Assembly: GCA_937903325.1 (NCBI GenBank)
Contig: CALCZR010000003.1
Coordinates: 3,898 to 67,897 of the forward strand
DNA from: an uncultured Candidatus Saccharibacteria bacterium
GTDB taxonomy: Bacteria; Patescibacteriota; Saccharimonadia; Saccharimonadales; AWTP1-31
DNA: 64,000 nucleotides
Direction: 5' to 3'
Below, piece after piece: positions 1-64,000 of this stretch. The number at the start of each line of letters is the position of its first letter. The first letter of the stretch is position 1. Made by a program: the position numbers and the translations under genes. The notes under the pieces were generated by a model. That model saw nothing but the letters and a program-made list of their open reading frames with translations, did no database searches and had not been told where the DNA came from.

Positions 1-63
1 GCACTTACAAACAACGGTACCGAGTCTTGGGGTTGGGACTTCGCAATTCTTCGACCGCTTTAG
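1..63 (+). CDS. 3' end of a gene truncated by the window edge
   Basis: Frame 1 open from nt 1 to TAG 61-63 (ALTNNGTESWGWDFAILRPL*); start lies outside the window. Confidence 0.3.
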   Translation, partial: ALTNNGTESWGWDFAILRPL

Positions 64-72
64 AAAGAGGAA

Positions 73-300
73 ATGATGTTCACTCTCACGGTAAAGATCA
101 AGACTGGAAGTTCATGGCCCCATGACGTAGACAAGGTGGTTTATGGTCCCTTTGAAACTTCCAAGGAAGCTCACGCTTTCTACAGGGATAACCAGAATTC
201 TGATGGTGTGAAGTTTGAAGATGACTTCCACGTTTCTCAGGTGGACTATCTCTGGAACGATCCCACCAGGACGGGTTATTCAAGTAACTACCGTGCCTAA
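73..300 (+). CDS. hypothetical protein (75 aa)
   Basis: ORF with AGAGGA Shine-Dalgarno-like run just upstream of ATG 73. Confidence 0.6.
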   Translation: MMFTLTVKIKTGSSWPHDVDKVVYGPFETSKEAHAFYRDNQNSDGVKFEDDFHVSQVDYLWNDPTRTGYSSNYRA

Positions 301-332
301 CAAGAACTAATAGAGATTCCACGACTCTATTG

Positions 333-355
333 CCAGACTTTAAATAGTCTGGTTT
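333..355 (+). terminator. weak hairpin terminator candidate
   Basis: CCAGACT (333-339) / AGTCTGG (346-352), 6-nt loop, followed by only TTT; 33 nt after the stop at 300. Confidence 0.3.
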
Positions 356-413
356 GAAACTCTTTCCTTACGTGGAGAAAGAGTAAACACAGTGGGACAC
401 GCTAGAACCTCTT

Positions 414-419
414 TAGAAT
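414..419 (+). promoter_or_regulatory. -10-like hexamer TAGAAT
   Basis: TAGAAT about 70 nt upstream of the Fic start at 489; no convincing -35. Confidence 0.2.
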
Positions 420-488
420 TAAATGTTCTGTAACTGTTCTCATCGGAATACAGTAGCGTGCAAACAACAGACTTTAGAAAGGCTGACA

Positions 489-1016
489 ATGGATGTTCAA
501 GAGTACATTGTGAGCGAGTGTGAACGTCAACATACTCTGCTAATAGACGAAATGACTGCAGCGTTTAACTACGCTGGCACTATTACCGCCGATGCTCTCC
601 CCGGTAATGACATTGGACTGTTTGTCCAGAATATCGCAAGGTATGTTGAGCCTGACGTGAATTGTTGGCGTACAGACTTTACAAACCTTCGGGTTTCTCA
701 TGTAGGTTTCATGAATGGTGGTAAAGCCGCTCATGCTTCTGAGGTTCCAGGTCAGTTTGAAAGACTGATGTTCTTCTGGGATCAAGTCTGCAAAGTTGGA
801 GATGTTGGCTCAGACAATGAGCGTCGTCTCACTTTGGAAGTTGACATTTGGATCAAGTCACTTCTGCAAATCCATCCTTTTCAGGACGGAAACGGTCGAA
901 TCGCTAGCATCCTTCGTAATTGGATGCTTGGACAGATGAGTGATCCTGAGCCACTTCCGTTTTACTTTGGTGAGCCAAAGTTCAGTCAAATTGCTGACAT
1001 CGACAAGAATCTCTAG
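489..1016 (+). CDS. Fic/DOC-family protein (putative AMPylase/NMP-transferase)
   Basis: HPFQDGNGRIAS matches the Fic core HxFx(D/E)GNGRxxR. ATG 489 has AGAAAGG upstream; the track start 423 has no SD. Confidence 0.85.
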   Translation: MDVQEYIVSECERQHTLLIDEMTAAFNYAGTITADALPGNDIGLFVQNIARYVEPDVNCWRTDFTNLRVSHVGFMNGGKAAHASEVPGQFERLMFFWDQVCKVGDVGSDNERRLTLEVDIWIKSLLQIHPFQDGNGRIASILRNWMLGQMSDPEPLPFYFGEPKFSQIADIDKNL

Positions 1017-1035
1017 ACTTTGAAAGGCAAGTGAC

Positions 1036-1401
1036 GTGAACTGGCTAGTGATAGATGATGAGCGAACGTTTGACGTTAGCCATGTTCCACCGATCAGTAA
1101 TGAAGTTCCAACAGAACTCAACTATGCCAGAAACTCCAATGATGGACTACTTGCTATCGCTAAGCATTGTGTTGCTTACACTTTGCACTACGGCGAAGAA
1201 CTGATGCTTTACTTGGATCATGACTTGGGTGGTAGCGATACCATTCTGCCAGTGATCAACTTTCTTGTAAGTGTTCAAGTTCCAGGCATTGCTTGGATCA
1301 AAATTCACTCACAAAATCCGGTAAGTGCTGATTACGTACAAGTTCTCAGGCACGCTGGGTATATCTGCGAGAAAGTAAGTCTCCCGAAACTTCAGGGGTA
1401 A
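1036..1401 (+). CDS. hypothetical protein, receiver-like fold (possibly cyclic-phosphate-processing receiver, CPR)
   Basis: GTG start after GAAAGG. N-terminal LVIDDERTF and later LYLDHDLGG resemble the acidic pocket of receiver/CPR domains; assignment by eye only. Confidence 0.45.
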   Translation: MNWLVIDDERTFDVSHVPPISNEVPTELNYARNSNDGLLAIAKHCVAYTLHYGEELMLYLDHDLGGSDTILPVINFLVSVQVPGIAWIKIHSQNPVSADYVQVLRHAGYICEKVSLPKLQG

Positions 1402-1403
1402 TC

Positions 1404-1574
1404 ATGACTGTTCAGAACGTGCAACTAGGTGATGATCTGGTGTGGGATGGTATCAACGCTGGTTTAGTTACCGCAATTGATCGTAAAGATCAGCCAGGTT
1501 TCATCATGGTTCATACAAGTGTTGGTGGCTGGCTTAGAATTGGTCGGCATGAATCAGTAAAGGTAGTGGGATGA
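1404..1574 (+). CDS. hypothetical small protein (56 aa, below track cutoff)
   Basis: ATG 1404 three nt after the previous stop; hand-translated MTVQNVQLGDDLVWDG...VKVVG*; stop overlaps the next start as ATGA (1571-1574). Confidence 0.5.
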   Translation: MTVQNVQLGDDLVWDGINAGLVTAIDRKDQPGFIMVHTSVGGWLRIGRHESVKVVG

Positions 1575-1777
1575 ACAAGCAAGAAGAAGCTCTTAACGTG
1601 ATGGCTGGCGCTATTGCAGGTGGACCACTAGTGACAACTGTTGAATGCCGGGCCGAAACTCCTAGCCGATCGAAAGAATGGTCGCTTTACAGTTCTCTTG
1701 AAACTGGCCAGACGATCTGGCAGCGATGGAATGGTTATGCATACGAGTATCAGACGAAAGGAGCAATCATGATTTAA
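1571..1777 (+). CDS. hypothetical protein (68 aa)
   Basis: ORF; ATGA overlap with the upstream small ORF. Confidence 0.55.
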   Translation: MNKQEEALNVMAGAIAGGPLVTTVECRAETPSRSKEWSLYSSLETGQTIWQRWNGYAYEYQTKGAIMI

Positions 1778-1810
1778 GCCTAAAGGTTAGGCTAGGAATG
1801 AGAGCTTTAA

Positions 1811-2035
1811 ATGAGCAGGACGATCCGTAACAACGATCCGATTGTTTACGGTGGTAAGTGCCACTGTCCAATGTGTGGTATCAACCAGGCTGATAAGTAC
1901 AACCGAAACATTTACTTGCGATACGGTATCAAGCCCGGTGATTACCGCATTTCCTCCGATGAGAAGAAGCAGAACCACAAGAAGCTGCGTAACAAGATGA
2001 AGGCAGCTTTGAGGAACATCTGCAACGAGTACTGA
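1811..2035 (+). CDS. hypothetical basic protein with CxC..CxxC motif (74 aa)
   Basis: ORF; KCHCPMCG cluster, Lys/Arg-rich C-terminus. Confidence 0.5.
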   Translation: MSRTIRNNDPIVYGGKCHCPMCGINQADKYNRNIYLRYGIKPGDYRISSDEKKQNHKKLRNKMKAALRNICNEY

Positions 2036-2042
2036 CTTAATG

Positions 2043-2103
2043 ACCTTGTATGGTAGCTTTGATTGATAATATCAAAGTAGAAGTTCGATTCTTCTCCAGG
2101 GTT
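2043..2103 (+). other. tRNA-like element lacking a D-arm (degenerate tRNA?)
   Basis: Canonical T-arm AGAAG-TTCGATT-CTTCT (2079-2095). Acceptor-like pairing ACCTTGT (2043-2049) / CCAGGGT (2096-2102), 6 of 7 pairs. Central 7-bp hairpin CTTTGAT-TGATAAT-ATCAAAG. No D-arm, no U33, no CCA. Confidence 0.3.
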
Positions 2104-2204
2104 CAAACTAGAAAGGAGAAGATTATGCTCTGATTTCTAACCCTTTTGAAACTTGTATGACTTTGAAAGCAAATTCGTGTCAGATTGTCTGTGTCTGATA
2201 TTTG

Positions 2205-2210
2205 TATAAG
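2205..2210 (+). promoter_or_regulatory. -10-like hexamer TATAAG (TGTATAAGT)
   Basis: In the 290-nt gap, 114 nt upstream of ATG 2324; TATAAG recurs at 3922 and 6199. Confidence 0.25.
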
Positions 2211-2323
2211 TTAACAGACGGCACCCATCTATCATGGCTAGTCTGACAAGAGGTTTAATCGCCTTCGATAGGACTAGAGTAGCTTGTAACTACTATGGGT
2301 GACAAACAATCGAAAGGAAACAA

Positions 2324-2662
2324 ATGGAACTCGGTGAAGTTTGCGATCTTTGTGAATTGACTGCAACAGAAGAAGCACCCGGTGGAATAGCTAGTTACTG
2401 CCGAACAATGGCTATAGATCCATGCCTAGGTAAGTTGCCCGGTGTTCTGGCAGCATGTTGTGGACATGGCACAAAGACTGGTTATATCACTTGGGGAACA
2501 GCCGCTGAGGATGAATCAGCTGTAACCATCAGGTTCGCCAATGTTCGTATCGAACATAAAAAGATCGGTGTTATTGAAGGCGATCTAGGTTTTGACTTCG
2601 ATACCGAAACAGCATACGGCGCAGACATTAAAGATCTTATAGACTTTGTAAGCTACAACTAA
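2324..2662 (+). CDS. hypothetical Cys-rich protein (112 aa)
   Basis: ORF with AAAGGA SD; CDLCE...YC...CCGHG cysteines. Confidence 0.6.
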   Translation: MELGEVCDLCELTATEEAPGGIASYCRTMAIDPCLGKLPGVLAACCGHGTKTGYITWGTAAEDESAVTIRFANVRIEHKKIGVIEGDLGFDFDTETAYGADIKDLIDFVSYN

Positions 2663-2674
2663 GAAAGGAATGCC

Positions 2675-2767
2675 GTGAAGAACCTATATCTCTATTACGT
2701 GCGAGAATTTATCCTTTACGGGATTCCGATTCCGTATGATCTTCTCTCTGATCAGAAGGCAGCATGA
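2675..2767 (+). CDS. possible micro-ORF (30 aa)
   Basis: GTG 2675 after AAGAAAGGAA; stop overlaps the next ATG (ATGA at 2764-2767). Confidence 0.3.
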   Translation: MKNLYLYYVREFILYGIPIPYDLLSDQKAA

Positions 2768-2922
2768 TGCATACTCGTTCTAGTGAGCGATCAAACGAGC
2801 TTAAAGGGTTCGAGGCCGAAATGGGTCGCCTAGCTTTCACTAAACCGAAGTTCACTGGTGAGCCTGGTGCGAGAGAACACAACGAAATGATCCGTCGGGC
2901 ACAAGCATACTTTGGAGACTGA
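2764..2922 (+). CDS. hypothetical small protein (52 aa)
   Basis: Hand-translated MMHTRSSERSNELKGFEAEMGRLAF...AYFGD*; chained to neighbours by overlap or 1-nt spacing. Confidence 0.4.
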   Translation: MMHTRSSERSNELKGFEAEMGRLAFTKPKFTGEPGAREHNEMIRRAQAYFGD

Positions 2923-2923
2923 C

Positions 2924-3079
2924 ATGCACGCTATCACGCTAGAACAGTACAAGCGAGTCAACGAGAATCTGCCAGCAGTTCATCGTGTAAAGAATATGCG
3001 TGAACGTGGAGTAGCCCGTGACAGTGGACATAATGACAGTCCTAGTTGGCAGAATGCTGAGAGAGCCAGAGAGTTATGA
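2924..3079 (+). CDS. hypothetical small protein (51 aa)
   Basis: Hand-translated MHAITLEQYKRVNENLPAVHRVKNMRERG...AREL*; ATGA overlap at 3076-3079. Confidence 0.4.
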   Translation: MHAITLEQYKRVNENLPAVHRVKNMRERGVARDSGHNDSPSWQNAERAREL

Positions 3080-3249
3080 AGTTTCGTCGGCACCACTTCC
3101 TTATTCATCTACATAGGCTAGGTCTAGGTAATCATTTCGGGGCAGTACCTGAAACTCTTACTCTCTATCAAATCTATCGTATCTATATTGAACCGCAGTT
3201 TCTCAGGGAATTGCGCTATGACATCAGGAGAAATCATGGTCGACACTGA
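3076..3249 (+). CDS. possible small protein (57 aa)
   Basis: ATG 3076 overlapping the previous stop; competes with minus-strand track ORF 3124-3333, which breaks the strand pattern. Confidence 0.3.
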   Translation: MKFRRHHFLIHLHRLGLGNHFGAVPETLTLYQIYRIYIEPQFLRELRYDIRRNHGRH

Positions 3250-3450
3250 GCGAGAGATGGCTATTTGGAAGGCTGTCCGTGAAGCTGAGAAGAAGAGGCG
3301 AAACAAGTAGTAGTTAATCGGGAAAGAGCACAATACTAGGGAAGATGCTCAATAGCGTGAGTGTACGGCTCGAATGAAACTATCTTCGGACAGTTAGTAA
3401 GAGTGGGTTTAGGCGCTACACTTAATAATCGATCTAACAGAAAGAAACAA

Positions 3451-3834
3451 ATGAACAAACGAATCAAGATGATTGTAGCAGGACTTGCTTTCCTTACAAT
3501 CATGTCTGGATGTAGTACAGACGCTGATATTGTGTCGGAGAATCTGTCAAAGGATGCCGAGAACTTTAACATCGTCCGGCGAGTTGTATTCGTAAACGGT
3601 ATCACCGACAGTTATCTTCTTTCGATTGAAGGTAGGTGTTCGATCGAAGATGCTAACAATCAACTGGAAGTTACCTGTAAGACAGGTAAGGATCAGTACA
3701 AGAAGCATTTTCTCGGTCTATCCGACAACGTTTCGTATTTCGTTGAGCAGCTTGACTCAGCTAGTGTGAGTTCGAGTCGCTATAAGGTTATTTTCCGTCC
3801 TTCGGAGATTATCCCAGACGTTGATGTGAAGTAA
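3451..3834 (+). CDS. predicted lipoprotein (127 aa)
   Basis: Internal ATG 3451 gives MNKRIKMIVAGLAFLTIMSGC: signal peptide plus lipobox (IMSG|C). The upstream 30 codons of the track ORF look non-coding. Confidence 0.65.
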   Translation: MNKRIKMIVAGLAFLTIMSGCSTDADIVSENLSKDAENFNIVRRVVFVNGITDSYLLSIEGRCSIEDANNQLEVTCKTGKDQYKKHFLGLSDNVSYFVEQLDSASVSSSRYKVIFRPSEIIPDVDVK

Positions 3835-3921
3835 CGAACCCATGTTAAACCTCTGGGCAAGGTAATACTGCCCTCATGCTGGATGTTTCCGAGAGTTTAC
3901 AAACTCTGCGGAATTAGAAAC

Positions 3922-3927
3922 TATAAG
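3922..3927 (+). promoter_or_regulatory. -10-like hexamer TATAAG
   Basis: 72 nt upstream of ATG 3999, in a 164-nt gap that also holds a 10-bp bulged hairpin (about 3891-3913). Confidence 0.25.
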
Positions 3928-3998
3928 TAAGTGTACATAGCTTATAGGATCTATCAGGTCGCTCCTGACTTCCGGCTCAAACTAAGAAAGGAAAACTT

Positions 3999-4247
3999 AT
4001 GGCTGCATCACGCCAAACGATTATGGACTGGTTCAATGGTTCATATATCGAGAATGCTACTCATATGATTGTTGTCTGTGACGAGTATGATTGGGACGAC
4101 TACCCAGTCTATGTCTCAGCAGAACAGGATGTGCGTGAAGTAGAAGCAGAGTATCGTGCTAAGCCGATGCAACGAGTCATGGAAGTTTACAAGCTTTCTA
4201 TGAGTCTTGATGAGCAGATGGCTCAACATCGAGCCTTTAACTATTAG
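3999..4247 (+). CDS. hypothetical protein (82 aa)
   Basis: ORF; AAGAAAGGAAAA SD upstream. Confidence 0.6.
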   Translation: MAASRQTIMDWFNGSYIENATHMIVVCDEYDWDDYPVYVSAEQDVREVEAEYRAKPMQRVMEVYKLSMSLDEQMAQHRAFNY

Positions 4248-4256
4248 GGAGATATA

Positions 4257-4589
4257 ATGACTGACTACTATCCTGACAAGTTTCTCCTAGTAGAGATCGA
4301 GTATCAAGAAGAAACACTTATGAAAGTGTTTGGTACTTGGGCGGGTGGCTACACTACTGGTGATAGCTGGAAGTTGAATTCTGGTATCAGTGGTGTAACT
4401 GTTGACGATGACACGATTCATTTCAGCGGTTACAGTGGTTCCACATACCATTGCCACGCTGACATGTATGGTAGTGTCATGTCTGTCTACGGTGTAATTC
4501 TGAATATGGTTGAGAAGGCAACAGTGCCAGCTCGTATTCTTACTGAGGAAGAAATGCTGGCCTATGTGAAGGAAAAGACTGATGCGTAA
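4257..4589 (+). CDS. hypothetical protein (110 aa)
   Basis: ORF; GGGAG SD upstream. Confidence 0.6.
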   Translation: MTDYYPDKFLLVEIEYQEETLMKVFGTWAGGYTTGDSWKLNSGISGVTVDDDTIHFSGYSGSTYHCHADMYGSVMSVYGVILNMVEKATVPARILTEEEMLAYVKEKTDA

Positions 4590-4848
4590 AATTCTTGCAG
4601 TAGCTATCCTAGTTCTAGCTGGTTCTGGATGTGTAGCTCAGAATGGTTCAGGTTGTATCATGCTTGTACCACACACTGACCAAGACCCTGAGGGTATCAT
4701 CTTTGAGCGATTCAGCGAGAAGCGTAGCATCGCTTATGGTAACCATGTTTGGGGTATCGAGAATGGTGAAGTTCTCGGTTTCTCTACAGCTGAGGATGCA
4801 GCTATTTGGAACAAGCCAGAGTGTGTAACTTATTCGGACGATCTCTAA
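4582..4848 (+). CDS. predicted lipoprotein (88 aa)
   Basis: MRKILAVAILVLAGSGC: signal peptide plus lipobox (LAGSG|C); 8-nt overlap with the upstream gene. Confidence 0.65.
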   Translation: MRKILAVAILVLAGSGCVAQNGSGCIMLVPHTDQDPEGIIFERFSEKRSIAYGNHVWGIENGEVLGFSTAEDAAIWNKPECVTYSDDL

Positions 4849-4857
4849 GGAGAAACA

Positions 4858-4950
4858 ATGAGTGCCTGTAACCATACCTGTCCAGTTCACTGTACAGCAG
4901 AGAAGACTGAGAGTCAGATTTATCAATCGAAAGTAAAGGTAGAGAAGTGA
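4858..4950 (+). CDS. possible Cys-rich micro-protein (30 aa)
   Basis: AAGGAGAAACA-ATG 4858; MSACNHTCPVHCTAEK...; stop overlaps the next GTG start (GTGA 4947-4950). Confidence 0.4.
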   Translation: MSACNHTCPVHCTAEKTESQIYQSKVKVEK

Positions 4951-5375
4951 CTGAGTTTAATACAATTACAATGCTAGAGTGGGTTGAGGCCCTAGAGTCT
5001 GGTCAGTACGGGCAAAGTAAATACGTGCTCACTAATCAGTATGGACAGCATTGTTGTCTAGGTGTCGCCTGTGTTGTTGGTAATGCTCCTTCGAAGAAAG
5101 ATGGAGATGACTACCCGACTGTTTATCTTATGACAGGTCATCCTCTAGGTGAGGATAATTGGGCTGAAGAGATCGTCAGTGGAGTAACCGCTGAGGATAT
5201 CAACGCAGCATTCTCCGCCACTTGGGAAGATCCTAATGGCGAGGGTCGTAAGCCCGTAGGTTACCTAACTCATCTGAACGATCAGCTTGAATATCCATTC
5301 AAGGAGATTGCACGGTACTTGCGAGATAACTGTAACCTGGAAGCAACGATCAGGTTCGTTAAGGGAGAAGAGTGA
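4947..5375 (+). CDS. family-A paralogue (WxEALxSGQY ... CCLGVAC motif), unknown function
   Basis: MLEWVEALESGQYGQSKYVL..HCCLGVACVV; paralogous to 7161-7535 and 30863-31285. Confidence 0.65.
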   Translation: MTEFNTITMLEWVEALESGQYGQSKYVLTNQYGQHCCLGVACVVGNAPSKKDGDDYPTVYLMTGHPLGEDNWAEEIVSGVTAEDINAAFSATWEDPNGEGRKPVGYLTHLNDQLEYPFKEIARYLRDNCNLEATIRFVKGEE

Positions 5376-5593
5376 TGCGTAAGATTGCAGTCGTGGTTTG
5401 TCTACTCGGTTTGACCGCTTGTGGACAGACTGATCCTCCAACCACTAACGATATCAAACAGAATATCGAGTACTTTAACATCACTTCCCCAAGTGGAGTG
5501 AATCTAGAGTGTGTTAAGTACGCAACAGAATCGTCCATGACTAATGATAGCAAGTCTTGGTTTTCATTCTCCTGTTGGAAGATCGAACTCTGA
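5372..5593 (+). CDS. predicted lipoprotein (73 aa)
   Basis: MMRKIAVVVCLLGLTAC: signal peptide plus lipobox (GLTA|C); start GTG 5372 or ATG 5375. Confidence 0.6.
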   Translation: MMRKIAVVVCLLGLTACGQTDPPTTNDIKQNIEYFNITSPSGVNLECVKYATESSMTNDSKSWFSFSCWKIEL

Positions 5594-5805
5594 TGAAGCA
5601 ATTCATTCTGAATCGTGACGTAACAGTCGAAGAATGCCATTGGCTCAGTCAGGATTTTAAGAAAGGTGAAGTGGTGTACGAGTTCTACGGTCCAACCTAT
5701 GGTTGTATCTCTTTCGTTGGCATTGCTTGTTCTGATGAGAATGGCATCGGTCCTTTCTTTGAGCTTCCAACAGATGCTCTTACAGTTCAGGACCCACCAC
5801 GATGA
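5593..5805 (+). CDS. hypothetical protein (70 aa)
   Basis: ATG 5593 shares one nt with the upstream TGA (TGATG); the track start 5557 would overlap 37 nt. Confidence 0.5.
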   Translation: MKQFILNRDVTVEECHWLSQDFKKGEVVYEFYGPTYGCISFVGIACSDENGIGPFFELPTDALTVQDPPR

Positions 5806-6077
5806 ACTATGAAGATGAAGCTATCCGAGAAGATGTCAAAGAAGGGGCAACTTGGCTTGACATTGTTATTCCTGATGGATGGGCGCATCTAATTGATGCT
5901 AGTATCCTTCGCATGGAATCTTTGAACGACTGTATCTTTGGCCAGTTATTTGGCAGTGATCTTTACGATGATATTCTCTACAGTCCTGGTCCTGAAGGAA
6001 TTATGTGGACTCAAACTCATGGATTTAGTGTCTATGGCCGAGAATTTTGGCTAGAAGAAATCGAGAAGAGACTATAA
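5802..6077 (+). CDS. hypothetical protein (91 aa)
   Basis: ORF; ATGA overlap. Confidence 0.55.
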   Translation: MNYEDEAIREDVKEGATWLDIVIPDGWAHLIDASILRMESLNDCIFGQLFGSDLYDDILYSPGPEGIMWTQTHGFSVYGREFWLEEIEKRL

Positions 6078-6198
6078 GATCTTGGCGTTTCTGAGTGCAA
6101 CGTGCGGCAAATAAAACCAGGCACAGCACTACAGATTACTATGCTAAGTTAGGTAGGACAGCGCCTTAGAGCGATGGTGGCCAAGGACTCTGGGTAAG

Positions 6199-6204
6199 TA
6201 TAAG
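6199..6204 (+). promoter_or_regulatory. -10-like hexamer TATAAG
   Basis: 59 nt upstream of ATG 6263, inside a 185-nt gap with strong secondary-structure potential. Confidence 0.2.
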
Positions 6205-6262
6205 ATAAAGGCCGGTCCAGCTGGGCCTCTTATCGCCACCAATTAACTGAAAGAAGATAGTT

Positions 6263-6472
6263 ATGATGAGTGATTTTGCAGCAATGCCAGCTAACTGGGA
6301 ATCTCCATCGGTTAGTCTAGGCCCAGTTCTATTCCTCGACAGGAATAAGCTCGTTCAAGTTACCGAGCACCTAATTGTGCATGAGTATTCAGGCATGGGT
6401 GCTATACCTTATCGCAGTCGTGATGATATCGGTCCCCTAGCACTAGCTACAATGTTTTCTACATGCTCATGA
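6263..6472 (+). CDS. hypothetical protein (69 aa)
   Basis: ORF; GAAAGAAG upstream. Confidence 0.5.
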   Translation: MMSDFAAMPANWESPSVSLGPVLFLDRNKLVQVTEHLIVHEYSGMGAIPYRSRDDIGPLALATMFSTCS

Positions 6473-6771
6473 GTTATCATCATATCTTTATAGATGAAGA
6501 ATGCCAAAAGACCCTTTGTGGGGCGAATGCTAGTGGTGATACTCATTCAGAAAACTGTGACCAGTATCACATTCCTTGTCTTACATGTAATATGATTGCA
6601 GATAAGCAGAATCTATGTGCAGAATGCGACCATCCTAAGAGTGAGCATCCTGTAGACTACGGTGGTTTCACTGCCTGTAATCGTGATTTTGATGCTGACT
6701 GGGATTATGAAGCTGAACGATACTTTAAGTGTGGCGGTTGTGACTGCCCCGAATTCATAGAACGGACGTAG
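6463..6771 (+). CDS. hypothetical Cys-rich (zinc-binding?) protein (102 aa)
   Basis: 12 Cys including CLTC, CAEC, CGGCDC. Confidence 0.55.
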   Translation: MLMSYHHIFIDEECQKTLCGANASGDTHSENCDQYHIPCLTCNMIADKQNLCAECDHPKSEHPVDYGGFTACNRDFDADWDYEAERYFKCGGCDCPEFIERT

Positions 6772-7010
6772 TGATGACTGACACAGTAACTATTCCAGTT
6801 GTCACAGAAAAGATCGAGCTAGAAGATACACTGGATCACTATTACTGTTCACATGATCGAGATACCGGATTTTGTGGTACAGATCTTACAGGTTTTGACG
6901 AAGAGGATTTTGACACGGCTAATTGCGTTGTTTGTGGACATCTAGCAGAACTGTACCATCAAGGTATCTGTCCTAGAACCGGTAAAGAATGTGACTGCAA
7001 CGAAGAGTGA
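6771..7010 (+). CDS. hypothetical Cys-rich protein (79 aa)
   Basis: YYCSHD..FCG..CVVCGH..ICP..ECDC; start GTG 6771 or ATG 6774. Confidence 0.55.
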   Translation: MMTDTVTIPVVTEKIELEDTLDHYYCSHDRDTGFCGTDLTGFDEEDFDTANCVVCGHLAELYHQGICPRTGKECDCNEE

Positions 7011-7164
7011 ATTCAGAACACTGAAAGATTCTACAGCCTACGATATCTGGCACTATGTCGAACTCGTAGGTATTGACAAGGTAGTGGCTATTGCTCACTA
7101 CACCGATCATTCAATTAAAATTCATTGCTTCGGATTCGGAGCACGAAAGGACATAAGGATATGA
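6991..7164 (+). CDS. possible small protein (57 aa)
   Basis: Open frame from GTG 6991 to TGA 7162-7164, whose stop forms ATGA with the next gene's ATG 7161. No ATG, weak start. Confidence 0.25.
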   Translation: MTATKSEFRTLKDSTAYDIWHYVELVGIDKVVAIAHYTDHSIKIHCFGFGARKDIRI

Positions 7165-7535
7165 ATACAAGTACGATTACCGTAGGGCAATGGATCGACG
7201 CTCTACGTTCAGGGCAGTACGAGCAGGGTCAAAAATGGCTTACTACAATTATCGATGGACGAGAGAAGTATTGTTGCCTTGGGGTGGCTTGTGTAGTGGC
7301 AGAAGTTCCTTTCACTCTTCGAGGGAATGGTCGCTGGTACGGCGTCGGAGATGCCCTTAACACTGCTGGGCTTCAATATCTGGTCCCTGATTCTTTCTGG
7401 GATCCTGTCGGCCATCAAGCGGCCATTTGGAATTGGAATGACAATGAAGGTTTGACCTTTAATCAAATTGCCGACAAGCTAGAAGAGGCTTACGGTCGAG
7501 ATACGGAAATGGTTTTCACCTGGGAGGATCAGTGA
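7161..7535 (+). CDS. family-A paralogue
   Basis: ATG 7161 after AAGGA; VGQWIDALRSGQYEQGQKWL..YCCLGVACVV. Confidence 0.65.
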   Translation: MNTSTITVGQWIDALRSGQYEQGQKWLTTIIDGREKYCCLGVACVVAEVPFTLRGNGRWYGVGDALNTAGLQYLVPDSFWDPVGHQAAIWNWNDNEGLTFNQIADKLEEAYGRDTEMVFTWEDQ

Positions 7536-7732
7536 GAACCTTTATGACTATTCTTAGTATAGTGCTAGGAATTATTGCACCATTGCAGTTTCTAGTTACG
7601 ATTTGGATTATTGCCTTTCTGGCTGCTAGTCGAGATATGGAACCAGTATTTTGGACGAGTTTTAGCACTATGATTATTCTTGGTACCGGTTCAGCTTTTG
7701 CTGGGTCGAATCGTGATGCGTTCTCTAACTAG
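7532..7732 (+). CDS. small membrane protein (2 predicted TM)
   Basis: Hydrophobic stretches ILSIVLGIIAPLQFLVTIWIIAFLAA and FSTMIILGTGSAFAG. Confidence 0.55.
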   Translation: MRTFMTILSIVLGIIAPLQFLVTIWIIAFLAASRDMEPVFWTSFSTMIILGTGSAFAGSNRDAFSN

Positions 7733-8165
7733 AGCAGAAGAGCTAGCTGTACGACCAGAGATGAACCAGCGAGTAGAGCTCGTTCTTATGGCGAGACGCT
7801 TGCATCCAAGTACTACTATTGAATTCAGTTTCAGTACGCCTGACACTTCAGGTAACAATTACTGTCTAAATGATGATGCTGTCACTTGGCAATGGTCACT
7901 GAGCGGCGATACGCTGAGGCTGCTCGGCCTAGAGTTTACCTATCGTGGCGGTGATCTCGACTCTTGGGCATTCACCACTGTTCGACTCAGTTCTACTTTG
8001 AACCGTTTCAAGTGTCGGTACATGGAGTTCTACAAGAACCCTGAGAAGCTCGGAGCCACACTTTCTGTGCTACCTGAGTCAGAGACAAGTGAACGTAAGC
8101 TAGAGCTACGGATTCCCGATACTCTCTTTAACTATGGACTAAAAAAGGAAACAGAAAATGCGTAA
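7716..8165 (+). CDS. hypothetical protein (149 aa)
   Basis: ATG 7716 chosen; the track start 7680 (TTG) overlaps the membrane ORF more heavily. Confidence 0.5.
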   Translation: MRSLTRAEELAVRPEMNQRVELVLMARRLHPSTTIEFSFSTPDTSGNNYCLNDDAVTWQWSLSGDTLRLLGLEFTYRGGDLDSWAFTTVRLSSTLNRFKCRYMEFYKNPEKLGATLSVLPESETSERKLELRIPDTLFNYGLKKETENA

Positions 8166-8586
8166 TACACTTCTATTCAAGCAGATTGCCGATGTTATCC
8201 AGACTTGGCCTGAGCGATGGGATCAGAGTAACTTTGCTCGCACTTGGGATGATGATCTTAACCCTATTCCACTCGAAGACTGCGTAATCAATTTCGAGTG
8301 GGACGGTCAAGCAGAAGTTACGTGTGGCACTACTCAATGTGTTGCAGGTTGGGCTGTAGCCATCTCTGATAAAGAGAGGTTCGTTAAAAATGTCAATAAC
8401 GATACGACAGGGCTCAATTGGACCGAAGATGGTCGAGATGCTCTTGGTATTACCGGTGATGAAGCTGACTGGCTTTTCTGGAACACCTTTAGAGCAGATC
8501 TTAACACTATGTGTGCGATTCTTTGGCTCTTCGCCGCAGGTGCTAAGCTCGAAACCATCAAGAGTGTCTACAAGGAGCTTTCATGA
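8158..8586 (+). CDS. family-B paralogue (CGTxQCxAGWAVA motif), unknown function
   Basis: 142 aa, collinear with 8866-9294 (also 142 aa): MRNxLxxKQIAxxIQ..RW.Q..F...CGTTQCVAGWAVAI. Confidence 0.65.
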   Translation: MRNTLLFKQIADVIQTWPERWDQSNFARTWDDDLNPIPLEDCVINFEWDGQAEVTCGTTQCVAGWAVAISDKERFVKNVNNDTTGLNWTEDGRDALGITGDEADWLFWNTFRADLNTMCAILWLFAAGAKLETIKSVYKELS

Positions 8587-8873
8587 TTGATTATCTTGAA
8601 CTTGGACCCGTTCCAGCAGAAGAGGCTTGCCAGCAGGTCGGAACATCAGATTATGATGATAGTCTTGCACTAGCTGAATGCCAGCGTTACAAGGCTATGC
8701 TAGAGGCTAAGTTTCCTCACTGTTTATTCGGCATTAAGCGATTCGATCATGACTTTGGTCCGTACCGTGAAGTTGTTGTATATATCTCTGAGGAAGCGCC
8801 CGAGAAGGCATTTGAAGTTGAAGCCCACTTGCCAGTCTATTGGACTGATGTTGAAATGAGGACTAATGCGTAA
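8583..8873 (+). CDS. hypothetical protein (96 aa)
   Basis: ORF; ATGA overlap upstream, 8-nt overlap downstream. Confidence 0.55.
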   Translation: MIDYLELGPVPAEEACQQVGTSDYDDSLALAECQRYKAMLEAKFPHCLFGIKRFDHDFGPYREVVVYISEEAPEKAFEVEAHLPVYWTDVEMRTNA

Positions 8874-9294
8874 TGTACTACGGTTGAAGCAGATTGCAGA
8901 GATTATTCAGGTTGATCCCAGTCGATGGAATCAGGATCATTTCACTGAAGACTCTGACACTATGACCTTTCACTACAAGTTTGATTGGGATGGTGAAGTC
9001 GAGGGTGTTTGTGGCACGAGTCAGTGTATCGCTGGTTGGGCAGTTGCTATTGATGATCAGGAATTGTTTAAGAATCTCAGCAATGATGACGTTGAAGATG
9101 GAGAAAAATGGGATTGGACCGAAGAGGCCACTCGTATTCTTGGCCTAGAGTGGGACGAAGGCCAGTTTCTTTTCTGGCAGACTGTAGGCGCTCTCGTTAA
9201 CCCCGATCATGCCTCAGCTATTCTTTATATGTTTGCAGCAGGTTGTAGTCTTGAAACGATTGAAGCCGCTTTCGAAGAAATGATTTCGCAATGA
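8866..9294 (+). CDS. family-B paralogue
   Basis: CGTSQCIAGWAVAI; same length and architecture as 8158-8586. Confidence 0.65.
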   Translation: MRNVLRLKQIAEIIQVDPSRWNQDHFTEDSDTMTFHYKFDWDGEVEGVCGTSQCIAGWAVAIDDQELFKNLSNDDVEDGEKWDWTEEATRILGLEWDEGQFLFWQTVGALVNPDHASAILYMFAAGCSLETIEAAFEEMISQ

Positions 9295-9653
9295 AGACCC
9301 TAGAAGATGTTATCAAGGCAGCCCGCCAGGTCATCGTCGAGAACCCTAATAATGTAAATCCGATGGACGAGGATGGTCAGTGTCTCTATAATGGTCCTGA
9401 TAACCGCCATTGTATTGCAGCCACAGTGTTCATTAAGCTTGGTTATGACATCAGTAGCGCTGATGAAGGGACAAATGCTAGCGATGTCGTTAAGCAGCTA
9501 GGTCTAGATATTAACAAGCCTAGTGCTGATTTTCTTGACAGGCTTCAGTGCGAAGCAGATGACTTTGCTACTAGCCCTGAGCAGGTACAAGGTTGGTCTG
9601 CTCTAAAGTTTACTGACGAAGGCAAGATCATTTACCCTAAGGACGAGACGTAG
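9291..9653 (+). CDS. hypothetical protein (120 aa), possibly distant relative of families A/B
   Basis: ORF; NRHCIAATVFIKLG resembles the Cys-hydrophobic-Gly core of families A/B. Confidence 0.55.
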   Translation: MKTLEDVIKAARQVIVENPNNVNPMDEDGQCLYNGPDNRHCIAATVFIKLGYDISSADEGTNASDVVKQLGLDINKPSADFLDRLQCEADDFATSPEQVQGWSALKFTDEGKIIYPKDET

Positions 9654-9905
9654 ATGGACCCTGAGGCGACTCTCAGGAAAGCGCTTGACGGCGACCGCTG
9701 GGCTAGACTAGATTACAACCTGTGGATCGAACGTGGTGGCTTTGCAGCGAAAGCAAAGGTTTTTGTTCATGGTGACACAATGCCAAGACTCGTAGAAGTC
9801 AGGTATCTAGGTCCGAAACTAGTCCGATGTCTGACTGGTCTAGTGCACCCTAAAACTGAATACATCAGGTACGAGAATGTCATCGCAGGTTCAGTGCATA
9901 TGTAG
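9654..9905 (+). CDS. hypothetical protein (83 aa)
   Basis: ORF starts directly after the previous TAG. Confidence 0.55.
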   Translation: MDPEATLRKALDGDRWARLDYNLWIERGGFAAKAKVFVHGDTMPRLVEVRYLGPKLVRCLTGLVHPKTEYIRYENVIAGSVHM

Positions 9906-9999
9906 AGAGAATTACCGAGTTGTAGATGAAGGACAAGAAACTGTTCTTCTAGCCTGTAACTGCGGTAGATCACTAGTTCTTCTACGAGAACGACTTAGG

Positions 10000-10005
10000 T
10001 ATAAT
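10000..10005 (+). promoter_or_regulatory. consensus -10 hexamer TATAAT
   Basis: 42 nt upstream of ATG 10047; preceded by inverted repeat GTTCT-TCTACG-AGAAC (9976-9991). Confidence 0.3.
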
Positions 10006-10046
10006 ATCTTAAGATCAGGAAGTAATCCTAGATAAGGAATGGGAGA

Positions 10047-10271
10047 ATGCTCGAAGTACTTTGGAGTACATGTAAGTGCTCAGTGTGGCCGCTAGTAGCC
10101 AGTGAATCCTACGGCTCTTGTGGAAGATGCCACGAGCGACCCGTTCTATCAGAGATTAACTCTAAAGAAGGTGCGCTAGCAGAATTCGAGGCTCGTGAAG
10201 GTCACTTGCCTGAACCTATTATTGACCTAGGTCATGCTAAGAGATGGAGTGAAAATGAGTCAGAAATTTAA
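10047..10271 (+). CDS. hypothetical protein (74 aa)
   Basis: ORF; GGAATGGGAG upstream. Confidence 0.5.
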   Translation: MLEVLWSTCKCSVWPLVASESYGSCGRCHERPVLSEINSKEGALAEFEAREGHLPEPIIDLGHAKRWSENESEI

Positions 10272-10938
10272 AGCTGGAGATCGTATTCGGTGCATTAATA
10301 TTCCCTACGAAACGGACGACCTCACCGTAGATGCTATTTATACAGTTACTCAAGTTGGTAACTCTATGGATGCTAATGCACCATATATGATTATGAATAA
10401 CGGTGATCAATTGTGGACTAGTGGATGGAAAGAGATGTTTGAACTAGTGGAGAAGGAAATGAGTTTCAAGGACAAGGTTTTCGAGTATGCAAGTAGCGAT
10501 AGTCGATCGGTTGACAACAGTAACCTGATTACTAGTCTTGCACAGGCCGGTGTTTTCACTAGTGATGATGAGGAAGCTAAGGCTAGTCTCATCGAGTGGA
10601 TCGATCAGAACCCTGAGGATTACTGTGACGCAGGTCTAGAGAAGGTGCGTAAGCATTTTGAGCTAGAGCCGCCTAAGCCGCCAGAGCCTAAGTTTAAGGT
10701 TGGAGATCTTGTCCAGAATTGGGGCGATCTTCCTCTAGGTACCCATCTTGAGTATTACACGGATAGTGACGATCCTTCTGAGATCGTGGTTATTCCTGAT
10801 CCGAGCCGAACAGGTCAACTCGCTCATCTGACTGTTAAGAAGGGGGCATGTGGTTATGAGGTCGGGCATATCAGTCCGATCTTCGGTCTACACGTTGGTG
10901 GTCGAATCATTGTACTGCCAGGAGTAGATAATGTCTGA
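10255..10938 (+). CDS. modular protein of the 'KxGD / LPxG(S/T)' family (227 aa)
   Basis: ATG 10255 after GGAGTG. KFKAGDRIRC and KFKVGDLVQNWGDLPLGTHLEY modules. Central WIDQNPEDYCDAGLEKVRK matches YLDENPRAFCQEGIERARK of 16790-17215. Confidence 0.6.
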   Translation: MSQKFKAGDRIRCINIPYETDDLTVDAIYTVTQVGNSMDANAPYMIMNNGDQLWTSGWKEMFELVEKEMSFKDKVFEYASSDSRSVDNSNLITSLAQAGVFTSDDEEAKASLIEWIDQNPEDYCDAGLEKVRKHFELEPPKPPEPKFKVGDLVQNWGDLPLGTHLEYYTDSDDPSEIVVIPDPSRTGQLAHLTVKKGACGYEVGHISPIFGLHVGGRIIVLPGVDNV

Positions 10939-10962
10939 TTTCAAAGTTGGCGATAGAATCAA

Positions 10963-11454
10963 GTGTACTATAGGAGAAATGTGCAGCGATCCAGTGCACT
11001 AGATGGCTTTGCAGAAGTTGTCATCGACAACGGAAAGAACTACAATAACCTTGGTACAATCTGGCGTACAGCGTTTAATCTTGGTGCAGCAGCAACAGGA
11101 CAGATTGGTCAGAGGTACAAGCGTCAAAGCTCTGATACTCTAGATGCCTGGCGTATCTTGCCTCATCGAGTCTATCTTGACAGTGACGAATGGTATCAGA
11201 CAATGCCTTACGGTGCTCAGGCTGTTGCTGTAGAGATCACTGAGGGTGCTACAAGTCTCTATGAGTTCGAGCATCCTAAGCAGGCAGTTTATGTTTTCGG
11301 GCCGGAAGATGGCTCGGTTCAGCCACGTATTCTAGAGAAGGTTCAGCATACCATTTACATTCCGACAGATCATTGTATGAATCAGGCTGTTACTGTAGGT
11401 GTTGTGCTAGGTCACCGAGCAAATCAAATAAAGGAACGTAATGGCTCAGTTTGA
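10963..11454 (+). CDS. SpoU/TrmH-family RNA 2'-O-methyltransferase
   Basis: NLGTIWRTAFNLGA, VYVFGPEDGSV and IYIPTDHCMNQAVTVGVVL fit the three SPOUT (SpoU_methylase) motifs. GTG start. Confidence 0.75.
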   Translation: MYYRRNVQRSSALDGFAEVVIDNGKNYNNLGTIWRTAFNLGAAATGQIGQRYKRQSSDTLDAWRILPHRVYLDSDEWYQTMPYGAQAVAVEITEGATSLYEFEHPKQAVYVFGPEDGSVQPRILEKVQHTIYIPTDHCMNQAVTVGVVLGHRANQIKERNGSV

Positions 11455-11611
11455 AGATGATTGGCGTGACACTGAAATTGACCAGCTACAAGCAGAAATT
11501 GAACGTCATCATCGAGACTTTGCTAAGATCAGTCAAATCTGTGACAACTGGCGCAATGCTGGTCTTAAAGGTGATGATGCCATGATCCTTATCCAGAACA
11601 TTGTAGGCTAA
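11441..11611 (+). CDS. hypothetical small protein (56 aa, below track cutoff)
   Basis: AAAGGAACGTA-ATG 11441; hand-translated MAQFEDDWRDTEIDQLQAEIERHHRDFAKI...QNIVG*. Confidence 0.5.
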   Translation: MAQFEDDWRDTEIDQLQAEIERHHRDFAKISQICDNWRNAGLKGDDAMILIQNIVG

Positions 11612-11617
11612 ATTCAT

Positions 11618-11694
11618 GCCCCTGTAGCTCAGTGGTAAGAGCGGCCTGGCTTATATCCGGTGCGTCGAAGTTTCAATTACTTCCAGGGGTACCA
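11618..11694 (+). tRNA. tRNA, most likely anticodon UAU (Ile, AUA), with a non-canonical anticodon arm register
   Basis: Acceptor GCCCCTG/CAGGGGT; D-arm GCTC-AGTGGTAA-GAGC; T-arm GAAGT-TTCAATT-ACTTC; encoded ACCA 3' end. The anticodon stem pairs only if two nt (GG) separate it from the D-stem, giving loop CTTATAT. Confidence 0.8.
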
Positions 11695-11708
11695 TTGAAA
11701 GGAAAGAT

Positions 11709-11954
11709 GTGAAGTACTCTAACTATCGTAAAATTGGTGGACCTAACGGTCATCTGGCTAAGCGAGAAGAGTTTCGTGGGAATACTATGGGCGGTCGCAT
11801 CTGTACTCAACAGGAACGACGGCTTTATGAAGTGTATTCATATAGGACAGTGATTGCATTCGTTGATGAGTTTGGTCGGGTCCATGTACCGCCAGACCAT
11901 TACTCTGTTACTACTACTCGACACCAAAATATGTGTCTGGCTTGGATGAAATAA
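11709..11954 (+). CDS. hypothetical protein (81 aa)
   Basis: GTG start after GAAAGGAAAG. Confidence 0.55.
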   Translation: MKYSNYRKIGGPNGHLAKREEFRGNTMGGRICTQQERRLYEVYSYRTVIAFVDEFGRVHVPPDHYSVTTTRHQNMCLAWMK

Positions 11955-11956
11955 GT

Positions 11957-12142
11957 ATGACTCGCAGACAACAAAAAGAAGTAGACAGACTTCTCCGTGA
12001 TGTTTCAACCGTTTGTCCGCCTCATCTATTGGGAATCGATTCGATGAACAGACCGGTAGTATCAGGTGGTAGAAAAACTGTAGCTATTACTTCTAAAGGA
12101 AAGCAAGTTATGCCAACCTGGCCAATGAAGGAATACTACTAA
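11957..12142 (+). CDS. hypothetical protein (61 aa)
   Basis: ATG 11957 just after the upstream stop; track start 11933 overlaps. Confidence 0.5.
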   Translation: MTRRQQKEVDRLLRDVSTVCPPHLLGIDSMNRPVVSGGRKTVAITSKGKQVMPTWPMKEYY

Positions 12143-12288
12143 TGGATATCTACACTAGAGTACGAGTTACAGCAAGAACTCCCTCACCTGAAGACCAAAT
12201 GAAACTTGATTCTGTTGCTGAGCAAATTAACAAGGCACTGAAAGGACAAGATGAAAAAGTTACTGACCAAGATCCTTTTTCTGACTAA
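12142..12288 (+). CDS. possible small protein (48 aa)
   Basis: TAATG junction at 12140-12144; overlaps 12251-12448 in another frame, so only one 3' end may be real. Confidence 0.3.
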   Translation: MDIYTRVRVTARTPSPEDQMKLDSVAEQINKALKGQDEKVTDQDPFSD

Positions 12289-12448
12289 GCTCGTAGCTTT
12301 CATAGTCTATACTACGCTAGCTTTCCTGGCGCTGCCTTGGTGGCTAGCAATTGTTCTGACCTTTATCCTGCTTGGATGTATGCGAACTGAGAGGAAGCAG
12401 AAGATTGACAAGTCGGAAGAGGTTTCTCTGCAAGGGTTAAGCCTCTAG
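12251..12448 (+). CDS. small membrane protein (65 aa)
   Basis: AAAGGACAAG-ATG; hydrophobic LVAFIVYTTLAFLALPWWLAIVLTFILLGC. Confidence 0.5.
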   Translation: MKKLLTKILFLTKLVAFIVYTTLAFLALPWWLAIVLTFILLGCMRTERKQKIDKSEEVSLQGLSL

Positions 12449-12943
12449 ATATGCGATAGCTGCTTTGAGGTAGTCAGTGTTATCTCGATAATTACCGAGC
12501 CCTTGGTTGCATTGAGCACAGAGCAGCCCTCGTACTTTGCCTGTGGTGTGACAGTGATCGACGGCTAACCATTTAATAACGCCCGTACGATCTTTCTCAG
12601 TTTCGGGGTTACGACAGATTTGGCAGAGGCCGTCAAGAGCTTTAAACATTTCGTCATACTCTTCAACGGTGAGATTATACTTACATTTAAGACTAGACTT
12701 ACGAGCGATACTACGTCCGTCATACTTCAAGCGTCTTTCTTGGTGCCATTCAGCCGGTTGACGACTATAGTAATCCTTATAGTTATTAAGGATATTCGTA
12801 TTGCAGTAAAACCCATACTTGTTGCCATGCTTTTTGCGTGTAAGTTTTGTAGGACCGCAGATACGGCATACCGCAGTTCTAGCGTCATAGTCTATCTCAG
12901 TAAGATAGTGCTCACGATTCTTGCCCTGTTTTGTAATTTCCAT
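12437..12943 (-). CDS. recombination endonuclease VII-family nuclease (free-standing, opposite strand)
   Basis: CQICRNPE...LAVDHCHTTGKVRGLLCAQCNQGLGNYRDN matches the Endonuclease_7 signature; N-terminal CRICGP zinc knuckle. Confidence 0.8.
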   Translation of the reverse strand: MEITKQGKNREHYLTEIDYDARTAVCRICGPTKLTRKKHGNKYGFYCNTNILNNYKDYYSRQPAEWHQERRLKYDGRSIARKSSLKCKYNLTVEEYDEMFKALDGLCQICRNPETEKDRTGVIKWLAVDHCHTTGKVRGLLCAQCNQGLGNYRDNTDYLKAAIAYLEA

Positions 12944-12995
12944 TTCAACTCCTTAGGTGTTTCTATGCATTTAACGACAGAAAATACAGAGCAAG

Positions 12996-13259
12996 ATGTC
13001 AAGTAGACTTAAATTCAGATGCTTAAACTGTCTCTGTGACACTGGTAGAATCTACGAACATTACATGCTGCGAGATGAGATTTGGGCGTTGATCCACCCC
13101 TCTCCCGTAGGCATGTTCTGTATAGGTTGTGCTGAAGAAAGACTTGGACGTAGACTCGTCCGTTCAGACTTTAATGATTCGTTTGTGAACAATCCGAAAT
13201 TACACCGTATGTCAGATAGATTGAGAGATCGTCTTAAAGCAGATTGGGAAGAAGTATGA
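12996..13259 (+). CDS. hypothetical zinc-ribbon protein (87 aa)
   Basis: CLNCLC ... CIGCAEERLGR. Confidence 0.55.
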   Translation: MSSRLKFRCLNCLCDTGRIYEHYMLRDEIWALIHPSPVGMFCIGCAEERLGRRLVRSDFNDSFVNNPKLHRMSDRLRDRLKADWEEV

Positions 13260-13426
13260 ATGAGAGAGTTCTCAGCCAGTATGAACACGTTGAATTGATC
13301 AAGCTTAGTGATCATGACCATAGCATCTTGACAAGTTTTGGTAGTCGAGTCATTCTTCTAGACGATCCCCGTAACGATTGGGCGCTAGAGAAGCTACGAG
13401 AGATTAGAAAGCGATCATTTCAATGA
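13256..13426 (+). CDS. hypothetical small protein (56 aa)
   Basis: ATGA overlap at 13256-13259; track start 13244 is upstream in frame. Confidence 0.45.
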   Translation: MNERVLSQYEHVELIKLSDHDHSILTSFGSRVILLDDPRNDWALEKLREIRKRSFQ

Positions 13427-14025
13427 CTAATTGGTACAGTTCAGATATCCATTTTGGACACGCTAACATTCTGAAGTACACTGACCGTGGAGAGACTTTC
13501 GATACGGTTGACGAGATGAACGCAGAATTTGTCGAGAATTTCTCGTGCATCGAATCTGGTGACAATCTTCTCATTGATGGTGATGCTGTCATGGGTGATC
13601 GTGCGTTTAATCTGCGATTCTTCGATTGGATCAGCGGCCGTAAGACTCTGATTAAGGGTAACCACGATAACAACCATCCTTTGAATGGCGAGAAGAAGGT
13701 CGAGAAGTTTGAGCCGATCTACGCTCAATTCTTTGATGAGATGCATCTGGAACTCGACGCAGAGATTGGTGGATTCCTCGTCAAGTTCACTCATTTCCCT
13801 ATCATTGGCGATTCTCACGATGAGCCTCGACATGATAACTGGCGGGTGAAGGATGATGGCAAGACGGTGATTATCCACGGCCATACTCATGCCAAGGAAA
13901 TCTTTAGTGACCATCCTCGGCAGATTCATATTGGGATTGACAGTGACTGGCGGGCGTATGAAGTGCCCAGGTATCACCCAATTCCTGAATCAGCCCTCAT
14001 TCAAGCGATTGCAGATCTATCATAG
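13423..14025 (+). CDS. calcineurin-like metallophosphoesterase
   Basis: SDIHFGH, GDAVMGD, GNHD, HGHTH: the ordered metallophosphoesterase metal-ligand motifs. Confidence 0.85.
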   Translation: MTNWYSSDIHFGHANILKYTDRGETFDTVDEMNAEFVENFSCIESGDNLLIDGDAVMGDRAFNLRFFDWISGRKTLIKGNHDNNHPLNGEKKVEKFEPIYAQFFDEMHLELDAEIGGFLVKFTHFPIIGDSHDEPRHDNWRVKDDGKTVIIHGHTHAKEIFSDHPRQIHIGIDSDWRAYEVPRYHPIPESALIQAIADLS

Positions 14026-14041
14026 CACGACACGTCAAGTT

Positions 14042-15457
14042 ATGGTTGTACTCCGGGATCTGGCGATGCCAGTGGGGAAGATTGCTACTTTAAGGAAACT
14101 AATGCCCGACTATATTGAAGTTACCGAATCCGGCGACTATAAGAAACAGTATCCACCTCAACCTCGTAAGACAGGTTACTATGAGCGTGATGTTGAAGGT
14201 AACGAAACCACCAAGACCCAGCAGTGGGAAGACGATAAGGAAGAAGAGTCAGTGACTAATAATGAGATCGAGCTTGCTTCGGCGCAGCGAGAGAATCTAC
14301 AGGGTCTTGCAAGGGTTCTAGTGCCCGCAACTAAGACTCCCAAGCGACACCTACAGTTCACCGATGAGGAAGACCCTTTCAATCTTCTCGATGTTGCTGA
14401 TACCTACGAGCTTCAGGTTGCACGGCTTTTCAATGCCTGCGAGGCTTTCGTCAGTATCATTCTGAACCGTGATGGTAACAAGCCTCTGGTGAAGCAGTAC
14501 AATGCTCGTCAGCCTATTGCGATTGATCAGAAGATCACTGAAGTCTATACTTTCGTGCTTGTTCGTACGATGGTTGGTGAGAACGTCCAGTTTGCTTTCC
14601 GCCGCAAGGGTGATAAGATCAATGCGACTGGCTTTAATCTTGTTCAGGGCCACGATGGTCATATCGTGCTGAAGAACAGTGGTGATACTGCTGTCGAGAA
14701 CGACGAGAAGTACTATGATCTTATTCATCGTGCCAAGGGTCTACTCGGTGAGTTTATGACCGCTGCAGGTACTGATCCTGATGTACTTGCTACTATGACG
14801 CCGAAGGCTATTCCTGGCAAGGTCAGTGTTCCTAATCCGGTGAAGAACGCTGCAAGTAAGGGAGGTAAGCTCTCCAAGGCGTATTTTTTTCCTCGGGGAA
14901 AAGGCGAAATTCAGCGTGACCGACACGGTGATCCTATTGGACGTATCCAAGGTGAGCGCAAGTTCTCCAGGGGACGTGCTCTAGCTATTCCCGTACTTAT
15001 CTTCAGTCTTTGGGGCACGACTGCTGTTGCTGACAACTTTGTCTTCAATTCTAGTGAGCGTTCCCGAGAGGTTTTCGACCAGGCCGGTCATTCTCTTCCC
15101 GATGTGAAGAGTTTCAGTGCTGATGGTGAAGAGCATAAGTTCCAACTTGCTTCTGTCAGTCGTGATATTGCAGCGTGGTCGCCGCGAGTTGAACTGAGTG
15201 ATTCTACCCAGAATCTCAAGGGTGTTCGTGCTCTGACTTCTGCTGGTACTGCTATTGATCTTGGAGAGAATGCCTGTGAGACAAGCTTTGTTGATCTTGG
15301 TAAGGACACGAAGCTGAAGGCTGTTACCGATAGTGATCTTATTGCTAAGAACCTGAATGTCACGATGACCAAGGTTGGTTCTGATACGAAGCTTGAAGTT
15401 TGTACGACTGGCCCTATTGGTGATACCCATAATCATGTTTGGCTGGAGGCAGTCTGA
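14042..15457 (+). CDS. hypothetical protein (about 471 aa)
   Basis: Long ORF. First in-frame ATG after the upstream stop is taken as start; the track start 13889 overlaps the phosphoesterase by 137 nt. No motif recognised. Confidence 0.6.
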   Translation: MVVLRDLAMPVGKIATLRKLMPDYIEVTESGDYKKQYPPQPRKTGYYERDVEGNETTKTQQWEDDKEEESVTNNEIELASAQRENLQGLARVLVPATKTPKRHLQFTDEEDPFNLLDVADTYELQVARLFNACEAFVSIILNRDGNKPLVKQYNARQPIAIDQKITEVYTFVLVRTMVGENVQFAFRRKGDKINATGFNLVQGHDGHIVLKNSGDTAVENDEKYYDLIHRAKGLLGEFMTAAGTDPDVLATMTPKAIPGKVSVPNPVKNAASKGGKLSKAYFFPRGKGEIQRDRHGDPIGRIQGERKFSRGRALAIPVLIFSLWGTTAVADNFVFNSSERSREVFDQAGHSLPDVKSFSADGEEHKFQLASVSRDIAAWSPRVELSDSTQNLKGVRALTSAGTAIDLGENACETSFVDLGKDTKLKAVTDSDLIAKNLNVTMTKVGSDTKLEVCTTGPIGDTHNHVWLEAV

Positions 15458-15672
15458 TGCCGACTTATGAAGCTGACTGTGAGACTATGAATTCTGCTTA
15501 TCATTGTAACGGTAGTCTAGTTGTAAAGGCTGACTCTGAAGATGATGCACGAGTGCTTTTCAATGAGTACCTTGATTCTCAAGGATTTCCTCGCCTAGAG
15601 GATCAAGAATCTAGAGTGACGAAACTGGTCAAGGAAATTGTGTACGCCTATCCTGATTCGGGGTGTTGTTAA
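15457..15672 (+). CDS. hypothetical protein (71 aa)
   Basis: TGATG junction at 15455-15459. Confidence 0.5.
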   Translation: MPTYEADCETMNSAYHCNGSLVVKADSEDDARVLFNEYLDSQGFPRLEDQESRVTKLVKEIVYAYPDSGCC

Positions 15673-15854
15673 TGACAGAAGAAAACATTCTATCACAGCA
15701 ACGAGAGTTCCTAGAGAAGTTTATCGAAGATAACTCTCCACGTCCAGGGCCAAATTACTACAGCTTCAATCAGCATCGAGTTATCGCTGAATCAGGACCT
15801 ATGGTATATTTGGTTAATCTAGCTAAGAAACGATTGGAAGAACTAGGTGCATAA
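15672..15854 (+). CDS. hypothetical protein (60 aa)
   Basis: TAATG junction at 15670-15674. Confidence 0.5.
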   Translation: MTEENILSQQREFLEKFIEDNSPRPGPNYYSFNQHRVIAESGPMVYLVNLAKKRLEELGA

Positions 15855-16077
15855 TTCTTTCGCACAGTGGCAACAGGAGGTCAGTCATGAACTATATGTT
15901 ACTGAAGGCTTTCTTCTTGAAGAACTACCAGATTTTCACTGGTGGATCTTTTTTAACAACGGTATGTCGCCTGCGGAAGCGGTGCGCAGATATAATCGAT
16001 GGGAGGAACCAGATGAAAACTCTACAGCAAGTTCATTGTCCACATTGCGAGAAGGAGCAGATGCGATCTTGTCGTGA
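15847..16077 (+). CDS. hypothetical protein (76 aa)
   Basis: GTG start overlapping the previous stop. Protein-like sequence (ELPDFHWWIFFNNGMSPAEAVRRYNRW). 65-nt overlap with the next gene. Confidence 0.45.
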   Translation: MHNSFAQWQQEVSHELYVTEGFLLEELPDFHWWIFFNNGMSPAEAVRRYNRWEEPDENSTASSLSTLREGADAILS

Positions 16078-16339
16078 CATGGTTGTTTTCAGTGTAAAGA
16101 TACATTGGTGGGTTGAAGTTCAATGTATCGGTTGCGGGGGCTGGATCAGTTCTAGTGTCTTGTACAAGTACGGTCTACAGCTTATCCGATACGGTGCCGA
16201 GTATCGTCAGGTTACAATGCCAGTTGAGAAGCTGAATTGTACCGGCCCTATTACTGAAGGTTATGTATCTGATTGGGAATGGGAAGCCGATGACGATATG
16301 AGATATGTCGCAGTACTAGAAAGTGAAAAGTATGATTAA
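16013..16339 (+). CDS. hypothetical zinc-ribbon protein (108 aa)
   Basis: GGGAGG-N5-ATG 16013; CPHC...CIGCGG. The track ORF begins at 15887, which also has an AGGAGG SD. Confidence 0.55.
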   Translation: MKTLQQVHCPHCEKEQMRSCRDMVVFSVKIHWWVEVQCIGCGGWISSSVLYKYGLQLIRYGAEYRQVTMPVEKLNCTGPITEGYVSDWEWEADDDMRYVAVLESEKYD

Positions 16340-16775
16340 AGTAGGAGCAAAGCTCTCGGATTTCGACCGAGGTAAAGTTCCGTCAGGTACTATTGTAACG
16401 TGGCAATCAGAGTTCGGAAACTCTGAGCGTCGTATTGCTATCGTTCGAGAGGACTACACCGAGGGGGAAGAGAAGATTTTTTCAGATAAAGAAAAAAATG
16501 GTGAAGTGCTCGGTTATCTACCAGCCTTTACTGTTGTGTATCTTCCACCAGAGTTGCCTAGAGTTGGGGAGAAAATTAAGCTAGGTCAACTACTTAATCT
16601 CCCGCCTGGTTCCCTAGCAGCCAATAATTATTGGCGATACTGGTCCCTGGAAGATGGCCATTGTATCGAACAAAGCATCATTGACGGGCGCACTTCTGGT
16701 TCGTACAACAGAACTAAATGGCATATGTCAGAATATGCAAATGAAACCCTTACACTAATTTACATCAATAACTAA
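16332..16775 (+). CDS. 'KxG / LPxGS' family protein (147 aa)
   Basis: IKVGAKLSDFDRGKVPSGTIV and VGEKIKLGQLLNLPPGSLA modules. Confidence 0.55.
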   Translation: MIKVGAKLSDFDRGKVPSGTIVTWQSEFGNSERRIAIVREDYTEGEEKIFSDKEKNGEVLGYLPAFTVVYLPPELPRVGEKIKLGQLLNLPPGSLAANNYWRYWSLEDGHCIEQSIIDGRTSGSYNRTKWHMSEYANETLTLIYINN

Positions 16776-16789
16776 CAAAGGAAATAACA

Positions 16790-17215
16790 ATGAATAATAC
16801 ACAGCTTACGTTTACTAAGTACATTACTGACCCTGCTCGAACCCGAGTTCCCCAGATGATGGAGGATCTTACTGGTCGAGGTTTCTTCCAGACTGCAACT
16901 GACAAGACTTCCGAGGAGATTCTTGTCAAGTACCTGGATGAGAACCCTCGTGCTTTCTGTCAGGAAGGTATTGAGCGTGCCCGCAAGGCTAATAACATCG
17001 TGCCTAAGCCTGTCTGGAAGGCTCGTACCGAGAAGGAAGAGGGTAGCAAGGTTACTGCTAAGGACTTTGCGAACATTCCTGTCGGCTCAGGTGTTGAGGC
17101 TAAGGGCAAAAATCACATGATCCTGAAGGACGGTAAGATTGCTTCGCAGGTTGATGGCAGTCACCCTGACTATGCTTCTACTGAGACTTTCGAGATTGTC
17201 TATTTGGCGGACTGA
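16790..17215 (+). CDS. 'LPxGS' family protein (141 aa)
   Basis: AAAGGAAATAACA-ATG; YLDENPRAFCQEGIERARK plus FANIPVGSGVEAKG. Confidence 0.6.
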   Translation: MNNTQLTFTKYITDPARTRVPQMMEDLTGRGFFQTATDKTSEEILVKYLDENPRAFCQEGIERARKANNIVPKPVWKARTEKEEGSKVTAKDFANIPVGSGVEAKGKNHMILKDGKIASQVDGSHPDYASTETFEIVYLAD

Positions 17216-17883
17216 TGGTAGCCGAAGCTAAGCCAAAGGTAGGGACTTATCATAACGGTGTAGGTCATCTGTGTCAGCACAAGGGGCTTGTCATTCGTGC
17301 TTTTGATGGCGTGCGATATCGTGCAATAGGTAAATCTTGGTCGTCGCTTGGCGAAGTCGGTGACACATTTCCTTTAAGTAAAGGGGAATATATTATTGAA
17401 AGTGTTCCGTGGAATGAAGAGCCTGAGTACACTTTCAATAAGGTTCAGCGTCAGATCCTGAAGTGGGTGCGTGAACTAGATTCTACAATAAATACTGGCA
17501 CTATGATGGGACAGCTTACCCAGTATCGTGTCTTTCATAAGAGTCAAACAGATGCAGATATTCGAGAGGGTTTCCGTAACGCTTTCTATTCTATGTTTGT
17601 AACTTGGTCTGAGAAGGACAAGGCTAAGGCCCAGAAGATCATCAATGGAGGTAAGAAGCCTGCGAGGGAGGGGGGCCTGCATAAGATCGGTGATGTTCTG
17701 AATCGAGATCAGCTTAAGGAGCTTCCTGCTGGTTCTATCGTAGATTTAGTCTCTAGACCGGATAGTACTGACGTTCGTCGTCTTGTAAGAGAGGACGGTC
17801 GCCTACAAAGGACAACGGGCTCGTGGACTTTCAGTCAGTATAATGATTCATATAGATTTGTGGTGAAGTACATTCATCAGTGA
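17215..17883 (+). CDS. 'LPxGS' family protein (222 aa)
   Basis: TGATG junction; IGDVLNRDQLKELPAGSIVDL module. Confidence 0.6.
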   Translation: MVAEAKPKVGTYHNGVGHLCQHKGLVIRAFDGVRYRAIGKSWSSLGEVGDTFPLSKGEYIIESVPWNEEPEYTFNKVQRQILKWVRELDSTINTGTMMGQLTQYRVFHKSQTDADIREGFRNAFYSMFVTWSEKDKAKAQKIINGGKKPAREGGLHKIGDVLNRDQLKELPAGSIVDLVSRPDSTDVRRLVREDGRLQRTTGSWTFSQYNDSYRFVVKYIHQ

Positions 17884-17985
17884 GAATCTAGCCGAGGGGG
17901 ATGGACTACCCAGCCGATGGTTCTAACATTGGCGTTCCGATTTCGATTATCGGTCTCGGCTCTACAAATTAACCTAGGAGAAAAT

Positions 17986-18420
17986 ATGCTAGTAACAGGT
18001 AAGCGATATAATTATGATGAAGTAGACTCTGCCCCTGCAGGATCTATTGGCCTAGTTTACTATAGCGGTGAGCGTAAGCCAGAGTTTGATTTCATCATTA
18101 AGGATGATGGTAATATTATCCCCAAGAATTATCCTCATGAATGTAATTATACAGTTAAAAGTTATTTTTTCAGGGAATACAATATTGAATTTGCTTATAT
18201 CCCTGAGCAGCCTTTTGTGCCGACTCTTGGACCGATTGATGTTAAGAATATCAACAAGCTACCAGTAGGTGCAATTCTGAAGTGGACATACGGGTCCACT
18301 AAGATGCGCTGGGTCCGTGAAGAGAATTGCAAGTGGCTTAACCTTCAAGATCAAGATACCCTCTATGAAAATTGGAAGTGGGACCAGTCAGGCGAATATA
18401 CAGTTATTGATCTGCCATGA
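17986..18420 (+). CDS. 'LPxGS' family protein (144 aa)
   Basis: AGGAGAAAAT-ATG 17986; VDSAPAGSIGLVY and NINKLPVGAILKW. Confidence 0.55.
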   Translation: MLVTGKRYNYDEVDSAPAGSIGLVYYSGERKPEFDFIIKDDGNIIPKNYPHECNYTVKSYFFREYNIEFAYIPEQPFVPTLGPIDVKNINKLPVGAILKWTYGSTKMRWVREENCKWLNLQDQDTLYENWKWDQSGEYTVIDLP

Positions 18421-18623
18421 TTGCTCTAGTACTTGGATGGGTCATCATCTTTCTTGCCACGAGACATTATCTGGCAGAGATTTTGAGCCGTGCAGAACAG
18501 TGGCGTAACCTAGGATTTGTTGAGCGTGAAGCTCTAGCAGTAACGGCCGGGATCTTCTGGCCTGTGCTGCTTGTTTTTCTACTAGTCTATGGGGTACAGT
18601 ATGCCCTAGAAATGAGAAAGTAA
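18417..18623 (+). CDS. small membrane protein (2 TM)
   Basis: ATGA overlap; MIALVLGWVIIFLA and AGIFWPVLLVFLLVYGV. Confidence 0.55.
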   Translation: MIALVLGWVIIFLATRHYLAEILSRAEQWRNLGFVEREALAVTAGIFWPVLLVFLLVYGVQYALEMRK

Positions 18624-19012
18624 TGGAAATCGGCGACGTTGTTAATATTGGCTCTGGTTATAATGGTGAACTAAAAATTGGAGACACTTTTGTAATTAGT
18701 GCTATTGAGAATCCTTCACTTGGTCATTGCGAAATGCGGCTTACTAATCGTAAGCCTGAACCCGTTGTTCTTAGTGAAGGCAGCCGTTTTACTGATCCGA
18801 ATTACTTTCTGCGGATTCCAGAAGGAACAGTTATTGATCGTGATGGTATTCGGTGTTATCTTGGCGATTATAACGGTTATGATGCGCTGATCGCTGTCGT
18901 GTCGATCCAAGATACAAATAATGTCTGGTACGTATCTAACGAGCGTAAAGATAATGTGACCTATACTGTGAGGCTTCTACCGCCCGGTGTTGATGAGGTC
19001 AAGATTCCGTGA
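18623..19012 (+). CDS. hypothetical protein, possibly same modular family (129 aa)
   Basis: MEIGDVVNIGSGYNGELKIGDTFVI, RIPEGTVIDRDG. Confidence 0.55.
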   Translation: MEIGDVVNIGSGYNGELKIGDTFVISAIENPSLGHCEMRLTNRKPEPVVLSEGSRFTDPNYFLRIPEGTVIDRDGIRCYLGDYNGYDALIAVVSIQDTNNVWYVSNERKDNVTYTVRLLPPGVDEVKIP

Positions 19013-19695
19013 AGTACAAGAATTCTCGACACCAAGACATCTGCGTCTCAATTATCCTCGGATCTTTTCTGACAGCGCTCTCGTACGTCACTGCGGCATT
19101 ATTCCATTGGATTGATCACGTTGACTGGCTAGAAGCCTTTGCAGTGTTCACCAGTTACTCTTGCACATATCTTTGTGTCAAGCAGCGACGAGTGAACTAC
19201 ATCATTGGCGCTCTAAGCACCCTAGCGTTCTCTCTGCTGTTCTATCGGGCCGATCTGCTAGCAAGTGCCCTACTGAACCTTTATCTGACCCCACAGCTTC
19301 TCTACGGCTGGATCAGATGGAACCGTGATGAGATCACTAGGCCAGTAACAAATGTCACCTGGAAGTCAGTGCCAGCCTATCTTGTAGTTACTGGTCTGTT
19401 CTGGTTCGGTGCATATAATCTTGTGAAGCTCTTTGATGGTCAGATGGCCGGATGGGATACAGCTATTCTTATCGGCAGTATTCTTGCACAGTTTCTTCTA
19501 GATAACAAGAAGCTTCAGACATGGATCGTATGGGCAGTGGTGAACGTCATTGCTATCATTCTCTACGCTAAGAATGGTCTACAGATTACTGCTTTTCAGT
19601 ACGTCTTTTTTCTGCTATCAGCTACATGGGGTTACAGATCATGGAGTAGATCTACCAATGGCACACATCTTTCTGCTACGACATCAGGTTTCTGA
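19009..19695 (+). CDS. pnuC: nicotinamide riboside transporter PnuC
   Basis: Multi-TM protein whose YxxxxxGWxxW-type segment (LYLTPQLLYGWIRW) and overall hydrophobic pattern fit PnuC; sits directly upstream of a NadR homologue. Confidence 0.75.
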   Translation: MKYKNSRHQDICVSIILGSFLTALSYVTAALFHWIDHVDWLEAFAVFTSYSCTYLCVKQRRVNYIIGALSTLAFSLLFYRADLLASALLNLYLTPQLLYGWIRWNRDEITRPVTNVTWKSVPAYLVVTGLFWFGAYNLVKLFDGQMAGWDTAILIGSILAQFLLDNKKLQTWIVWAVVNVIAIILYAKNGLQITAFQYVFFLLSATWGYRSWSRSTNGTHLSATTSGF

Positions 19696-19825
19696 CTCAA
19701 AGAAAACACACTGTCCTCAAGGACATGAATATAATGAACAAAATACTTATATAGACAAAATCGGTCGCAGACATTGTAGACCATGTGCACTAATAAGATA
19801 TCATAAAAACAAAGGAAATAAATAA
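19658..19825 (+). CDS. small zinc-ribbon protein (CPxGHxY...CRxC motif)
   Basis: HCPQGHEYNEQNTYIDKIGRRHCRPCALIRY. Only in-frame start is ATG 19658, overlapping the pnuC 3' end. TAATG junction with nadR. Confidence 0.45.
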   Translation: MAHIFLLRHQVSDSKKTHCPQGHEYNEQNTYIDKIGRRHCRPCALIRYHKNKGNK

Positions 19826-21705
19826 TGTCGCTTACATGGGTGTTGATGACGTGCTTGCCGCCAACTAAAGGCCATGCTGATATTGTAAAGTTTGCTGAAT
19901 CACTCGGGAATACACATGTAAGAATTCTGCTGTGTACACAACCTGACGAACCAATGACCTCTGAGCGACGAAGGGCTGTAATGGATCTCACAGTGTCATC
20001 ATACTACACACAGATACTTTACTATGATAGCCCTATCCAACAGGTTCCTAAAGATGATAAGGATACTGCTTTTTGGCAAACGTGGAGACGTATTCTGCAA
20101 AATAAAGGTTTCCGTGAAGGCGATACTATTGTAGCTTCTGATTCATACGGCAAGAAACTTGCTGAAGTGATGAACGCCCAGTTTATGCCGTATGACCCTG
20201 ATCGTTCAATGCGACCAGGTTGTGCAACGGATGTAAGGAAAGATCCGCTCAAGAATTTCTCTTACATTCTACCATCATTTCAGGGCTTTCTTCGTAAGAA
20301 GATTACGATTTTCGGTGCAGAATCCTGCCTAGATGCAGACACTTTTATTAATTTTGAAAAGCGCACAAAGAAAGGTCGCCGTCAAAATTCTAAGGGTGGG
20401 TCCATCGAAACTCTTTGGTACAATTTTCATAACAAATTGCAACCAGGGTCGGGTAGATATCTCCGACCTCAAACACTTGAATCTGAGTACTTCGCACCCT
20501 GTATGAACGATGAGGGTCGCATCTTTATGAACCAGATTACCGATGTGGTCGACACTGGGTTGAAAAATTGTTTTACAGTGACTACATCGCTAGGATATGA
20601 AATTACGGGAACGGCAGATCATAAATTTCACTCGGCCGGACAGTATGTTTGTCTAAGTGATCTCGATGTTGGTGATGAAGTTTCCATCCACAATGGAACT
20701 CGCTACGAGTGTGATGGCAGAGCAGACAACAATAAGTATGATGGCAGACTAGAGATTACACTAGAACCTATTCATCCTAAGGCTGGCCTTAAAACTGTCA
20801 CTGAAAATGGCATCGAGTACCGATACTCTCGAATTCGTAGGAATAGAGCCGTATACGAAGCTCATATGAATGGGCTAACCTTAGAAGAATATAGAGCAAA
20901 ATTTAAAAATCATGATATTGCAGGAATGATTTTTCTGGATACAGAAGATCACATTCATCACCTAGATGAAAATCCCCTGAATGATGACATCAATAATCTA
21001 GAATTGATCTCTGCATCAGAACACGGTAGGCTCCATGCCCTAGAACGTCATAACAATTTACGGTTTACAGTGGTTACGGATAAAATTACAAAAATTCAAG
21101 CTGTAGGTGAGCGTCATACTTACGATATCAAAATGTTAACACCATATCATAACTATGTAGCTGACAAATTTGTTGTTCATAACTGCGGTAAAACCACTTT
21201 GGCAAATGCACTAGCTACCGCACTAGACGGCATTGCTATTCCAGAGTATGCTAGACCTTATCTCGAAATGGTTGGCTCGGATATCACTGTAGCCAAGATG
21301 AAAAGTATTCATCGAGGTCAGAAAGTTCTCCAGAAGCAAGCCACGGATCTAGCGCTGGACAAGCCTTTCATCTTTCAAGATACTGACCTGTTCAGTACTC
21401 TAGGTTACTGGCATCTCTGGAACGATGGCCCTGAAGATCTGAGCCTGATGTCTGACGCAAGGTCTAGTAAATCAGACCTCTACATCGTCTGTCCAAGTAA
21501 TATTCCTTTCGAACAAGATCCGCTGCGTTATGGTGGCAAGGTTCGTGAAAGTACAGATGACTATTGGATCAATCTGTGTAAGAATTTCGACCTTAACTAC
21601 AAGGTTTTGACAACGAAGTCCAAAAAGGGTAGACTAGAAGAAGCGACGAAACTCGCTGTTGATCTGTTTAATCCGAGTCAGCTAGCATATGAAAGAGTAA
21701 AATGA
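19825..21705 (+). CDS. nadR: NadR-like NMN adenylyltransferase / ribosylnicotinamide kinase, interrupted by an intein
   Basis: Collinear with E. coli NadR as recalled: PPTKGHADIV (HxGH-type), DVRKDPLKNFSYILP, ITIFGAES[286-aa insert]CGKTTLANAL (Walker A), FQDTDLFST. Confidence 0.8.
   Translation: MSLTWVLMTCLPPTKGHADIVKFAESLGNTHVRILLCTQPDEPMTSERRRAVMDLTVSSYYTQILYYDSPIQQVPKDDKDTAFWQTWRRILQNKGFREGDTIVASDSYGKKLAEVMNAQFMPYDPDRSMRPGCATDVRKDPLKNFSYILPSFQGFLRKKITIFGAESCLDADTFINFEKRTKKGRRQNSKGGSIETLWYNFHNKLQPGSGRYLRPQTLESEYFAPCMNDEGRIFMNQITDVVDTGLKNCFTVTTSLGYEITGTADHKFHSAGQYVCLSDLDVGDEVSIHNGTRYECDGRADNNKYDGRLEITLEPIHPKAGLKTVTENGIEYRYSRIRRNRAVYEAHMNGLTLEEYRAKFKNHDIAGMIFLDTEDHIHHLDENPLNDDINNLELISASEHGRLHALERHNNLRFTVVTDKITKIQAVGERHTYDIKMLTPYHNYVADKFVVHNCGKTTLANALATALDGIAIPEYARPYLEMVGSDITVAKMKSIHRGQKVLQKQATDLALDKPFIFQDTDLFSTLGYWHLWNDGPEDLSLMSDARSSKSDLYIVCPSNIPFEQDPLRYGGKVRESTDDYWINLCKNFDLNYKVLTTKSKKGRLEEATKLAVDLFNPSQLAYERVK
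20326..21183 (+). mobile_element. HNH-type intein (286 aa) inside the NadR P-loop
   Basis: Starts Cys (TGC 20326) CLDADTFINF. Block B GTADHKF. HNH core HIHHLDENPLNDDINNLELISASEHGRLH. Ends VVHN (AAC 21181-21183) followed by the +1 Cys of CGKTT. In frame, no stops. Confidence 0.85.
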
Positions 21706-22031
21706 GCTATTACGATAATGTCTATCATAGTCCAGAGAAATTTGGATTGACTTTGATTGATCAACTAGATCTTGCCGGAGGATATGAATACGATACAGTC
21801 CTAGTCTTTGAAAAGGAAGGTAAACTTTATTGGGCTCATGACTCAGGATGTTCCTGCCCTATTCCTTTCGAAGGTTATAGATCTATAGAAGATTTAGATA
21901 TTCTTGACTGGAAAGAGTTCGAGGCATTTGTAGATAATTGGTCAAACTGGGATAAAAGCTCTAGTGATGAAGCCGATAAGGCCGACTTGAAGCGAACCGT
22001 AATCAACAAGATGAAAGAACTAAACCTATGA
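21702..22031 (+). CDS. hypothetical protein (109 aa)
   Basis: ATGA overlap; HDSGCSCPIPFEGY motif. Confidence 0.6.
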   Translation: MSYYDNVYHSPEKFGLTLIDQLDLAGGYEYDTVLVFEKEGKLYWAHDSGCSCPIPFEGYRSIEDLDILDWKEFEAFVDNWSNWDKSSSDEADKADLKRTVINKMKELNL

Positions 22032-22219
22032 TTAGTGAGATTGAACTTATCCTCGATGAAATTGAGGCGCTTGGTCCTGATGACATTATCAGTGATAAGG
22101 CTGCAGGCTTTATTGTCTGGTACATGAACCAGCTGGGCGACCGGCCCAAGAATGACTATGAAACTCTGATGTACGATCACTGGGTGGATTACATGCTACA
22201 CCACGGCAGCACTGTCTAA
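22028..22219 (+). CDS. hypothetical protein (63 aa)
   Basis: ATGA overlap. Confidence 0.5.
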   Translation: MISEIELILDEIEALGPDDIISDKAAGFIVWYMNQLGDRPKNDYETLMYDHWVDYMLHHGSTV

Positions 22220-22244
22220 TTTAACAAAAGAAAAGGAAAATAAA

Positions 22245-22451
22245 ATGAAAGTTATTGGATTTATCATTGGAGTACTAGTAGCAGTTGCTCTTGGGGCAGC
22301 ATTCTGGGGATGGCTTGTTATGCTTGTCGCCGGTATTCTCTATAATGAGGGTATCACGGGTGCTCCGCTAGGGTTTTTCCCGGCATCTTTTGCAATTGGT
22401 TTTCTGCTCAGCATTCTTCTGGGCGGCAGTGCGAAGGCGAGTGCTAACTGA
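22245..22451 (+). CDS. small membrane protein (2 TM)
   Basis: AAAAGGAAAATAAA-ATG; VIGFIIGVLVAVALGAAFWGWLVMLVAGIL. Confidence 0.55.
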   Translation: MKVIGFIIGVLVAVALGAAFWGWLVMLVAGILYNEGITGAPLGFFPASFAIGFLLSILLGGSAKASAN

Positions 22452-23095
22452 TGCCAGCAGCAACTATTAAGCCATCAGATCTTAAGCCAGGTCATCCTGC
22501 CGTTACTAAGTCTGGTCGTTGGACCGCTCAGGCTAGGCGTGTCCTTAACCGACCGATTCTCCGCAGTCGTTACCGGACGGGTGATGATGAGTTCAGAAAG
22601 AACCCTATTCGAAATACTCCGCTTCTGAATCAGATTGCAGATTATCTTGAAGTTTTCCCTGAAGCTTGGAACCAAACTGTATGGGGCGCTCCGAAGGAAA
22701 AGACTCCTTGTGGAACGGCTTTCTGTATTGCCGGTACCGCAGTTCATGAGACAAACTGGAAGCCAACGTATTCTGATACCGCATGGTTTGATGAGATCAC
22801 AGATCGATGGATGCCTGGGGATAACTGGGAAGAAATTACCAGAGGTAATGACGCTGTTGTTCTCGTCAATGTAGCGGCAGCTATTGAACTTGGTCTGACC
22901 AAGGCTGAGTCAAACTATCTTTTTGATGCTGAGTGGCGTCCTAAGAAAGGCCAGTCTGTCTCAGAGGTTCTACGTCTTATCGGCCAAGGTGCTCAAATCG
23001 AAACTCTTGGTCTTGGGGATGGAGCCTACGCCGAAGATATCGAAATTGAATATGAAGATGGCCATAAGATTCGAGTATCAGGAGTGAAGCCATGA
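22451..23095 (+). CDS. family-B-related protein (214 aa)
   Basis: LLNQIADYLEVFPEAWNQTVW...PCGTAFCIAGTAVH: same motif order as 8158 and 8866, with an N-terminal basic extension. Confidence 0.6.
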   Translation: MPAATIKPSDLKPGHPAVTKSGRWTAQARRVLNRPILRSRYRTGDDEFRKNPIRNTPLLNQIADYLEVFPEAWNQTVWGAPKEKTPCGTAFCIAGTAVHETNWKPTYSDTAWFDEITDRWMPGDNWEEITRGNDAVVLVNVAAAIELGLTKAESNYLFDAEWRPKKGQSVSEVLRLIGQGAQIETLGLGDGAYAEDIEIEYEDGHKIRVSGVKP

Positions 23096-23179
23096 CTAAA
23101 GGGAGTCACCGAGTTTCCTCGGTTTCTACAACTAGCTGTTAAGATTGCAGAAAGTAATGAGTATTATCCTAAGTGGAGG

Positions 23180-23491
23180 TTGGCTTCGATTGCTGTGAAA
23201 GGTGGGTCTGTTCTCAGTGTAGGGCAGTCACGTCTTAATAGTGATCCAAGTCAGTGCGACTTCAAGGTAGCAGGAGTTAAAGAGCTTATCAGTGTCCATG
23301 CCGAGAAGGATTGCCTATCAAGATGTGGCAATCCTTCTCGGGCGACCCTGTACCTGGCTAGAGTCGGTAGAAACGGGCTCCCAAGTATGGCAAAACCTTG
23401 CGTCAATTGTCAAAGAATGCTCAGAATAGCTGGCGTGCGACGGGTCATATATACCGTAGACGAACATACCTTCGCTACCTGGATACCTTGA
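23180..23491 (+). CDS. CMP/dCMP-type zinc deaminase domain protein, start codon unresolved
   Basis: SVHAEKD (HxE) and KPCVNCQRML (PCxxC) are the cytidine-deaminase-fold zinc motifs. Homology-like sequence extends upstream to 23096 in the same frame with no ATG, GTG or TTG. Confidence 0.6.
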   Translation: MASIAVKGGSVLSVGQSRLNSDPSQCDFKVAGVKELISVHAEKDCLSRCGNPSRATLYLARVGRNGLPSMAKPCVNCQRMLRIAGVRRVIYTVDEHTFATWIP

Positions 23492-23522
23492 CAGTCGCTA
23501 GTTTTTCTGCTAAAATAAGAGG

Positions 23523-23852
23523 ATGGCAGATTTACTAGAAAAAATTAATCAACGCTTAGATAAAACGAGCGACAATCCACCGTGTGTCAACCCTGGCCAT
23601 CTTTTTCTTGGTACGCCTAAAGATAACATGATAGATAAAGTCAATAAAGGTAGACATCTTTGGGGCGAAAAAGTGGGAACCAGCACACTATCAGATAGTC
23701 AAGTTTTTGAAATTTATAAACTTAGAGAAGAAGGACTTAGGGTAAATATAATTGCCGCCCAATTTGATGTTACTCCTGCTCATATTTCTGATATAGTGGG
23801 TGGAAGGGCACGCAAAAGAAACTATACAGATTATCATAATAAGTCCAGGTGA
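23523..23852 (+). pseudogene. N-terminally truncated HNH homing-endonuclease remnant
   Basis: CVNPGHLFLGTPKDNMIDK...LSDSQVFEIYKLREEG aligns with the C-terminal half of the intact HNH at 53131-53718 (CFNPKHLSWKTSAQNKEDK...LTEQDVMDIREKY). The catalytic N-terminal half is missing. AT-rich. Confidence 0.5.
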
Positions 23853-23867
23853 CATGAAAGAAGAAGG

Positions 23868-25952
23868 ATGATTCCACTTAAGAAAGATGTTGAAGTAGTT
23901 ATCAGCGACGAGTTTGATACGTCAGACTACTCAATGAATGCTACCGCTGAAGCATTCGCAGCAACCATTGATACTCTCTACACAGATAAAGTTCTGAGTC
24001 CTCTACGAGAGTACATGACGAATGCTGCTGATGCCCATGTGGAAGCAGACCATACAGAAGATTTCGAGGTTAAGCTTCCGACGGCACTAGAGCCGACCGT
24101 TACTATCCGTGACAAAGGTCCAGGTCTGAGCCACGAGCAGATTCTCAGTCATATGACCTGCTTGTTTAGTTCATCTAAAGGCCAGACTAACAAGCAGACA
24201 GGCTATCTTGGTCTAGGCTCTAAGTCAGTCTTTGCTTATACTGATGCAGCTACATTGAAGTCTCGTCACAAGGGCACTGAGCGTACATACTTTATCAGTC
24301 GTGCAGATTCTGGTACACCGAGAATTACTCTGACAAGTGAGAACCCCACTACTGAGCCTGATGGATTTGAGATCAGTTATGCTGTAAAACCCACAGATGT
24401 TAATGCTTTCAAGGAAGCAGCTTCATGGTTGAAGTTTGGTTTCAAGGGCTTTCCTGTGCAGCCTAAGTTCAATATGGCTATCGAGCCAACTTATGCTGCT
24501 AGCAGTCTGAAGTATTCAACCGATCAGGTTGAACTCTACCAGGGTTGCGAAAAGACTGGTGTATATGTTCGTCAAGGACCAGTCCTCTATCCTATCTCTG
24601 TTCGACCTGAATGGTTGGGCTACTACGGTACACTACTGGTGATTAATGTACCTATTGGTACCGTTGCTGTAGCTACATCCCGAGAAGCTCTTTCGATGGA
24701 TGATAAAACCACAGCTAAGATCAATAAGATCATCGCAGATACTAAACAGCACATTATTGATTCAATGGAGAAAGAGGTTGCCCAGGCAGCTTCTTTTGCT
24801 GAAGCTTGCATGAAATATCATGGAAAATATACTTTCTTTCGTGGTATTCAGCCGAAATATCAAGGTAAAGACCTTACTAGCTACGCTTACGTCGATCTAT
24901 CTGATGGTCTAACATATCACGATTCACCATCAAGTGGTTACCATGCTTACAGTAGAATGACATGTTATTGGAATCAGTTTGATAATTATCGTTTCTACTA
25001 CTTTGAAAAAGATGAAGAGACGCCTATTCGTAGCAAGAAACGGTGGGATGAAGAACTGGAGCGCCTGCGAGTCAGTCACCCAGAGGCAATCTGTCGCATC
25101 CTACGTGGAGCTACTAAAGCTAACCTGGCTAAGATGCAGAAAGAGCCTGGCTTCAGTAAAGATCAGTTCATTAAGTTCAGTTCTATCCCCGATCCTGGTC
25201 CTACACCACGTAAGCCATCTCTACGACCGAAAGTTCCGTTGAACACCAGTAAGCAGCTAAAGCCGTACGTGATCGAGAAGCACGGGTTTAGTGCTGCTGC
25301 ATGGTCCCAGGTGGACGTTCCTGCCGATGGCGAATATTACTGGTTGCCAGTGAGCAAAAAGTGTGGTAGTATTGAATGGAAGACAGGGCAACCCGGTGTC
25401 GGTCATGGTACCGATTGGTTCTGCAGTACGCTACAGTCGATGGTTTCGTATCTCAGTGCCGCTTATGTAAGTAAGCCGATGGCGGTGAAGCCGATTCTAT
25501 TGATGACAGCTACAGTACAGAAGCAGATCAAGCCTGAAGAATCTAAGCGTCTCGACAAGGCGATAAGCGTAGCAATTAAAGCTAATCTCGATGAAATGAA
25601 AGGCTACTATTTGAATCAATTCCTTCAGTATGGAACTGGTGCCGGTCTTTCATATGATGCACGCTCGATTCTCTTAACGGAAAATCTTCTTGTCATAACC
25701 CCGTTGAAACGTCCCCAGGACCACATGGGTGGTTATGGCAACCACAGTCATCTAGCCCAAATGCTAACTATGGTAGATGCTCTAGATGATACAGTCAAGG
25801 CTAACGAAGCGTTTCTAGAGCAGCTTCGTAAAGACTACCCTCTTCTCTTCAGTGCACCTTCTGAAAGAGAGCTATTGAAGAATTACATTCTTCTCGTTAA
25901 AGAAGCTAACAAGCAAAAAACAAGAAAAGGAAACACCCGTGTCAAAATTTAG
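23868..25952 (+). CDS. rIIA: rIIA-like protein with N-terminal GHKL (HSP90/histidine-kinase-like) ATPase fold
   Basis: REYMTNAADA (ExxxNAxDA), IRDKGPGLS (DxGxG), GYLGLGSKS (GxxGxG). About 700 aa and followed by an rIIB-like gene. Confidence 0.65.
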   Translation: MIPLKKDVEVVISDEFDTSDYSMNATAEAFAATIDTLYTDKVLSPLREYMTNAADAHVEADHTEDFEVKLPTALEPTVTIRDKGPGLSHEQILSHMTCLFSSSKGQTNKQTGYLGLGSKSVFAYTDAATLKSRHKGTERTYFISRADSGTPRITLTSENPTTEPDGFEISYAVKPTDVNAFKEAASWLKFGFKGFPVQPKFNMAIEPTYAASSLKYSTDQVELYQGCEKTGVYVRQGPVLYPISVRPEWLGYYGTLLVINVPIGTVAVATSREALSMDDKTTAKINKIIADTKQHIIDSMEKEVAQAASFAEACMKYHGKYTFFRGIQPKYQGKDLTSYAYVDLSDGLTYHDSPSSGYHAYSRMTCYWNQFDNYRFYYFEKDEETPIRSKKRWDEELERLRVSHPEAICRILRGATKANLAKMQKEPGFSKDQFIKFSSIPDPGPTPRKPSLRPKVPLNTSKQLKPYVIEKHGFSAAAWSQVDVPADGEYYWLPVSKKCGSIEWKTGQPGVGHGTDWFCSTLQSMVSYLSAAYVSKPMAVKPILLMTATVQKQIKPEESKRLDKAISVAIKANLDEMKGYYLNQFLQYGTGAGLSYDARSILLTENLLVITPLKRPQDHMGGYGNHSHLAQMLTMVDALDDTVKANEAFLEQLRKDYPLLFSAPSERELLKNYILLVKEANKQKTRKGNTRVKI

Positions 25953-26976
25953 TTACGTAGATGGCGTAGATGCACTCGTAATTGTTTCGACTCATCCTGA
26001 TTCGATGGGTCGGCAGTTCGTTGTAGATAAGTCAAGCGTCAATTATCCGAAGGTCAAGGAAGCTCTGAAGAAGTCTGATACGACTGTTCAGGAAATCGAA
26101 GACCTTATCACCCCTGCACGAGCAATTCAGAAGCAGATTGACAGTGAAGATTACCACGGTATCGAGATTATCGATGGTGTGCTTTACTACGAAGAGGAGC
26201 CTGTCATCGGCAGTCTTGCTACTCGTATTGTTCGGCTTCACTCCGAGGGTTTTGAGCTTGAACCTCTAGCGCTTTTTGCTGAGCGTCTCTGGCGTAACCC
26301 TGATCCTCGGGTTCGTGCAGAACTCGATCTCTTCCTAGAGGCTTGTGATCTTCCTATCACCCCTGATGGGTTCTTCCTGGCTTACAAGAAGGTCCGAGAT
26401 AATTACAAAGATATTCATTCTGGTACCTTTGATAACTCTGTTGGTACCACGCCGAGTATGCCACGAGATAAGGTCGATAATGACCGTAACCGTACCTGCT
26501 CGACTGGACTTCACTTCTGTTCGAAGAGCTACCTTCCGCAGTTTGGTGGCAGTTCTGGCTATCGTGTGATGATCGTCAAGGTTAGTCCTGAGGATGTTGT
26601 TGCTATTCCTTCCGATTACAAGAATGCTAAGGGCCGTGCCTGTAAGTATGAGGTTGTCGGTGAGATCGGTCACGAAGCTGCCCAGTCTCGTCAGTGGCCT
26701 GCGGTCAGTTCAGAATATGGTGCTCCACAGCCTGCAAAGATTGTCGGCGTCAGCAAGGCAACGAAGGCGGCTCCTAAGCCCGAGAAGAAAAAGGGTCCGA
26801 ACTCTGGTATTTACATTAATACTGTAGAGCTAGGCAAGCTTAGCCCCGTTTACTACGCTAATGGCGTGAAGAAGCACGGGACAGCCAAGGCTTGGGCCGA
26901 CTCTCATGGTTGGAGTCCTAGTACGGTACGTAATTGGAAGACTCGTCTTCTTCGTGCTGGCGCTAAGTTCGACTGA
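25939..26976 (+). CDS. rIIB: rIIB-like protein
   Basis: ITPDGFFLAYKKVRDNYKDIHSGTFDNSVG...CSTGLHFCSKSYLPQFGGS...VSPEDVVAIPSDYKNAKGRACKYEVV matches my recollection of the conserved T4 rIIB core; GTG start. Confidence 0.65.
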   Translation: MSKFSYVDGVDALVIVSTHPDSMGRQFVVDKSSVNYPKVKEALKKSDTTVQEIEDLITPARAIQKQIDSEDYHGIEIIDGVLYYEEEPVIGSLATRIVRLHSEGFELEPLALFAERLWRNPDPRVRAELDLFLEACDLPITPDGFFLAYKKVRDNYKDIHSGTFDNSVGTTPSMPRDKVDNDRNRTCSTGLHFCSKSYLPQFGGSSGYRVMIVKVSPEDVVAIPSDYKNAKGRACKYEVVGEIGHEAAQSRQWPAVSSEYGAPQPAKIVGVSKATKAAPKPEKKKGPNSGIYINTVELGKLSPVYYANGVKKHGTAKAWADSHGWSPSTVRNWKTRLLRAGAKFD

Positions 26977-27040
26977 TTCGGTAGACAACTGCAAGCCTGG
27001 GTATGCTTTTAACTGCCCACACTCTAAAGGAGAGTAAATT

Positions 27041-27262
27041 ATGAGCCCTTATTGCTGCTACAATTTCCCTGGTACAGAAAATCGTTGCCCAAATGACGCA
27101 ACTGTAGAAATTATCACGGTCAGAGACGGCGGTCGGCCGGGTGGGCCAGATCCGTACTGTGATGATACACATAGTTGTGATGACCACGTAGGGCTTTTAC
27201 TGGGTCATCAGCCTGAAGCTGTTAACCCAGAGCAAATCTATTGGGAAGTACATTCACTATGA
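27041..27262 (+). CDS. hypothetical protein (73 aa)
   Basis: AAAGGAGAGTAAATT-ATG. Confidence 0.6.
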   Translation: MSPYCCYNFPGTENRCPNDATVEIITVRDGGRPGGPDPYCDDTHSCDDHVGLLLGHQPEAVNPEQIYWEVHSL

Positions 27263-27549
27263 GTAAGAAACAAATCAAAGAGGATCTTCAGGGCGCTAGA
27301 GATCTGATCGAGAAGCACGGTTGGCGACAAGGTGACCTCGGTACGATTACCGAAGGATTTTGTATCCTTGGCGCTCTCGACTACCATCTTGTAGTAGTTG
27401 AGCATGATGCGAGTGTTGCTCGTGGTGAACGAGTCCTGCAGTACTTAGAATCATTTACTGGAGGCGATGTTGTCAGTTGGAATGACCTTGAAGGTCGCAC
27501 TAAGGAAGATGTTCTAGACCTCTTTGACCGGGCTATCGAATCACTATGA
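27259..27549 (+). CDS. hypothetical protein (96 aa), distant family A/B-like
   Basis: ATGA junction; HGWRQGDLGTITEGFCILGALDY. Confidence 0.55.
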   Translation: MSKKQIKEDLQGARDLIEKHGWRQGDLGTITEGFCILGALDYHLVVVEHDASVARGERVLQYLESFTGGDVVSWNDLEGRTKEDVLDLFDRAIESL

Positions 27550-27626
27550 AAATTCAAGATGCCATCAAGGCTTTTAACGCTGCTCGTGATGATCTACAAG
27601 AGGCTATTATAGCCACGGTTAGATGA
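27546..27626 (+). CDS. possible micro-ORF (26 aa)
   Basis: ATGA junction at 27546-27549; MKIQDAIKAFNAARDDLQEAIIATVR*. Confidence 0.3.
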   Translation: MKIQDAIKAFNAARDDLQEAIIATVR

Positions 27627-27639
27627 GTATGCTGATACC

Positions 27640-27921
27640 ATGGATTATCCGTGGATCAAGGATCTAGAGGTTCGGCCTTTAATCAATGAACTCGGAGATT
27701 GGGTAGATATGCGTGACCCTAATCAACCCTATGAGCTAAATGGCGTTGAGAGCAAGATTCTTCTGATGTCAGATGAAGCCTTTATGTCTTGGATGTGTGA
27801 AGAACGCCTCCGTATCGAGAAAGAACAACTAGGAGACGCTGAGCGGCATATTCAGCGTCTGACTCGTGATCTAGAATTTGCAAGAGAACGATTTAAACAA
27901 CTTAAAGGAGAAAAGAAATGA
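27640..27921 (+). CDS. hypothetical protein (93 aa)
   Basis: ORF; coiled-coil-like C-terminus. Confidence 0.55.
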   Translation: MDYPWIKDLEVRPLINELGDWVDMRDPNQPYELNGVESKILLMSDEAFMSWMCEERLRIEKEQLGDAERHIQRLTRDLEFARERFKQLKGEKK

Positions 27922-28313
27922 GTGGTGAATTTTATGTAGAGCCAGTCAGTGATGAGAAACTTGGTGTAACAACCGTGACAATCGCTGGCTATGTTGGATC
28001 TCATGTAGTAACTGGCACTGGCGCTAGCCGTTTGACCGCACCAGATAAGTTTGATGCAGACATTGGTGAGTCTCTAGCAACTGTGCGAGCGCTACGACAG
28101 GCTGCTGATAAGCTAGAGAAGAATACTCGACGGGAGATTGACCGGCGAGAAGCAAGGCGGGCTAAGCAGGCTGCAAGAGATGAAGAGCGTCGAGCTATTC
28201 GTGAAGCGCATAATGCCAAGGTTCGGCAGGAATTGATTGCTAAGGGTATCATTAAAGATCCTGCGGCGGGTTTTTGGGAGAAGTCTGTGGCTGACGCTCA
28301 GGGTCTAGTCTAA
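27918..28313 (+). CDS. DUF1876/Rv2632c-like domain protein with basic coiled C-terminus
   Basis: TGTGASRLTAPDKFDADIGESLATVRALRQAADKL resembles the G.G.A..NP.D...IG.ELA..RAL core of that actinobacterial family; assigned by eye. Confidence 0.5.
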   Translation: MSGEFYVEPVSDEKLGVTTVTIAGYVGSHVVTGTGASRLTAPDKFDADIGESLATVRALRQAADKLEKNTRREIDRREARRAKQAARDEERRAIREAHNAKVRQELIAKGIIKDPAAGFWEKSVADAQGLV

Positions 28314-28349
28314 GATCTCGTAAGAGAAAAATAAACAAGGAGAAATAAA

Positions 28350-28517
28350 TTGAGTAGTACACTAATTAATACAGATACACTAGGTAAACTATCTCGCACG
28401 AAGTTGCGTCGACTAATTAAAGAGAATGGCACCCAGGCTGCTCTGGCACGTTCTATTAATGTCAGTCCTTCAACCGTACGAAATTGGGGTCTACGACTTC
28501 GTAGGGTTAATTCATAG
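28350..28517 (+). CDS. small helix-turn-helix DNA-binding protein (55 aa, below track cutoff)
   Basis: AAGGAGAAATAAA-TTG 28350; GTQAALARSINVSPSTVRNW is a classical HTH. Confidence 0.5.
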   Translation: MSSTLINTDTLGKLSRTKLRRLIKENGTQAALARSINVSPSTVRNWGLRLRRVNS

Positions 28518-28575
28518 TTGCTAGACCTGAATATGTCGATAAACTATTCACTTTCTGCCGCATCAAACGTTTGGC

Positions 28576-28776
28576 GTGCATGTCTGGCACAGTGCAAGCG
28601 CACCTGATGGACGAGTTAATATCGTGGTCCATAGTAAAACAGGATTTGGGCACACTACACTAGATAATTGTGGGTATGACGAGCTAATCGCTATGAGTTA
28701 CCATCTTATCAAATGTGCTTCAGCCCTCAAGCACTATCAACTTACCGGAGAGTACAATGACTTTGCCAACACCTGA
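28576..28776 (+). CDS. hypothetical protein (66 aa)
   Basis: GTG-start ORF, no clear SD. Confidence 0.35.
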   Translation: MHVWHSASAPDGRVNIVVHSKTGFGHTTLDNCGYDELIAMSYHLIKCASALKHYQLTGEYNDFANT

Positions 28777-29002
28777 CTGTGAATACGGCTACACTGTAGA
28801 ACAAGTTAAAGAGATTATGGGCGATGATGTCCAGAAGTTCTATCACTGGATGCGTGGACAAACCATGACTATCTGTGAAGGTAAAGCCTATAACCATGAC
28901 ACTAAAGAGTATGAAGAAGCTTGTGGTGGCGTAAGTCATGGCTATGTTACCTATGGTTATGACATCGAGCGTTTCCTCGCCGGATTACCAGTAATTGACT
29001 AG
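28757..29002 (+). CDS. hypothetical protein (81 aa)
   Basis: GGAGAGTACA-ATG 28757; YHWMRGQTMTICEG motif. Confidence 0.55.
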   Translation: MTLPTPDCEYGYTVEQVKEIMGDDVQKFYHWMRGQTMTICEGKAYNHDTKEYEEACGGVSHGYVTYGYDIERFLAGLPVID

Positions 29003-29009
29003 GAGAATC

Positions 29010-29291
29010 ATGGTTGACACAGCAACAAAGATTTTTACATGTATAAGCTTGATCTTTCTATTTTTTCTGATTGTTGGTGGAATATCTTTAGCCATCCATA
29101 TCGATAATAGTCAGTTTGCTCCATCAGATATGTCACATAATCCTCGTAACCCTTTCCGAAAATGGGATTATTTCCGTAACGACGAGAACCAACGAGTAGT
29201 GCGTAATCGCAAAACTGGCCAAGAAGCCATTGTCCCAGATTTCTACGGTGAAGATATTGCACCTTACGTGGGGAAAAAGGAAGTCGAATGA
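29010..29291 (+). CDS. membrane-anchored protein (93 aa)
   Basis: AGGAGAATC-ATG 29010; TM IFTCISLIFLFFLIVGGISLAIHI. Confidence 0.55.
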   Translation: MVDTATKIFTCISLIFLFFLIVGGISLAIHIDNSQFAPSDMSHNPRNPFRKWDYFRNDENQRVVRNRKTGQEAIVPDFYGEDIAPYVGKKEVE

Positions 29292-29476
29292 GCACCCAAG
29301 ATAATATCGTTCAAGGAATAGAGAATCTTGACCAGGTTATCAATTGGCTGCATTCTCAACGAGAGGCTATTTTAATGGAGTCCGATGATTTTCTCGAATG
29401 TGTCATCAGCGACCTAGATCGTCTATCTAGTAATATTGATGCGCTCGGTGAAAGTCTAACAGACTACCTACAATAG
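29288..29476 (+). CDS. hypothetical protein (62 aa)
   Basis: ATGA overlap. Confidence 0.5.
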   Translation: MSTQDNIVQGIENLDQVINWLHSQREAILMESDDFLECVISDLDRLSSNIDALGESLTDYLQ

Positions 29477-29549
29477 AGCGAAACAAGGTTCGAAATTCAG
29501 GGGGGCGATTTTTGAAATGGCCGTTTTGAGAAACTAAAAAAGGAAAAAT

Positions 29550-30863
29550 ATGTCGTATCAAGCAATCGTAGCAACACTAGAAAACGTCCAGCCACACCCT
29601 AACGCAGATCGACTTCAGATCGCCACTGTTCTGAACGGCTCTCACAATATTGTTGTAGGTCTAGAGAACAAGACGGGTGACGTAGGCGTGTATTTTGCCA
29701 CTGATGGCAAGCTGTCAGAAGAATACTGCATCCAGAATGAACTCTTTCCAATCTATGACCAGTCTGGTGCTAAGATTGGTGGCGGTATGTTCGACCCGAA
29801 GAACCGTCGAGTCCGAGCACAGAACCTCCGTTCAGTCAAGTCTGATGGCTACTTCGCATCGCTAGACAGCGTAGCATTTACAGGAGTAAATCTTGAGGAT
29901 CTGTATGTCGGTTTCCAGTTCGATACTTTACATGATGTTCTGATCTGCGAGAAGTACTACACTCCGCAAACCCTACGTGCGATGAAGGGTGGTACAGCAT
30001 CAACTAAGAAAGTTTGTGCGATGCTTCCAATGCATCAAGATACGAAGCAGTTTGCGTATGAAGCTGATGCTATCCCGGTTGGTTCTATCTGTACTACTAC
30101 TCTGAAGATTCATGGTACTTCTCATCGTCTAGCTAATGCGCTAGTTGATGTGGAGCATCCTCAGAAGTGGCGTCACAAGATCCTCCGTAAGACTCCACGT
30201 ATCACGCAAGAATGGAAGATTGTTCACGGTACACGTCGTGTGATCCTCGGTGAGCATGACGAGAGAATGTCTTTCTACGGTACAGACAAGTTCCGTTACG
30301 ATGCTACAGCTTTCCTAGAGCCTAACCTGAAAAAGGGTGAGGTTATCTACGGTGAGATTGTTGGTTATGTGAATGATACTACGCTTGTCATGGGCGAAGT
30401 ATCTACTAAGGATCTGAAGAAAGACCGAGAGTTCAAGAGTTTCTTCGGAGGTACTATCCCCGAGACAATGAAGTACACGTACAATTGTCTACCTGGACAG
30501 GCTGATTTCTATGTCTATCGTATTGCTATGGCAGACGAAGAAGGTAATCTTGTAGAGCTTTCTTGGCCTCAGGTTAAGAAGCGTTGCCGGGAACTTGGTG
30601 CGAAATTCTGCCCAGACTTTGGTCTACTTCCTTACACTGTTTCGAAGAAGGAAGGTATCCTTGAACTTGAAGAGATCGTAGAGAACTTCAACTATGGTGC
30701 TGATCCTATCGACCCGAGTCATATTCGTGAGGGTGTAGTTGTTCGTGTTGATCAGCCTGATGGTTCAGTACGTTTCTTGAAGAGCAAAAATTATTTCTTT
30801 AAAGTTTTAGAATCTATTATTAAAGCTAATGAAGAATACGTCGATGTTGAAGAGGTTGGCTGA
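29550..30863 (+). CDS. ATP-dependent RNA ligase with N-terminal OB/tRNA-binding-like domain
   Basis: N-terminus VQPHPNADRLQIATV (tRNA-binding OB-like). Nucleotidyltransferase motifs TLKIHGTS (KxxG), REGVVVRVD (EGxxxK/R), FLKSKNYFFK (KxK). Architecture like Rnl5-type (DraRnl-like) ligases. Confidence 0.75.
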   Translation: MSYQAIVATLENVQPHPNADRLQIATVLNGSHNIVVGLENKTGDVGVYFATDGKLSEEYCIQNELFPIYDQSGAKIGGGMFDPKNRRVRAQNLRSVKSDGYFASLDSVAFTGVNLEDLYVGFQFDTLHDVLICEKYYTPQTLRAMKGGTASTKKVCAMLPMHQDTKQFAYEADAIPVGSICTTTLKIHGTSHRLANALVDVEHPQKWRHKILRKTPRITQEWKIVHGTRRVILGEHDERMSFYGTDKFRYDATAFLEPNLKKGEVIYGEIVGYVNDTTLVMGEVSTKDLKKDREFKSFFGGTIPETMKYTYNCLPGQADFYVYRIAMADEEGNLVELSWPQVKKRCRELGAKFCPDFGLLPYTVSKKEGILELEEIVENFNYGADPIDPSHIREGVVVRVDQPDGSVRFLKSKNYFFKVLESIIKANEEYVDVEEVG

Positions 30864-31285
30864 TGAAAACAATTAAGATCAAAGATTGGGTTGCGGCCCT
30901 ACGTTCAGGAGATTACAGCCAGTGTGCGGGTGCCCTTTGTCGTGCTGATGACATTACTGCAACAGTATCGTATTGCTGTCTCGGTGTTGCCGCTAAGGCA
31001 GCGGACGCTCTAGATATTGGTCGTATCCATGTTGAAACAAAAGATGGTGTAACACGCACTATCAACCTAGACCTTGGCCTACCAGAAATTACCACTCCTG
31101 CCCGTACTCTTGAAGAGGCTGCGGTACGATGGGTCAATGATACTGGAGACGTCCGTGGCTCTCTTCAGAAAAGGCTTGTTCTTCTTAATGATGATGGCGC
31201 AAGCTTTAGTGACATTGCTGACGAGATCGAGAAGTATTGTGATCCCGAAGCCGAGATTCAGTTCCTAGAGAAATCAGATTTCTAA
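30863..31285 (+). CDS. family-A paralogue
   Basis: IKDWVAALRSGDYSQCAGAL...YCCLGVAA; TGATG and TAATG junctions with the ligase and kinase genes. Confidence 0.65.
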   Translation: MKTIKIKDWVAALRSGDYSQCAGALCRADDITATVSYCCLGVAAKAADALDIGRIHVETKDGVTRTINLDLGLPEITTPARTLEEAAVRWVNDTGDVRGSLQKRLVLLNDDGASFSDIADEIEKYCDPEAEIQFLEKSDF

Positions 31286-31893
31286 TGCTATACATTCCAG
31301 TTGGTCCGCCAGCTTGCGGAAAATCCACGCTAGCTGATCAGATGGTGGCGTCAGGTATTCTGGATGCAGATGCGATTGTTAGTTCCGATAGACTAAGAGT
31401 TCTTCTTACCGGCGATGTTAATTGTCAGACAGCTAACGGCGAAGTGTTCAGTATCGCTCACAAGATTGCTGCAACAAGACTCAAGTACAATCAGGATGTT
31501 TACCTTGATGCTACTAATCTGGTAGCCAAAGATATCAAAAAGATTCTTGATCTTGCACCTAACCTTGATGATGTAGAGATTATCATCTCAGATACTTCTC
31601 ATGAACTTTGTACTGAGCGTAACAATCGTCGCTCAAGAACTGTGCCACAGGAAGCTATGCAAAAGTTTTACAATCGTCAGAACAACTTTGATCTGATCAG
31701 CCTACTTGCAGAGTATCCTGTTGGTACGATTCTTCTATCAGCCAAGCTTGCAGAGGTCAAGGATACAGTATTTCCTCAGATCTTTCCCCCCGATGAGCCT
31801 GTAGAACCTCGTGAGACGCCCGTGAAGGCCCCTCGCATCCTCAATTCGTTCGTTCCGGCATGGTTACCGCTGGAACCACCGTTCGACGCTTAG
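31285..31893 (+). CDS. P-loop polynucleotide-kinase-like protein (AAA_33 / T4 Pnk kinase-domain-like)
   Basis: MLYIPVGPPACGKSTLA Walker A at the extreme N-terminus, DATN, RNNRRSR lid-like segment; Pro-rich tail. Confidence 0.6.
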   Translation: MLYIPVGPPACGKSTLADQMVASGILDADAIVSSDRLRVLLTGDVNCQTANGEVFSIAHKIAATRLKYNQDVYLDATNLVAKDIKKILDLAPNLDDVEIIISDTSHELCTERNNRRSRTVPQEAMQKFYNRQNNFDLISLLAEYPVGTILLSAKLAEVKDTVFPQIFPPDEPVEPRETPVKAPRILNSFVPAWLPLEPPFDA

Positions 31894-31906
31894 AAAGGCT
31901 TACAGT

Positions 31907-32224
31907 GTGAATGTTTATACCGTTGTGCATATCTATGGCGATGACCATGATACCGAAGAACATCTAACAGATCATTGTGTCTATAATTCTCGGGAGAAGG
32001 CTGAGGCTGTGCGGGATCTTTTTGAGAAACCTTACCGAGATAGTCATGACCGTCGAGAACAAGAACGCTTGGCTCGCCTCAAGGTGCGACATGCAGAAGC
32101 TGCAGTAAACTGGTTGGTCAATGTCGGTCCCGATCCTGGTGAATATATTTCTCCAGACCCGACCCCCTACAAGTCTTCACCATACAACTATTATACAGTA
32201 GTAGAACTTGAGGTACTTTCATGA
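31907..32224 (+). CDS. hypothetical protein (105 aa)
   Basis: GTG-start ORF. Confidence 0.5.
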   Translation: MNVYTVVHIYGDDHDTEEHLTDHCVYNSREKAEAVRDLFEKPYRDSHDRREQERLARLKVRHAEAAVNWLVNVGPDPGEYISPDPTPYKSSPYNYYTVVELEVLS

Positions 32225-32805
32225 GTAAATTCTCAGATAAGATCAAAGCCAAGCAGCGACGAGAAATCAGCAGCTATACACCTGAGTATAAGCAGGCGAT
32301 CTGGACTCTACTGATTGGTTGTGGTGGCGCTGGTCGTAATCAGAATGATGATGACTGGAAGGATAGTTACTGGTCAAGCTATGGGACGAAGGTAGAGATT
32401 TGGTCTTACTACGGTGGACATTTCAATGTTGACCCGAAGTTGACTGAGGGTATTCTTGAAGGTATCCGAGAGCATAGTGTTGACTGGGAGAAATGTAGTG
32501 ACCCTGCTACCAGGGTCAACAGTGAATTCAATGGCACCTTCACAGATACACAGCTTTATCATGAAGGACTCTATGGAAAACTTGTCCTTGGTAACGGTGA
32601 AAGTTACTGGTGGGCTGCTCGTAGCGATGAAGAAGTTGATTCCCACGATTGGGATAAGATCTATGGTGGCTCCGGCCAATTTGCAAACATCCAGGGTCTA
32701 CTGAATCTAGAACTTACTCTTGAAGAAGCTCTCGAAGAACTTGAAGAGCGACTTAAGGGTACATACTTTGAATACACATGTAAGATCCCTTATCTAGGAC
32801 AGTGA
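32221..32805 (+). CDS. hypothetical protein (194 aa)
   Basis: ATGA overlap; Trp/Tyr-rich, no motif recognised. Confidence 0.6.
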   Translation: MSKFSDKIKAKQRREISSYTPEYKQAIWTLLIGCGGAGRNQNDDDWKDSYWSSYGTKVEIWSYYGGHFNVDPKLTEGILEGIREHSVDWEKCSDPATRVNSEFNGTFTDTQLYHEGLYGKLVLGNGESYWWAARSDEEVDSHDWDKIYGGSGQFANIQGLLNLELTLEEALEELEERLKGTYFEYTCKIPYLGQ

Positions 32806-32987
32806 TGACTACTACAACATTTGATCAATCAGAACCTGAAGATGATATTGTAAAAGAACTTCGGACAGCAGCTGACACGGTATTCTATGAAATCCCTGGT
32901 GGTTACGGACATATTGAACATCTTCTTAAAGAAGCAGCTGATGAGATCGAAAGACTAAGACGAGTACTAGGAATGACGAGAAACTAA
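32802..32987 (+). CDS. hypothetical protein (61 aa)
   Basis: Overlapping start (GTG 32802 or ATG 32805). Confidence 0.5.
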   Translation: MMTTTTFDQSEPEDDIVKELRTAADTVFYEIPGGYGHIEHLLKEAADEIERLRRVLGMTRN

Positions 32988-33415
32988 TGGGATTTTTTAG
33001 CAAGACAGATGCACTAGATGAACAGCTATCATTTAAGAGTGCTGCACCTATCGAAGAGCTTCTAGATATTCCTGTCGATGTGGTTGTAGAAGATGAAGTA
33101 GTAGAGACTGAACCTGAGATCGAAGGTGAAGCTTTTACTATTGAAACTTTCTGGGATACGGTTTGGAACGCCCGACTCTATAGAGGTTCCGGTGAAGAGC
33201 AAAAGCAAATTGTTAACCTCCCCTCTTATATCGACGATGATGGAAACAACGGTGAAGTAGGTGGTCATAAGTATATGAATTGCTTCATGGCTAAGTCAAG
33301 GGAAGAGACTATTGACCATGTCAAGGCGTATCTCGTTAAGCGAGTAGCTAATGACCGAGCCGAAGCTGAAGCAAGAGCTAATGGCCAAAAAGAAACTCTA
33401 ACAGTCTACCTTTAA
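32987..33415 (+). CDS. hypothetical acidic protein (142 aa)
   Basis: TAATG junction. Confidence 0.55.
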   Translation: MGFFSKTDALDEQLSFKSAAPIEELLDIPVDVVVEDEVVETEPEIEGEAFTIETFWDTVWNARLYRGSGEEQKQIVNLPSYIDDDGNNGEVGGHKYMNCFMAKSREETIDHVKAYLVKRVANDRAEAEARANGQKETLTVYL

Positions 33416-33423
33416 GGAACAAG

Positions 33424-33756
33424 ATGCAGACAACATTCACAGCTAGAGCAGAAGTAACACCGGATACTGAAGATGGACTGTATCGTATCGCCCTGATGAG
33501 AGTAATTGATGGTAGGAATTTTCCTCTCGTAAATCTTGCTGGTCAGACAGCGGCATCAGTCTACACAACTACGGGAATAAAAGTTGCGGTTCCGCCCGCA
33601 CGACCTGAAGATCCAATCGCCGCAGCTAAGAGCATCCTCAGGGAAGCGCTTGACAATCTCCCCACTTCTGGTGTAGTATCGAGAGATACCGTAGTCGATG
33701 CGTTTCTAGATTCCCTAAGTGAACTAGGCTACGAGAAGGAAGAAATTAATGAGTGA
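33424..33756 (+). CDS. hypothetical protein (110 aa)
   Basis: ORF; AAGGAACAAG-ATG. Confidence 0.55.
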   Translation: MQTTFTARAEVTPDTEDGLYRIALMRVIDGRNFPLVNLAGQTAASVYTTTGIKVAVPPARPEDPIAAAKSILREALDNLPTSGVVSRDTVVDAFLDSLSELGYEKEEINE

Positions 33757-34012
33757 CGTAATCGGTGAAGCAGAAGCACAGCAGGTCGCACTAGGTGTAG
33801 CTTTTGCTATGAAGAACAACGACAAGGAAGGCAGAGAGATTGTCTATGCTGACCTGAACGAGGCAAGCCTTAAGCGTGCTCTGCGATGGCAGACACGATG
33901 GCTTCTACGTCATATGCAGGCACTAGCAGATACTCATGGGATCAATTACGACGAGGCATTCGCAGCCTTCCAGACAAATATCAATCAGCACATTCAGAAA
34001 AACGGAGGATAG
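33749..34012 (+). CDS. hypothetical protein (87 aa)
   Basis: 8-nt overlap upstream. Confidence 0.55.
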   Translation: MSDVIGEAEAQQVALGVAFAMKNNDKEGREIVYADLNEASLKRALRWQTRWLLRHMQALADTHGINYDEAFAAFQTNINQHIQKNGG

Positions 34013-34015
34013 AAA

Positions 34016-35515
34016 GTGACGTTCTTACTACTTGACAAAGAATATGAAATTTATCCTAAAGAACTTGTAGGTGGTAAGGCGTCCAATCTTCACCAGATGA
34101 TCCACGATGGCTTGCCTGTGCCGCAAGCGTTTGTCATCAGTGTAGACGAATGTTTCAAACTCGATTTCACCAGTGAACTCCACGAACATAACTCAGAGTT
34201 TGGATTGAGACTGAGTAGTCACATTCGTTACCTATCAATGATGACAGGCAAGCAGTGGAACAGTGACTATAATCCCCTACTTGTCTCTGTAAGATCAGGT
34301 GCCCCCATCTCCATGCCAGGTATGATGGAGACAGTACTGAACATTGGTCTGACCAGAAATAATCTTGATGCTTTCGTAGAAGCTCGTGGTGCTGACAGAG
34401 CCTTCGGGTTAGACTGTTACCGTAGACTGATCCAGATGTATGGTGTGACAGTTCATGGTATCCCAGCCGAAGCGTTCAGTAGTGTATATAATTCTGCAAG
34501 GATTTTCTACGAGGAACTGGACGAGAAAGCAAACGAAAACCTTGTCCGTCTTTACGAAGGTATTTTCTTTCAGCACGTCGGTATCGTCTTCCCTGATGAT
34601 CCTAACGAACAACTTCTACAAGCATGTAACGCAGTGTTCCGGTCTTGGCACAGCGAGAAAGCCAAGACTTATCGTGACCTAGAAGGTATTCCTCATGATA
34701 TGGGTACCGCTGTCACTGTGCAAGAAATGGTCTTTGGTAACCTTGACCGTCAGTCAGCTACAGGCGTTGTGTTCACTCATGATCCTAATACTGGTAAGCT
34801 CGGATGGTATGGCGACTTTCTTGTCGGGGCTCAAGGCGAAGATGTTGTTGCCGGTACACATAAGGTTCTCCATATCCAAGAGATTCTACAGGACGAGAAC
34901 TTGCGTAAGGCCGGTAAGGATCTACAGGTTACAATCGGTGGACTCTTCCACCGCTACAAGAGTATTCTTGATGTGGAGTTTACTATCGAATCAGGTAAGC
35001 TTTACATCTTGCAGTACCGTCAAGCTAAATGTTCACGTCAGGCAACCATTCGTTCTCTGATGGATATGGCACGACAAGGCGATATCAGTGTGCTAGATGG
35101 CACCAGTAAGATGATGGAACTGCTGCCGCCTATTGACCGTGGTACTCAAGACCCTGGTAACTTGACGCTACTCGGTAAAGGTCTAGGTGCCACTGAAGGT
35201 ATTGTTGTAGGTCAGATTGCGATTGGTCGTGATACTGCACGGGAATACCAAGAGCAAGGTATCAGTTATATCTATGTAGCCCATGAGACTGCACCAGACG
35301 ACGTTGAACAAATGAAGGGTGCCGTAGGTATCCTGACAGCCTCAGGTGGTCTGGTATCTCATGCTGCGCTTATTGCTAGAGGCTGGAACAAGACCTGTGT
35401 TCTAGGATTTGACCGGATCAAAGTACTCGAAGATCATTTCACATTCAATGGTGAGATGTATAAGAATGGGTCTTTGATGAAAATTAATGGCTCCACGGGA
35501 GAAATATTCGCATGA
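34016..35515 (+). CDS. PPDK/PEP-synthase-like dikinase fragment: ATP-grasp plus phospho-His swivel domain, no PEP/pyruvate-binding domain
   Basis: GGKASNL; VSVRSGAPISMPGMMETVLNIGL; AVTVQEMVFGN..ATGVVFTHDPNTG..GAQGEDVVAGT; LDVEFTIESGKLYILQYRQAK; GILTASGGLVSHAALIARGWNKTCVLG (His449 = CAT 35360-35362). Ends 50 aa after the His. Confidence 0.85.
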   Translation: MTFLLLDKEYEIYPKELVGGKASNLHQMIHDGLPVPQAFVISVDECFKLDFTSELHEHNSEFGLRLSSHIRYLSMMTGKQWNSDYNPLLVSVRSGAPISMPGMMETVLNIGLTRNNLDAFVEARGADRAFGLDCYRRLIQMYGVTVHGIPAEAFSSVYNSARIFYEELDEKANENLVRLYEGIFFQHVGIVFPDDPNEQLLQACNAVFRSWHSEKAKTYRDLEGIPHDMGTAVTVQEMVFGNLDRQSATGVVFTHDPNTGKLGWYGDFLVGAQGEDVVAGTHKVLHIQEILQDENLRKAGKDLQVTIGGLFHRYKSILDVEFTIESGKLYILQYRQAKCSRQATIRSLMDMARQGDISVLDGTSKMMELLPPIDRGTQDPGNLTLLGKGLGATEGIVVGQIAIGRDTAREYQEQGISYIYVAHETAPDDVEQMKGAVGILTASGGLVSHAALIARGWNKTCVLGFDRIKVLEDHFTFNGEMYKNGSLMKINGSTGEIFA

Positions 35516-36642
35516 ACTATGAATTGTCTCCTATGGAGAAAAAATATATGAAGCTTTTGGATGAACTCGAAGAGTTAAATCCAGGGGATGTAGTTGAAGC
35601 TAGTCGGATTAGTATTGAGATCAAGAATCTTGAAGACAAGATGTGGCTCGATCAGCAAGGTGAAAATACTGAGGGCATATCAGTTACTTGCCCTGACTGC
35701 TTCAAGACGGATGTTATCCATGTACCATGCGGTGACTATGTATACGATTGTATCTGTGGTGACAGCACAGAAGAATACTACTGTGGATGGTGCGGTCAGA
35801 ACTTTGATCCTGGATCAGAGCCGCTGGAAGTACAAAGCCTAGACGACTGGATGAGCAAGTACCAGGATCAGGTACTAGGTGATCTAGGGTTTACACAAGA
35901 TCCTCTGCCACAGAAGCCGATGAAAGATTGTAACTCCACGAGTAGACATCTTCATCAGCCTGTAACCCTACCTAATGGTGTGATTGTGCATTGCACTGCT
36001 CACCAGAATGCTAACAAGATCAACCAGAAACCAGACTTTGGCCTGTATGCCGATAGTGCTTGGGTCAGGACTTGTAAGTGGCGTAACGAAATCATCAACT
36101 GGCCTGACTTTAATCTCCCGGCAGACCTTGATGTAGCACTCAACCAGATTGAAGATGCCTACAAGCGTTGTGAAGCTGGTGAACATGTTGACATCGGTTG
36201 CCTAGGTGCTCATGGTCGCACAGGAACTATCCTCGCAATTATGGTGCTCTTGGCTACCAAGGGTGACCTCAGTGGACCGAAAGCATGTTCATGGGTATGG
36301 GAAAACTATTGCACTCATGCTATTGAGAACAAGAACCAAGAATGGTATGTTGCTTATGCCGCAGGTTATCTCTTCGGCCATGACATCCCCGATGAACCGG
36401 CGAAGCCAGTATCTAGTCAGGCAAGTATTTGTCTCCCCGTAGAGCATTTTGCTATGTATTCAGGTGGGCGCAGAGTCTGTGTGAATCCGAAGTGCAGTTG
36501 GTGGGAGAAAGATATCATCGAACTTTACAATGACCAGAAGATCGCTGGCGTTCCAGCCGAGACACTTGCAGCAGACAACCGATACCCGACACTACTAGAA
36601 AAGTATCAGGTGAATGATGGATCAAACGATCAAATTAGTTGA
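35512..36642 (+). CDS. Zn-ribbon plus Cys-based phosphatase-fold (WPD loop / CX5R) protein
   Basis: ATGA-coupled to the dikinase. CPDC..PCGDYVYDCICG..YCGWCG (aa 60-94). INWPDFNLP (aa 195-203). 31 aa after the WPD Asp: DIGCLGAHGRTGTILAIMVLL (Cys230 = TGC 36199-36201), resembling HCxxGxGRTGT of small PTPs. Confidence 0.7.
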   Translation: MNYELSPMEKKYMKLLDELEELNPGDVVEASRISIEIKNLEDKMWLDQQGENTEGISVTCPDCFKTDVIHVPCGDYVYDCICGDSTEEYYCGWCGQNFDPGSEPLEVQSLDDWMSKYQDQVLGDLGFTQDPLPQKPMKDCNSTSRHLHQPVTLPNGVIVHCTAHQNANKINQKPDFGLYADSAWVRTCKWRNEIINWPDFNLPADLDVALNQIEDAYKRCEAGEHVDIGCLGAHGRTGTILAIMVLLATKGDLSGPKACSWVWENYCTHAIENKNQEWYVAYAAGYLFGHDIPDEPAKPVSSQASICLPVEHFAMYSGGRRVCVNPKCSWWEKDIIELYNDQKIAGVPAETLAADNRYPTLLEKYQVNDGSNDQIS

Positions 36643-38335
36643 AGATGAACTTAGTAATATCACTCAAGTTTATCAACTTGTTGATGATGAGTGGGTGTGC
36701 ATCGGCGATATAGCTAACGGGTTACCCGACTCGGCATTTGAATCAGCAATAGAAAACATGCAAAAGAAAGCATTTATGGACGATGACTACGAGATTGCAG
36801 ATATCCTTGCGATGCTAGAAGAAGATGATGACCTAGAAATCAATGAGACAGATGAAGATTACATCCTAGACGAGATTAAGAATGCACCAGAGCTACCACC
36901 TAAGTTCAGTAAAAGTGGATTCGATCTGTCATTCCTGCTTGAAGATGAGTACCGTGAACGGTGGCAAGCAAAAGATGGTTGGACTAAAGTATGGCCTGAC
37001 ATCGATCTGAAAATTGATCCTTGTATGGCTGCCGCAGATAATTATCTTCTGTTCGGTATTGCTAACAACTCTTTTGTAGAGATCGTGCCACGATACTTTC
37101 CTTCCGATGAAGAGATTCGTCTAGCTGGTGAACTACTTGAAGCAACCGAGGTAGAGATCGAACAACGTGTTCGTGATGTCATGGTTCTCCGTGACGATGA
37201 TCCTACTTTGAAACTTGAAGAACTGAATCGTGAAGCTGATACACAGTATCGTATCTTGATCGACCATCTCGATGAAAGCTTCCGTCAGTACAGTCACCTT
37301 GCTTGTGGTGGTGAGCTACGATACATGCTGAAGTCTGACCCTTTCTACAGTCAGGAACGACGCTGGGCTTGGACTCAATGGGCTTTTGTCTATGAGAAGT
37401 ATGGCATCAAAGGTCTAGAAACAATGACCAAGATGTTTAACGAGAATGGTTATGGTGCCTTTGGTGGTAAGAAATGGGCAGCCGCATCAGAGATCCTTCT
37501 CGGTCGTGAAGCAGGAACTCTTGGTCCTGATGAACTAACGAACAAGCAGTTATTTATCGACCGTGTGTTCACTCTAGAACATAACACTGGTTCTTTCTTG
37601 AACAAGATGGCCTGGGCCAATAATCGTACAGGTCGTGACGGTGCTAGCGGTCATTGGGCTACTATGAAAAATACTGTTCTTCCCGCTCACTGCTCTAACC
37701 CTGTTGACATTCGGACGATGTATCGTTATGCGAGTGAGAACGTACAGAATCTTCTGATGAAGTATTTCAGTCTTGCTGAACAGTATGGTCTAGCTATCAA
37801 CGGTATTTGGGAAGAAAAGAAACCTCAGAATGAACTTTTGAAAAGTACAACTGTAAAGAATAGTTCTGCTCAAATTCTTGACTGGTCAGATGTTCCTGAC
37901 TTCATCGAAGATGAGATTGAAGAAGAAGAAGCGCCTACTATTTATGAAGGTCCTCTAGATGCTATGATTGCCACCCAGCAAAAATTGCTAGGCCAACAGG
38001 AAGCTTTTCCTTTCTACGTAACGACTGCAGAGGGTAACCACCCAGGCATTGTCGTAGCCAGTGATCCTTATGCCGCCCCAGTCTATGCTACTGCGGAGAT
38101 GCCTAATGGTCCACAGCATGAGCTTACTAAGCCTTACCTAGAGGCAAATTGGACCGGAAAAATGTACACTGAAATAGGTGTACTCGAAACAGGTAATCCA
38201 TGGTTATATTGCTACGCTCCTGGCACGCTCGAACATTTTGATTTTGCAATCTACGATGACTATCCACCTGTGAATTTGATTCATGCTGTAATTGAATGTC
38301 ACCTTAAGACACTGGAGTCTAATGGATCTAAATAG
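36614..38335 (+). CDS. hypothetical large protein (573 aa), acidic N-terminus
   Basis: Long ORF overlapping the upstream gene by 29 nt. Conserved-looking core HLACGGELRYML...FGGKKWAAASEILLG...FTLEHNTGSFLNKMAW; no family recognised. Confidence 0.7.
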   Translation: MMDQTIKLVEDELSNITQVYQLVDDEWVCIGDIANGLPDSAFESAIENMQKKAFMDDDYEIADILAMLEEDDDLEINETDEDYILDEIKNAPELPPKFSKSGFDLSFLLEDEYRERWQAKDGWTKVWPDIDLKIDPCMAAADNYLLFGIANNSFVEIVPRYFPSDEEIRLAGELLEATEVEIEQRVRDVMVLRDDDPTLKLEELNREADTQYRILIDHLDESFRQYSHLACGGELRYMLKSDPFYSQERRWAWTQWAFVYEKYGIKGLETMTKMFNENGYGAFGGKKWAAASEILLGREAGTLGPDELTNKQLFIDRVFTLEHNTGSFLNKMAWANNRTGRDGASGHWATMKNTVLPAHCSNPVDIRTMYRYASENVQNLLMKYFSLAEQYGLAINGIWEEKKPQNELLKSTTVKNSSAQILDWSDVPDFIEDEIEEEEAPTIYEGPLDAMIATQQKLLGQQEAFPFYVTTAEGNHPGIVVASDPYAAPVYATAEMPNGPQHELTKPYLEANWTGKMYTEIGVLETGNPWLYCYAPGTLEHFDFAIYDDYPPVNLIHAVIECHLKTLESNGSK

Positions 38336-39263
38336 ACTAGAGAAACAAGGTATTCCCACTCTAGGTATCCTGACATGGTACTCGGTAGATAATGAAGCTT
38401 CTATTGGCTACACAGAGTTTCGTGATATCATTAAAGAGTATAATGCTCCGCTAACTATTATGAAGGCTCCGAAACCGGAGAATGTTTTCAGGCGAGCATG
38501 TGAAGCCATTGACTTTACTTTCGACACTGCAGATGATACTATCATTACTTTCTCTATGAAAGATGAAGGCTTCCATAAGACCAAGGTTACTCGGTCGCTC
38601 TACGCAGAGTATCAGCGTAAAGATGTGACAGTCAAGGTCAAGGTTGCAACTGCCGTACTAGATAAGAAAACCAAAGACATCGAATGGGAATATCATCCAG
38701 ATACGACAGATATTGGAGGAGATGCTCTACCTGATGCAGCAGCACTAGCAGAGTATTACATCGCTTGTTACATGGAAGAACATGCAGATGCGCTCTACGC
38801 TCTACCTATTCGTGAAAGTATTCGTAAAGCAATCGATGGTTCCCTATGTGGTGTCAGTCTTAAAACTGCTGGCGGGGGTGTCTATTTTATCCCCCGAGTG
38901 AACTTCGAAGAGTTTGAAGCTATGGCTCTAGCCAGTTACGATATACCTATGGTAGTTGTAGAGTATATTCCTTGCCTGGATAACCGTGATAGTCGTAAGA
39001 TGGTAGAAGATTATCTTTTCAACCATCTTCATAAAGAATTACTGACGATGGAGTCAGCTATAGATGATCTACAATTGCTACTCTTTTCTGAAGAGCAAGT
39101 TTCGGCTAAAAAAGTAACCGAGATTCAAGATATGATTGATGCCTACAAGTCAAGACTGGCAGCGTATACATGGATTTCTAGAAAGCATGACCTGTATACA
39201 TCTATTGAAGGTGTACAGCGAGAGTTAGATAGACTAGTAGATGGAGATGAAGAAGATGAATGA
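38322..39263 (+). CDS. hypothetical protein (313 aa)
   Basis: GGAG-N5-ATG 38322, 14-nt overlap; contains GGVYFIPRVNFEEFEAM; no firm family call. Confidence 0.65.
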   Translation: MDLNRLEKQGIPTLGILTWYSVDNEASIGYTEFRDIIKEYNAPLTIMKAPKPENVFRRACEAIDFTFDTADDTIITFSMKDEGFHKTKVTRSLYAEYQRKDVTVKVKVATAVLDKKTKDIEWEYHPDTTDIGGDALPDAAALAEYYIACYMEEHADALYALPIRESIRKAIDGSLCGVSLKTAGGGVYFIPRVNFEEFEAMALASYDIPMVVVEYIPCLDNRDSRKMVEDYLFNHLHKELLTMESAIDDLQLLLFSEEQVSAKKVTEIQDMIDAYKSRLAAYTWISRKHDLYTSIEGVQRELDRLVDGDEEDE

Positions 39264-39828
39264 TGAAGAGGAATACCCAGATCTAGAAGCTCTACTCCAG
39301 GATGAAGAGGAGGTGTTAGAAAAGAAACTCCTAACCGCAATATATGGCGACGACGAGGAAGAGGATGATGAAAATGAAGATGACGTCTACATCCCAACCA
39401 CAGATGACGAGATCGCAGCAGTAACAGCTTTGAAAGAAGCCATCAAGAATGCTAACGTTCAGAAAGTAGCAGCTAACCTGGACTCAGACCTAGCATCTTC
39501 TAATCCTATCGAAGGTTGGCTTGGTCTTATCAATACTCCAGTACAGCCACTGGAACTGACTGAGATCCCCGAGGGTTTCTCTCATCAGACCCTTGTCATT
39601 ATTGAAGTGTCAGCAATGAGTCCTTCTACTTTCATGGAACGAATGAGACGCTTTGTTGGTGGTCTGAATACTCCTGATACGATGAAAGCTAATGTCGTGA
39701 CTGTAACCGATGGTAAGATGTATGCTGGACTTACCTTCACTGGTGATAAGGCTGGCGGACGAGAAGTACCATTCAACAAAAATTTATGGAACGCTGTAAT
39801 CAGAGTTTCAGAAAAGGATATTGTATGA
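39256..39828 (+). CDS. hypothetical protein with extremely acidic N-terminal 55 aa
   Basis: NDEEEYPDLEALLQDEEEVLEKK...DDEEEDDENEDDVYIPTTDDE; start ATG 39256 (or 39241). Confidence 0.6.
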   Translation: MNDEEEYPDLEALLQDEEEVLEKKLLTAIYGDDEEEDDENEDDVYIPTTDDEIAAVTALKEAIKNANVQKVAANLDSDLASSNPIEGWLGLINTPVQPLELTEIPEGFSHQTLVIIEVSAMSPSTFMERMRRFVGGLNTPDTMKANVVTVTDGKMYAGLTFTGDKAGGREVPFNKNLWNAVIRVSEKDIV

Positions 39829-40028
39829 GCGTGGTTCACGATGTGTCACTAGATGGGTTACACGTAACCTGTACTTGTGGTGAACTCGATACCTATATTA
39901 CAGATGAAACATTTTACCTAGCTGTAGCACAGAGACATTCTCTGCATCTAGGTGTATGGCCATTCGAGCAACCTCTCGGTGAGAAGTACGACGGATGGCC
40001 TGAGAACGAAAAGGAGAACGATGACTGA
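39825..40028 (+). CDS. hypothetical protein (67 aa)
   Basis: AAGGATATTGT-ATG 39825, ATGA overlap. Confidence 0.5.
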   Translation: MSVVHDVSLDGLHVTCTCGELDTYITDETFYLAVAQRHSLHLGVWPFEQPLGEKYDGWPENEKENDD

Positions 40029-40950
40029 AGATGAAGCTAAAAAGGGTAACCTTTTCGATGTCCTAGAGTGGGAAAACTATATCGGTCAGGAGAAGATCAA
40101 GGAACGTCTACAAATCAAGATCCAAGCGGCGATGGCTCGATTCGAGCAGATGGATCATGCTCTTATCCTCGGGCAATCTGGTACAGGTAAGACAACTATC
40201 GCCAGACTTATTGCGAAGGAACATAACGCTTCTTTCCTCGACATCATGATCACCCCGAGTTTTACACCTAAGACTCTGGCCAAGATGCTGATTCAATTCG
40301 AAGAGGAAGAGGATGGTGGCATTGTTCTTCTTGACGAGCTTCACAACTTCACCAAGAAAGATCAGCACTACCTTTACTCTATCCTTCTTGATAACTGTAT
40401 CAGTTATGACTCTGGTAAGCGTCATTACTTTACTAAGCCTATCACGATCATCGCTGCAACTACGGACGAGAAGGATCTGACGCCTGCACTCAGAGGCCGT
40501 TTTGGTGCCCCGTATCGCCTCCGTGACTACACCGATAAAGAGATGGGGCAGATCGTAGAACGCATGGCTTACAAGGCCGGTCTAGACCCTACGATCGAAA
40601 CCTGTGTAGCACTAGGTCGTGCAAGTGCTGGCTCCCCAAGACAGGCAGCAGACCTTATCAAGACTGCACGAGATCTAGGAAGCATGGACCCAGGTCCGAT
40701 CCTAGAACTTTCAGAGATCACCAAGGACGGTCTGACCGTAGATCATATTGCTATCCTTGAAAGTCTCCGTAACCTTGGTAACATTGCCGGTCTAGAAAAC
40801 ATCAGTAACCACTCTGGTCGTGCCAGAGAAGATATTGTCACCCTAGAGAAGTTGCTCGTTAAGAAAGGGCTTATCGACATGGGTGGCAAAGGTCGTGAAT
40901 TAACCATCAAGGGTATGAAAGCCCTGAACGAAGCAGTAGGTAAAAAATGA
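40021..40950 (+). CDS. RuvB-like AAA+ ATPase
   Basis: AAGGAGAACG-ATG 40021. YIGQEKIKERL...MDHALILGQSGTGKTTIARLIA (Walker A), VLLDELH (Walker B), IIAATTDEKDLTPALRGRFG (sensor 1 / Arg finger region), collinear with RuvB. Confidence 0.8.
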   Translation: MTEDEAKKGNLFDVLEWENYIGQEKIKERLQIKIQAAMARFEQMDHALILGQSGTGKTTIARLIAKEHNASFLDIMITPSFTPKTLAKMLIQFEEEEDGGIVLLDELHNFTKKDQHYLYSILLDNCISYDSGKRHYFTKPITIIAATTDEKDLTPALRGRFGAPYRLRDYTDKEMGQIVERMAYKAGLDPTIETCVALGRASAGSPRQAADLIKTARDLGSMDPGPILELSEITKDGLTVDHIAILESLRNLGNIAGLENISNHSGRAREDIVTLEKLLVKKGLIDMGGKGRELTIKGMKALNEAVGKK

Positions 40951-41711
40951 GATCATATGTTTCACAGCTAACCATTGAGCTAGATGACATCACAACTGTA
41001 GGTCGGCTCTGGCCTATCCGTCAGAGTGAAAGTAAATTCAAGCTCTGCACGAAAGACTACGATCCAGTTCATCAGATTTACCAAGATGATGAAGACAACA
41101 CTTACCGTAAAGGTGAGCTGATCTACGGTCGGCCTGTTAAGGGTCAGTATAAACTTGATCCGGTTGGTGACATCGAAGAGATCAAAGATGCTCGTACTTC
41201 TACACTAGAGAAAAATCTTCTGGTTCTCAGTGCTCATGATGCAAATAGAGTTAATGAGTATCTCTACCCGGCTGATACACAAGGCTATGTCTTTCAACCA
41301 GTCAGACTGAACTCTTCAGGCCATGTCGTGCCAGATAAGCTCAACGAAATCAGACATAACATCATCAACGTGCTTCTACGTGATGCTAATGTTGTGCTGC
41401 TTGGTAAATGTAACATGCAGAATCATGAAGGTCTATTCCGTCTCGGTCTGTATCGTGGTATGATTACTGTACAGAAGCAGTTGTACCCAGAAGACTTGAA
41501 TGACTTTGATTTCGAAACTCCGATCAGTAACCCTAAGCTAGCGGAGAAAGCCCAGGAGCTAGCGAAAGAACTTGTCCGAGACTTCGAACCTGAAGCCTAT
41601 GAGAACGAGATCAAGCGACGTATCGAAATGATCGCTACAGGGAACTACCAGATTAAGCCTGCTGATCCTGTACTGGATCTAATCAAGGCGATGGAAGAAT
41701 TCATGTCGTAA
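40947..41711 (+). CDS. ku: Ku-like DNA end-binding protein
   Basis: Collinear by eye with bacterial Ku: MRSY..TIEL..., PVKGQYKLDP, VLSAHDANRVNEYLYPADTQGYVFQP (cf. FV....D..YFD..YYL.P), LYPEDLNDFDF, PKLAEKAQELAKELVRDFEPEAYENEIKRRIEMI. Confidence 0.65.
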   Translation: MRSYVSQLTIELDDITTVGRLWPIRQSESKFKLCTKDYDPVHQIYQDDEDNTYRKGELIYGRPVKGQYKLDPVGDIEEIKDARTSTLEKNLLVLSAHDANRVNEYLYPADTQGYVFQPVRLNSSGHVVPDKLNEIRHNIINVLLRDANVVLLGKCNMQNHEGLFRLGLYRGMITVQKQLYPEDLNDFDFETPISNPKLAEKAQELAKELVRDFEPEAYENEIKRRIEMIATGNYQIKPADPVLDLIKAMEEFMS

Positions 41712-41725
41712 CCCAAGGAGACTTG

Positions 41726-41896
41726 ATGAAAAGTTTTAAAGAAATCCTATACAGTGCGTACCTCGGTCTATGTGACGAGCATGACGTAGTTCCTGGCTCA
41801 CAAGAAGCCACGTATCTCTGGAAAGAGTACACCGCAGACATGAATACGCTCAATCTGATCGAGAAGATTGAGGCAACGGGGAGTTTAAGTGAATGA
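41726..41896 (+). CDS. hypothetical small protein (56 aa, below track cutoff)
   Basis: AAGGAG-N5-ATG 41726; MKSFKEILYSAYLGLCDEHDVVPGSQEATYLW...; replaces antisense track ORF 41701-41913. Confidence 0.5.
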   Translation: MKSFKEILYSAYLGLCDEHDVVPGSQEATYLWKEYTADMNTLNLIEKIEATGSLSE

Positions 41897-42077
41897 AGAT
41901 GAATGGGAAGCAATTGAGCCGACAGATCTGGAACTCGAAGAGATCGAATCTCTCGATGATCTAGTGGATGACCCTATCCACTACGCTATATCCAGACTAG
42001 AACTAGAAGATTCGTATGAAGGTCAGACAATCGATCTTCATACACAGATCTCCTTTAAAGGAGTAAGACTTGCCTAA
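41889..42077 (+). CDS. hypothetical acidic protein (62 aa)
   Basis: GTG start, 8-nt overlap. Confidence 0.45.
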   Translation: MNEDEWEAIEPTDLELEEIESLDDLVDDPIHYAISRLELEDSYEGQTIDLHTQISFKGVRLA

Positions 42078-42288
42078 TCCGCTTGAAGACTTACAAAAAC
42101 TAGAGGAAGTTATTACTCTTCTTCTGATTGATCAGGGACTCGAAGTAGAAGAACACTCTCTGCACGTTAGACCTGATGGGGTCATCGCATTCAGAGCTAA
42201 CATTCTACCTGTAGCTATGATCTCTGCAGAAGACTTCAATCAGGAAGAGTATGATAAGATCTTCCTCGATCTGATTGGAGACTTTTGA
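42070..42288 (+). CDS. hypothetical protein (72 aa)
   Basis: TTG-start ORF overlapping the upstream gene. Confidence 0.45.
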   Translation: MPNPLEDLQKLEEVITLLLIDQGLEVEEHSLHVRPDGVIAFRANILPVAMISAEDFNQEEYDKIFLDLIGDF

Positions 42289-42533
42289 TAGTAGAACAAA
42301 TTCTAGAAGCTGATAGCGATGAGTGTATCGCTCGGGCAGCAGAATATATGGTGAAGTTTCACGAGCCAGGACGAGGTAATAGCTGCAGCGGATCATACAG
42401 TTATACTATATCTACCGATGCAGAGAACGCTCAAGTATGGTTACAGCTTGCTGAACTTAAGTTCAGGAAAGAACAACTAGTAAGATCTTACGGTATGACA
42501 GGGCCAACAGGTCCTAGTTATCCATATTATTAA
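42285..42533 (+). CDS. hypothetical protein (82 aa)
   Basis: TTG-start ORF, 4-nt overlap. Confidence 0.45.
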   Translation: MIVEQILEADSDECIARAAEYMVKFHEPGRGNSCSGSYSYTISTDAENAQVWLQLAELKFRKEQLVRSYGMTGPTGPSYPYY

Positions 42534-42541
42534 GGACTGAG

Positions 42542-42724
42542 ATGAAACTAACAGACGAACAATACGTTGCCCTACTAGCAATCCTAGTACCGGCTGAAGA
42601 TTATCAAAGTGAAGATCCGACACCGCATTTCAAGGATCTACGTCTACTTATCGATCATGAGACAGAGTTACGAGGCTATGCTGACTATGGTGTAGCCTAC
42701 TATGAACTAGTGATGGGACTGTAA
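42542..42724 (+). CDS. hypothetical protein (60 aa)
   Basis: ORF; AAGGACTGAG-ATG. Confidence 0.5.
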   Translation: MKLTDEQYVALLAILVPAEDYQSEDPTPHFKDLRLLIDHETELRGYADYGVAYYELVMGL

Positions 42725-42900
42725 TGCTTAACATTGAAGTAGCCGTAGAGGCTGACGAAGAGATCCTAGAAGAAATGGCAATCGATCCTGAAGCAGGATA
42801 CGAACTTCATTTCTACCGGCGAGACGCAACCTATCTCGGTACACCAGATGAATATAGGGATTCTACCGTAGGGTTCCAAGTACGAAAGAAAGAATCATGA
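42724..42900 (+). CDS. hypothetical small protein (58 aa, below track cutoff)
   Basis: TAATG junction; MLNIEVAVEADEEILEEMAIDPEAGYELHFYRRD... Confidence 0.45.
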   Translation: MLNIEVAVEADEEILEEMAIDPEAGYELHFYRRDATYLGTPDEYRDSTVGFQVRKKES

Positions 42901-43022
42901 TGACTAATAGCAAATTTTGGCTTATGCTTAGCTCTATAGCTGCAGGTCTATGCTTTGAAAACATTCAAACCGCAGTGACCCAAGGGGGAAAAATTCTTTT
43001 GGCTTATTCTTCCACTTGGTAA
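42897..43022 (+). CDS. possible small membrane peptide (41 aa)
   Basis: ATGA junction; FWLMLSSIAAGLCF hydrophobic core; last + strand ORF before the inverted module. Confidence 0.3.
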   Translation: MMTNSKFWLMLSSIAAGLCFENIQTAVTQGGKILLAYSSTW

Positions 43023-43063
43023 TATCTGGGGTGTCTGGTCAAGATACCAGGAGGTCATGAATA

Positions 43064-43444
43064 TCAACGATCTTTCAGGACATTCAGACCAGGGCAGCGG
43101 TTCTTGGAGTCAAGATCAGTAGCGTCACGTAGTGACTGACTAGCATCATTGTATGCTTTAGTCTTCACAAGAACAACCTGGGGATTCGGTACACCAGTGC
43201 CAATGTAGAGGTTTAGAAGCTCATTCTGTGCTCGACGTTCTGCTGAGTCACGCTCATTGTAGCAGACGTTGTATTCCATGAAAGGCGTACGACGACTGAA
43301 TGCTGTACTGAGATTGAAATTCATCAGCATAAGAATAGAGAACATAGCTATAACCGCAATACCAAAGCCGATTTTACCTCGGTCGGTCTTGCGGCGTACT
43401 TTAACCTTAGCTTCTTGCTTAATCTCTTCTAGCTCTTTATTCAT
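43064..43444 (-). CDS. N-terminally membrane-anchored protein (126 aa)
   Basis: ATG 43444 (8-nt overlap with the upstream gene) gives MNKELEEIKQEAKVKVRRKTDRGKIGFGIAVIAMFSILMLMNF: basic region plus one TM. Confidence 0.55.
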   Translation of the reverse strand: MNKELEEIKQEAKVKVRRKTDRGKIGFGIAVIAMFSILMLMNFNLSTAFSRRTPFMEYNVCYNERDSAERRAQNELLNLYIGTGVPNPQVVLVKTKAYNDASQSLRDATDLDSKNRCPGLNVLKDR

Positions 43445-43814
43445 TCTTACCCCTACGGACAAGTTGATCAGGGTCACCACCGAGACGACGTATTTCATCA
43501 CGAAGAATGTTAATCTCATGACCTAGCTTCTTGATTTCTTCGTTCTGACTATTGATCTGCATACTTTGATTTGCAATCTGTTCTGCCTGTAATGTCATTT
43601 GATCTGCCTGGATCTTAATTAAGGCTTGAAGTTCAGCAATCTGTGTTCTAAGACCAGTAATTTCCACCTCAAGTCTACCTACGATTCGCTCAGCAGCATG
43701 GGCGATAAGATCTGTAGCTTCAGCGTCAGTCTTTTTGCGTCCCGCATAGGAGACGATCGCTTGTACTAGACCGCCACCTAGAAGTGCGGCGAGAACTGGA
43801 CCCCAAAAACTCAT
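43437..43814 (-). CDS. membrane-anchored coiled-coil protein (125 aa)
   Basis: TM FWGPVLAALLGGGLVQAIVSYA followed by about 90 aa of heptad-like Q/L/I/E-rich sequence. Confidence 0.6.
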   Translation of the reverse strand: MSFWGPVLAALLGGGLVQAIVSYAGRKKTDAEATDLIAHAAERIVGRLEVEITGLRTQIAELQALIKIQADQMTLQAEQIANQSMQINSQNEEIKKLGHEINILRDEIRRLGGDPDQLVRRGKNE

Positions 43815-44185
43815 TTCTCATTACCGTCCTTCTCGTCCTCGATACCCATGCGGAGTAGTACTGCCCGTTCTAACTGATCTCCTAAATCGTCTTGTGCCTT
43901 CATGCCATGTCTTGGTGGGTCACCCCAGACAAATTTCCAACTTAGGAAACCGATACCTTGCATAACAAGTACCCAGTTGGTTACCTGTGCCTCTGAAAAT
44001 AACGGGTAGAGATAAGCTATGAAGTAAAATAAAGCCAAGACTCCTCTCGTAAATCTTGGCTTGAAAAGAATACCTGTATTACTAGCTTTAAAATTCCAAT
44101 ACATAGCATAGATTGTACCAATAATATTCAAGATGATGAAAGCAATTTGAATAACTGGTAAATGTGAATTCAAAAGACTAGTCAT
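43811..44185 (-). CDS. multi-pass membrane protein (124 aa, 3-4 TM)
   Basis: LPVIQIAFIILNIIGTIYAMYW, GVLALFYFIAYLYPLF, WVLVMQGIGFLSWKFVW. Confidence 0.6.
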   Translation of the reverse strand: MTSLLNSHLPVIQIAFIILNIIGTIYAMYWNFKASNTGILFKPRFTRGVLALFYFIAYLYPLFSEAQVTNWVLVMQGIGFLSWKFVWGDPPRHGMKAQDDLGDQLERAVLLRMGIEDEKDGNEK

Positions 44186-44212
44186 ACCTTCTCCAATATC
44201 ATGTCTACCCGT

Positions 44213-44235
44213 GTCGTTCTATAGAACTTAACGAC
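44213..44235. promoter_or_regulatory. palindromic operator candidate in a divergent intergenic region
   Basis: Perfect 12-bp palindrome GTTCTATAGAAC (44216-44227), overlapped by inverted repeat GTCGTT (44213-18) / AACGAC (44230-35), between the starts at 44185 (-) and 44250 (+). Confidence 0.35.
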
Positions 44236-44249
44236 AAAAAGGATTAAAA

Positions 44250-44531
44250 ATGAGCTTAAACAAAGACGAACTTGTCGTCGGTGGGATTTACCAGGTCGAT
44301 GCACGTAATTACTTCGCTGCAATCTGGGATGGTGAGAAGTTTCTCGGCCCTTCTAGGATCGATGGGAACTGGGAACTCGTGCCTGAATGGCACTACTCGG
44401 ATGGTTATCCTAGGGGAACAGTAACTAGTGCCCGCAAGATCGGCCCACTAAACATTACTATCAATACTTATGGTGGTAATTTCATTGCGTTACTAGCAGC
44501 GCTTAGTGAAATTAGTTTCGAGGACTACTGA
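44250..44531 (+). CDS. hypothetical protein (93 aa)
   Basis: AAAAGGATTAAAA-ATG. Confidence 0.6.
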   Translation: MSLNKDELVVGGIYQVDARNYFAAIWDGEKFLGPSRIDGNWELVPEWHYSDGYPRGTVTSARKIGPLNITINTYGGNFIALLAALSEISFEDY

Positions 44532-44866
44532 TGATCCATATCATGTCATTTGGTTACAAGTATACTGACATCCCCGAAGGTTACATGGAGATTGATTGTC
44601 GTAAAATTCGTAACCCATTCACCCATCCAACCTTTAAAGGTAAGACTTGGCTAGATGCTGGTCTACAAGGCTATGTGATCGAAGATCCCAGGACCGCAGA
44701 ACTTCTATGGAAGGCCAGAGATGCTATCGGATCTAACACAGAATTCTCCGTGGCTTTCGGGTGTGTCGGAGGATCTCACCGCTCTGTAATTTTAGCGGAA
44801 CTCTTGAAGGACATATTGCGTGACAGAGAGGTAGAAGTGATACATAGAGATTTGGAGAAACCATGA
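44531..44866 (+). CDS. stand-alone RapZ C-terminal-domain-like protein
   Basis: IMSFGYKYTDIP..IDCRKIRNPF...TFKGKT.LD....Y......FSVAFGCVGGSHRSVILAELL...HRDLEK is collinear with the RapZ CTD (SFGFKYG.P..FDVRFLPNP...TG.D...AIGCTGGKHRSV...HR.LEK). No P-loop N-domain. Confidence 0.7.
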   Translation: MIHIMSFGYKYTDIPEGYMEIDCRKIRNPFTHPTFKGKTWLDAGLQGYVIEDPRTAELLWKARDAIGSNTEFSVAFGCVGGSHRSVILAELLKDILRDREVEVIHRDLEKP

Positions 44867-45264
44867 AGGACTTAGTTAATACAAGAGAAGAAAATGACTA
44901 CTGGTATTTCAGTGGTAGTTATGGTGAACTCATTGATTCATTTGAAATTGAAACTCTTATCGAAGTACATGATCACGATTACCAGGGTGACTCTCGTTAT
45001 CTTTTTAAGAGTGGAGAAGAGTATGGTATCCTGATCTTTGGTTGGGGATCTTGTTCCGGCTGTGATTCACTTGAGGCATGTTCCACCTTTGAAGAAGTAG
45101 TGCGGCTACGTGATGTTCTCTGGGACTCCACCGAATGGCACACCTTCGATGATATGAAGACCTACGTCGAGACTAGAGATTGGGAAGGCCAATACTTCTA
45201 CCATGACAAGGAATCAAAAGAGTTTATCAATGCTGTCAAGAGTTACTTTGGAGTTGAACTATGA
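44863..45264 (+). CDS. hypothetical protein (133 aa)
   Basis: ATGA overlap; FGWGSCSGCDSLEAC motif. Confidence 0.6.
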   Translation: MKDLVNTREENDYWYFSGSYGELIDSFEIETLIEVHDHDYQGDSRYLFKSGEEYGILIFGWGSCSGCDSLEACSTFEEVVRLRDVLWDSTEWHTFDDMKTYVETRDWEGQYFYHDKESKEFINAVKSYFGVEL

Positions 45265-45842
45265 CTAAGCCTGTAATCCTGGTGGATCAAGATGGCGTGC
45301 TAGCTGACTTCGATGCAAGAGCGCAAGAAGTCTGTGCCCAGAATGGTTGGCACCTAGACTTTGGCCATCCTTCTGAACGGCAGAAACGGTTCCTTACCGA
45401 TCACGTTATTGACAAGCACCATCGCAATCAGCTACGTAAACACATTGACTTCACCCCTTATTTTGCAGACCTTCCAGTGATTGAAGGTGCTCTACAAGGC
45501 ATGAAAGAACTTGACAGGGTAGCTGAAGTATGGATCTGTAGTAAGCCTCTCGACAACAACACTTCATGTGCGAGTGACAAAGTTGCATGGGTGAAACGTC
45601 ATCTACCCAAGTTTCATGGTAGACTTATCCTAGCCGGTGACAAGAGCCTAGTCCAGGGCGATGTTCTGCTCGATGATGCGCCTAAACCGAAGTGGTTTGA
45701 ACGAGCTACTTGGCAGCCACTAGTCTATACTCAGCCTTTTAACTCTCATCCAGGTTCAGAACTGTATGATCTACCCCATTTCAAGTGGGGCGATCCAATC
45801 GAAAACATTCTCAATCAAGTAAAGGACAAAGAAAATGCCTGA
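45261..45842 (+). CDS. 5'(3')-deoxyribonucleotidase (HAD superfamily, NT5C-like)
   Basis: ILVDQDGVLADFD (DxDGVLADF nucleophile motif), later CSKP and LLDDAP motifs. Confidence 0.8.
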   Translation: MTKPVILVDQDGVLADFDARAQEVCAQNGWHLDFGHPSERQKRFLTDHVIDKHHRNQLRKHIDFTPYFADLPVIEGALQGMKELDRVAEVWICSKPLDNNTSCASDKVAWVKRHLPKFHGRLILAGDKSLVQGDVLLDDAPKPKWFERATWQPLVYTQPFNSHPGSELYDLPHFKWGDPIENILNQVKDKENA

Positions 45843-46197
45843 AATTACAATCAACCTGACAGACCAGCAGCTAGCCGATATTGCCATGAGTAAATATGGT
45901 GTGCCCGGTGCGGTGAGTGACCTAGTGAAAGCCGAGGCCACTAAAACCATTGAGGCTACCCTGAAGGGTTCTCTAGTGACATCGCTTCTAGAGTCACTGA
46001 AAGACCTCGTACCTAAAGATAAAATTGAGGCTACACTTTATGTGTCGGTGCTTAAGGAAGCTCATACTCTTGTTCAAGACAAGCTAGCTGAAATCGGTCT
46101 AGATTATGAGATCTATGTGACTCTCGCTGATGGACGGTATCTTGACAGATATGATGATTACGGTAAGACTTGGGTCAGTTCATCGGATAATTGCTGA
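45835..46197 (+). CDS. family-C paralogue (terminal ...W[VM]SS..C), 120 aa
   Basis: KLAEIGLDYEIYVTL...YGKTWVSSSDNC*; Cys codon immediately before the stop. Confidence 0.6.
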   Translation: MPEITINLTDQQLADIAMSKYGVPGAVSDLVKAEATKTIEATLKGSLVTSLLESLKDLVPKDKIEATLYVSVLKEAHTLVQDKLAEIGLDYEIYVTLADGRYLDRYDDYGKTWVSSSDNC

Positions 46198-46385
46198 TGG
46201 AACAACCTGAGCCTGGTTCATGGTGGGATCAGAAAGGTGATGATTCCGGTTGGGGTTACTATATTATCGGACCTCATCCTTTCCACCCAGACTGGGTTAT
46301 TTATGTTGGTAGTAGTGCTCATCTAGCAGTCTATACCAACCCTCTAGATAGATTTTACGAATTACATACACCAAGGGAGCAATAA
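46191..46385 (+). CDS. hypothetical protein (64 aa)
   Basis: ORF wedged between family-C copies; Trp/Pro/His-rich. Confidence 0.5.
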   Translation: MLMEQPEPGSWWDQKGDDSGWGYYIIGPHPFHPDWVIYVGSSAHLAVYTNPLDRFYELHTPREQ

Positions 46386-46642
46386 TGGATATTTCAGATG
46401 CAGTAGAACTAATTAAATCACTTGATCCAGTAGATAAAGAAGCAGCAGAGAACGTTGAGAAGGAATTACGCATACTCACTGGTACCCTACAGAATAAGCT
46501 TAGAGAAATCGGCTTGAAGTTTGAGATCGAAGTCTCATTCGGTAATGAATGGCTCTACCTCGATCTAGAAGATGATAGAGAAGAAGATTGGTACGGTAAC
46601 CGAAAAGGTGACTGGGTAAGCTCAGGAGATTTCCCATGCTAA
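46385..46642 (+). CDS. family-C paralogue, 85 aa
   Basis: KLREIGLKFEIEVSF...RKGDWVSSGDFPC*. Confidence 0.6.
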   Translation: MDISDAVELIKSLDPVDKEAAENVEKELRILTGTLQNKLREIGLKFEIEVSFGNEWLYLDLEDDREEDWYGNRKGDWVSSGDFPC

Positions 46643-46977
46643 CAGAAGATATCATCAGTCTCATCGCAGAATTCACAGCAACAGATGAACCTAGTGCCGA
46701 GGTGGCCCTAGATGAACTGAAAAAGATCAAACAAGCAATTGACAACCGTATCGTTGACATTGCTCTTGAGTATGAAGTAAGTTATAAGTATCGACGCATG
46801 GGTAACCTGACGTTAGACCTGGGCGCTGCCGAAGAGCTTAAGGGATTAGTAGAGAATGAAGATGGAGATTGGGTTGATCCTGATCATCCCGAGTACGGCG
46901 TTATCTACGAAGCTTACGAAGTTGAAGAGATGGATAGATACAAGGGCCAGTGGATGTCATCTTCCGCTTATTGTTAA
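46636..46977 (+). CDS. family-C paralogue, 113 aa
   Basis: RIVDIALEYEVSYKY...YKGQWMSSSAYC*. Confidence 0.6.
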   Translation: MLTEDIISLIAEFTATDEPSAEVALDELKKIKQAIDNRIVDIALEYEVSYKYRRMGNLTLDLGAAEELKGLVENEDGDWVDPDHPEYGVIYEAYEVEEMDRYKGQWMSSSAYC

Positions 46978-46985
46978 GGAGAATA

Positions 46986-47939
46986 ATGAAACCACTCGCA
47001 ATTGTAGGTTCAGAAGCAGCAAGTTATCATGGAGTTCATGGTACAGGTTCAGGTTCTTACTATGAGACAGATTACATTTGTTACCCTGATGACTTTAAGG
47101 AACTTGTCCGTAAACGTTCACAAGTACAGGGTTACAACTTGCAGTGGTTGAAGCCTACGGATGCAGGCATGGCTGCAGGATTTACTGTGCGGTCAGGTGG
47201 AGTCCCAGAACATGAAGTGATTCTAGATGCAGAATTTATCGGCAGAGATAATCCGTCTTCGCAGCTAGTCTACGACTATATCCTTCGCACTGGTGACAGG
47301 GAACAGGGCTGGCAGTCAGAGGTTGTCTACGCTAATGTAGATACTCTTTATATGCTGAAGATGAGCCACCGTTACAAGAAAAACTCTCCACACTTTCTGA
47401 AGACAATGAAAGATATTCAGATCTTCAGAGAAGAGGGGGCCTGTATCCCAGATTATGACCTTTACGAGGCTCGTATGGATGCAACATATGAATATGCTCA
47501 TCCTAATCTTCGACGTACCAAGGAAGAGTTCTTCATCACGTCAGGTGAGTTGAAGTACGAATACGATCATGATTCCCTGCACCAGGCTGTAGCTCACCTC
47601 CCCCGACCTATGTACACTTACTACGCTGTAGATGGTGAGCAGGTCCTTAGTGACCGCAGTAAGTTTGAAGCTCTAGAAGAGCCATTAAAACGTTATGGTG
47701 TGCTGGAGGAAGCCTACGTACTCGCTCTTGAGCGATCAGTAATTCCTTTTGGAACCGACGCTGACACGGCGTTCTTCATGGCTTTGGAGAAGGTCTGTAC
47801 GTCGATCACTTCGGGTTGGTTTAGAGAATATGGATGGGAAAATTACGATGAAATCGTAGCGATGTACTACGAAGATGACAGTTATATTCAGAAATTCCAC
47901 GAAGCCGTCAAAAGCGGCGTAGCAAAGAAGGTAACATGA
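46986..47939 (+). CDS. hypothetical protein (317 aa)
   Basis: AAGGAGAATA-ATG 46986; no motif recognised. Confidence 0.65.
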   Translation: MKPLAIVGSEAASYHGVHGTGSGSYYETDYICYPDDFKELVRKRSQVQGYNLQWLKPTDAGMAAGFTVRSGGVPEHEVILDAEFIGRDNPSSQLVYDYILRTGDREQGWQSEVVYANVDTLYMLKMSHRYKKNSPHFLKTMKDIQIFREEGACIPDYDLYEARMDATYEYAHPNLRRTKEEFFITSGELKYEYDHDSLHQAVAHLPRPMYTYYAVDGEQVLSDRSKFEALEEPLKRYGVLEEAYVLALERSVIPFGTDADTAFFMALEKVCTSITSGWFREYGWENYDEIVAMYYEDDSYIQKFHEAVKSGVAKKVT

Positions 47940-48193
47940 GCAAAACAATTGATACAGTAATCGATAATCTAGTAACAGATGTTAAGGATCTACTTGACTT
48001 TGGTGCAGACCTGGCTAAGGATGCTGCTGATCGTGTCATCGATCTCGTTAATCCCCCAGAGAAAACTGATGCAGGAGCCAAGACTGAGCCGACCCCGCAG
48101 GAAAAGATTGCTAATCTGATTGGTCAGCTTGATCCTGAGACGGTAGTGGCAGCGCTTAAACTTCTAGCCAAGACGAAAGGGAGCAAGAAATGA
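47936..48193 (+). CDS. hypothetical protein (85 aa)
   Basis: ATGA overlap. Confidence 0.55.
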   Translation: MSKTIDTVIDNLVTDVKDLLDFGADLAKDAADRVIDLVNPPEKTDAGAKTEPTPQEKIANLIGQLDPETVVAALKLLAKTKGSKK

Positions 48194-48255
48194 TCACACT
48201 TATTGTTGGTATGATTGTTGGTGGCGGTATCGTCAACTACGTAAAGAAGAAGTAA
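48190..48255 (+). CDS. possible single-TM micro-peptide (21 aa)
   Basis: ATGA junction upstream and TAATG junction downstream; MITLIVGMIVGGGIVNYVKKK*. Confidence 0.35.
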   Translation: MITLIVGMIVGGGIVNYVKKK

Positions 48256-48464
48256 TGACAGAAAAAGGTCTACTAGAAACCATGCATGAAACGATTGAAG
48301 CACTAGCTGGAACAGTAGATAGTTTAACCAAAACAGTTGAATCACTTCAGACTCGGTTGCATGAACATATCACAATCAAGTCACCTTGGAATCTGAAGAT
48401 CGAAGATCAGATTACAGAACTTCAGAATAGACTAGACCGAGCAGAGGACCCGAGTTACCCATGA
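48255..48464 (+). CDS. hypothetical coiled-coil protein (69 aa)
   Basis: ORF; TAATG junction. Confidence 0.55.
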   Translation: MTEKGLLETMHETIEALAGTVDSLTKTVESLQTRLHEHITIKSPWNLKIEDQITELQNRLDRAEDPSYP

Positions 48465-49429
48465 AGAAACTAGGCGTCGTCGTAGGACGATTTCAGACAG
48501 AAATTCTGACCGCCACACACGTCGATTTAATCGATACTTCGCTCAGAGAAAATGATCATACGCTTATTGTGGTTGGAGTTGGACCGTTACCAACAACGGC
48601 TCGTAACCCACTCTCTTTCAACATGAGAGCAGCTATGATCGCTGATCATCTAACAGATACCGGGCATAGCACAGACACGCAAGTTAACATCATTGAACAG
48701 TTAGCGGATCATCCTGACGACAGGATCTGGTCAAATAGCCTAGACACTCTTATTTATGGCGCTGCAATGCAGCTAACCAATGAAGAAGTAGAAGTCACTC
48801 TGTACCACGGGCGGGATTCGTTCCGAGAAGTATATAGTGGGAACTACCCTAACTTTCATGAAATTGATGAGCATCCTCTAGACTCTGCGACCAGACGACG
48901 GGAAAATATTGGCAGGTACGATTGGCCCTATGTTCCTAAACGTTTTCGAGAAGGTGTTATCTGGGCTAACCAGAATCGTTTCCCTACGGTCTACTCTTGT
49001 GTAGATGCGGCTGTAGTATGGAACGAGTACTCAGATAAGATGAGACTGACTAACAAATACCTACTTCTTATCACGAAAGATATTGCAGAAGGTTACATGT
49101 TCCCTGGTGGATTCGCCGAGCTTAACTCAACAGATGAGGATGATGCCCGCCGTGAAGTCATGGAAGAAACCGGCATCGACATGTCTTTCGTTCACGCAGA
49201 ATGGCTCGGATCATTTACACAGGATGATTGGCGTTACCGTTCAGAAGTAGATGAAATTCGTACTCGTCTATTCTTATTTGAACCATATGGCCCACTGAGT
49301 GAACGACCTAAAGCGGTAGGTGCTGACGATGCAGCTACGGCACAGTGGGTTAACATTAAAGATCTGAAAGTTGAAGACTTTAACAAGTGCCACCGGGCAC
49401 TATTTGAAAGGCTATTAGAAGAACTATGA
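48461..49429 (+). CDS. bifunctional NMN adenylyltransferase / Nudix hydrolase (NadM-Nudix / NatV-like)
   Basis: N-terminus VVVGRFQTEILTATHVDLI (nucleotidyltransferase GRFxP.H.GH-like, degenerate). C-terminal Nudix box GGFAELNSTDEDDARREVMEETGI (GX5EX7REUXEEXGU). Confidence 0.75.
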   Translation: MKKLGVVVGRFQTEILTATHVDLIDTSLRENDHTLIVVGVGPLPTTARNPLSFNMRAAMIADHLTDTGHSTDTQVNIIEQLADHPDDRIWSNSLDTLIYGAAMQLTNEEVEVTLYHGRDSFREVYSGNYPNFHEIDEHPLDSATRRRENIGRYDWPYVPKRFREGVIWANQNRFPTVYSCVDAAVVWNEYSDKMRLTNKYLLLITKDIAEGYMFPGGFAELNSTDEDDARREVMEETGIDMSFVHAEWLGSFTQDDWRYRSEVDEIRTRLFLFEPYGPLSERPKAVGADDAATAQWVNIKDLKVEDFNKCHRALFERLLEEL

Positions 49430-50784
49430 ATCAAGAACTAATTGACCAGCTAAATCATAACATTATACTCAGTGTCGATTCATACAAGCTTTCACACTGG
49501 AAAATGCAACAGAAGGACCTTGAGAACATGGTCCTCTACTGGGAGATGCGTAAAGGTGCGAAGTATGAAGAGGCTGTTTTCTTTGGACTACAAGCTATCC
49601 TACTGAAGCATTTCACCGGGTGCCGTGTTGACGCTAACAAGATCCGTGAAGCCAAGCAATTCATTAACCCTCACATGGGACCCGGTGTCTTTAATGAGGA
49701 AGGTTGGACCTATATCTCAGAAAAGCTTGGTGGTCGTCTACCCGTACGTATTCAGGCTGTACCTGAAGGTTCTGTAAACCCGATCAACAGCGTTCTTTTT
49801 CACGTACAAGTTACGGATGAAAATTGTGCATGGCTAGCAGAGCCACTAGAAACAATCTTGTCTCACGTCTGGTACACTTCGACAGTAGCTACACTTTCTC
49901 GTGAAGTGAAGAAAGACTACTCGAAGTACATGAATGAGACGCTCGGTGGAGTTACTGGGATTGATTTCATGCTCCACGATTTCGGTGGGCGTGGCGTTAC
50001 CTGCTTTGAACAGATGGGTATAGGTGGTATGGCCCACCTTGTAAACTTCCAAGGTACCGATACTGTGCCTGGTCTGAAGGCTGCGTACGATTACTACGAT
50101 GCCGACCTGTCTACTCTCGGTTTTTCTGTGCCTGCTTCTGAGCACGCAGTCATGACTTCTCTTGGTGCTGACGGCGAGCTTGCAATCATTGAGCAGATCC
50201 TTGATGAGTTCCCTACAGGAATTGTCAGTGTTGTTGGTGATTCCTATGACATTGTGAACTTTGTTAAGAACATTGTTGGCACTCAGCTTCACGACCGCAT
50301 CATGAGCCGTGATGGCAAATTTGTTGTGCGACCTGATTCACCTACAGAAGAGTGGCCGATGGCTGCTGACCAGATGGTTTGGATCTACCAGACTCTATGG
50401 TATGCGTTCGGTGGTACTGAGTCACCTACTGGCTTTAAGATCCTTGATGACCATGTTGGTGTCCTCTGGGGTGATGGTATCGACCGTGGTGGTGTGCATC
50501 ATATCCTTATGGCGCTGAAGAACGCTGGCTTTGCTACGACGAACGTGTCTGGCATGGGCGGCGGTCTACTTCAGAAAGTAAACCGTGACACTCAGCGTTG
50601 TGTTATCAAGTGCTCCGCTCAGAAGCGGTCAGGTGTCTGGCACGATGTTCACAAGGAAACTTTCGGCAAAGTCTCTAAGGCTGGTCGGTTCCTTGAGCTT
50701 GACTTGCCTGTAGTCTTTGAGAACGGTGAACTTGTCCGCCGTTATACATTTGATGAGGTTCGAGAGAACGCTAAACTGCTATGA
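49426..50784 (+). CDS. nadV: nicotinamide phosphoribosyltransferase (NAMPT/NadV)
   Basis: NIILSVDSYKLSHW N-terminal signature, about 450 aa, ATGA-coupled to the NMNAT gene. Confidence 0.85.
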   Translation: MNQELIDQLNHNIILSVDSYKLSHWKMQQKDLENMVLYWEMRKGAKYEEAVFFGLQAILLKHFTGCRVDANKIREAKQFINPHMGPGVFNEEGWTYISEKLGGRLPVRIQAVPEGSVNPINSVLFHVQVTDENCAWLAEPLETILSHVWYTSTVATLSREVKKDYSKYMNETLGGVTGIDFMLHDFGGRGVTCFEQMGIGGMAHLVNFQGTDTVPGLKAAYDYYDADLSTLGFSVPASEHAVMTSLGADGELAIIEQILDEFPTGIVSVVGDSYDIVNFVKNIVGTQLHDRIMSRDGKFVVRPDSPTEEWPMAADQMVWIYQTLWYAFGGTESPTGFKILDDHVGVLWGDGIDRGGVHHILMALKNAGFATTNVSGMGGGLLQKVNRDTQRCVIKCSAQKRSGVWHDVHKETFGKVSKAGRFLELDLPVVFENGELVRRYTFDEVRENAKLL

Positions 50785-51326
50785 ACTTCTATCTAGACAC
50801 AGAATTTATGGCTGACGCTAACGCTTGTAGCGTCAAGCCACTGTCAATAGCTCTCGTGGCAGAGACTGGCGAGTCACTTTACTTGGTAATCTCTGACGCA
50901 CCCAGAGAGGAGGGCAACGAATTCGTACAAGAATTCGTTGTGCCATTTCTAGATATCTCCCCAACTGGCGAGCGTCTGACTGACCAGGTAATTACAGATG
51001 GAATTTATACCTTTGGGTCGGTACTACGAAAAGATGCTGCTGACGTAATCAAATGGTGGGTCACCGCTCTTTCGGCTCAGCCTCAATTTTGGGCTTGGTA
51101 TGCATCATATGATTGGGTATGTTTCTGTGATTTGCTCGGTGGCTTTTTGAATGTACCGGTCAATTGGCCGCAGTATATTCACGATCTTCGTCTCTTCAGC
51201 ACAAGGATGCTAGAATATAAGGGAGATCTTACTGTCCCTGAGCATCATTGTCTAAGAGATGCTTATCAACTGCAACAAACGGCACTTTATATTAAAATAA
51301 AGAGGAAAAATGAAAGATATGTCTAA
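50781..51326 (+). CDS. DEDDh 3'-5' exonuclease (Rv2179c-like exoribonuclease fold)
   Basis: FYLDTEF (DxE), WAWYASYDWVCF (second acidic motif), PEHHCLRDA (Hx4D). Confidence 0.65.
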   Translation: MNFYLDTEFMADANACSVKPLSIALVAETGESLYLVISDAPREEGNEFVQEFVVPFLDISPTGERLTDQVITDGIYTFGSVLRKDAADVIKWWVTALSAQPQFWAWYASYDWVCFCDLLGGFLNVPVNWPQYIHDLRLFSTRMLEYKGDLTVPEHHCLRDAYQLQQTALYIKIKRKNERYV

Positions 51327-51342
51327 AATTTAAAGGATGACT

Positions 51343-51486
51343 ATGAGTAAAGTATTTCAATTGCATTTAGATATCGATGCGACCCTGGCTGTTGAAGAGA
51401 TTTGGCCTGACGGTGAGCTAGAGGAAAAGAAGCAAAGAGTTCTAGATCTAGCTGAAGAACTAGGCATCGAGATTGATTTCCTATGA
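51343..51486 (+). CDS. hypothetical small acidic protein (47 aa, below track cutoff)
   Basis: AAGGATGACT-ATG 51343; stop forms ATGA with the ligase start. Confidence 0.45.
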   Translation: MSKVFQLHLDIDATLAVEEIWPDGELEEKKQRVLDLAEELGIEIDFL

Positions 51487-52607
51487 CAGAATTTCTACCG
51501 ATCCTTTACAAGAAAACCTCCACCGGCGCTACGCAGGTATGGCAGCGTGAAATCGATGGTGATAGATACCGTTCAATCTCTGGTCAGATCGATGGAGTAA
51601 AGCACCCCTCTGGTTGGACAACGGCCACACCTAAGAATGAAGGCAAAGCGAACGCTACCACAGCTGAAGAACAGGCCCGTCTAGAGTGTGAGTCGGCTTA
51701 CAAGATTAAGCTAGCCCAAGGTGGATACCACGAGTCGGTTGATGATATCGATACCACCAAGTTCTTTAAGCCTATGCTTGCGAAAGCTTATGACGAGCGA
51801 CCAATCAAGGACGATGAGTGGGGCGAGATCTATAGCCAACCTAAGCTCGACGGTGTGCGTTGCATCGCTACCTCAGAGGGATTGTTCTCTCGTCAAGGTA
51901 AGCCAATTGATTCGTGCCCTCATATTATTGAGGCTCTTGAAGATTACTTTCATATTCGCCCCGACTCTATTCTTGATGGAGAACTTTATGCTGACCATCT
52001 CAGCGATAACTTCAACGAGATTATTTCACTGGTGCGTAAACAAAAGCCAACAGCAGATCATTTCGCTAAGACAGCAAAAGCCATCAAATACCATGTATAC
52101 GATATCCCCTCCGAAGAATTTGGGTTTCGTGGCCGCTACATGCGTCTCATCGGTACCGAAGGTCTTTGGCCTGTAGATGGACCAGTTGTTCTAGTTGAAA
52201 CAACCGGTGTCGAAAATAGCGATCATCTGGATGCTTTGAACGCTGAGTATATCGAAGATGGTTACGAAGGTCAGATGGTTCGACGTGACGGTCCCTATAA
52301 AAACGGACGTAGCTTTGACCTCCTGAAGCGCAAAGAGTTCCTCGACCAAGAGTTCACTGTAATCTCAGTAGACGAAGGCATTGGTAACCGTGCTGGTATG
52401 GCTGGGTTTATCACCTATGAGCTTGGTGATGGTCGCACTTTCAAGTCAGGTATCAAAGGTAACTGGCAGTATGCTACTCAGCTTCTTAAGGACGCTGATA
52501 TTTATGTCGGTGGACAGGGCACAGTGCGGTACTTTCAGTTGACCCCTGAAGGCAAGCCACGCTTTCCTGTAACAGTAGCCTTGTATGAAGGTAAAAGGGA
52601 CATCTAA
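51483..52607 (+). CDS. ATP-dependent DNA ligase
   Basis: SQPKLDGVRC (motif I KxDG), YHVYDI (III), EGQMVRR (IV), DLLKRKEF (V); C-terminal OB-like region. Confidence 0.85.
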   Translation: MTEFLPILYKKTSTGATQVWQREIDGDRYRSISGQIDGVKHPSGWTTATPKNEGKANATTAEEQARLECESAYKIKLAQGGYHESVDDIDTTKFFKPMLAKAYDERPIKDDEWGEIYSQPKLDGVRCIATSEGLFSRQGKPIDSCPHIIEALEDYFHIRPDSILDGELYADHLSDNFNEIISLVRKQKPTADHFAKTAKAIKYHVYDIPSEEFGFRGRYMRLIGTEGLWPVDGPVVLVETTGVENSDHLDALNAEYIEDGYEGQMVRRDGPYKNGRSFDLLKRKEFLDQEFTVISVDEGIGNRAGMAGFITYELGDGRTFKSGIKGNWQYATQLLKDADIYVGGQGTVRYFQLTPEGKPRFPVTVALYEGKRDI

Positions 52608-52867
52608 TGAAAAGTACTCATTTAAGTTTAGATATCACACACGTAATAGGTGATGGGCCGTCGTTAATTGGGAAAAGTGGTCCCTATACTCTCTTCGGAA
52701 CAACAACTGGAGACGTTGTTGCCATACAAAACAAATTCACTAAGGACCTACTCTGGGACCTAGAGGTCAGAGTACCCGTCCCAATCACGGGCCTGAGATC
52801 CCCACTTGGCAAAGAGATCGAAGAATTCCATGTCTTTGGTGGTCGTCCTGGGCGATGCTATAGCTAG
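52607..52867 (+). CDS. hypothetical protein (86 aa)
   Basis: TAATG junction; last gene of the + strand block. Confidence 0.55.
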   Translation: MKSTHLSLDITHVIGDGPSLIGKSGPYTLFGTTTGDVVAIQNKFTKDLLWDLEVRVPVPITGLRSPLGKEIEEFHVFGGRPGRCYS

Positions 52868-52886
52868 ATAAGATCTAAGTAAATTG

Positions 52887-52911
52887 GGAGGGCTTCGGCC
52901 CTCCTTTTTTT
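52887..52911 (+). terminator. rho-independent terminator
   Basis: GGAGGGC-TTCG-GCCCTCC (52887-52904) followed by TTTTTTT (52905-52911), 20 nt after the stop at 52867. Confidence 0.85.
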
Positions 52912-53090
52912 GTCTCCTCAAAAATAAGAAAACTCACAGGTCCGCCCCAGCGCAGACGCTGTAACTACGCCCGTAGTTTCTGTCCGTCCGTACGCCCGCT
53001 GTCGGCCCGTCTCCCGGCCTCGGGGTCGCATCCGCTATCCGTACACCTGAAGAACCAGAAAGCCGCTTAAACGAGCTTAAAAGGGCATAG
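52912..53090. other. C-rich, GC-rich non-coding spacer between convergent terminators
   Basis: No ORF on either strand. Hand count of 52941-53040: C 43, G 26, T 21, A 10 (69 % GC). Direct repeats TACGCCCG (52966, 52991) and TCCGTAC (52987, 53038). Confidence 0.6.
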
Positions 53091-53121
53091 AAAAGCCCCG
53101 TGGTCTAGATGACCACGGGGC
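53091..53121 (-). terminator. rho-independent terminator of the minus-strand block
   Basis: 11-bp stem GCCCCGTGGTC / GACCACGGGGC (53095-53105 / 53111-53121), 5-nt loop, TTTT on the minus strand (53091-53094), 10 nt after the stop at 53131. Confidence 0.75.
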
Positions 53122-53130
53122 TACATTGCG

Positions 53131-53718
53131 TTATGGAGTGGGTAAGAGATGTTTCCAAGTCTTCCCAGACGTCACTTTCCATATAGTGGTATGAAAAATT
53201 CCATATTCTAGAGCTAGATCCCTAGTAGAGTATTTACCACTACTATATTTTTCTCGGATATCCATAACATCTTGTTCTGTAAGAACAGCGGAAAGAGATT
53301 TGACTCCTATAAGAGCAGTATTATCTCTATATTTATCTTCTTTATTCTGGGCCGAAGTTTTCCAACTTAAGTGTTTAGGATTAAAACATGCTCTATTATG
53401 ACAAGGCCCATGGGCCGCCTCGTATTCTGGAGTGGGAGGATCTCCATGAATTAATTGACAAACCAATCTAGATACGCAAGTATCTTTACCATCCCATTTC
53501 ATACGTCCATATCCACCCACGTCTGTACGATGAGACCATATCATACAGTTTTCAGTATCTTCCTTAAGATATTCTAGAAGTAACTCTGCCTGAGTTACCC
53601 CGAGATCGTCAGGACGGAGGTCCCCAGTGGTGCGCCATCGTTCATAATGCATAGAGCACCACCCTCTGGATTTGACAGGTGAGTCACACTTATCTACAGA
53701 ACAATTTCCTTTATTCAT
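53131..53718 (-). CDS. HNH homing endonuclease (HNH_3-type with C-terminal HTH-like region)
   Basis: CDSPVKSRGWCSMHYERW; GGYGRMKWDGK...LIHGDPP...AAHGPCHNRACFNPKHLSWKTSAQN. ATG 53718 shares one nt with the upstream TGA (TGATG). AT-rich. Confidence 0.8.
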   Translation of the reverse strand: MNKGNCSVDKCDSPVKSRGWCSMHYERWRTTGDLRPDDLGVTQAELLLEYLKEDTENCMIWSHRTDVGGYGRMKWDGKDTCVSRLVCQLIHGDPPTPEYEAAHGPCHNRACFNPKHLSWKTSAQNKEDKYRDNTALIGVKSLSAVLTEQDVMDIREKYSSGKYSTRDLALEYGIFHTTIWKVTSGKTWKHLLPTP

Positions 53719-54185
53719 CAATACCAACCTTTCTGCATTTTCCATTTCTTGGCAGCACAAGGTGTGCCATAGCGGTCGGAGACATAATCCAAGACCCAGT
53801 GGATTTGTGTAGCGGGGTTAGTCAGCCAATCAGCGCCATGGGTTGCCATCTTGGACCCAGGCAAAGCCTGTCCAATCCCGTAAGCGCTACCTCCAGCAGC
53901 ATTCTTTACGTTATACCATGCGGATTCTCGCATTAGGACATAATCTAGACAGGCAAAATCTTCACTCGTATAACCCTCGGCCTTAGCCAGCTGCCATCCA
54001 AGATTACAATTTTCTACATTTTTATTTCCGTTACAAATCTCTGTCGTGCTACTGATGTGTCCAATAACAGCTTGCTGTTGATCTGGTCGTAGCGAATTCC
54101 AAATGTTTTGTTGCTCGGGACTGCAAGCAGTCAGGCCAATAAATGCTAGAATACTGATTAAGATAATACTTACTTTACGTTTCAC
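53718..54185 (-). CDS. secreted lipoprotein with SLT/IsaA-like lytic transglycosylase domain
   Basis: MKRKVSIILISILAFIGLTAC (lipobox LTA|C); LMRESAWYNVKNAAGGSAYGIGQALPG fits the catalytic-Glu plus GxxQ pattern of soluble lytic transglycosylase-like domains. Confidence 0.65.
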   Translation of the reverse strand: MKRKVSIILISILAFIGLTACSPEQQNIWNSLRPDQQQAVIGHISSTTEICNGNKNVENCNLGWQLAKAEGYTSEDFACLDYVLMRESAWYNVKNAAGGSAYGIGQALPGSKMATHGADWLTNPATQIHWVLDYVSDRYGTPCAAKKWKMQKGWY

Positions 54186-54295
54186 AAGTTTCCTTTGTTC
54201 GTGGAATATGACAGAACCCCCGGCGAACCGAGGGTTCTAGGATCGGACTCGCACCGATTCCTTAGTAATATACTACGCCATGTGACGGCTATGTG

Positions 54296-55300
54296 TCAAG
54301 TAGATGAAGAAATATCCTTGATGATCGCCTCAGCGTAGCCATTCATCATGGCTACGTCGATACGGAACCGATCGCAGACACCCGCACGACCCTGAGCCAG
54401 AGACTCGCCCGTAGTAGCGTCAGCAAACCAGGAACCAGACTGTTTGATCAGACCTCGTTCAAGACTCTGATCTAGAATGAAAGCCTCGTTGCTAATACCG
54501 TATTCGTAGTGAATCTCAAACTCGCCAGTCTTGAAAGGCGGGGCAAACTTGTTCTTCAGGATCTTGAACTTGACTTCCTGGCCATAGATGTCATCGCCAC
54601 GAGTCAAGTTACCTTTACGGTTGACTTCAATTCTCGTACTGGCATAATAGGCGAGAGCTTCGCCACCAGTAGGAATGTTAGGGTTCTGATTACCCATCGT
54701 CTGCATACGCTTACGATACTGATTGACGAACGCAATAATTACTTGCGAATCTACCTCGATCATCTTGTTGTTCAGTTTACGCAGACCCTGACTCATCAGT
54801 TTAGCCTGGACACCCATGATACTATCACCGAAATCACCGTTGATCTCAGCAAGCGGAGTCATAGCCGCAACCGAGTCAAGAACAATACAACTGACATCAT
54901 CTGCTTCTAGACAGTTTTCAATCAGTTCTAGAGTCTTCTCAGAAGAACCAGGCTGAGCAATGAACAGACGGTCTGTATCGATCCCGGCACGCTCAAACTT
55001 GCCACGATCAACCGAGTTCTCTAGATCGATATAGACACACTCGCCTTCCTTCTGAGCTTGTGCTGTCAGATAAGTTGCGATAGCGCTCTTACCGCCACCA
55101 GCAGGACCGATAAACTCTGCAATAGTTCCTTTAGGAATACCACCACCAAGTTCGATATCAAGAGCCATAACTCCTGTCGGGATACGATCAACATCTTCTG
55201 GCATCTCATTCATAGTTTTCATGGTGCCAGCATGTTGCTTGTTGATTTCTTCTTGAATACTACTTAGACTTGTTTTTGTTTTTGCCTTGGCCTTCGCCAT
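54296..55300 (-). CDS. recA: RecA recombinase
   Basis: ALDIELGGGIPKGTIAEFIGPAGGGKSAIA (Walker A), CIVLDSVAAM (Walker B), QAKLMSQGLRKL, FVNQYRKRM: collinear with RecA. Confidence 0.85.
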   Translation of the reverse strand: MAKAKAKTKTSLSSIQEEINKQHAGTMKTMNEMPEDVDRIPTGVMALDIELGGGIPKGTIAEFIGPAGGGKSAIATYLTAQAQKEGECVYIDLENSVDRGKFERAGIDTDRLFIAQPGSSEKTLELIENCLEADDVSCIVLDSVAAMTPLAEINGDFGDSIMGVQAKLMSQGLRKLNNKMIEVDSQVIIAFVNQYRKRMQTMGNQNPNIPTGGEALAYYASTRIEVNRKGNLTRGDDIYGQEVKFKILKNKFAPPFKTGEFEIHYEYGISNEAFILDQSLERGLIKQSGSWFADATTGESLAQGRAGVCDRFRIDVAMMNGYAEAIIKDISSST

Positions 55301-55397
55301 AATCTTCTTCCTGTTCTCTGTGATATTCGGCTGTCATCTGTTGACGTCGCTTCTTCGCTGCCTTACGTTGACCGGACCATTTGTTATCTCCCAAGGG

Positions 55398-58300
55398 TCA
55401 TCCCTCCCCTCGGAACTCTACAAATAATGCTTTCAATTCATCCTTCAATTTCTGACTTCCGTTCACTAGATACTGGTTTTCCAGCTTGATCTTAGTAGAC
55501 CTGCTTATATATATATCGGCTGGAATGGTCCCATGGTTCTGTAGCAGCACGCCTTTCAATTTGCTCATATATACTGGCTTCGTATGGAAACCTTTCGGTA
55601 CAAAAATACCGAACTGATCCAGCGTTGCTGTAGCAATTTTGCTTTCGACAGGCTCAGCATATGTCAGTACATAGTTAGGTTGTTCACGGAAATCATCGTA
55701 GCCCTTACGGATCGTAACCCTGACCACGGCACCAGGCTGGAGCACGCTACCATAATCTTCGAAGGACTTAGGGAACGCCACGAGTTCTAGCGCACCAGTC
55801 TGATCTTCAATCAGGACATTAGCCATTGCTTTCTGTGCTTTAGTATATTTTACCACGACATCAGTGACAATAGCAAGCATCTTGACACTAGCTTTTTCCT
55901 CGGCTTCGCTAGCATCCATGATTGATCTACCAGTAGCATGTTCCGTATAATCTTCTAGCGGATGTCCTGAAGCATAGATGCCAAGAACTTCTTTCTCTTT
56001 CGAGAGGAGTTCATGCCAAGAGTATTCTGTCTCAGGAATATGGAAGTTAACGATTTCAGCTGTCTCGAAAAGACTACCCTGGTCAATTTTCTTCGCATCT
56101 TTACGAGTGACTTTAAGAACTTCGTCTACGACGCTTGCAATACCCTGTCGTGTCCCCCAGCCATCTAGTGCACCTGAATAGGCGAGAGATCGTAGCGCTG
56201 GGGCTTTAGGATTTACTCTGATAGCAAGATCGTAAAGGTCCTTGAAAGGTTCCTGCTCACGAATCTCGATCAGTTTCAGAGCAGAATCTTCGCCCATGTT
56301 TTTCAATGTACCCAGGCCGATTCTGATACCATCTTCCTCCACAGTATAATGTAGAGTAGACTTGTTGACATCAGGGGGATAGACCTTTAATCCCATACGA
56401 CGAGCCTCACCAAGATAACGTGCAGTCTTGTCGAGATCATCCATGACATAAGAGCAAAGGACTGACATGTACTCTCGTGGATAGTGAGTTTTAAGGTATG
56501 CTGTCCAATACGTAATAAAAGCATAGCTGACTGAATGTGATAAATTGAAGCCGTAAAGCGAGAAGCCGTCAATAGTATCAAAGAGATCTTTACCAAACTC
56601 TTCTGAGTGTCCTTGACTGACACAACCAGCAATAAACTTACCAGCTTCAGCCTTCATCTCATCGGGCAGTTTCTTACCGATGATCTTACGAAGATTGTCA
56701 GCTTCTGTCAGGCTGTACCCAGCAAAGACCGTGGCGATCTCCATGATTTCTTCCTGGTAGATCATCAGGCCATAGGTGTCCTTGAGGATCTCAGCAGCAT
56801 CAGGATGGAAAACCGTTACAGCTTCACGTCCATTCTTACGGTCAGCGTACATGTTATGCCAGTTAGAAGCCATAGGTCCTGGTCGGAAGAGAGCAAGTAC
56901 CGCAGAGATATCCCTGATATTGTCAGGAGCAAGTCTCTTTAGAAGCTGACGCATACCGCCAGACTCAATCTGAAAACAGCCAAGGCTATTGCCAGTTCTG
57001 AGCATGGAATAAGTTTCAGGATCGTCCATGGGTAGATCATCAATACTGAACCCGTTGCCTATCAGCTTCTGAGTATCACTCAGGATATCAAGGTTTTTCA
57101 AACCAAGATAATCCATCTTGACTAGACCCATATCCTCGATCGTTTTCTTGCCCCACTGCGTAGCTCGTACACCATCAGAGTTTTTCCATGTAGGAACAAG
57201 CTCATCAAGTGGACGGTCACCAATTACCACAGCAGCAGCATGAATACCGAGAGACTTAATCTGACCTTCGATACCTAGTGCTGCATCAATGATCTTTTTT
57301 ACATCAGGATCACGATCATATTCTTCACGCAACCCTTGGGCAGCTTTAAAACCATTCTCATACTTCGGGTTCAATTCCAGACAGGCACTTAGTGGTGTAT
57401 CTACGCCTGAAGCCAGAGGAGGCATCAACTTAGTGATCTTATTACCTACTGCCGGTTCGTACCCAAGAACTCTCGCAGTATCTTTAACTGCTGTTCTTGC
57501 TTTCATGGTACCGAACGTAATGATCTGGGCTACATGGTCTGTACCATACTTCTGGATCGTATAGTTGATCATCTTCTCACGGTAACGCTGCTCAATATCA
57601 AGATCGACATCGGGCAGAGCAATACGAGAAGGGTTCAAGAAACGTTCGAAGATCAGACCATACTCTAGAGGGTCAACTTTAGTGATACCGAGAACATAAC
57701 TGACAAGAGAGCCAGCAGCAGAACCACGACCAGGAGGAGTAAAGATGCCTTCGTTGCGGGCAAACTTCAGCAAGTCCCACAGGATAAGCATGTAGCTAGA
57801 TACGCCCATTGACTGGAATACGCTCAGTTCGTATGCTGCACGCTCATAGACTTCATCGTTAGCATTCGGGTAGAACTTGTCGATTCCCTTCTTAGTTAGA
57901 TGGGTAAGGTAGTCCATATCATCTGAAAAGCCCCAAGGAATAGGAAACTTGGGGAGATGTAGTGACTTGAAATCAATCTGGACATTGCAACGCTCTGCAA
58001 TAACTAGAGTATTATCACAAGCCTCAGGAAGATCTTTGAATAGATCATACATTTGATCAGGAGACTTGAGGTAATATTCATCGTTATGGAAATGAAAACG
58101 CTTTTCATCAGATAGTTTAGAGCCTGTCTGGCAGCAGAGCATTATAGAATGGGCGTGACTCTCTTCTTGATGGGTATAATGCGTATCCTGCGTAGCATAT
58201 ACCTGAGCACCAATGCGCTTAGCAATTTCAATAAGCATCGGGTTAGTCTTCAACTGTTCAGGCAGAAAGTGATTCATGAGTTCGATGTAGAAGTTATCTT

Positions 58301-58835
58301 TACCTACGCAATCCTGCAATCGCTGAGCGACAGCTAGAGCGCCATCAAAGTCACCGTAGAGTAGAGGCTGGAGAACAGGACCACCAAGGCACCCAGAACC
58401 CACAATAAGACCTTTACTATGCCGTTCAAGCATAGCGTAGTCTGAACGTGGTTTATAGTACATACCATTCTCGAACGCATCTGAGCTGAGCTTCAGGAGA
58501 TTCTGGTAGCCGTCATTGTCTGCTGCATAGATACTGAGATGGTAGTACCGCTTGTCTGAGCCGGTGATAGCTCCGTTCGCATCCTCTTGTTGCACAGCTT
58601 GTTTCAGTGTGCGGTCATCACAAAAATAGAACTCTTGTCCTAGAACAGGATGGATCTCGTGCTTCTTGCATTCTTTGTAGAAGTCAATGATACCAGACAG
58701 GTTCCCGTGATCGCTGATACCGCCACTGGTCATCCCCAGCGCTTTCATCTGCTGAACTAATCCTGGGATCTTAGAAGCACCATCTAGCGTACTGAAAGAT
58801 GTATGCGTATGGATCGATGCAAAATCTTTACTCAT
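55398..58835 (-). CDS. dnaE: DNA polymerase III alpha subunit (DnaE-type, N-terminal PHP domain)
   Basis: 1145 aa; FASIHTHTSFSTLDGA (PHP), GSAAGSLVSYVLGIT, PDVDLDIE, FRPGPM, LMIYQEEIM, C-terminal OB region. Confidence 0.9.
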   Translation of the reverse strand: MSKDFASIHTHTSFSTLDGASKIPGLVQQMKALGMTSGGISDHGNLSGIIDFYKECKKHEIHPVLGQEFYFCDDRTLKQAVQQEDANGAITGSDKRYYHLSIYAADNDGYQNLLKLSSDAFENGMYYKPRSDYAMLERHSKGLIVGSGCLGGPVLQPLLYGDFDGALAVAQRLQDCVGKDNFYIELMNHFLPEQLKTNPMLIEIAKRIGAQVYATQDTHYTHQEESHAHSIMLCCQTGSKLSDEKRFHFHNDEYYLKSPDQMYDLFKDLPEACDNTLVIAERCNVQIDFKSLHLPKFPIPWGFSDDMDYLTHLTKKGIDKFYPNANDEVYERAAYELSVFQSMGVSSYMLILWDLLKFARNEGIFTPPGRGSAAGSLVSYVLGITKVDPLEYGLIFERFLNPSRIALPDVDLDIEQRYREKMINYTIQKYGTDHVAQIITFGTMKARTAVKDTARVLGYEPAVGNKITKLMPPLASGVDTPLSACLELNPKYENGFKAAQGLREEYDRDPDVKKIIDAALGIEGQIKSLGIHAAAVVIGDRPLDELVPTWKNSDGVRATQWGKKTIEDMGLVKMDYLGLKNLDILSDTQKLIGNGFSIDDLPMDDPETYSMLRTGNSLGCFQIESGGMRQLLKRLAPDNIRDISAVLALFRPGPMASNWHNMYADRKNGREAVTVFHPDAAEILKDTYGLMIYQEEIMEIATVFAGYSLTEADNLRKIIGKKLPDEMKAEAGKFIAGCVSQGHSEEFGKDLFDTIDGFSLYGFNLSHSVSYAFITYWTAYLKTHYPREYMSVLCSYVMDDLDKTARYLGEARRMGLKVYPPDVNKSTLHYTVEEDGIRIGLGTLKNMGEDSALKLIEIREQEPFKDLYDLAIRVNPKAPALRSLAYSGALDGWGTRQGIASVVDEVLKVTRKDAKKIDQGSLFETAEIVNFHIPETEYSWHELLSKEKEVLGIYASGHPLEDYTEHATGRSIMDASEAEEKASVKMLAIVTDVVVKYTKAQKAMANVLIEDQTGALELVAFPKSFEDYGSVLQPGAVVRVTIRKGYDDFREQPNYVLTYAEPVESKIATATLDQFGIFVPKGFHTKPVYMSKLKGVLLQNHGTIPADIYISRSTKIKLENQYLVNGSQKLKDELKALFVEFRGEG

Positions 58836-59374
58836 TCAAACAATTCTAACTGTGGGTTATCGGACAATTTCATTTCAATTACTTTAGATTCATATTCATC
58901 GGTGACCCAGAAGACCTTGCGAAGTGGGTCTTTCTTCCGCAGATCCTTCAGGCACGATGCGGTGCCGCCCTTAGATTCTAGCACAAGATCGAGAGGATTG
59001 CGAGGGCTAATCACCATTGTAGCATCAGATTCATCAATCATCTGACGATTACGTACAAAGTTATCAGTCCACCATCTTTCTTTGTGCCAGCGTTCACGCC
59101 AGTCATCACAGGTAGGACGCTCTACAGCGTATCTATACTTGAGAAAGTATGTCTTATAACTCTGAGGATATATCTGAGTGTAGTACTGATTTGGATAGAT
59201 TAAATTCAGACCATGACCAGCATCTCTGGTAGCCTCGGCAAAGATAGTGTCAGCACCTTCCGCTCCACCAGCTACGCCAAACTGATAATCATTCCACCAG
59301 AAGAAACTACGGACAGTTTGATATACTTCTTGTGGAAAACTTACTTCTCGATGACCAGTACACATTATGTCCAT
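58832..59374 (-). CDS. SLOG/DprA-LOG-like Rossmann protein (DUF2493/YpsA-like), tentative
   Basis: GVAGGAEGADTIFAEA glycine-rich loop and a later GGTASC segment; ATGA overlap with dnaE. Confidence 0.4.
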   Translation of the reverse strand: MDIMCTGHREVSFPQEVYQTVRSFFWWNDYQFGVAGGAEGADTIFAEATRDAGHGLNLIYPNQYYTQIYPQSYKTYFLKYRYAVERPTCDDWRERWHKERWWTDNFVRNRQMIDESDATMVISPRNPLDLVLESKGGTASCLKDLRKKDPLRKVFWVTDEYESKVIEMKLSDNPQLELFE

Positions 59375-59383
59375 AGCTAATCC

Positions 59384-59776
59384 TTATTTAGGGCGATCGT
59401 CGGTGCCAAGTTTTCTGAGACGAAAGGTGAGTAGACACAATGCGTGCCAGGCAACACAGGCAAGATGGTAACAGTTAGATTCTTCATCGATATCTTCACC
59501 CATCCAAAATTGCATAGCGTGACGCTGAAGAGCATTGTAACTAGAGGTATAGTTATAGCCCTTCATGTAATTGAATCGGCCATCTTCCGTATCTGAAGTA
59601 TACTTACGAGCACCAAATCCAGCGATACGACCAAGCTCCCATAGAGCCTTAGGATCAATATCCCCCAGTTCGCATTCTTTCTGACCTTTAGCTCCACCAG
59701 TCTCGGAGACTACACGGGTTTCTTCAGGAATAATAGTTTGAGCCATCGGTAAGTCGGTAAAATCGTAAGTTGCCAT
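59384..59776 (-). CDS. DUF5664-like putative dNTP pyrophosphohydrolase
   Basis: ETGGAKGQK...IDPKALWELGRIAGFGARKY...ALQRHAMQFWMGEDIDEES..HLACVAWHALCLL follows the pattern of the phage dATP/dGTP diphosphohydrolase N-terminal family. Confidence 0.55.
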   Translation of the reverse strand: MATYDFTDLPMAQTIIPEETRVVSETGGAKGQKECELGDIDPKALWELGRIAGFGARKYTSDTEDGRFNYMKGYNYTSSYNALQRHAMQFWMGEDIDEESNCYHLACVAWHALCLLTFRLRKLGTDDRPK

Positions 59777-60228
59777 CAGCGGTTATCCCCCGATCCGCCA
59801 AGTACGTCTCTCTCACGACGATCTAGGAGCTTGTCTACGTTAGCCTGAGCTACGTCTGAGAGGGTCGTGCCAAGCTCTGCTGCTACTCGGCAGACGTACC
59901 ATAGCGTATCCCCTAGCTCAGCAAGGATAGCTTCACGTTTCTCATCTGTGATAATGAAGTCATCGTCACGCAGAATCTTTTTTACCTTGCCCTGAAGTTC
60001 TCCAGCTTCACCTAGTCCAAGTGCTACATATACGAGGGCAATCCAAGAGCCAGTGCCAGCTTCAGGATAGATAGCTGTTTGATTGAGAATCTCTTGATAG
60101 ATATCAAAACTACCATACACCTGACCGTGTGACACTTGTGATTCTCGAAGTTCCTTTTGAAACTGTTGAAGCTTTTTTACAGCCGGTGAAATATCAATAT
60201 CAGTTTTAACTTCTACATCTTCAGTCAT
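59776..60228 (-). CDS. mazG: MazG-like nucleoside triphosphate pyrophosphohydrolase
   Basis: GLGEAGELQGKVKKILRDD...ILAELGDTLWYVCRVAAELGTTLSDVAQANVDKL: EExGE / ExxD MazG helices. Confidence 0.8.
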   Translation of the reverse strand: MTEDVEVKTDIDISPAVKKLQQFQKELRESQVSHGQVYGSFDIYQEILNQTAIYPEAGTGSWIALVYVALGLGEAGELQGKVKKILRDDDFIITDEKREAILAELGDTLWYVCRVAAELGTTLSDVAQANVDKLLDRRERDVLGGSGDNR

Positions 60229-60718
60229 GTAATCTCTTTTCTAATTGTTCTATAGTTATGTTCTGGTTCTCTACTTCTTGTACCCAAGTTAGCCCAAGAA
60301 GTAAAGGTTGATAGTATTTTTTATTTCCGTGTACTGTCGTAAGATGACAAGGCTCATTACAGAGCGTGATCAGATTCCACGGCTCGTTCTGCCATTCTTT
60401 GTTACGCCAGTCACTACGATAGTTTATATGATGAACCGCAAGGCCATGCGTCCCACCACATAGACGGCAACGGTAGTTATCTCGTTCTAGAATAATCTCC
60501 GGTCGGTAATCCGTGGGTCCGGTAGACTCTGGTACTTTGCTTCGTTTCTTTTTGGGACCAGTAGGCTTTCTAGCCTTGGGGGTACCGGTCTTCCTCTTCG
60601 CTTGCGGTCTTTGATATAGGCACTCATCACTGCAATAACTAACCATTCCACGCCGAACCGCAGACTCTTTTTCAATATACTTTTTACAATTTTTGTTAGC
60701 ACATCTAACCTTGCTCAT
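60221..60718 (-). CDS. HNH endonuclease with N-terminal zinc ribbon and Lys-rich linker
   Basis: CANKNC...YCSDEC; CRLCGGTHGLAVHHINYRS...WNLITLCNEPCHLTTVH. ATG 60718 preferred over track GTG 60742. Confidence 0.75.
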   Translation of the reverse strand: MSKVRCANKNCKKYIEKESAVRRGMVSYCSDECLYQRPQAKRKTGTPKARKPTGPKKKRSKVPESTGPTDYRPEIILERDNYRCRLCGGTHGLAVHHINYRSDWRNKEWQNEPWNLITLCNEPCHLTTVHGNKKYYQPLLLGLTWVQEVENQNITIEQLEKRLHD

Positions 60719-60848
60719 CAAATAGTCCAAGCTGAACACCACTGAGATGTTTCGCTACGAGTTCAATAATATGATCTGCTAGATCAACAGGTTTTTCTGT
60801 GCCAATCTCTCGTTCAATAAGATCAGCAATTCTATCTCTAAGATTCAC
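60705..60848 (-). CDS. possible small protein (47 aa, below track cutoff)
   Basis: GTG 60848 to TAG 60705; hand-translated (M)NLRDRIADLIEREIGTEKPVDLADHIIELVAKHLSGVQLGLFDEQG*; fills the gap between two genes. Confidence 0.4.
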   Translation of the reverse strand: MNLRDRIADLIEREIGTEKPVDLADHIIELVAKHLSGVQLGLFDEQG

Positions 60849-61101
60849 GTTCTAGTCGTCTTTCTACTAGTGCATCCCTGATGAGAAGACGGGCAATATC
60901 TTGGAACTGCTCATAGGCAGCGAGCTTCTCCTCGTTGTTCACCACGATGATAGCAGTGTTACCGAAGGCTAGTGCTGAACCTTGCTCTGTGCGGTCCATA
61001 AAATCTAACTGAATGCTCTCCTCACTGAAAGAAATTGTACTGATGAACCTATCATCGGAATCAATAACTTCGAGGATTCTATCTGAGTAGTCTTCACTCA
61101 T
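60838..61101 (-). CDS. hypothetical protein (87 aa)
   Basis: ORF; ATGA overlap with the upstream gene. Confidence 0.55.
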   Translation of the reverse strand: MSEDYSDRILEVIDSDDRFISTISFSEESIQLDFMDRTEQGSALAFGNTAIIVVNNEEKLAAYEQFQDIARLLIRDALVERRLERES

Positions 61102-61475
61102 TTCATTTCCAAACTTTCAGGATCAAAACCAAAAATATCTTTGGGTTCTAGGGTTGTTACGGTTACAGGATTACTGACGCCAGGCACATACGTGTCCAGG
61201 TTATCGTACATTTTCTTAGCCTTATCAGGGTCAAGTACCTGGATCTCTTCAACATGGAACTGGTTCTGACATTTCAGTTGACCAGATTTCTTAATGTCAA
61301 AGAACTTAGGTACGCCAGTACGAACCGTCACCAGAAGTGTGATCGGGTCGCCATCAGCTAGGCTGATAGCATCCTCTACTTCCATCGGGAACGCACCGGC
61401 GATCTTACCCTCGTAAATTTCGATAGCTCGACCGTGGACGTACTCTACGCCATCTTCGCTCAGTTGCTTGCTCAT
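61098..61475 (-). CDS. hypothetical protein (125 aa)
   Basis: ORF in the replication-strand block. Confidence 0.6.
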   Translation of the reverse strand: MSKQLSEDGVEYVHGRAIEIYEGKIAGAFPMEVEDAISLADGDPITLLVTVRTGVPKFFDIKKSGQLKCQNQFHVEEIQVLDPDKAKKMYDNLDTYVPGVSNPVTVTTLEPKDIFGFDPESLEMK

Positions 61476-61500
61476 GGTTCTATTCTATCAGATCGAGAGG

Positions 61501-63288
61501 TCATTGTCCAGCCTTCTTTTCGTCGCTGTGACGCTCGTCACGCCACACGTATCGTATCTTACCTGCATCATAAATGCGAGTCAGGCCATTTAATTCGGCC
61601 AATTCAGTCTCTGTCATTGTAGCGTCATATATCAAAGATGTGTCATGTGCAAATTTTTCTTTTCTATAGTTAAATTTATGTACTCTTTTTTTACAAGCCT
61701 TATCTAAATAACTATAGTCTGGATCAAGAATTTTATTTAGACTAAATCCGTTAGTTTCATATAAACTACCATTAGAGATGGTCAGGTCCGCAAATGATTT
61801 AATATCTCCTTTGCGATAATTTTTGAAATGACTTAAAATTTTACTAAATCCACCTGGAACACGGACAGAGGTGGCAAATCTAACTAGATCCCATCTCACA
61901 TCCGCCATTGTACCTTGATCTTTGAATGAAGCTAGGGCTACTAATTCGTTATTATACATGAGACCGATATGATGAGTTGCAGGAGAAAATCCTTGAATAT
62001 GATTTTGTTCATAAAATAATTTAGCATCTATTGGTTTAACTTTCATATTTACATCTGTCTTACGAGCATAGATAGATTTAATATTACTTAGATTTAACTT
62101 AGTCAAGATAGATAATTTAACAATATCTTTTTTATAATTCCAATCATCTTCCCAAATTTGAATAAGTTGAACGCCTTGATTCTTACATGCCAAATATTTA
62201 TCGTAATGATAATTTTTAGATTTAAATTTCTCAGAGTGCCAGTAGAGACCATTAAATTCAATTGCAATATTTTTTGATGGAATATAAATATCTAATTCTA
62301 GGGGTGCAATTAAGGTGCGATTGGAACGTTCAATCGGGATGTGAGATTCTATAAAATCAGCTAGATCAGATTCTAAAAGAGAATAACTATTAATTTTTTC
62401 TGTAATCATAGCTTCTTCTAATGACATACCTCGATATAATCTATGTCTAACTGTGTTTTCGTGACCTATAAATCTTGGATCTTTAATCCATTCAGACCAT
62501 TTTTTACTCTCGCCAAAAGCATCATATAAAATATCTTCTATAATATCTGTAGTAATAGCTTTTTCTGATTCCCAATTTAATTTATAAATACGATCTTTAA
62601 GAATATATTTATCTTTGTAGGGACAACGTGCATCTAAGACCCAGTCACTGATCGATTTGAATTCCCCGAATGCTTGTAATCTATTTGGGGTTGTAGAAAT
62701 TTGGGAGATAGCGTCTTCAAGTGTCCATCCTAAGCTAAGTCTAGATCTGAGAAGATCACAATTACCGTGCACACATCGACTATCTTTAGCCCAGTCATAT
62801 AAGATTTTTGTCTCATTAAAAGCTTTATATTTTTTAATATTTTGACGAGGTTCTAAAATGGCTGATTCCGCGTCCCACCCCTGATTAATTCTAGATACAA
62901 TTAATTTTCTATCTTTATGAATACATCTAGAATCTTGTGCCCATTCAACTGGAACTTTAGACTCACCAAATGCAGATATGGGATATTTAATAATATCCTT
63001 TGTAAGAGCTATCTCAAAATCCCAATTCCATTTTACTCGATCCCTAAGAGTGGTAGCTGATTTATGAACACAGCGTTCATCTTTCGTCCACTCCGTTATA
63101 GTCTTCGATTCGCCGAATGCATCGTACTTACGAGAGCCTACAACAGGTTCGTTCATCGCTCGTTCAGGGTCCCAAGCTTTATGTAATCTTCTTTGCAAGG
63201 TTTTGAATGGGACAAGGCAGCGATTGTCCTCCGACCATTCTTTGATAGTTTTCGATTCACCATACGCAATAAATAACTTGGGCACCAT
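61501..63288 (-). CDS. free-standing homing-endonuclease-like protein: six tandem DNA-binding-type repeats plus PD-(D/E)xK (Vsr/DUF559-like) nuclease plus unknown C-terminal domain
   Basis: Six about 49-aa repeats [AFGE(S)KTxxEWxxDxRCxxxxxxLxxRxxxGWxxExA]. Then LELDIYIPSKNIAIEFNGLYWHSEKF (D...ExxG.YWH). Markedly AT-rich (27 % GC in line 62161-62220 against 57 % in 61381-61440, hand counts). Confidence 0.7.
   Translation of the reverse strand: MVPKLFIAYGESKTIKEWSEDNRCLVPFKTLQRRLHKAWDPERAMNEPVVGSRKYDAFGESKTITEWTKDERCVHKSATTLRDRVKWNWDFEIALTKDIIKYPISAFGESKVPVEWAQDSRCIHKDRKLIVSRINQGWDAESAILEPRQNIKKYKAFNETKILYDWAKDSRCVHGNCDLLRSRLSLGWTLEDAISQISTTPNRLQAFGEFKSISDWVLDARCPYKDKYILKDRIYKLNWESEKAITTDIIEDILYDAFGESKKWSEWIKDPRFIGHENTVRHRLYRGMSLEEAMITEKINSYSLLESDLADFIESHIPIERSNRTLIAPLELDIYIPSKNIAIEFNGLYWHSEKFKSKNYHYDKYLACKNQGVQLIQIWEDDWNYKKDIVKLSILTKLNLSNIKSIYARKTDVNMKVKPIDAKLFYEQNHIQGFSPATHHIGLMYNNELVALASFKDQGTMADVRWDLVRFATSVRVPGGFSKILSHFKNYRKGDIKSFADLTISNGSLYETNGFSLNKILDPDYSYLDKACKKRVHKFNYRKEKFAHDTSLIYDATMTETELAELNGLTRIYDAGKIRYVWRDERHSDEKKAGQ
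62398..63267 (-). repeat. six tandem coding repeats (period 49-51 codons)
   Basis: The A(F/Y)GE motif recurs at aa 8, 57, 106, 156, 206 and 257 of the 595-aa ORF. Confidence 0.75.
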
Positions 63289-63327
63289 GATTACTCCTAT
63301 CGTTAATTACCGATTATAACGACAGAT

Positions 63328-64000
63328 TTAGATAGACATATCTAGCGATAATCGCCGTTTTGTAGCCTCAAGCCACGTATCGCCAGCTACAGCGTACGAG
63401 CGTTCCTTGATCGCCAAATCATACAACGGGTCGTCATATGGTACCATCGCTAGTGTCAGCGGGGCGAAGTGATACCGTGCGATAGCACCGGACCCCCCAT
63501 TCTTAGATTTGATGATCTGAGTATAGACGTCACCAGGCTTAACATCAGAATTATCAGGATCTTTCTGAAGCTTCTGTTCTGGTCGCCACAGAGCCATCAT
63601 GATATTAGCTGTATGTTCTACCTCGGCAGCATCAGCAGCCATATCGAAAGACATAGATTCACCAATCTCACCTGTGCGGTTAGCCTGGACTGGTGTCTCG
63701 ATCACTGTATCGAATTCTTTAGCGATACGCTTCAAACCCATGATAGCCTCACTAGTACGTTCCTTAGCGTTACCTGTGAACGAACGGGCATAGTAACCAA
63801 GGTAATCTACGATGATCTTGTTAGCTGGTGACCCAGCTTCGTAGGCGTGCTGTTCAATGCAGTCAATCAGTTCACCTTCACTGATACGGTTCTTATCTAC
63901 AATCAGCAGATTGTTCTTCCAGTATTCCATGACATCAAACACAGATGAACCAGGAAAATAGAAGTTGTGAATGCGATACAGTCGCTCGAAAACTTCATTG
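63328..64000 (-). CDS. replicative DNA helicase (DnaB-like), C-terminal part; 5' end beyond the window
   Basis: IIVDYLGYYARSF, ISEGELIDCIEQHA, TPVQANR (helicase H4-like). The frame stays open upstream of track start GTG 63942 to nt 64000 (hand-checked). Confidence 0.7.
   Translation of the reverse strand, partial: NEVFERLYRIHNFYFPGSSVFDVMEYWKNNLLIVDKNRISEGELIDCIEQHAYEAGSPANKIIVDYLGYYARSFTGNAKERTSEAIMGLKRIAKEFDTVIETPVQANRTGEIGESMSFDMAADAAEVEHTANIMMALWRPEQKLQKDPDNSDVKPGDVYTQIIKSKNGGSGAIARYHFAPLTLAMVPYDDPLYDLAIKERSYAVAGDTWLEATKRRLSLDMSI

What the first reader, a model, noticed from the sequence alone, without database searches (positions are those of the whole stretch)
40021..41711. Phage-encoded Ku homologue coupled to a RuvB-like AAA+ ATPase, with an ATP-dependent DNA ligase elsewhere in the window
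ORF 40947-41711 is collinear by eye with bacterial Ku. The shared features are the N-terminal beta-strand region, the PVKGQY motif, the ...YVFQP motif, LYPEDL, and a helical C-terminal arm. It is ATGA-coupled to a clear RuvB-like ATPase with Walker A GQSGTGKTT, Walker B LLDELH and ALRGRFG.

Ku is rare in phages. In mycobacteriophages Corndog and Omega it recruits host LigD to circularise the genome by NHEJ. Here the phage also carries its own ATP-dependent ligase (51483-52607). A Ku-RuvB pairing is not something I recognise as described. It also hints at an actinobacterial-type host.
Basis: partly seen in the sequence, partly recalled or inferred. Interest (0 to 1): 0.55.

Follow-up and report, generated by a model that had tools for sequence, protein, structure and literature searches.

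The report
Divergent phage Ku beside RuvB-like ATPase
An uncultured large phage encodes a real but highly diverged Ku DNA-end-binding protein, translationally coupled to a RuvB-like motor, and relatives add a compact DNA ligase to the same gene cluster, so some phages may carry their own end-joining kit.

Summary
ORF 40947-41711 (254 aa) is a true Ku homologue, although Pfam's Ku model misses it. A family profile hits solved bacterial Ku at E=9e-19. The AlphaFold model's best PDB matches are B. subtilis and M. tuberculosis Ku, then Ku70/80. Distant family members pass Pfam's Ku threshold.

ORF 40021-40950 is a RuvB-like AAA+ ATPase with all catalytic motifs intact. It shares a clade-wide 7-residue deletion in the hairpin that cellular RuvB uses to dock RuvA. 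The ATGA overlap between the two genes is real.

The family is large (689 clusters at 50% identity), known only from metagenomes, and annotated only as hypothetical. In about 17 of 20 informative loci, RuvB-like lies directly upstream of Ku-like.

The pair is part of a bigger recurrent set: DUF6744, RuvB-like, Ku-like, a compact ATP-dependent DNA ligase, and MoxR plus VWA. Ku-ligase-MoxR-VWA is the most persistent core. This window's lineage lost the compact ligase, MoxR and VWA and keeps a separate Lig E-type ligase.

The Ku C-terminus retains the helix that binds LigD in mycobacteria. Function (end joining or end protection), genome termini and host remain untested. I rate it a new variant of a known kind, of moderate to good interest.

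The parts
40947..41711 (+). Divergent Ku-family protein (254 aa): beta-barrel core, low-confidence bridge region (residues ~24-80), helical C-terminal arm ending in a conserved DLxxAL helix
   Evidence: No Pfam hit on its own. Family profile vs PDB: Mtb Ku 8.6e-19, Bsu Ku 3.8e-17, covering positions 17-256. AF2 model pLDDT 78. Foldseek top hits 9vnq, 9i91 and 8v53 (bacterial Ku) at 1e-12 to 1e-9, then Ku70/80. In the viral library only Dylan Ku and one COG1273 Ku homologue match. Distant family members pass the Pfam Ku gathering score.
40021..40950 (+). RuvB-like AAA+ ATPase (309 aa): N-terminal P-loop domain, lid, C-terminal winged helix; phage-specific clade
   Evidence: Pfam RuvB_N 5e-25, RuvB_C 1.9e-9, AAA_lid_4 4e-4. 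PDB sequence hits are all RuvB, 4e-27 over residues 18-299. The phage clade P0162-P0217 is separated from cellular RuvB at ~30% identity. Walker A/B, sensor 1, Arg finger and sensor 2 are conserved, and the presensor-1 hairpin has a clade-wide 7-residue deletion.
39786..40028 (+). u80, small conserved ORF whose stop overlaps the RuvB-like start
   Evidence: Overlap ATGACTGA. Orthologues in L001, L008, L010, L014, L027, L028. No family hit.
39241..39828 (+). u195, acidic N-terminus plus a C-terminal domain; conserved between DUF6744 and RuvB-like in the closer relatives
   Evidence: Orthologues in more than 10 loci. No Pfam hit.
38292..39263 (+). DUF6744 protein; constant member of the Ku/RuvB-like neighbourhood; confident but unmatched fold
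   Evidence: Pfam DUF6744 1.3e-14. Present in every cluster variant with enough sequence. AF2 pLDDT 88. No PDB fold match, best E=0.02 and TM 0.1. No PDB sequence match.
34016..38335 (+). Upstream part of the same overlapping-ORF block: PPDK_N/PEP-utilizers dikinase-like (34016-35515), CX5R phosphatase-like u376 (35512-36642), u573 (36614-38335). Collinear with the Ku/RuvB-like genes in the closer relatives; functional link to them not shown
   Evidence: Pfam PPDK_N 5e-37 and PEP-utilizers 3e-15. Motif GCLGAHGRTG in u376, and relatives' orthologues hit PTP families. Collinearity in L001, L004, L006, L008, L010, L014, L027, L028.
51483..52607 (+). Phage ATP-dependent DNA ligase (374 aa, Lig E/viral minimal type), candidate sealing partner; 10 kb from Ku-like
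   Evidence: Pfam DNA_ligase_A_M 7e-13 plus OB_2. phrog_114 4e-70. PDB 4d05 5.5e-13 and Chlorella virus ligase 3e-7. An orthologue in L001-L003 coexists there with the compact Ku-adjacent ligase.
12437..12943 (-). Endonuclease VII (Holliday-junction resolvase), possible partner of the RuvB-like motor under the rival recombination reading
   Evidence: Pfam Endonuclease_7 8.4e-24. In L001-L003 the orthologous gene sits immediately upstream of RuvB-like.

Best explanation
ORF 40947-41711 is a member of a large, previously unannotated, phage-borne branch of the Ku family.

By homology it should form a homodimeric ring that threads onto the ends of linear double-stranded phage DNA. This is inferred from the fold and from solved bacterial Ku structures.

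Its C-terminal helix corresponds to the 'minimal C-terminus' that recruits and stimulates LigD in M. tuberculosis. I therefore expect it to recruit a ligase. In relatives that would be the compact ATP-dependent ligase encoded next to Ku. In this phage it would be the Lig E-type ligase at 51483-52607, or a host ligase.

The most likely job is joining or holding phage DNA ends. That could mean circularising the injected genome or resealing breaks made by host nucleases. End protection would be a built-in side effect of ring binding.

The RuvB-like ATPase is co-translated with Ku. It is an active-looking hexameric dsDNA translocase that has lost the RuvA-docking hairpin. I infer that it works on the same DNA substrate with a non-RuvA adaptor, which could be Ku itself, DUF6744, u195 or u80. 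It might, for example, load at Ku-marked ends or move Ku and DNA relative to each other.

Shown: Ku and RuvB-like identities, intact ATPase motifs, the hairpin deletion, the translational coupling, and the conserved neighbourhood.
Inferred: ring formation, ligase recruitment, the end-joining role, and any physical Ku/RuvB-like interaction.
For: Ku identity:
- Profile vs solved Ku: E=1e-7 and E=9e-19 over positions 17-256.
- Foldseek top hits are Bsu and Mtb Ku, then Ku70/80, and phage Dylan Ku in the viral library.
- Bridging members pass Pfam PF02735 at 32.8 and 28.4 bits against a cut-off of 25.

C-terminal motif: window PVLDLIKAMEEFMS and the family consensus DLxxAL align to Mtb Ku E246-V259 (the PDB chain is offset by 22 residues). 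NMR and mutagenesis show those residues bind LigD and are needed for stimulated ligation (bioRxiv 10.64898/2025.12.12.693941).

Ligase linkage: a 250-285-aa ligase lies 0.3-3.5 kb downstream of Ku-like in about 20 of the loci held, including L001, L004, L008-L010, L018, L021, L030, L032, L033 and L035. It passes Pfam DNA_ligase_A_M at 59.8 bits against a cut-off of 26.2.

RuvB-like linkage:
- Directly upstream of Ku-like in about 17 of 20 informative loci.
- 4-nt overlaps also in L004 and L006, at 32-36% Ku identity.
- The neighbourhood survives rearrangement in L030, L032 and L034.
- It spans loci of 39-69% GC.

ATPase: catalytic motifs intact and hairpin deletion clade-wide.

Precedent for phage Ku use in genome circularisation: Pitcher et al. 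2006, as cited in PMC12848934.
Against: - No biochemical data exist.
- Genome termini and packaging type are unknown, so the need for circularisation cannot be judged.
- This window's lineage has lost the Ku-adjacent ligase, and its remaining ligase is 10 kb away.
- That ligase has no LigD-type polymerase domain, which is the principal documented target of the Ku C-terminus.
- Conserved adjacency within one viral lineage may partly reflect inherited gene order rather than function.
- RuvB-like is separable from Ku in L021, L032 and L035.
- The bridge region that closes the Ku ring is modelled at low confidence (pLDDT 50-66), and dimerisation could not be modelled.
- The phage has RecA, endonuclease VII and rIIA/B. 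That is a T4-like toolkit compatible with recombination-driven replication, which needs no circularisation.
Confidence: 0.5

Rival explanations
1. Gam-like end protection. The Ku-like ring simply caps the linear phage DNA ends to block host RecBCD/AddAB-type exonucleases, as Mu Gam does, with no ligation step. RuvB-like would be unrelated or would only help to clear the caps.
For: The Ku fold is confirmed. The phage is a large lytic type with many counter-defence and repair genes, including NAD+ salvage, RNA ligase and rIIA/B. This window has no Ku-adjacent ligase. Mu Gam is an accepted Ku-like end binder (bioRxiv 10.1101/2022.02.08.479637 abstract).
Against: Family-wide, Ku-like is most persistently linked to an ATP-dependent ligase. 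It retains the LigD-binding-type C-terminal helix. It is full-length bacterial-Ku-like at ~254 aa rather than the shorter Gam type, and no Pfam Gam family hit appeared at E<=10.
Confidence: 0.25
2. Two independent functions sharing an operon. RuvB-like is a branch-migration motor for homologous recombination or concatemer resolution, working with RecA and endonuclease VII. Ku-like acts separately. The adjacency is inherited gene order within one phage lineage.
For: Endonuclease VII sits immediately upstream of RuvB-like in L001-L003 and inside the cluster in L030. RecA and an endonuclease VII gene are in the window. RuvB-like and Ku-like are separated or unpaired in L021, L032 and L035, and L029 and L031 show RuvB-like with no Ku-like in the locus held. 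Whole-block collinearity also includes unrelated-looking genes such as the dikinase and phosphatase.
Against: 4-nt start/stop overlaps are maintained in lineages down to 32% Ku identity. The neighbourhood persists through rearrangements and across 39-69% GC. No RuvA was found among the window ORFs scanned. The RuvA-docking hairpin is truncated in the whole clade, so the motor needs some other DNA-targeting partner.
Confidence: 0.2
3. Clamp and clamp-loader pair. The 254-aa protein is a ring-shaped processivity factor and the AAA+ protein loads it, as the PHROG label 'clamp loader' suggests.
For: The best PHROG hits of the ATPase are 'clamp loader of DNA polymerase' families, 1e-21. The 254-aa size fits PCNA-like clamps. 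The phage has a Pol III alpha, and no clamp was seen among the ORFs scanned.
Against: The Foldseek and profile top hits of the 254-aa protein are all Ku, and no PCNA or beta-clamp appears among the 50 top matches listed. The ATPase has the RuvB N, lid and C-terminal winged-helix domains, and RuvB outscores every other PDB family by 20 orders of magnitude.
Confidence: 0.02

Closest known systems
Bacterial Ku (Mku / YkoV; PDB 8v53, 9i91, 9vnq) of the two-component Ku-LigD NHEJ system
   Same: Same fold and same length class (~250-270 aa). It is collinear over nearly the whole protein (profile positions 17-256, E=9e-19). The core motifs are conserved, and the 'minimal C-terminus' helix that binds LigD is retained.
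   Different: Only 13-17% identity in the structural alignments. It falls below Pfam Ku detection. It has no extended basic C-terminal tail. It is encoded by a phage. No LigD with polymerase and nuclease domains is nearby. The partners are a minimal ligase (in relatives), a RuvB-like ATPase, DUF6744, and MoxR plus VWA.
Mycobacteriophage Corndog/Omega Ku (clusters O and J), used with host LigD to circularise genomes with short cos ends
   Same: It is a phage-encoded Ku. Phage Dylan Ku (cluster O) is the best viral structural match, E=8e-11.
   Different: Those proteins are close relatives of host Ku and cluster with actinobacterial Ku (PMC11936186). They rely on host LigD. This family gives no tblastn match to any of 50,697 deposited phage records. 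It forms its own large clade, and its relatives carry their own ligase. Termini are unknown here.
Phage Mu Gam (Ku-like end-binding protein that blocks exonucleases)
   Same: A phage-encoded, distant Ku relative that binds DNA ends, so an end-protection role is plausible.
   Different: No match to a Pfam Gam family. The protein is longer, with a full bacterial-Ku-type C-terminal arm, and the family is linked to a ligase.
RuvAB branch-migration motor (RuvB; PDB 7pbl, 1ixr)
   Same: The ATPase has RuvB's three-domain architecture and all its catalytic residues.
   Different: ~30% identity. It forms a separate phage clade. The presensor-1 beta-hairpin, the RuvA-docking element according to published RuvA-RuvB structures (my own knowledge), has a 7-residue deletion. 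No ruvA was detected among the window ORFs scanned. It is coupled to Ku rather than to RuvA.
Ku-dependent helicases (mycobacterial UvrD1; eukaryotic WRN with Ku70/80), cited from my own knowledge and not retrieved here
   Same: They set a precedent for Ku recruiting or stimulating a DNA motor at ends. This is the nearest functional analogy for a Ku/RuvB-like pair.
   Different: Those motors are SF1/SF2 helicases, not AAA+ ring translocases. They are not operon-coupled with Ku.

Membership tests
Ku family (Ku70/Ku80 beta-barrel, PF02735 / COG1273) | Significant sequence match to the Ku core | tested here: met
   The single sequence gives no Pfam hit at E<=1. Family profiles hit solved bacterial Ku at 1e-7 and 9e-19. 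Family members P0155 and P0152 pass the PF02735 gathering score.
Ku family (Ku70/Ku80 beta-barrel, PF02735 / COG1273) | Ku fold: beta-barrel core plus helical C-terminal arm | tested here: met
   AF2 model pLDDT 78. The Foldseek top 50 are all Ku chains, with TM 0.55-0.64 to bacterial Ku.
Ku family (Ku70/Ku80 beta-barrel, PF02735 / COG1273) | Dimeric ring that encircles dsDNA ends | not testable with these tools
   No multimer modelling is available. The bridge region (residues ~24-80) has pLDDT 50-66 in the monomer model.
Bacterial two-component NHEJ (Ku + LigD) | Conserved minimal C-terminal helix of Ku that binds LigD | tested here: met
   The family C-terminus aligns with Mtb Ku E246-V259. 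Binding itself is untested.
Bacterial two-component NHEJ (Ku + LigD) | Multidomain LigD (ligase + primase-polymerase +/- phosphoesterase) encoded with Ku | tested here: not met
   The window ligase has only nucleotidyltransferase and OB domains. Relatives' Ku-adjacent ligases are 250-285 aa and ligase-only. No primase-polymerase was found among the window ORFs scanned, though the scan was not exhaustive.
Corndog/Omega-type phage NHEJ circularisation | Short cohesive genome termini requiring Ku-assisted ligation | not testable with these tools
   The window and all loci are internal fragments. No termini or terminase were identified.
RuvB (Holliday-junction branch-migration ATPase) | RuvB_N P-loop, lid and C-terminal winged helix with intact Walker A/B, sensor 1, Arg finger and sensor 2 | tested here: met
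RuvB (Holliday-junction branch-migration ATPase) | Full-length presensor-1 beta-hairpin and a RuvA partner | tested here: not met
   All 17 phage-clade sequences have a 7-residue deletion relative to 7 cellular RuvB. No RuvA was found among about 45 window ORFs scanned.
Mu Gam family | Match to a Gam profile | tested here: not met
   No Gam family appears among Pfam hits of any of the 18 family members at E<=10.
Sliding clamp / clamp loader | PCNA or beta-clamp fold, and an RFC/DnaX-type loader | tested here: not met
   The PHROG 'clamp loader' labels reflect generic AAA+ similarity.

The most novel reading that the evidence does not exclude
A self-contained viral end-joining and end-remodelling machine. 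A phage-specific Ku ring recruits a phage ligase through its LigD-type C-terminal helix. Dedicated AAA+ motors then service it. The RuvB-like hexamer, which has lost its RuvA dock, would be loaded at or by Ku to translocate on the DNA. In relatives, a MoxR-VWA pair would remodel or extract the topologically trapped Ku ring, a prokaryotic-virus analogue of p97-mediated Ku removal. DUF6744, which has a confident but unmatched fold, would be the missing adaptor. Such a system would let large lytic phages reseal restriction or CRISPR breaks, or circularise, independently of the host.
Probability: 0.15. Interest if true: 0.85.

Novelty: new variant of a known kind. Interest (0 to 1): 0.6.

Why it matters
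Until now, phage Ku meant about a dozen actinophage proteins recently borrowed from their hosts, plus the distant Gam. This finding reveals a separate, large, phage-borne Ku lineage: 689 clusters at 50% identity, invisible to Pfam and annotated only as 'hypothetical'.

It sits in a conserved neighbourhood with a compact DNA ligase, a RuvA-independent RuvB-like motor, MoxR-VWA and a protein of unmatched fold.

If the cluster is functional, three things follow:
- It would be the first phage-autonomous end-joining system, with direct relevance to how phages survive restriction and CRISPR cleavage.
- It would make two open questions testable in a minimal system: how Ku rings are handled by motor proteins, and how they are removed from DNA.
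- It would offer compact Ku plus ligase pairs for genome-engineering tools.

Tried and rejected
1. Direct Pfam and PHROG scans of the 254-aa ORF found no Ku hit. This was shown to be a sensitivity problem, not absence of homology.
2. tblastn of Ku-like and DUF6744 against 50,697 phage records gave no match.
3. The clamp/clamp-loader reading prompted by PHROG labels was rejected.
4. The Gam reading found no profile support.
5. DUF6744 and u573 profiles against PDB sequences gave nothing below E=0.1.
6. The DUF6744 AF2 model (pLDDT 88) had no meaningful Foldseek match against the PDB, so its role stays unknown.
7. The promoter and terminator scan was uninformative. Promoter-like sites were at shuffle level. 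There was one 10/12 match at 33650-33679 upstream of the block and a terminator-like hairpin at 42980-43002.
9. Literature searches for DUF6744, Ku+RuvB in phages and Ku+MoxR/vWA returned no description of this cluster. The library is incomplete, so absence is not proof.
10. Host assignment did not resolve. MAG bin labels (Saccharibacteria, Coxiellaceae) are probably mis-binned phage contigs. WhiB occurs only in two relatives.
11. Genome termini could not be examined, because only internal fragments are held.
Full report
**1. Observation**

The two ORFs are real and lie on the + strand: 40021-40950 (309 aa from the ATG) and 40947-41711 (254 aa).
- The junction reads aaaaaATGAgat, so the Ku-like ATG overlaps the RuvB-like TGA by 4 nt.
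- The RuvB-like ATG overlaps the stop of the preceding 80-aa ORF, in the sequence ATGACTGA.
- Public gene calls use the same RuvB-like start. P0162 is 309 aa, 100% identical, and seen on 112 contigs.
- ORF 51483-52607 is an ATP-dependent DNA ligase. It matches DNA_ligase_A_M at 7e-13 plus OB_2 and phrog_114 at 4e-70. It is of the minimal Lig E/viral kind (4d05 at 5.5e-13, Chlorella virus ligase at 3e-7) and has no LigD polymerase module.

**2. Is it Ku?**

Taken alone, the 254-aa protein hits nothing in Pfam at E<=1 or in PHROGs. None of its first 18 homologues carries a Pfam domain. Four independent lines nevertheless establish Ku homology.
- **Profile against solved structures.** A profile of the 18 homologues (A1) finds M. 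tuberculosis Ku (8v53, 9i91) at E=1.1e-7 and B. subtilis Ku (9vnq) at 3e-4 among all PDB sequences. A 66-sequence profile (A2) raises this to 8.6e-19 and 3.8e-17, covering profile positions 17-256.
- **Predicted fold.** An AlphaFold2 model (pLDDT 78, core above 90) has as its best PDB matches 9vnq (1e-12), then 9i91, 9ig8 and 8v53. Dozens of Ku70/80 chains follow, and every one of the 50 top matches listed is a Ku chain.
- **Viral structure library.** Only mycobacteriophage Dylan Ku (8e-11) and one 'COG1273 Ku-homolog' of an uncultured phage (1e-9) match.
- **Bridge through distant members.** An exhaustive HMM search finds 689 representative clusters at E<=1e-3, of which 119 are at E<=1e-30, nearly all ~250-280 aa. 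The more distant ones reach Pfam's own Ku threshold: P0155 at 32.8 bits and P0152 at 28.4 bits, against a cut-off of 25.

The low-confidence part of the model (residues ~24-80) corresponds to the bridge that closes the ring in Ku dimers. Dimer modelling was not possible with these tools.

**3. The C-terminus**

The family ends in a conserved helix with the consensus DLxxAL. The window protein reads PVLDLIKAMEEFMS. In one search this aligns with chain residues 268-281 of 8v53, which are native Mtb Ku E246-V259 (EDVSDLLAKLEASV). The numbering offset of 22 was checked against the named residues.

NMR and mutagenesis identify exactly this 'minimal C-terminus' (E246, V248, S258, K260) as the LigD-binding, ligation-stimulating element (bioRxiv 10.64898/2025.12.12.693941).

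The phage protein stops right after it. It therefore lacks the variable basic extension of bacterial Ku.

**4. The ATPase**

- Pfam gives RuvB_N 5e-25, RuvB_C winged helix 1.9e-9 and the RuvB lid 4e-4.
- The 18 best distinct PDB sequences are all RuvB, with E=4e-27 over residues 18-299. The next class (VCP and Cdc6) is at 1e-6. The PHROG 'clamp loader' labels are therefore generic AAA+ similarity.
- Homologue searching shows a phage clade of about 56 clusters (P0162-P0217, 32-100% identity). A score gap separates it from cellular RuvB at ~30% identity.
- I aligned 17 phage-clade and 7 cellular sequences. Walker A, Walker B, sensor 1, the arginine finger and sensor 2 are all retained. Every phage sequence has the same 7-residue deletion in the presensor-1 beta-hairpin.
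- From published RuvA-RuvB structures (my own knowledge, not retrieved here), that hairpin is where RuvA domain III docks.
- No RuvA was found among about 45 window ORFs scanned.

The motor looks active, but it is unlikely to use RuvA.

**5. Context**

The window is a replication, nucleotide-metabolism and counter-defence region of a large uncultured phage. It encodes:
- Pol III alpha, RecA and DnaB.
- rIIA/rIIB, an intein-containing NMNAT and PnuC.
- NAMPT, NUDIX and an RNA ligase.
- Endonuclease VII.

Its Pol III alpha is only 38-40% identical to the nearest deposited phages, which are actinophages.

Scripts over 35 related loci gave two results.

First, in the closer relatives an eight-gene, overlapping-ORF block is collinear down to 32% Ku identity. 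Its order is: PPDK-like dikinase, CX5R phosphatase-like u376, u573, DUF6744, u195, u80, RuvB-like, Ku-like.
- RuvB-like lies directly upstream of Ku-like in about 17 of 20 informative loci.
- Often the overlap is 4 nt, as in L004 and L006.
- Sometimes there are 0.2-2.2 kb insertions, as in L001, L016, L019, L020 and L028, or a Band_7 gene in L034.

Second, across the wider family the recurrent set is {DUF6744, RuvB-like, Ku-like, a 250-285-aa ligase, bpMoxR AAA+, a ~540-aa VWA protein}, and the order varies.

| Loci | Gene order |
|---|---|
| L004, L018 | duf - ruvB - ku - lig - mox - vwa |
| L030 | ruvB - ku - lig - mox - vwa - endoVII - duf |
| L032 | ku - lig - mox - vwa - duf ... ruvB |
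| L021, L035 | ku - lig - mox - vwa, with no RuvB-like in the 6 kb and 3.2 kb held upstream |

- The compact ligase passes Pfam DNA_ligase_A_M at 59.8 bits against a cut-off of 26.2.
- The most persistent partner of Ku-like is therefore a ligase, a minimal NHEJ-like pair, with MoxR and VWA alongside. RuvB-like and DUF6744 are frequent but separable members.
- The window's sub-lineage (window, L006, L012, L014/L027) has lost the compact ligase, MoxR and VWA. L001-L003 carry both the compact ligase and an orthologue of the window's 374-aa ligase.
- Loci range from 39 to 69% GC, so the neighbourhood is kept in phages of very different hosts. That argues for functional linkage beyond inherited order, though it does not prove it.

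**6. Mechanism**

Best-supported reading (confidence about 0.5): a Ku ring binds phage dsDNA ends and recruits a ligase through its LigD-type C-terminal helix. This joins or holds ends, for genome circularisation or for resealing host-nuclease breaks. The co-translated RuvB-like translocase acts on the same substrate through a non-RuvA adaptor.
- **Shown:** the protein identities, the motifs, the translational coupling and the neighbourhood.
- **Inferred:** ring formation, ligase recruitment, the biological role and any Ku/RuvB-like contact.

Rivals:
- Gam-like end protection only (0.25).
- Two independent functions that merely share an operon, with RuvB-like serving RecA/endonuclease VII recombination (0.2). 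Supporting this, endonuclease VII abuts RuvB-like in L001-L003.
- Clamp and clamp loader (rejected).

The thematic fit with other 'repair what the host breaks' genes in the window (NAD+ salvage, RNA ligase plus kinase) is suggestive only.

**7. What could not be settled**

- **Host.**
  - Weak actinobacterial hints: actinophage-like Pol III alpha, a Phage_VG64-family gene at E=6e-55, and WhiB in L004 and L021.
  - Against these: there is no WhiB in the window, which is 45% GC. The MAG bin labels, Saccharibacteria and Coxiellaceae, are probably mis-binned phage contigs.
- **DUF6744.** The model is confident (pLDDT 88), but it has no PDB fold match and no PDB sequence match.

**8. Novelty**

- Known viral Ku proteins are 11 actinophage sequences that cluster with host Ku (PMC11936186). 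Their known role is LigD-dependent circularisation at cos ends (Pitcher 2006, as cited in PMC12848934).
- A jumbo-phage survey notes that phage RuvC is not coupled to a RuvB-like ATPase. It mentions MoxR-vWA only as assembly chaperones (PMC7824862).
- I found no description of this Ku lineage or of its RuvB-like, ligase, MoxR and VWA neighbourhood. In public records the protein is labelled 'hypothetical'.

Because it is a bona fide Ku-family member in a new genomic and probably mechanistic setting, I rate it a new variant of a known kind, with interest 0.6.

Noticed in passing
window 34016-38335 (+): A dikinase-like protein (PPDK_N + PEP-utilizers, 499 aa) overlaps by ATGA a 376-aa protein with a CX5R phosphatase motif (GCLGAHGRTG). 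A highly conserved 573-aa unknown follows. The trio is collinear with DUF6744/RuvB-like/Ku-like in many relatives. It resembles a dikinase plus dual-specificity phosphatase pair, with unknown substrate.
   Followed up: partly
window 38292-39263 (+); also L001-L035: The DUF6744 protein has a confident AlphaFold model (pLDDT 88) with no PDB fold or sequence match. It is present in every variant of the Ku/RuvB-like/ligase/MoxR/VWA neighbourhood.
   Followed up: partly
L004 6557-10411; L018, L021, L030, L032, L035: In relatives, a compact (250-285 aa) ATP-dependent DNA ligase, a bpMoxR AAA+ ATPase and a ~540-aa VWA protein follow Ku-like. This trio is absent from the window. Eukaryotic Ku70/80 carry an N-terminal vWA domain, so a standalone VWA next to a viral Ku is curious.
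   Followed up: partly
window 19009-21705 and 48461-50784 (+): NAD+ salvage set: PnuC-like transporter, an NMNAT interrupted by an intein with an HNH endonuclease, a NUDIX protein and NAMPT. It looks like a phage NAD+-reconstitution counter-defence pathway.
   Followed up: no
window 59384-60228 (-): A dATP/dGTP diphosphohydrolase N-terminal domain protein sits next to a MazG-family pyrophosphohydrolase. This could hint at nucleotide-pool editing or a modified base. PurZ was not looked for.
   Followed up: no
window 61501-63942 (-): A DnaB-like helicase C-terminal fragment (63328-63942) lies beside a 595-aa homing/HNH endonuclease-like ORF (phrog_3339, 2e-99). The replicative helicase gene appears to be invaded or split.
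   Followed up: no
window 23868-26976 (+): An rIIA/rIIB-like pair (phrog_612 1e-88; phrog_609 5e-64), typical of T4-like lytic phages.
   Followed up: no
window 3361-3834 (+), 423-1016 (+), 10963-11454 (+), 11618-11694 (+): A Phage_VG64 (mycobacteriophage family) protein at E=6e-55, a Fic-domain protein, a SpoU-type RNA methylase and a tRNA-Ile(TAT).
   Followed up: no
L016 3783-5989; L020 4895-5986; L019 1558-2357; L028 7403-7989: Insertions of 0.6-2.2 kb between RuvB-like and Ku-like occur in several relatives. In L016 the RuvB-like match itself is fragmented, possibly by a mobile element or intein. These insertions were not characterised.
   Followed up: no
L032 (NCBI GCA_002900785.1 contig PPFU01259901.1): Gene calls are unusually sparse around the cluster, with large uncalled gaps at 4803-6044 and 9930-13766, even though the HMMs find VWA and DUF6744 there. 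This may reflect frameshifts, an alternative genetic code or poor assembly.
   Followed up: no

Follow-up and report, generated by a model that had tools for sequence, protein, structure and literature searches.

Two overlapping genes in the window (the whole 64-kb stretch of DNA analysed here) encode a NadM/NatV-like protein and a nicotinamide phosphoribosyltransferase. The genes and their principal features are arranged as follows.

48461..49429, + strand: gene 1, an open reading frame with an ATG start, for a NadM/NatV-like bifunctional protein of 322 aa
gene 1, about aa 1-172: N-terminal NMN adenylyltransferase (NMNAT) domain
48485..48520, + strand: ATP-binding motif 1 of gene 1, G9-R-F-Q-T-E-I-L-T17-A-T-H20, from an alignment of 120 homologues
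48884..48901, + strand: ATP-binding motif 2 of gene 1, SxTxxR, here S142-A-T-R-R-R147, from the family alignment
gene 1, about aa 176-322: C-terminal Nudix hydrolase domain
49106..49177, + strand: Nudix box GGFAELNSTDEDDARREVMEETGI, gene 1 aa 216-239, with the catalytic REVMEETG core at aa 231-238
49426..50784, + strand: gene 2, an open reading frame with an ATG start, for a nicotinamide phosphoribosyltransferase (NAMPT/NadV) of 452 aa

An ATGA start/stop overlap at 49426-49429 joins the two genes. A preliminary description of this DNA had reported ATGA-coupled reading frames at 48461-50784, and these coordinates are exact; the strings that it quoted, GGFAELNSTDEDDARREVMEETGI, TEILTATHVDLI (gene 1 aa 13-24) and DSYKLSHW (gene 2 aa 18-25, nucleotides 49477-49500), are all found in the translations. 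Further ATGA overlaps connect gene 1 to a 69-aa reading frame upstream (48461-48464) and gene 2 to an exonuclease-like reading frame downstream (50781-50784). The pair shares its strand with a long co-directional array of genes that includes an NT5C nucleotidase, an RNase H/exonuclease-like gene and an ATP-dependent DNA ligase (assigned by PF01068). RecA/UvsX and DnaE are encoded on the opposite strand just past this array. The sole strong + strand terminator, at 52886-52905, closes the entire rightward array, and sigma-70-like promoter sites do not exceed their frequency in shuffled sequence. Megablast comparison with 50,697 phage records returned no match for the gene pair or for the window, and the DnaE-type phage polymerase shares no more than 40% identity with any of these records.

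Gene 2 is clearly a nicotinamide phosphoribosyltransferase by family, and the corresponding activity can be predicted for it. Its product matches the Pfam domains NAMPT_N (PF18127, E=8e-30) and NAPRTase (PF04095, E=2e-31), scores 447.9 bits against NCBIfam NF006629, above the cutoff of 405, and matches phrog_448 with E=4e-127. Human and rodent NAMPT structures are found with E of about 1e-99, and identity to human NAMPT is 44.5%. All NAMPT active-site residues that were checked are conserved (Y18, F193, R196, D219, H247, S275, R311, D313, G353, D354, G383-385, R392 and K400). In a neighbour-joining tree of 75 sequences, which is distance-based and without bootstrap support, gene 2 groups with NAMPTs that adjoin NMNAT-Nudix genes. 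The NAMPT core is 75% identical in amino acid sequence between genomes that are otherwise identical, with flanks that match at 100%.

Gene 1 encodes a divergent NadM/NatV-type fusion, in which a nucleotidyltransferase fold of the HIGH superfamily is followed by a C-terminal Nudix fold. Among the domain families named in the preliminary description, NAPRTase and NUDIX match the pair (for gene 1, PF00293 at aa 201-317, E=8.6e-10), but Pfam CTP_transf_like is undetected in gene 1. The best match to the NCBIfam NadM equivalogs (PRK05379 models) has E=2e-16 and 60 bits, and does not reach the cutoffs of 350-450 (354-449). Gene 1 belongs to a divergent clade, largely metagenomic and viral, that falls below equivalog-level NadM membership. 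A phmmer search of the PDB places Francisella tularensis NadM (2qjt) first with E=3e-9. The AlphaFold2 model has a pLDDT of 94.3 and a pTM of 0.83, with the N-terminal domain above 90, and the top six Foldseek matches to this model are full-length alignments to the NadM structures 2qjt, 2r5w and 2qjo (E=3e-18 to 1e-14). Each of these three structures is a bifunctional NMNAT/ADPR pyrophosphatase. Below them in the Foldseek ranking come Nudix domains that bind ADPR or NAD, namely NrtR-ADPR, the TRPM2 Nudix domain and NudC. The NMNAT half of the protein, which is weak by sequence, is confirmed by the modelled structure.

The bacterial NadM proteins of F. tularensis (2qjt) and Synechocystis (slr0787, 2qjo), the best full-length structural matches, share with gene 1 the two-domain architecture and fold, GRFQ, the motif-1 His, SxTxxR and the Nudix REUxEExG core. 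However, the sequences are identical at only about 19-20% of positions, motif 1 of gene 1 is GRFQTEILTATH, with a two-residue insertion and no Pro, where NadM has GRFQPFHKGH, and the Nudix box has another residue in place of its first Glu. Against the Nudix pattern Gx5Ex7REUxEExGU, gene 1 has G217 and the REVMEETGI core, and has Ser223 where the pattern calls for the first Glu (Gx5E), a position that is variable throughout the family. Within the core, E232, E235 and E236 are invariant in the family and R231 is 99% conserved.

The two halves of gene 1 differ in their similarity to the four closest relatives, with identities of 0.41-0.46 for the N-terminal domain and 0.73-0.79 for the Nudix domain. 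Decay or relaxed constraint of the NMNAT domain specific to gene 1 was rejected because divergence from outgroups is equal in all five lineages (N-domain identity of 0.370 for gene 1 and 0.369-0.383 for the four relatives in a relative-rate check) and because domain-level mosaicism occurs among the relatives (P0003 and P0004 are 100% identical in the Nudix domain and 57% in the N-domain). Synonymous and nonsynonymous variation is uninformative, since gene 1 does not vary among its metagenome copies.

Motif 1 of the NMNAT domain had been called degenerate, and it does not satisfy the strict HxGH form, with Thr in place of Gly. This sequence is no assembly error, because six independent metagenome contigs, drawn from at least five samples, carry exactly the same gene 1 DNA. 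The closest relatives carry HxGH, and the clade consensus is GRFQVxELHxGH. Across the family, position 17 is H in 87 members, N in 19, T in 7 and S in 4, and position 19 is G or A, more rarely V, I, E or S; gene 1 is alone among 118 homologues in having Thr there. The absence of Pro and the two extra residues before the motif are found throughout the clade. The oddities of motif 1 in gene 1 are the Gly-to-Thr change and a clade-wide insertion of two residues. In the AlphaFold2 model, T17 caps the helix of residues 18-30, directly after the strand of residues 2-9. R10 is invariant and H20 is conserved in 97% of the aligned homologues, and gene 1 retains all 14 columns that are invariant among the 118, including R10, D83 and W90. 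Human NMNAT1 and NMNAT3 have T-N-M-H in motif 1. The published NMNAT consensus, GxFxPx[H/T]xxH (PMC5889475), accommodates T17-A-T-H20, and the motif is probably not functionally degenerate, with the catalytic His, SATRRR and the family-invariant residues all kept. On alignment, the catalytic residues are present in both proteins of the pair.

Loss of NMNAT function does occur in the family, as seen in a subclade of 23 members, to which gene 1 does not belong, where both ATP motifs are decayed and the Nudix half is intact. All 23 members with [N/S]x[I/V]H in motif 1 lack the SxTxxR motif, which 73 of the 85 members with HxxH and 7 of the 8 with TxxH retain.

Relatives of gene 1 occur on 259 IMG/VR contigs. 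In 75 of 80 IMG/VR loci with such a relative, NAMPT is also encoded, in every case on the strand of the relative; 74 loci have it downstream and 54 have it within 300 nt. The same order, NMNAT-Nudix and then NAMPT, is found in the cultured phages DSS3P8, RHph_X66, BUCT-ZZ01, DLP_6 and SCTP-2. A functional tie of the pair to its neighbours was rejected because the downstream exonuclease-like gene, the upstream DUF7275 gene and the upstream NT5C gene recur in 0, 1 and 0 of the 80 related loci, respectively.

The window carries a second set of NAD+ genes, missed by the preliminary description, 27 kb upstream of the pair.

19009..19695, + strand: PnuC-type nicotinamide riboside/NMN transporter of 228 aa (PF04973 NMN_transporter, E=4.2e-38)
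19825..21705, + strand: NadR-like NMNAT and ribosylnicotinamide kinase of 626 aa (phrog_3462, E=1e-47; AAA_28, Intein_splicing and HNH_3 domains)
20326-21183: HNH intein of 286 aa (aa 168-453 of the NadR-like protein), which splits the kinase P-loop, GAES|C...VVHN|CGKTT

The NadR-like protein has a canonical NMNAT motif, PPTKGH (TKGH). When it is spliced in silico, the closest structures to the 340-aa extein are 9x6f, 8x7f and 1lw7 of the NadR family, with alignment over both domains, and GAESCGKTT of the extein aligns with their GTESSGKTT. The first of these, 9x6f, we take to be the enzyme Bas30_86 of a phage. Cultured-phage homologues lack the intein insert. The NARP3 system consists of PnuC-like and NadR-like proteins in phage TrudiRoth (Bas30_86/87) and has been described mainly in Enterobacteriaceae phages (Sci Adv 2026, PMC13464706). 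Like NARP3, the genes at 19009-21705 are an adjacent PnuC and NadR-like NMNAT/kinase pair without an HTH domain; unlike it, their kinase P-loop is interrupted by the intein. They probably form a NARP3-type module that is separate from the NAMPT cassette and whose activity would depend on intein splicing.

The preliminary description read the two coupled genes as an NMNAT-Nudix fusion and NAMPT that follow the route of vibriophage KVP40 and belong to NARP2, which is KVP40 NadV plus NatV (Osterman et al. 2024). This reading is upheld by domain content, fold, the NAMPT active site, synteny and the lack of an Adps match in the window. Both enzyme types are phage-encoded with the same predicted chemistry, the NMNAT carries a fused Nudix domain, and the window gives no Adps match. 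As features of NARP2 membership, the Nmnat lies in the same phage, immediately upstream of NAMPT, and has an NMNAT fold and motifs; of phages that have a KVP40-type Nampt, 94% also have an Nmnat (Osterman et al. 2024). Gene 1 is too distant from KVP40 NatV for tblastn to pick up, with no match in Schizotequatrovirus at E<=1e-3. Gene 1 and gene 2 adjoin each other and are coupled in translation, whereas the KVP40-like phage R10Z has no NatV-like gene within 3 kb of NadV. Gene 2 is nearer to human NAMPT than to KVP40-type NadV (35.6% identity by tblastn; neighbour-joining distance 0.68). The architecture matches the adjacent-pair form of other phages rather than that of KVP40.

We favor the view, with a probability of about 0.78, that the coupled genes serve an uncultured phage, whose polymerase is of the DnaE type, as a NARP2-type cassette for NAD+ salvage. 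In the following scheme we infer the enzyme activities of the pair, its Nudix substrate, its expression timing and its anti-defence phenotype. NADases of the SIR2, TIR and SEFIR types release nicotinamide as their pyridine product, which NAMPT would combine with PRPP to make NMN. The N-terminal domain of gene 1 would then convert NMN and ATP to NAD+. Its Nudix domain would most likely hydrolyze ADP-ribose, or possibly NAD(H), to AMP and ribose-5-phosphate, and so may clear the other cleavage product and return carbon towards PRPP. The net outcome would be that NAD+ is kept available in infection, including in hosts that deplete it as a defence.

Which defences might be countered is a narrower matter than the preliminary description suggested. 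The KVP40 pair fully countered type I Thoeris and DSR2, the only two systems against which NARP2 itself was tested in the cited preprint, and overcoming of DSR1, SIR2-HerA and SEFIR was shown for NARP1 (Osterman et al. 2024). Type II Thoeris, which had been listed among the NAD-depleting systems, is not NAD+-depleting and served as a negative control.

It is possible, if tentative, that the same enzymes and chemistry were selected for general metabolic provisioning, as auxiliary metabolic genes that boost NAD+ for nucleotide and DNA metabolism, and not for counter-defence. The pair sits amid co-directional replication and nucleotide-metabolism genes, and since NARP2 raises NAD+ even in cells without any defence system, such a role fits the data just as well as a dedicated anti-defence one. 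Lee and colleagues reportedly interpreted the KVP40 pathway in 2017 as metabolic resource control. However, the phage ligase is ATP-dependent, so one obvious NAD+ consumer is absent, and the defence phenotype of the KVP40 pair was obtained by experiment. Metabolic and anti-defence roles are not mutually exclusive. We consider it unlikely that TATH impairs the NMNAT domain and that gene 1 acts chiefly as a pyrophosphatase for ADP-ribose/NAD or as a regulator that binds NMN, with NMN adenylated by host NadD/NadR or by the NadR-like protein, a second and canonical NMNAT that could supply this step. The Gly-to-Thr change is unique, Thr is a minority state at the first motif position, and the decayed subclade provides a precedent. 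Gene 1 is unlike that subclade, though, in retaining its ATP motifs and invariant residues, while the T-x-x-H form has human and consensus counterparts, and the N-domain is confidently modelled and no more divergent than in sister lineages.

That gene 2 is a NARP1-type Namat, joining nicotinamide to ADPR-PP, is barely credible. Namat and Nampt are homologous and annotated identically, NARP1 (Adps plus Namat) likewise ends in NAD+, and KVP40 Nampt has some side activity on ADPR-PP (Osterman et al. 2024). Yet a tblastn search of the 64-kb window, which is part of the genome, with three Adps proteins as queries gave a best E of 0.13, and window reading frames of at least 280 aa contain no PRPS-like domain. 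Reference Namat loci have a pyrophosphokinase gene directly upstream of Namat, whereas the partner here is an NMNAT. In the 75-sequence tree, no sequences are more distant than the Namats of JD007, a Felixounavirus and PAK_P2, each linked to Adps, and these three make up an exclusive clade that leaves out gene 2. Gene 2 shares 44.5% identity with the human enzyme, and its predicted substrate is PRPP. A more elaborate proposal, which we regard as highly improbable, is a layered NAD+ arsenal: a NARP2-type cassette whose altered ATP motif (TATH) may affect nucleotide preference or regulation, together with a NARP3-type PnuC/NadR module gated by intein splicing, and swapping of the NAMPT core that may reflect selection by host factors targeting phage NAD+ reconstitution.

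The rebuilding of NAD+ from nicotinamide by phages is already known, and the NARP2-type cassette favored here is a new but ordinary example that leaves the current picture of phage NAD+ counter-defence unchanged. The family alignment provides a practical rule for such fusions, in which joint loss of motif 1 and SxTxxR tells decayed from intact NMNAT domains. The pair would extend NARP2-type NAD+ reconstitution to an uncultured phage lineage far from any isolate, and the adjacent cassette, NMNAT-Nudix followed by NAMPT, is the common form in viral metagenomes.

Both open reading frames of an ATGA-coupled pair described at 48461-50784 are present, together with their overlap, and the three peptides quoted from them (3/3) lie where expected:

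48461-49429, + strand: gene 1, NMNAT-Nudix, ATG start, 322 aa
49426-50784, + strand: gene 2, NAMPT, ATG start, 452 aa

ATGA coupling also joins gene 1 to an upstream 69-aa ORF and gene 2 to a downstream 181-aa ORF. The pair sits in an array of replication and nucleotide-metabolism genes that is closed by a strong terminator at 52886-52905.

Gene 2 bears out its designation as a nicotinamide phosphoribosyltransferase. It matches the Pfam families NAMPT_N (E=8e-30) and NAPRTase (E=2e-31, the model proposed for this search), exceeds the threshold of NCBIfam equivalog NF006629 (447.9 bits; cutoff 405), and matches phrog_448 'nicotinamide phosphoribosyl transferase' (E=4e-127) and solved human and rodent NAMPT structures (E about 1e-99). 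Global alignment gives 44.5% identity to human NAMPT (491 aa), whose sequence agrees with the alignment to the solved human protein. Equivalents of human Y18, F193, R196, D219, H247, S275, R311 and D313 are kept, as are those of G353, D354, G383-385, R392 and K400. The roles of these residues in the human enzyme are established, H247 being the histidine that is autophosphorylated.

Variation within this gene is visible in related contigs. In one metagenome contig (L005, Logan SRR29782978), both flanks match the window at 100%, the whole NMNAT-Nudix gene among them, but identity in the NAMPT core (equivalent to 49450-50560) drops to 55-80% for DNA and 75% for protein, which points to an allele exchanged by intragenic recombination. 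The alternative allele has substitutions bordering the active site (DSYK to DLYK, GDSYDI to GDGFDI). A separate variant, R391C, occurs in contigs L001 and L006.

The proposal that gene 1 fuses an NMNAT to a Nudix hydrolase holds for the Nudix half by domain match (PF00293, E=8.6e-10, aa 201-317) and for the NMNAT half by fold; the Pfam cytidylyltransferase-like model (CTP_transf_like), also suggested for this search, does not match the N-terminal half. Scores for the NCBIfam NadM equivalogs peak at 60 bits, far short of their cutoffs (354-449), and among PDB sequences the closest is F. tularensis NadM (E=3e-9). A database search returned 128 homologues, nearly all metagenomic and at most 60% identical. 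An AlphaFold2 model built from an alignment of 118 of these has a mean pLDDT of 94.3 and a pTM of 0.83. When the model is compared with the PDB by Foldseek, NadM takes the top six places, with structures 2qjt and 2r5w from F. tularensis and 2qjo from Synechocystis, and each match spans both domains (E=3e-18 to 1e-14); the two domains are oriented differently relative to each other, which keeps TM-scores low (about 0.4). The next-best matches are Nudix domains that bind ADP-ribose or NAD (NrtR-ADPR, the TRPM2 Nudix domain and NudC). Sequence and model together identify gene 1 as a predicted NadM/NatV-type fusion of a divergent clade.

The ATP-binding motif of the NMNAT domain (motif 1) reads GRFQPFHxGH in NadM, whereas the version in the gene-1 clade, GRFQ(V)xEL-H-x-G/A-H, is two residues longer and lacks the proline. 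Gene 1 itself ends this motif in T17-A-T-H20. Among the 118 homologues, position 17 is H in 87, N in 19, T in 7 and S in 4, position 19 is G, A, V, I, E or S, and position 20 is H in 97%. Six independent metagenome contigs, drawn from five or more samples, carry gene 1 without a single DNA difference, so the unusual motif is not a sequencing or assembly artefact. Threonine at position 19 is found in gene 1 alone within the family, and this would favor an impaired NMNAT domain. We nevertheless consider impairment quite improbable. The published NMNAT consensus is GxFxPx[H/T]xxH plus ISSTxxR (PMC5889475), and T-x-x-H fits it because the form [H/T]xxH is allowed; the motif, preliminarily described as degenerate, is probably not so in a functional sense. 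The second ATP motif, SxTxxR, is intact (S142-A-T-R-R-R147), all 14 invariant columns are kept, and nearly all columns with at least 90% conservation are retained, D83 and W90 included. These two residues, spaced by seven as in KVP40 NatV, probably correspond to D78 and W85 of that protein, which recognize NAD+ (PMC13464706). Alignment finds the catalytic histidine and SxTxxR of the NMNAT domain present in gene 1, and the active-site residues listed above present in NAMPT.

SxTxxR is kept in 73/85 homologues with HxxH and in 7/8 with TxxH, and by both motifs gene 1 belongs to this intact class. A subclade of 23 of the 118 homologues (for example, P0056, P0058, P0063 and P0088) carries [N/S]x[I/V]H and keeps SxTxxR in 0/23. 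Both ATP motifs have been lost together there while the Nudix box is intact, making these domains candidate pseudo-NMNATs.

Compared with its four closest relatives, gene 1 has an N-domain that apparently diverges faster than its Nudix domain. An acceleration specific to gene 1 was rejected, since all five lineages are equally far from outgroups (0.369-0.383) and the group is mosaic by domain, with homologues P0003 and P0004 being 100% identical in the Nudix domain and 57% in the N-domain.

Nampt and Namat are told apart by phylogeny and by partner gene, Nmnat for the former and Adps for the latter (Osterman et al.). An Adps gene ('ribose-phosphate pyrophosphokinase') lies just upstream of the NAMPT homologue in 3/3 reference NARP1 loci (Staphylococcus phage JD007, a Felixounavirus and Pakpunavirus PAK_P2), and searches with these three Adps proteins find none in the 64-kb window (best E 0.13). 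A distance tree covering 75 NAMPT homologues places those of the three NARP1 loci in a clade of their own, with distances to gene 2 (0.72-0.76) that are among the largest; gene 2 clusters with NAMPTs adjoining NMNAT-Nudix genes. Given this tree and the lack of an Adps match in the 64-kb window, a Namat of the NARP1 type was rejected.

We fetched 80 of the 259 IMG/VR contigs encoding a gene-1 relative. In 75 of the 80, NAMPT lies within 6 kb and shares the strand of the gene-1 relative without exception; it follows that gene in 74, and in 54 the two are no more than 300 nt apart. Cultured phages DSS3P8, RHph_X66, BUCT-ZZ01, DLP_6 and SCTP-2 have identical order and adjacency. This synteny agrees with reports that NadV is present in every NadM-containing phage and that, where a phage has a KVP40-type Nampt, it also encodes Nmnat in 94% of cases (Osterman et al.). 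Of the flanking genes, the exonuclease-like, DUF7275 and NT5C genes are not conserved alongside the pair in the 80 loci. In seven viral loci (L015, L017, L018, L023, L024, L026 and L074), a PRPS-like gene follows the pair at a distance of 1-4 kb and could encode a PRPP synthetase supplying NAMPT; the 64-kb window has no such gene.

The KVP40-type two-enzyme route, NARP2, is therefore the best-supported reading of the pair, as originally suggested: domains, fold, motifs, synteny and the lack of Adps in the window agree, with enzyme activities predicted from sequence and model. NAMPT would convert nicotinamide and PRPP to NMN, the NMNAT domain would join NMN and ATP to give NAD+, and the Nudix domain would probably cleave ADP-ribose or NAD(H). 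In published experiments, type I Thoeris and DSR2 no longer protected cells carrying the KVP40 pair (Osterman et al.), and the pair also increased NAD+ in cells with no defence system. The selected role here may be either counter-defence or general NAD+ provisioning. Type II Thoeris, initially listed among the NAD-depleting defences, is not one of them; published work used it as the negative control.

A second NAD+ module lies elsewhere in the window:

19009-19695, + strand: PnuC transporter (PF04973, E=4e-38)
19825-21705, + strand: NadR-like NMNAT/ribosylnicotinamide kinase, directly downstream of PnuC
20326-21183, + strand: HNH intein, 286 aa (C1 ... HN/C+1)

The intein interrupts the kinase P-loop (Walker-A) as GAES|C...VVHN|CGKTT. 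Spliced in silico, the NadR-like protein finds its best matches in 9x6f, 8x7f and 1lw7, structures of the NadR family with which its P-loop aligns; its closest cultured-phage homologues (Microbacterium, Sinorhizobium and Agrobacterium phages) have no intein. The PnuC plus NadR-like architecture was named NARP3 in 2026 (PMC13464706), and NadR together with NadM and NadV in large phages is already noted in the literature. One phage is thus predicted to carry both NARP2- and NARP3-type modules. A small ORF overlapping the pnuC 3' end (19550-19825, + strand) has no Pfam match, and its C-terminal part, HCPQGHEYNEQNTYIDKIGRRHCRPCALIRYHKNKG, looks like a Cys/His zinc-finger peptide.

The DNA derives from an uncultured phage. 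Megablast with the pair against 50,697 phage records gave no match, and homologues of the DnaE-type polymerase in actinophages and gut phage contigs reach no more than 40% identity. RIIA, RecA/UvsX, RuvB, an RNA ligase, homing endonucleases and a ligase of the ATP-dependent type are also encoded. Beside the DnaE polymerase operon, a gene at about 59400-60228 (- strand; 11784-11829 in contig L002) has a precomputed match to PF18909 (dGTP_diPhyd_N), which may point to editing of the nucleotide pool or to modified DNA. A block at 34016-39263 (+ strand) is headed by a 499-aa PPDK_N/PEP-utilizer 'kinase' (phrog_18609, E=5e-108), followed by two large family-less ORFs (376 and 573 aa) and a DUF6744 protein. 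A single tRNA, tRNA-Ile with anticodon TAT (11618-11694, + strand), occurs in the window.

The original observation is confirmed, and its interpretation is supported with three corrections. NARP2-type NAD+ salvage is already known, and the pair is a further example. Its value is modest and lies mainly in a divergent, metagenome-dominated NadM clade and in a phage that would carry both NARP2- and NARP3-type modules.
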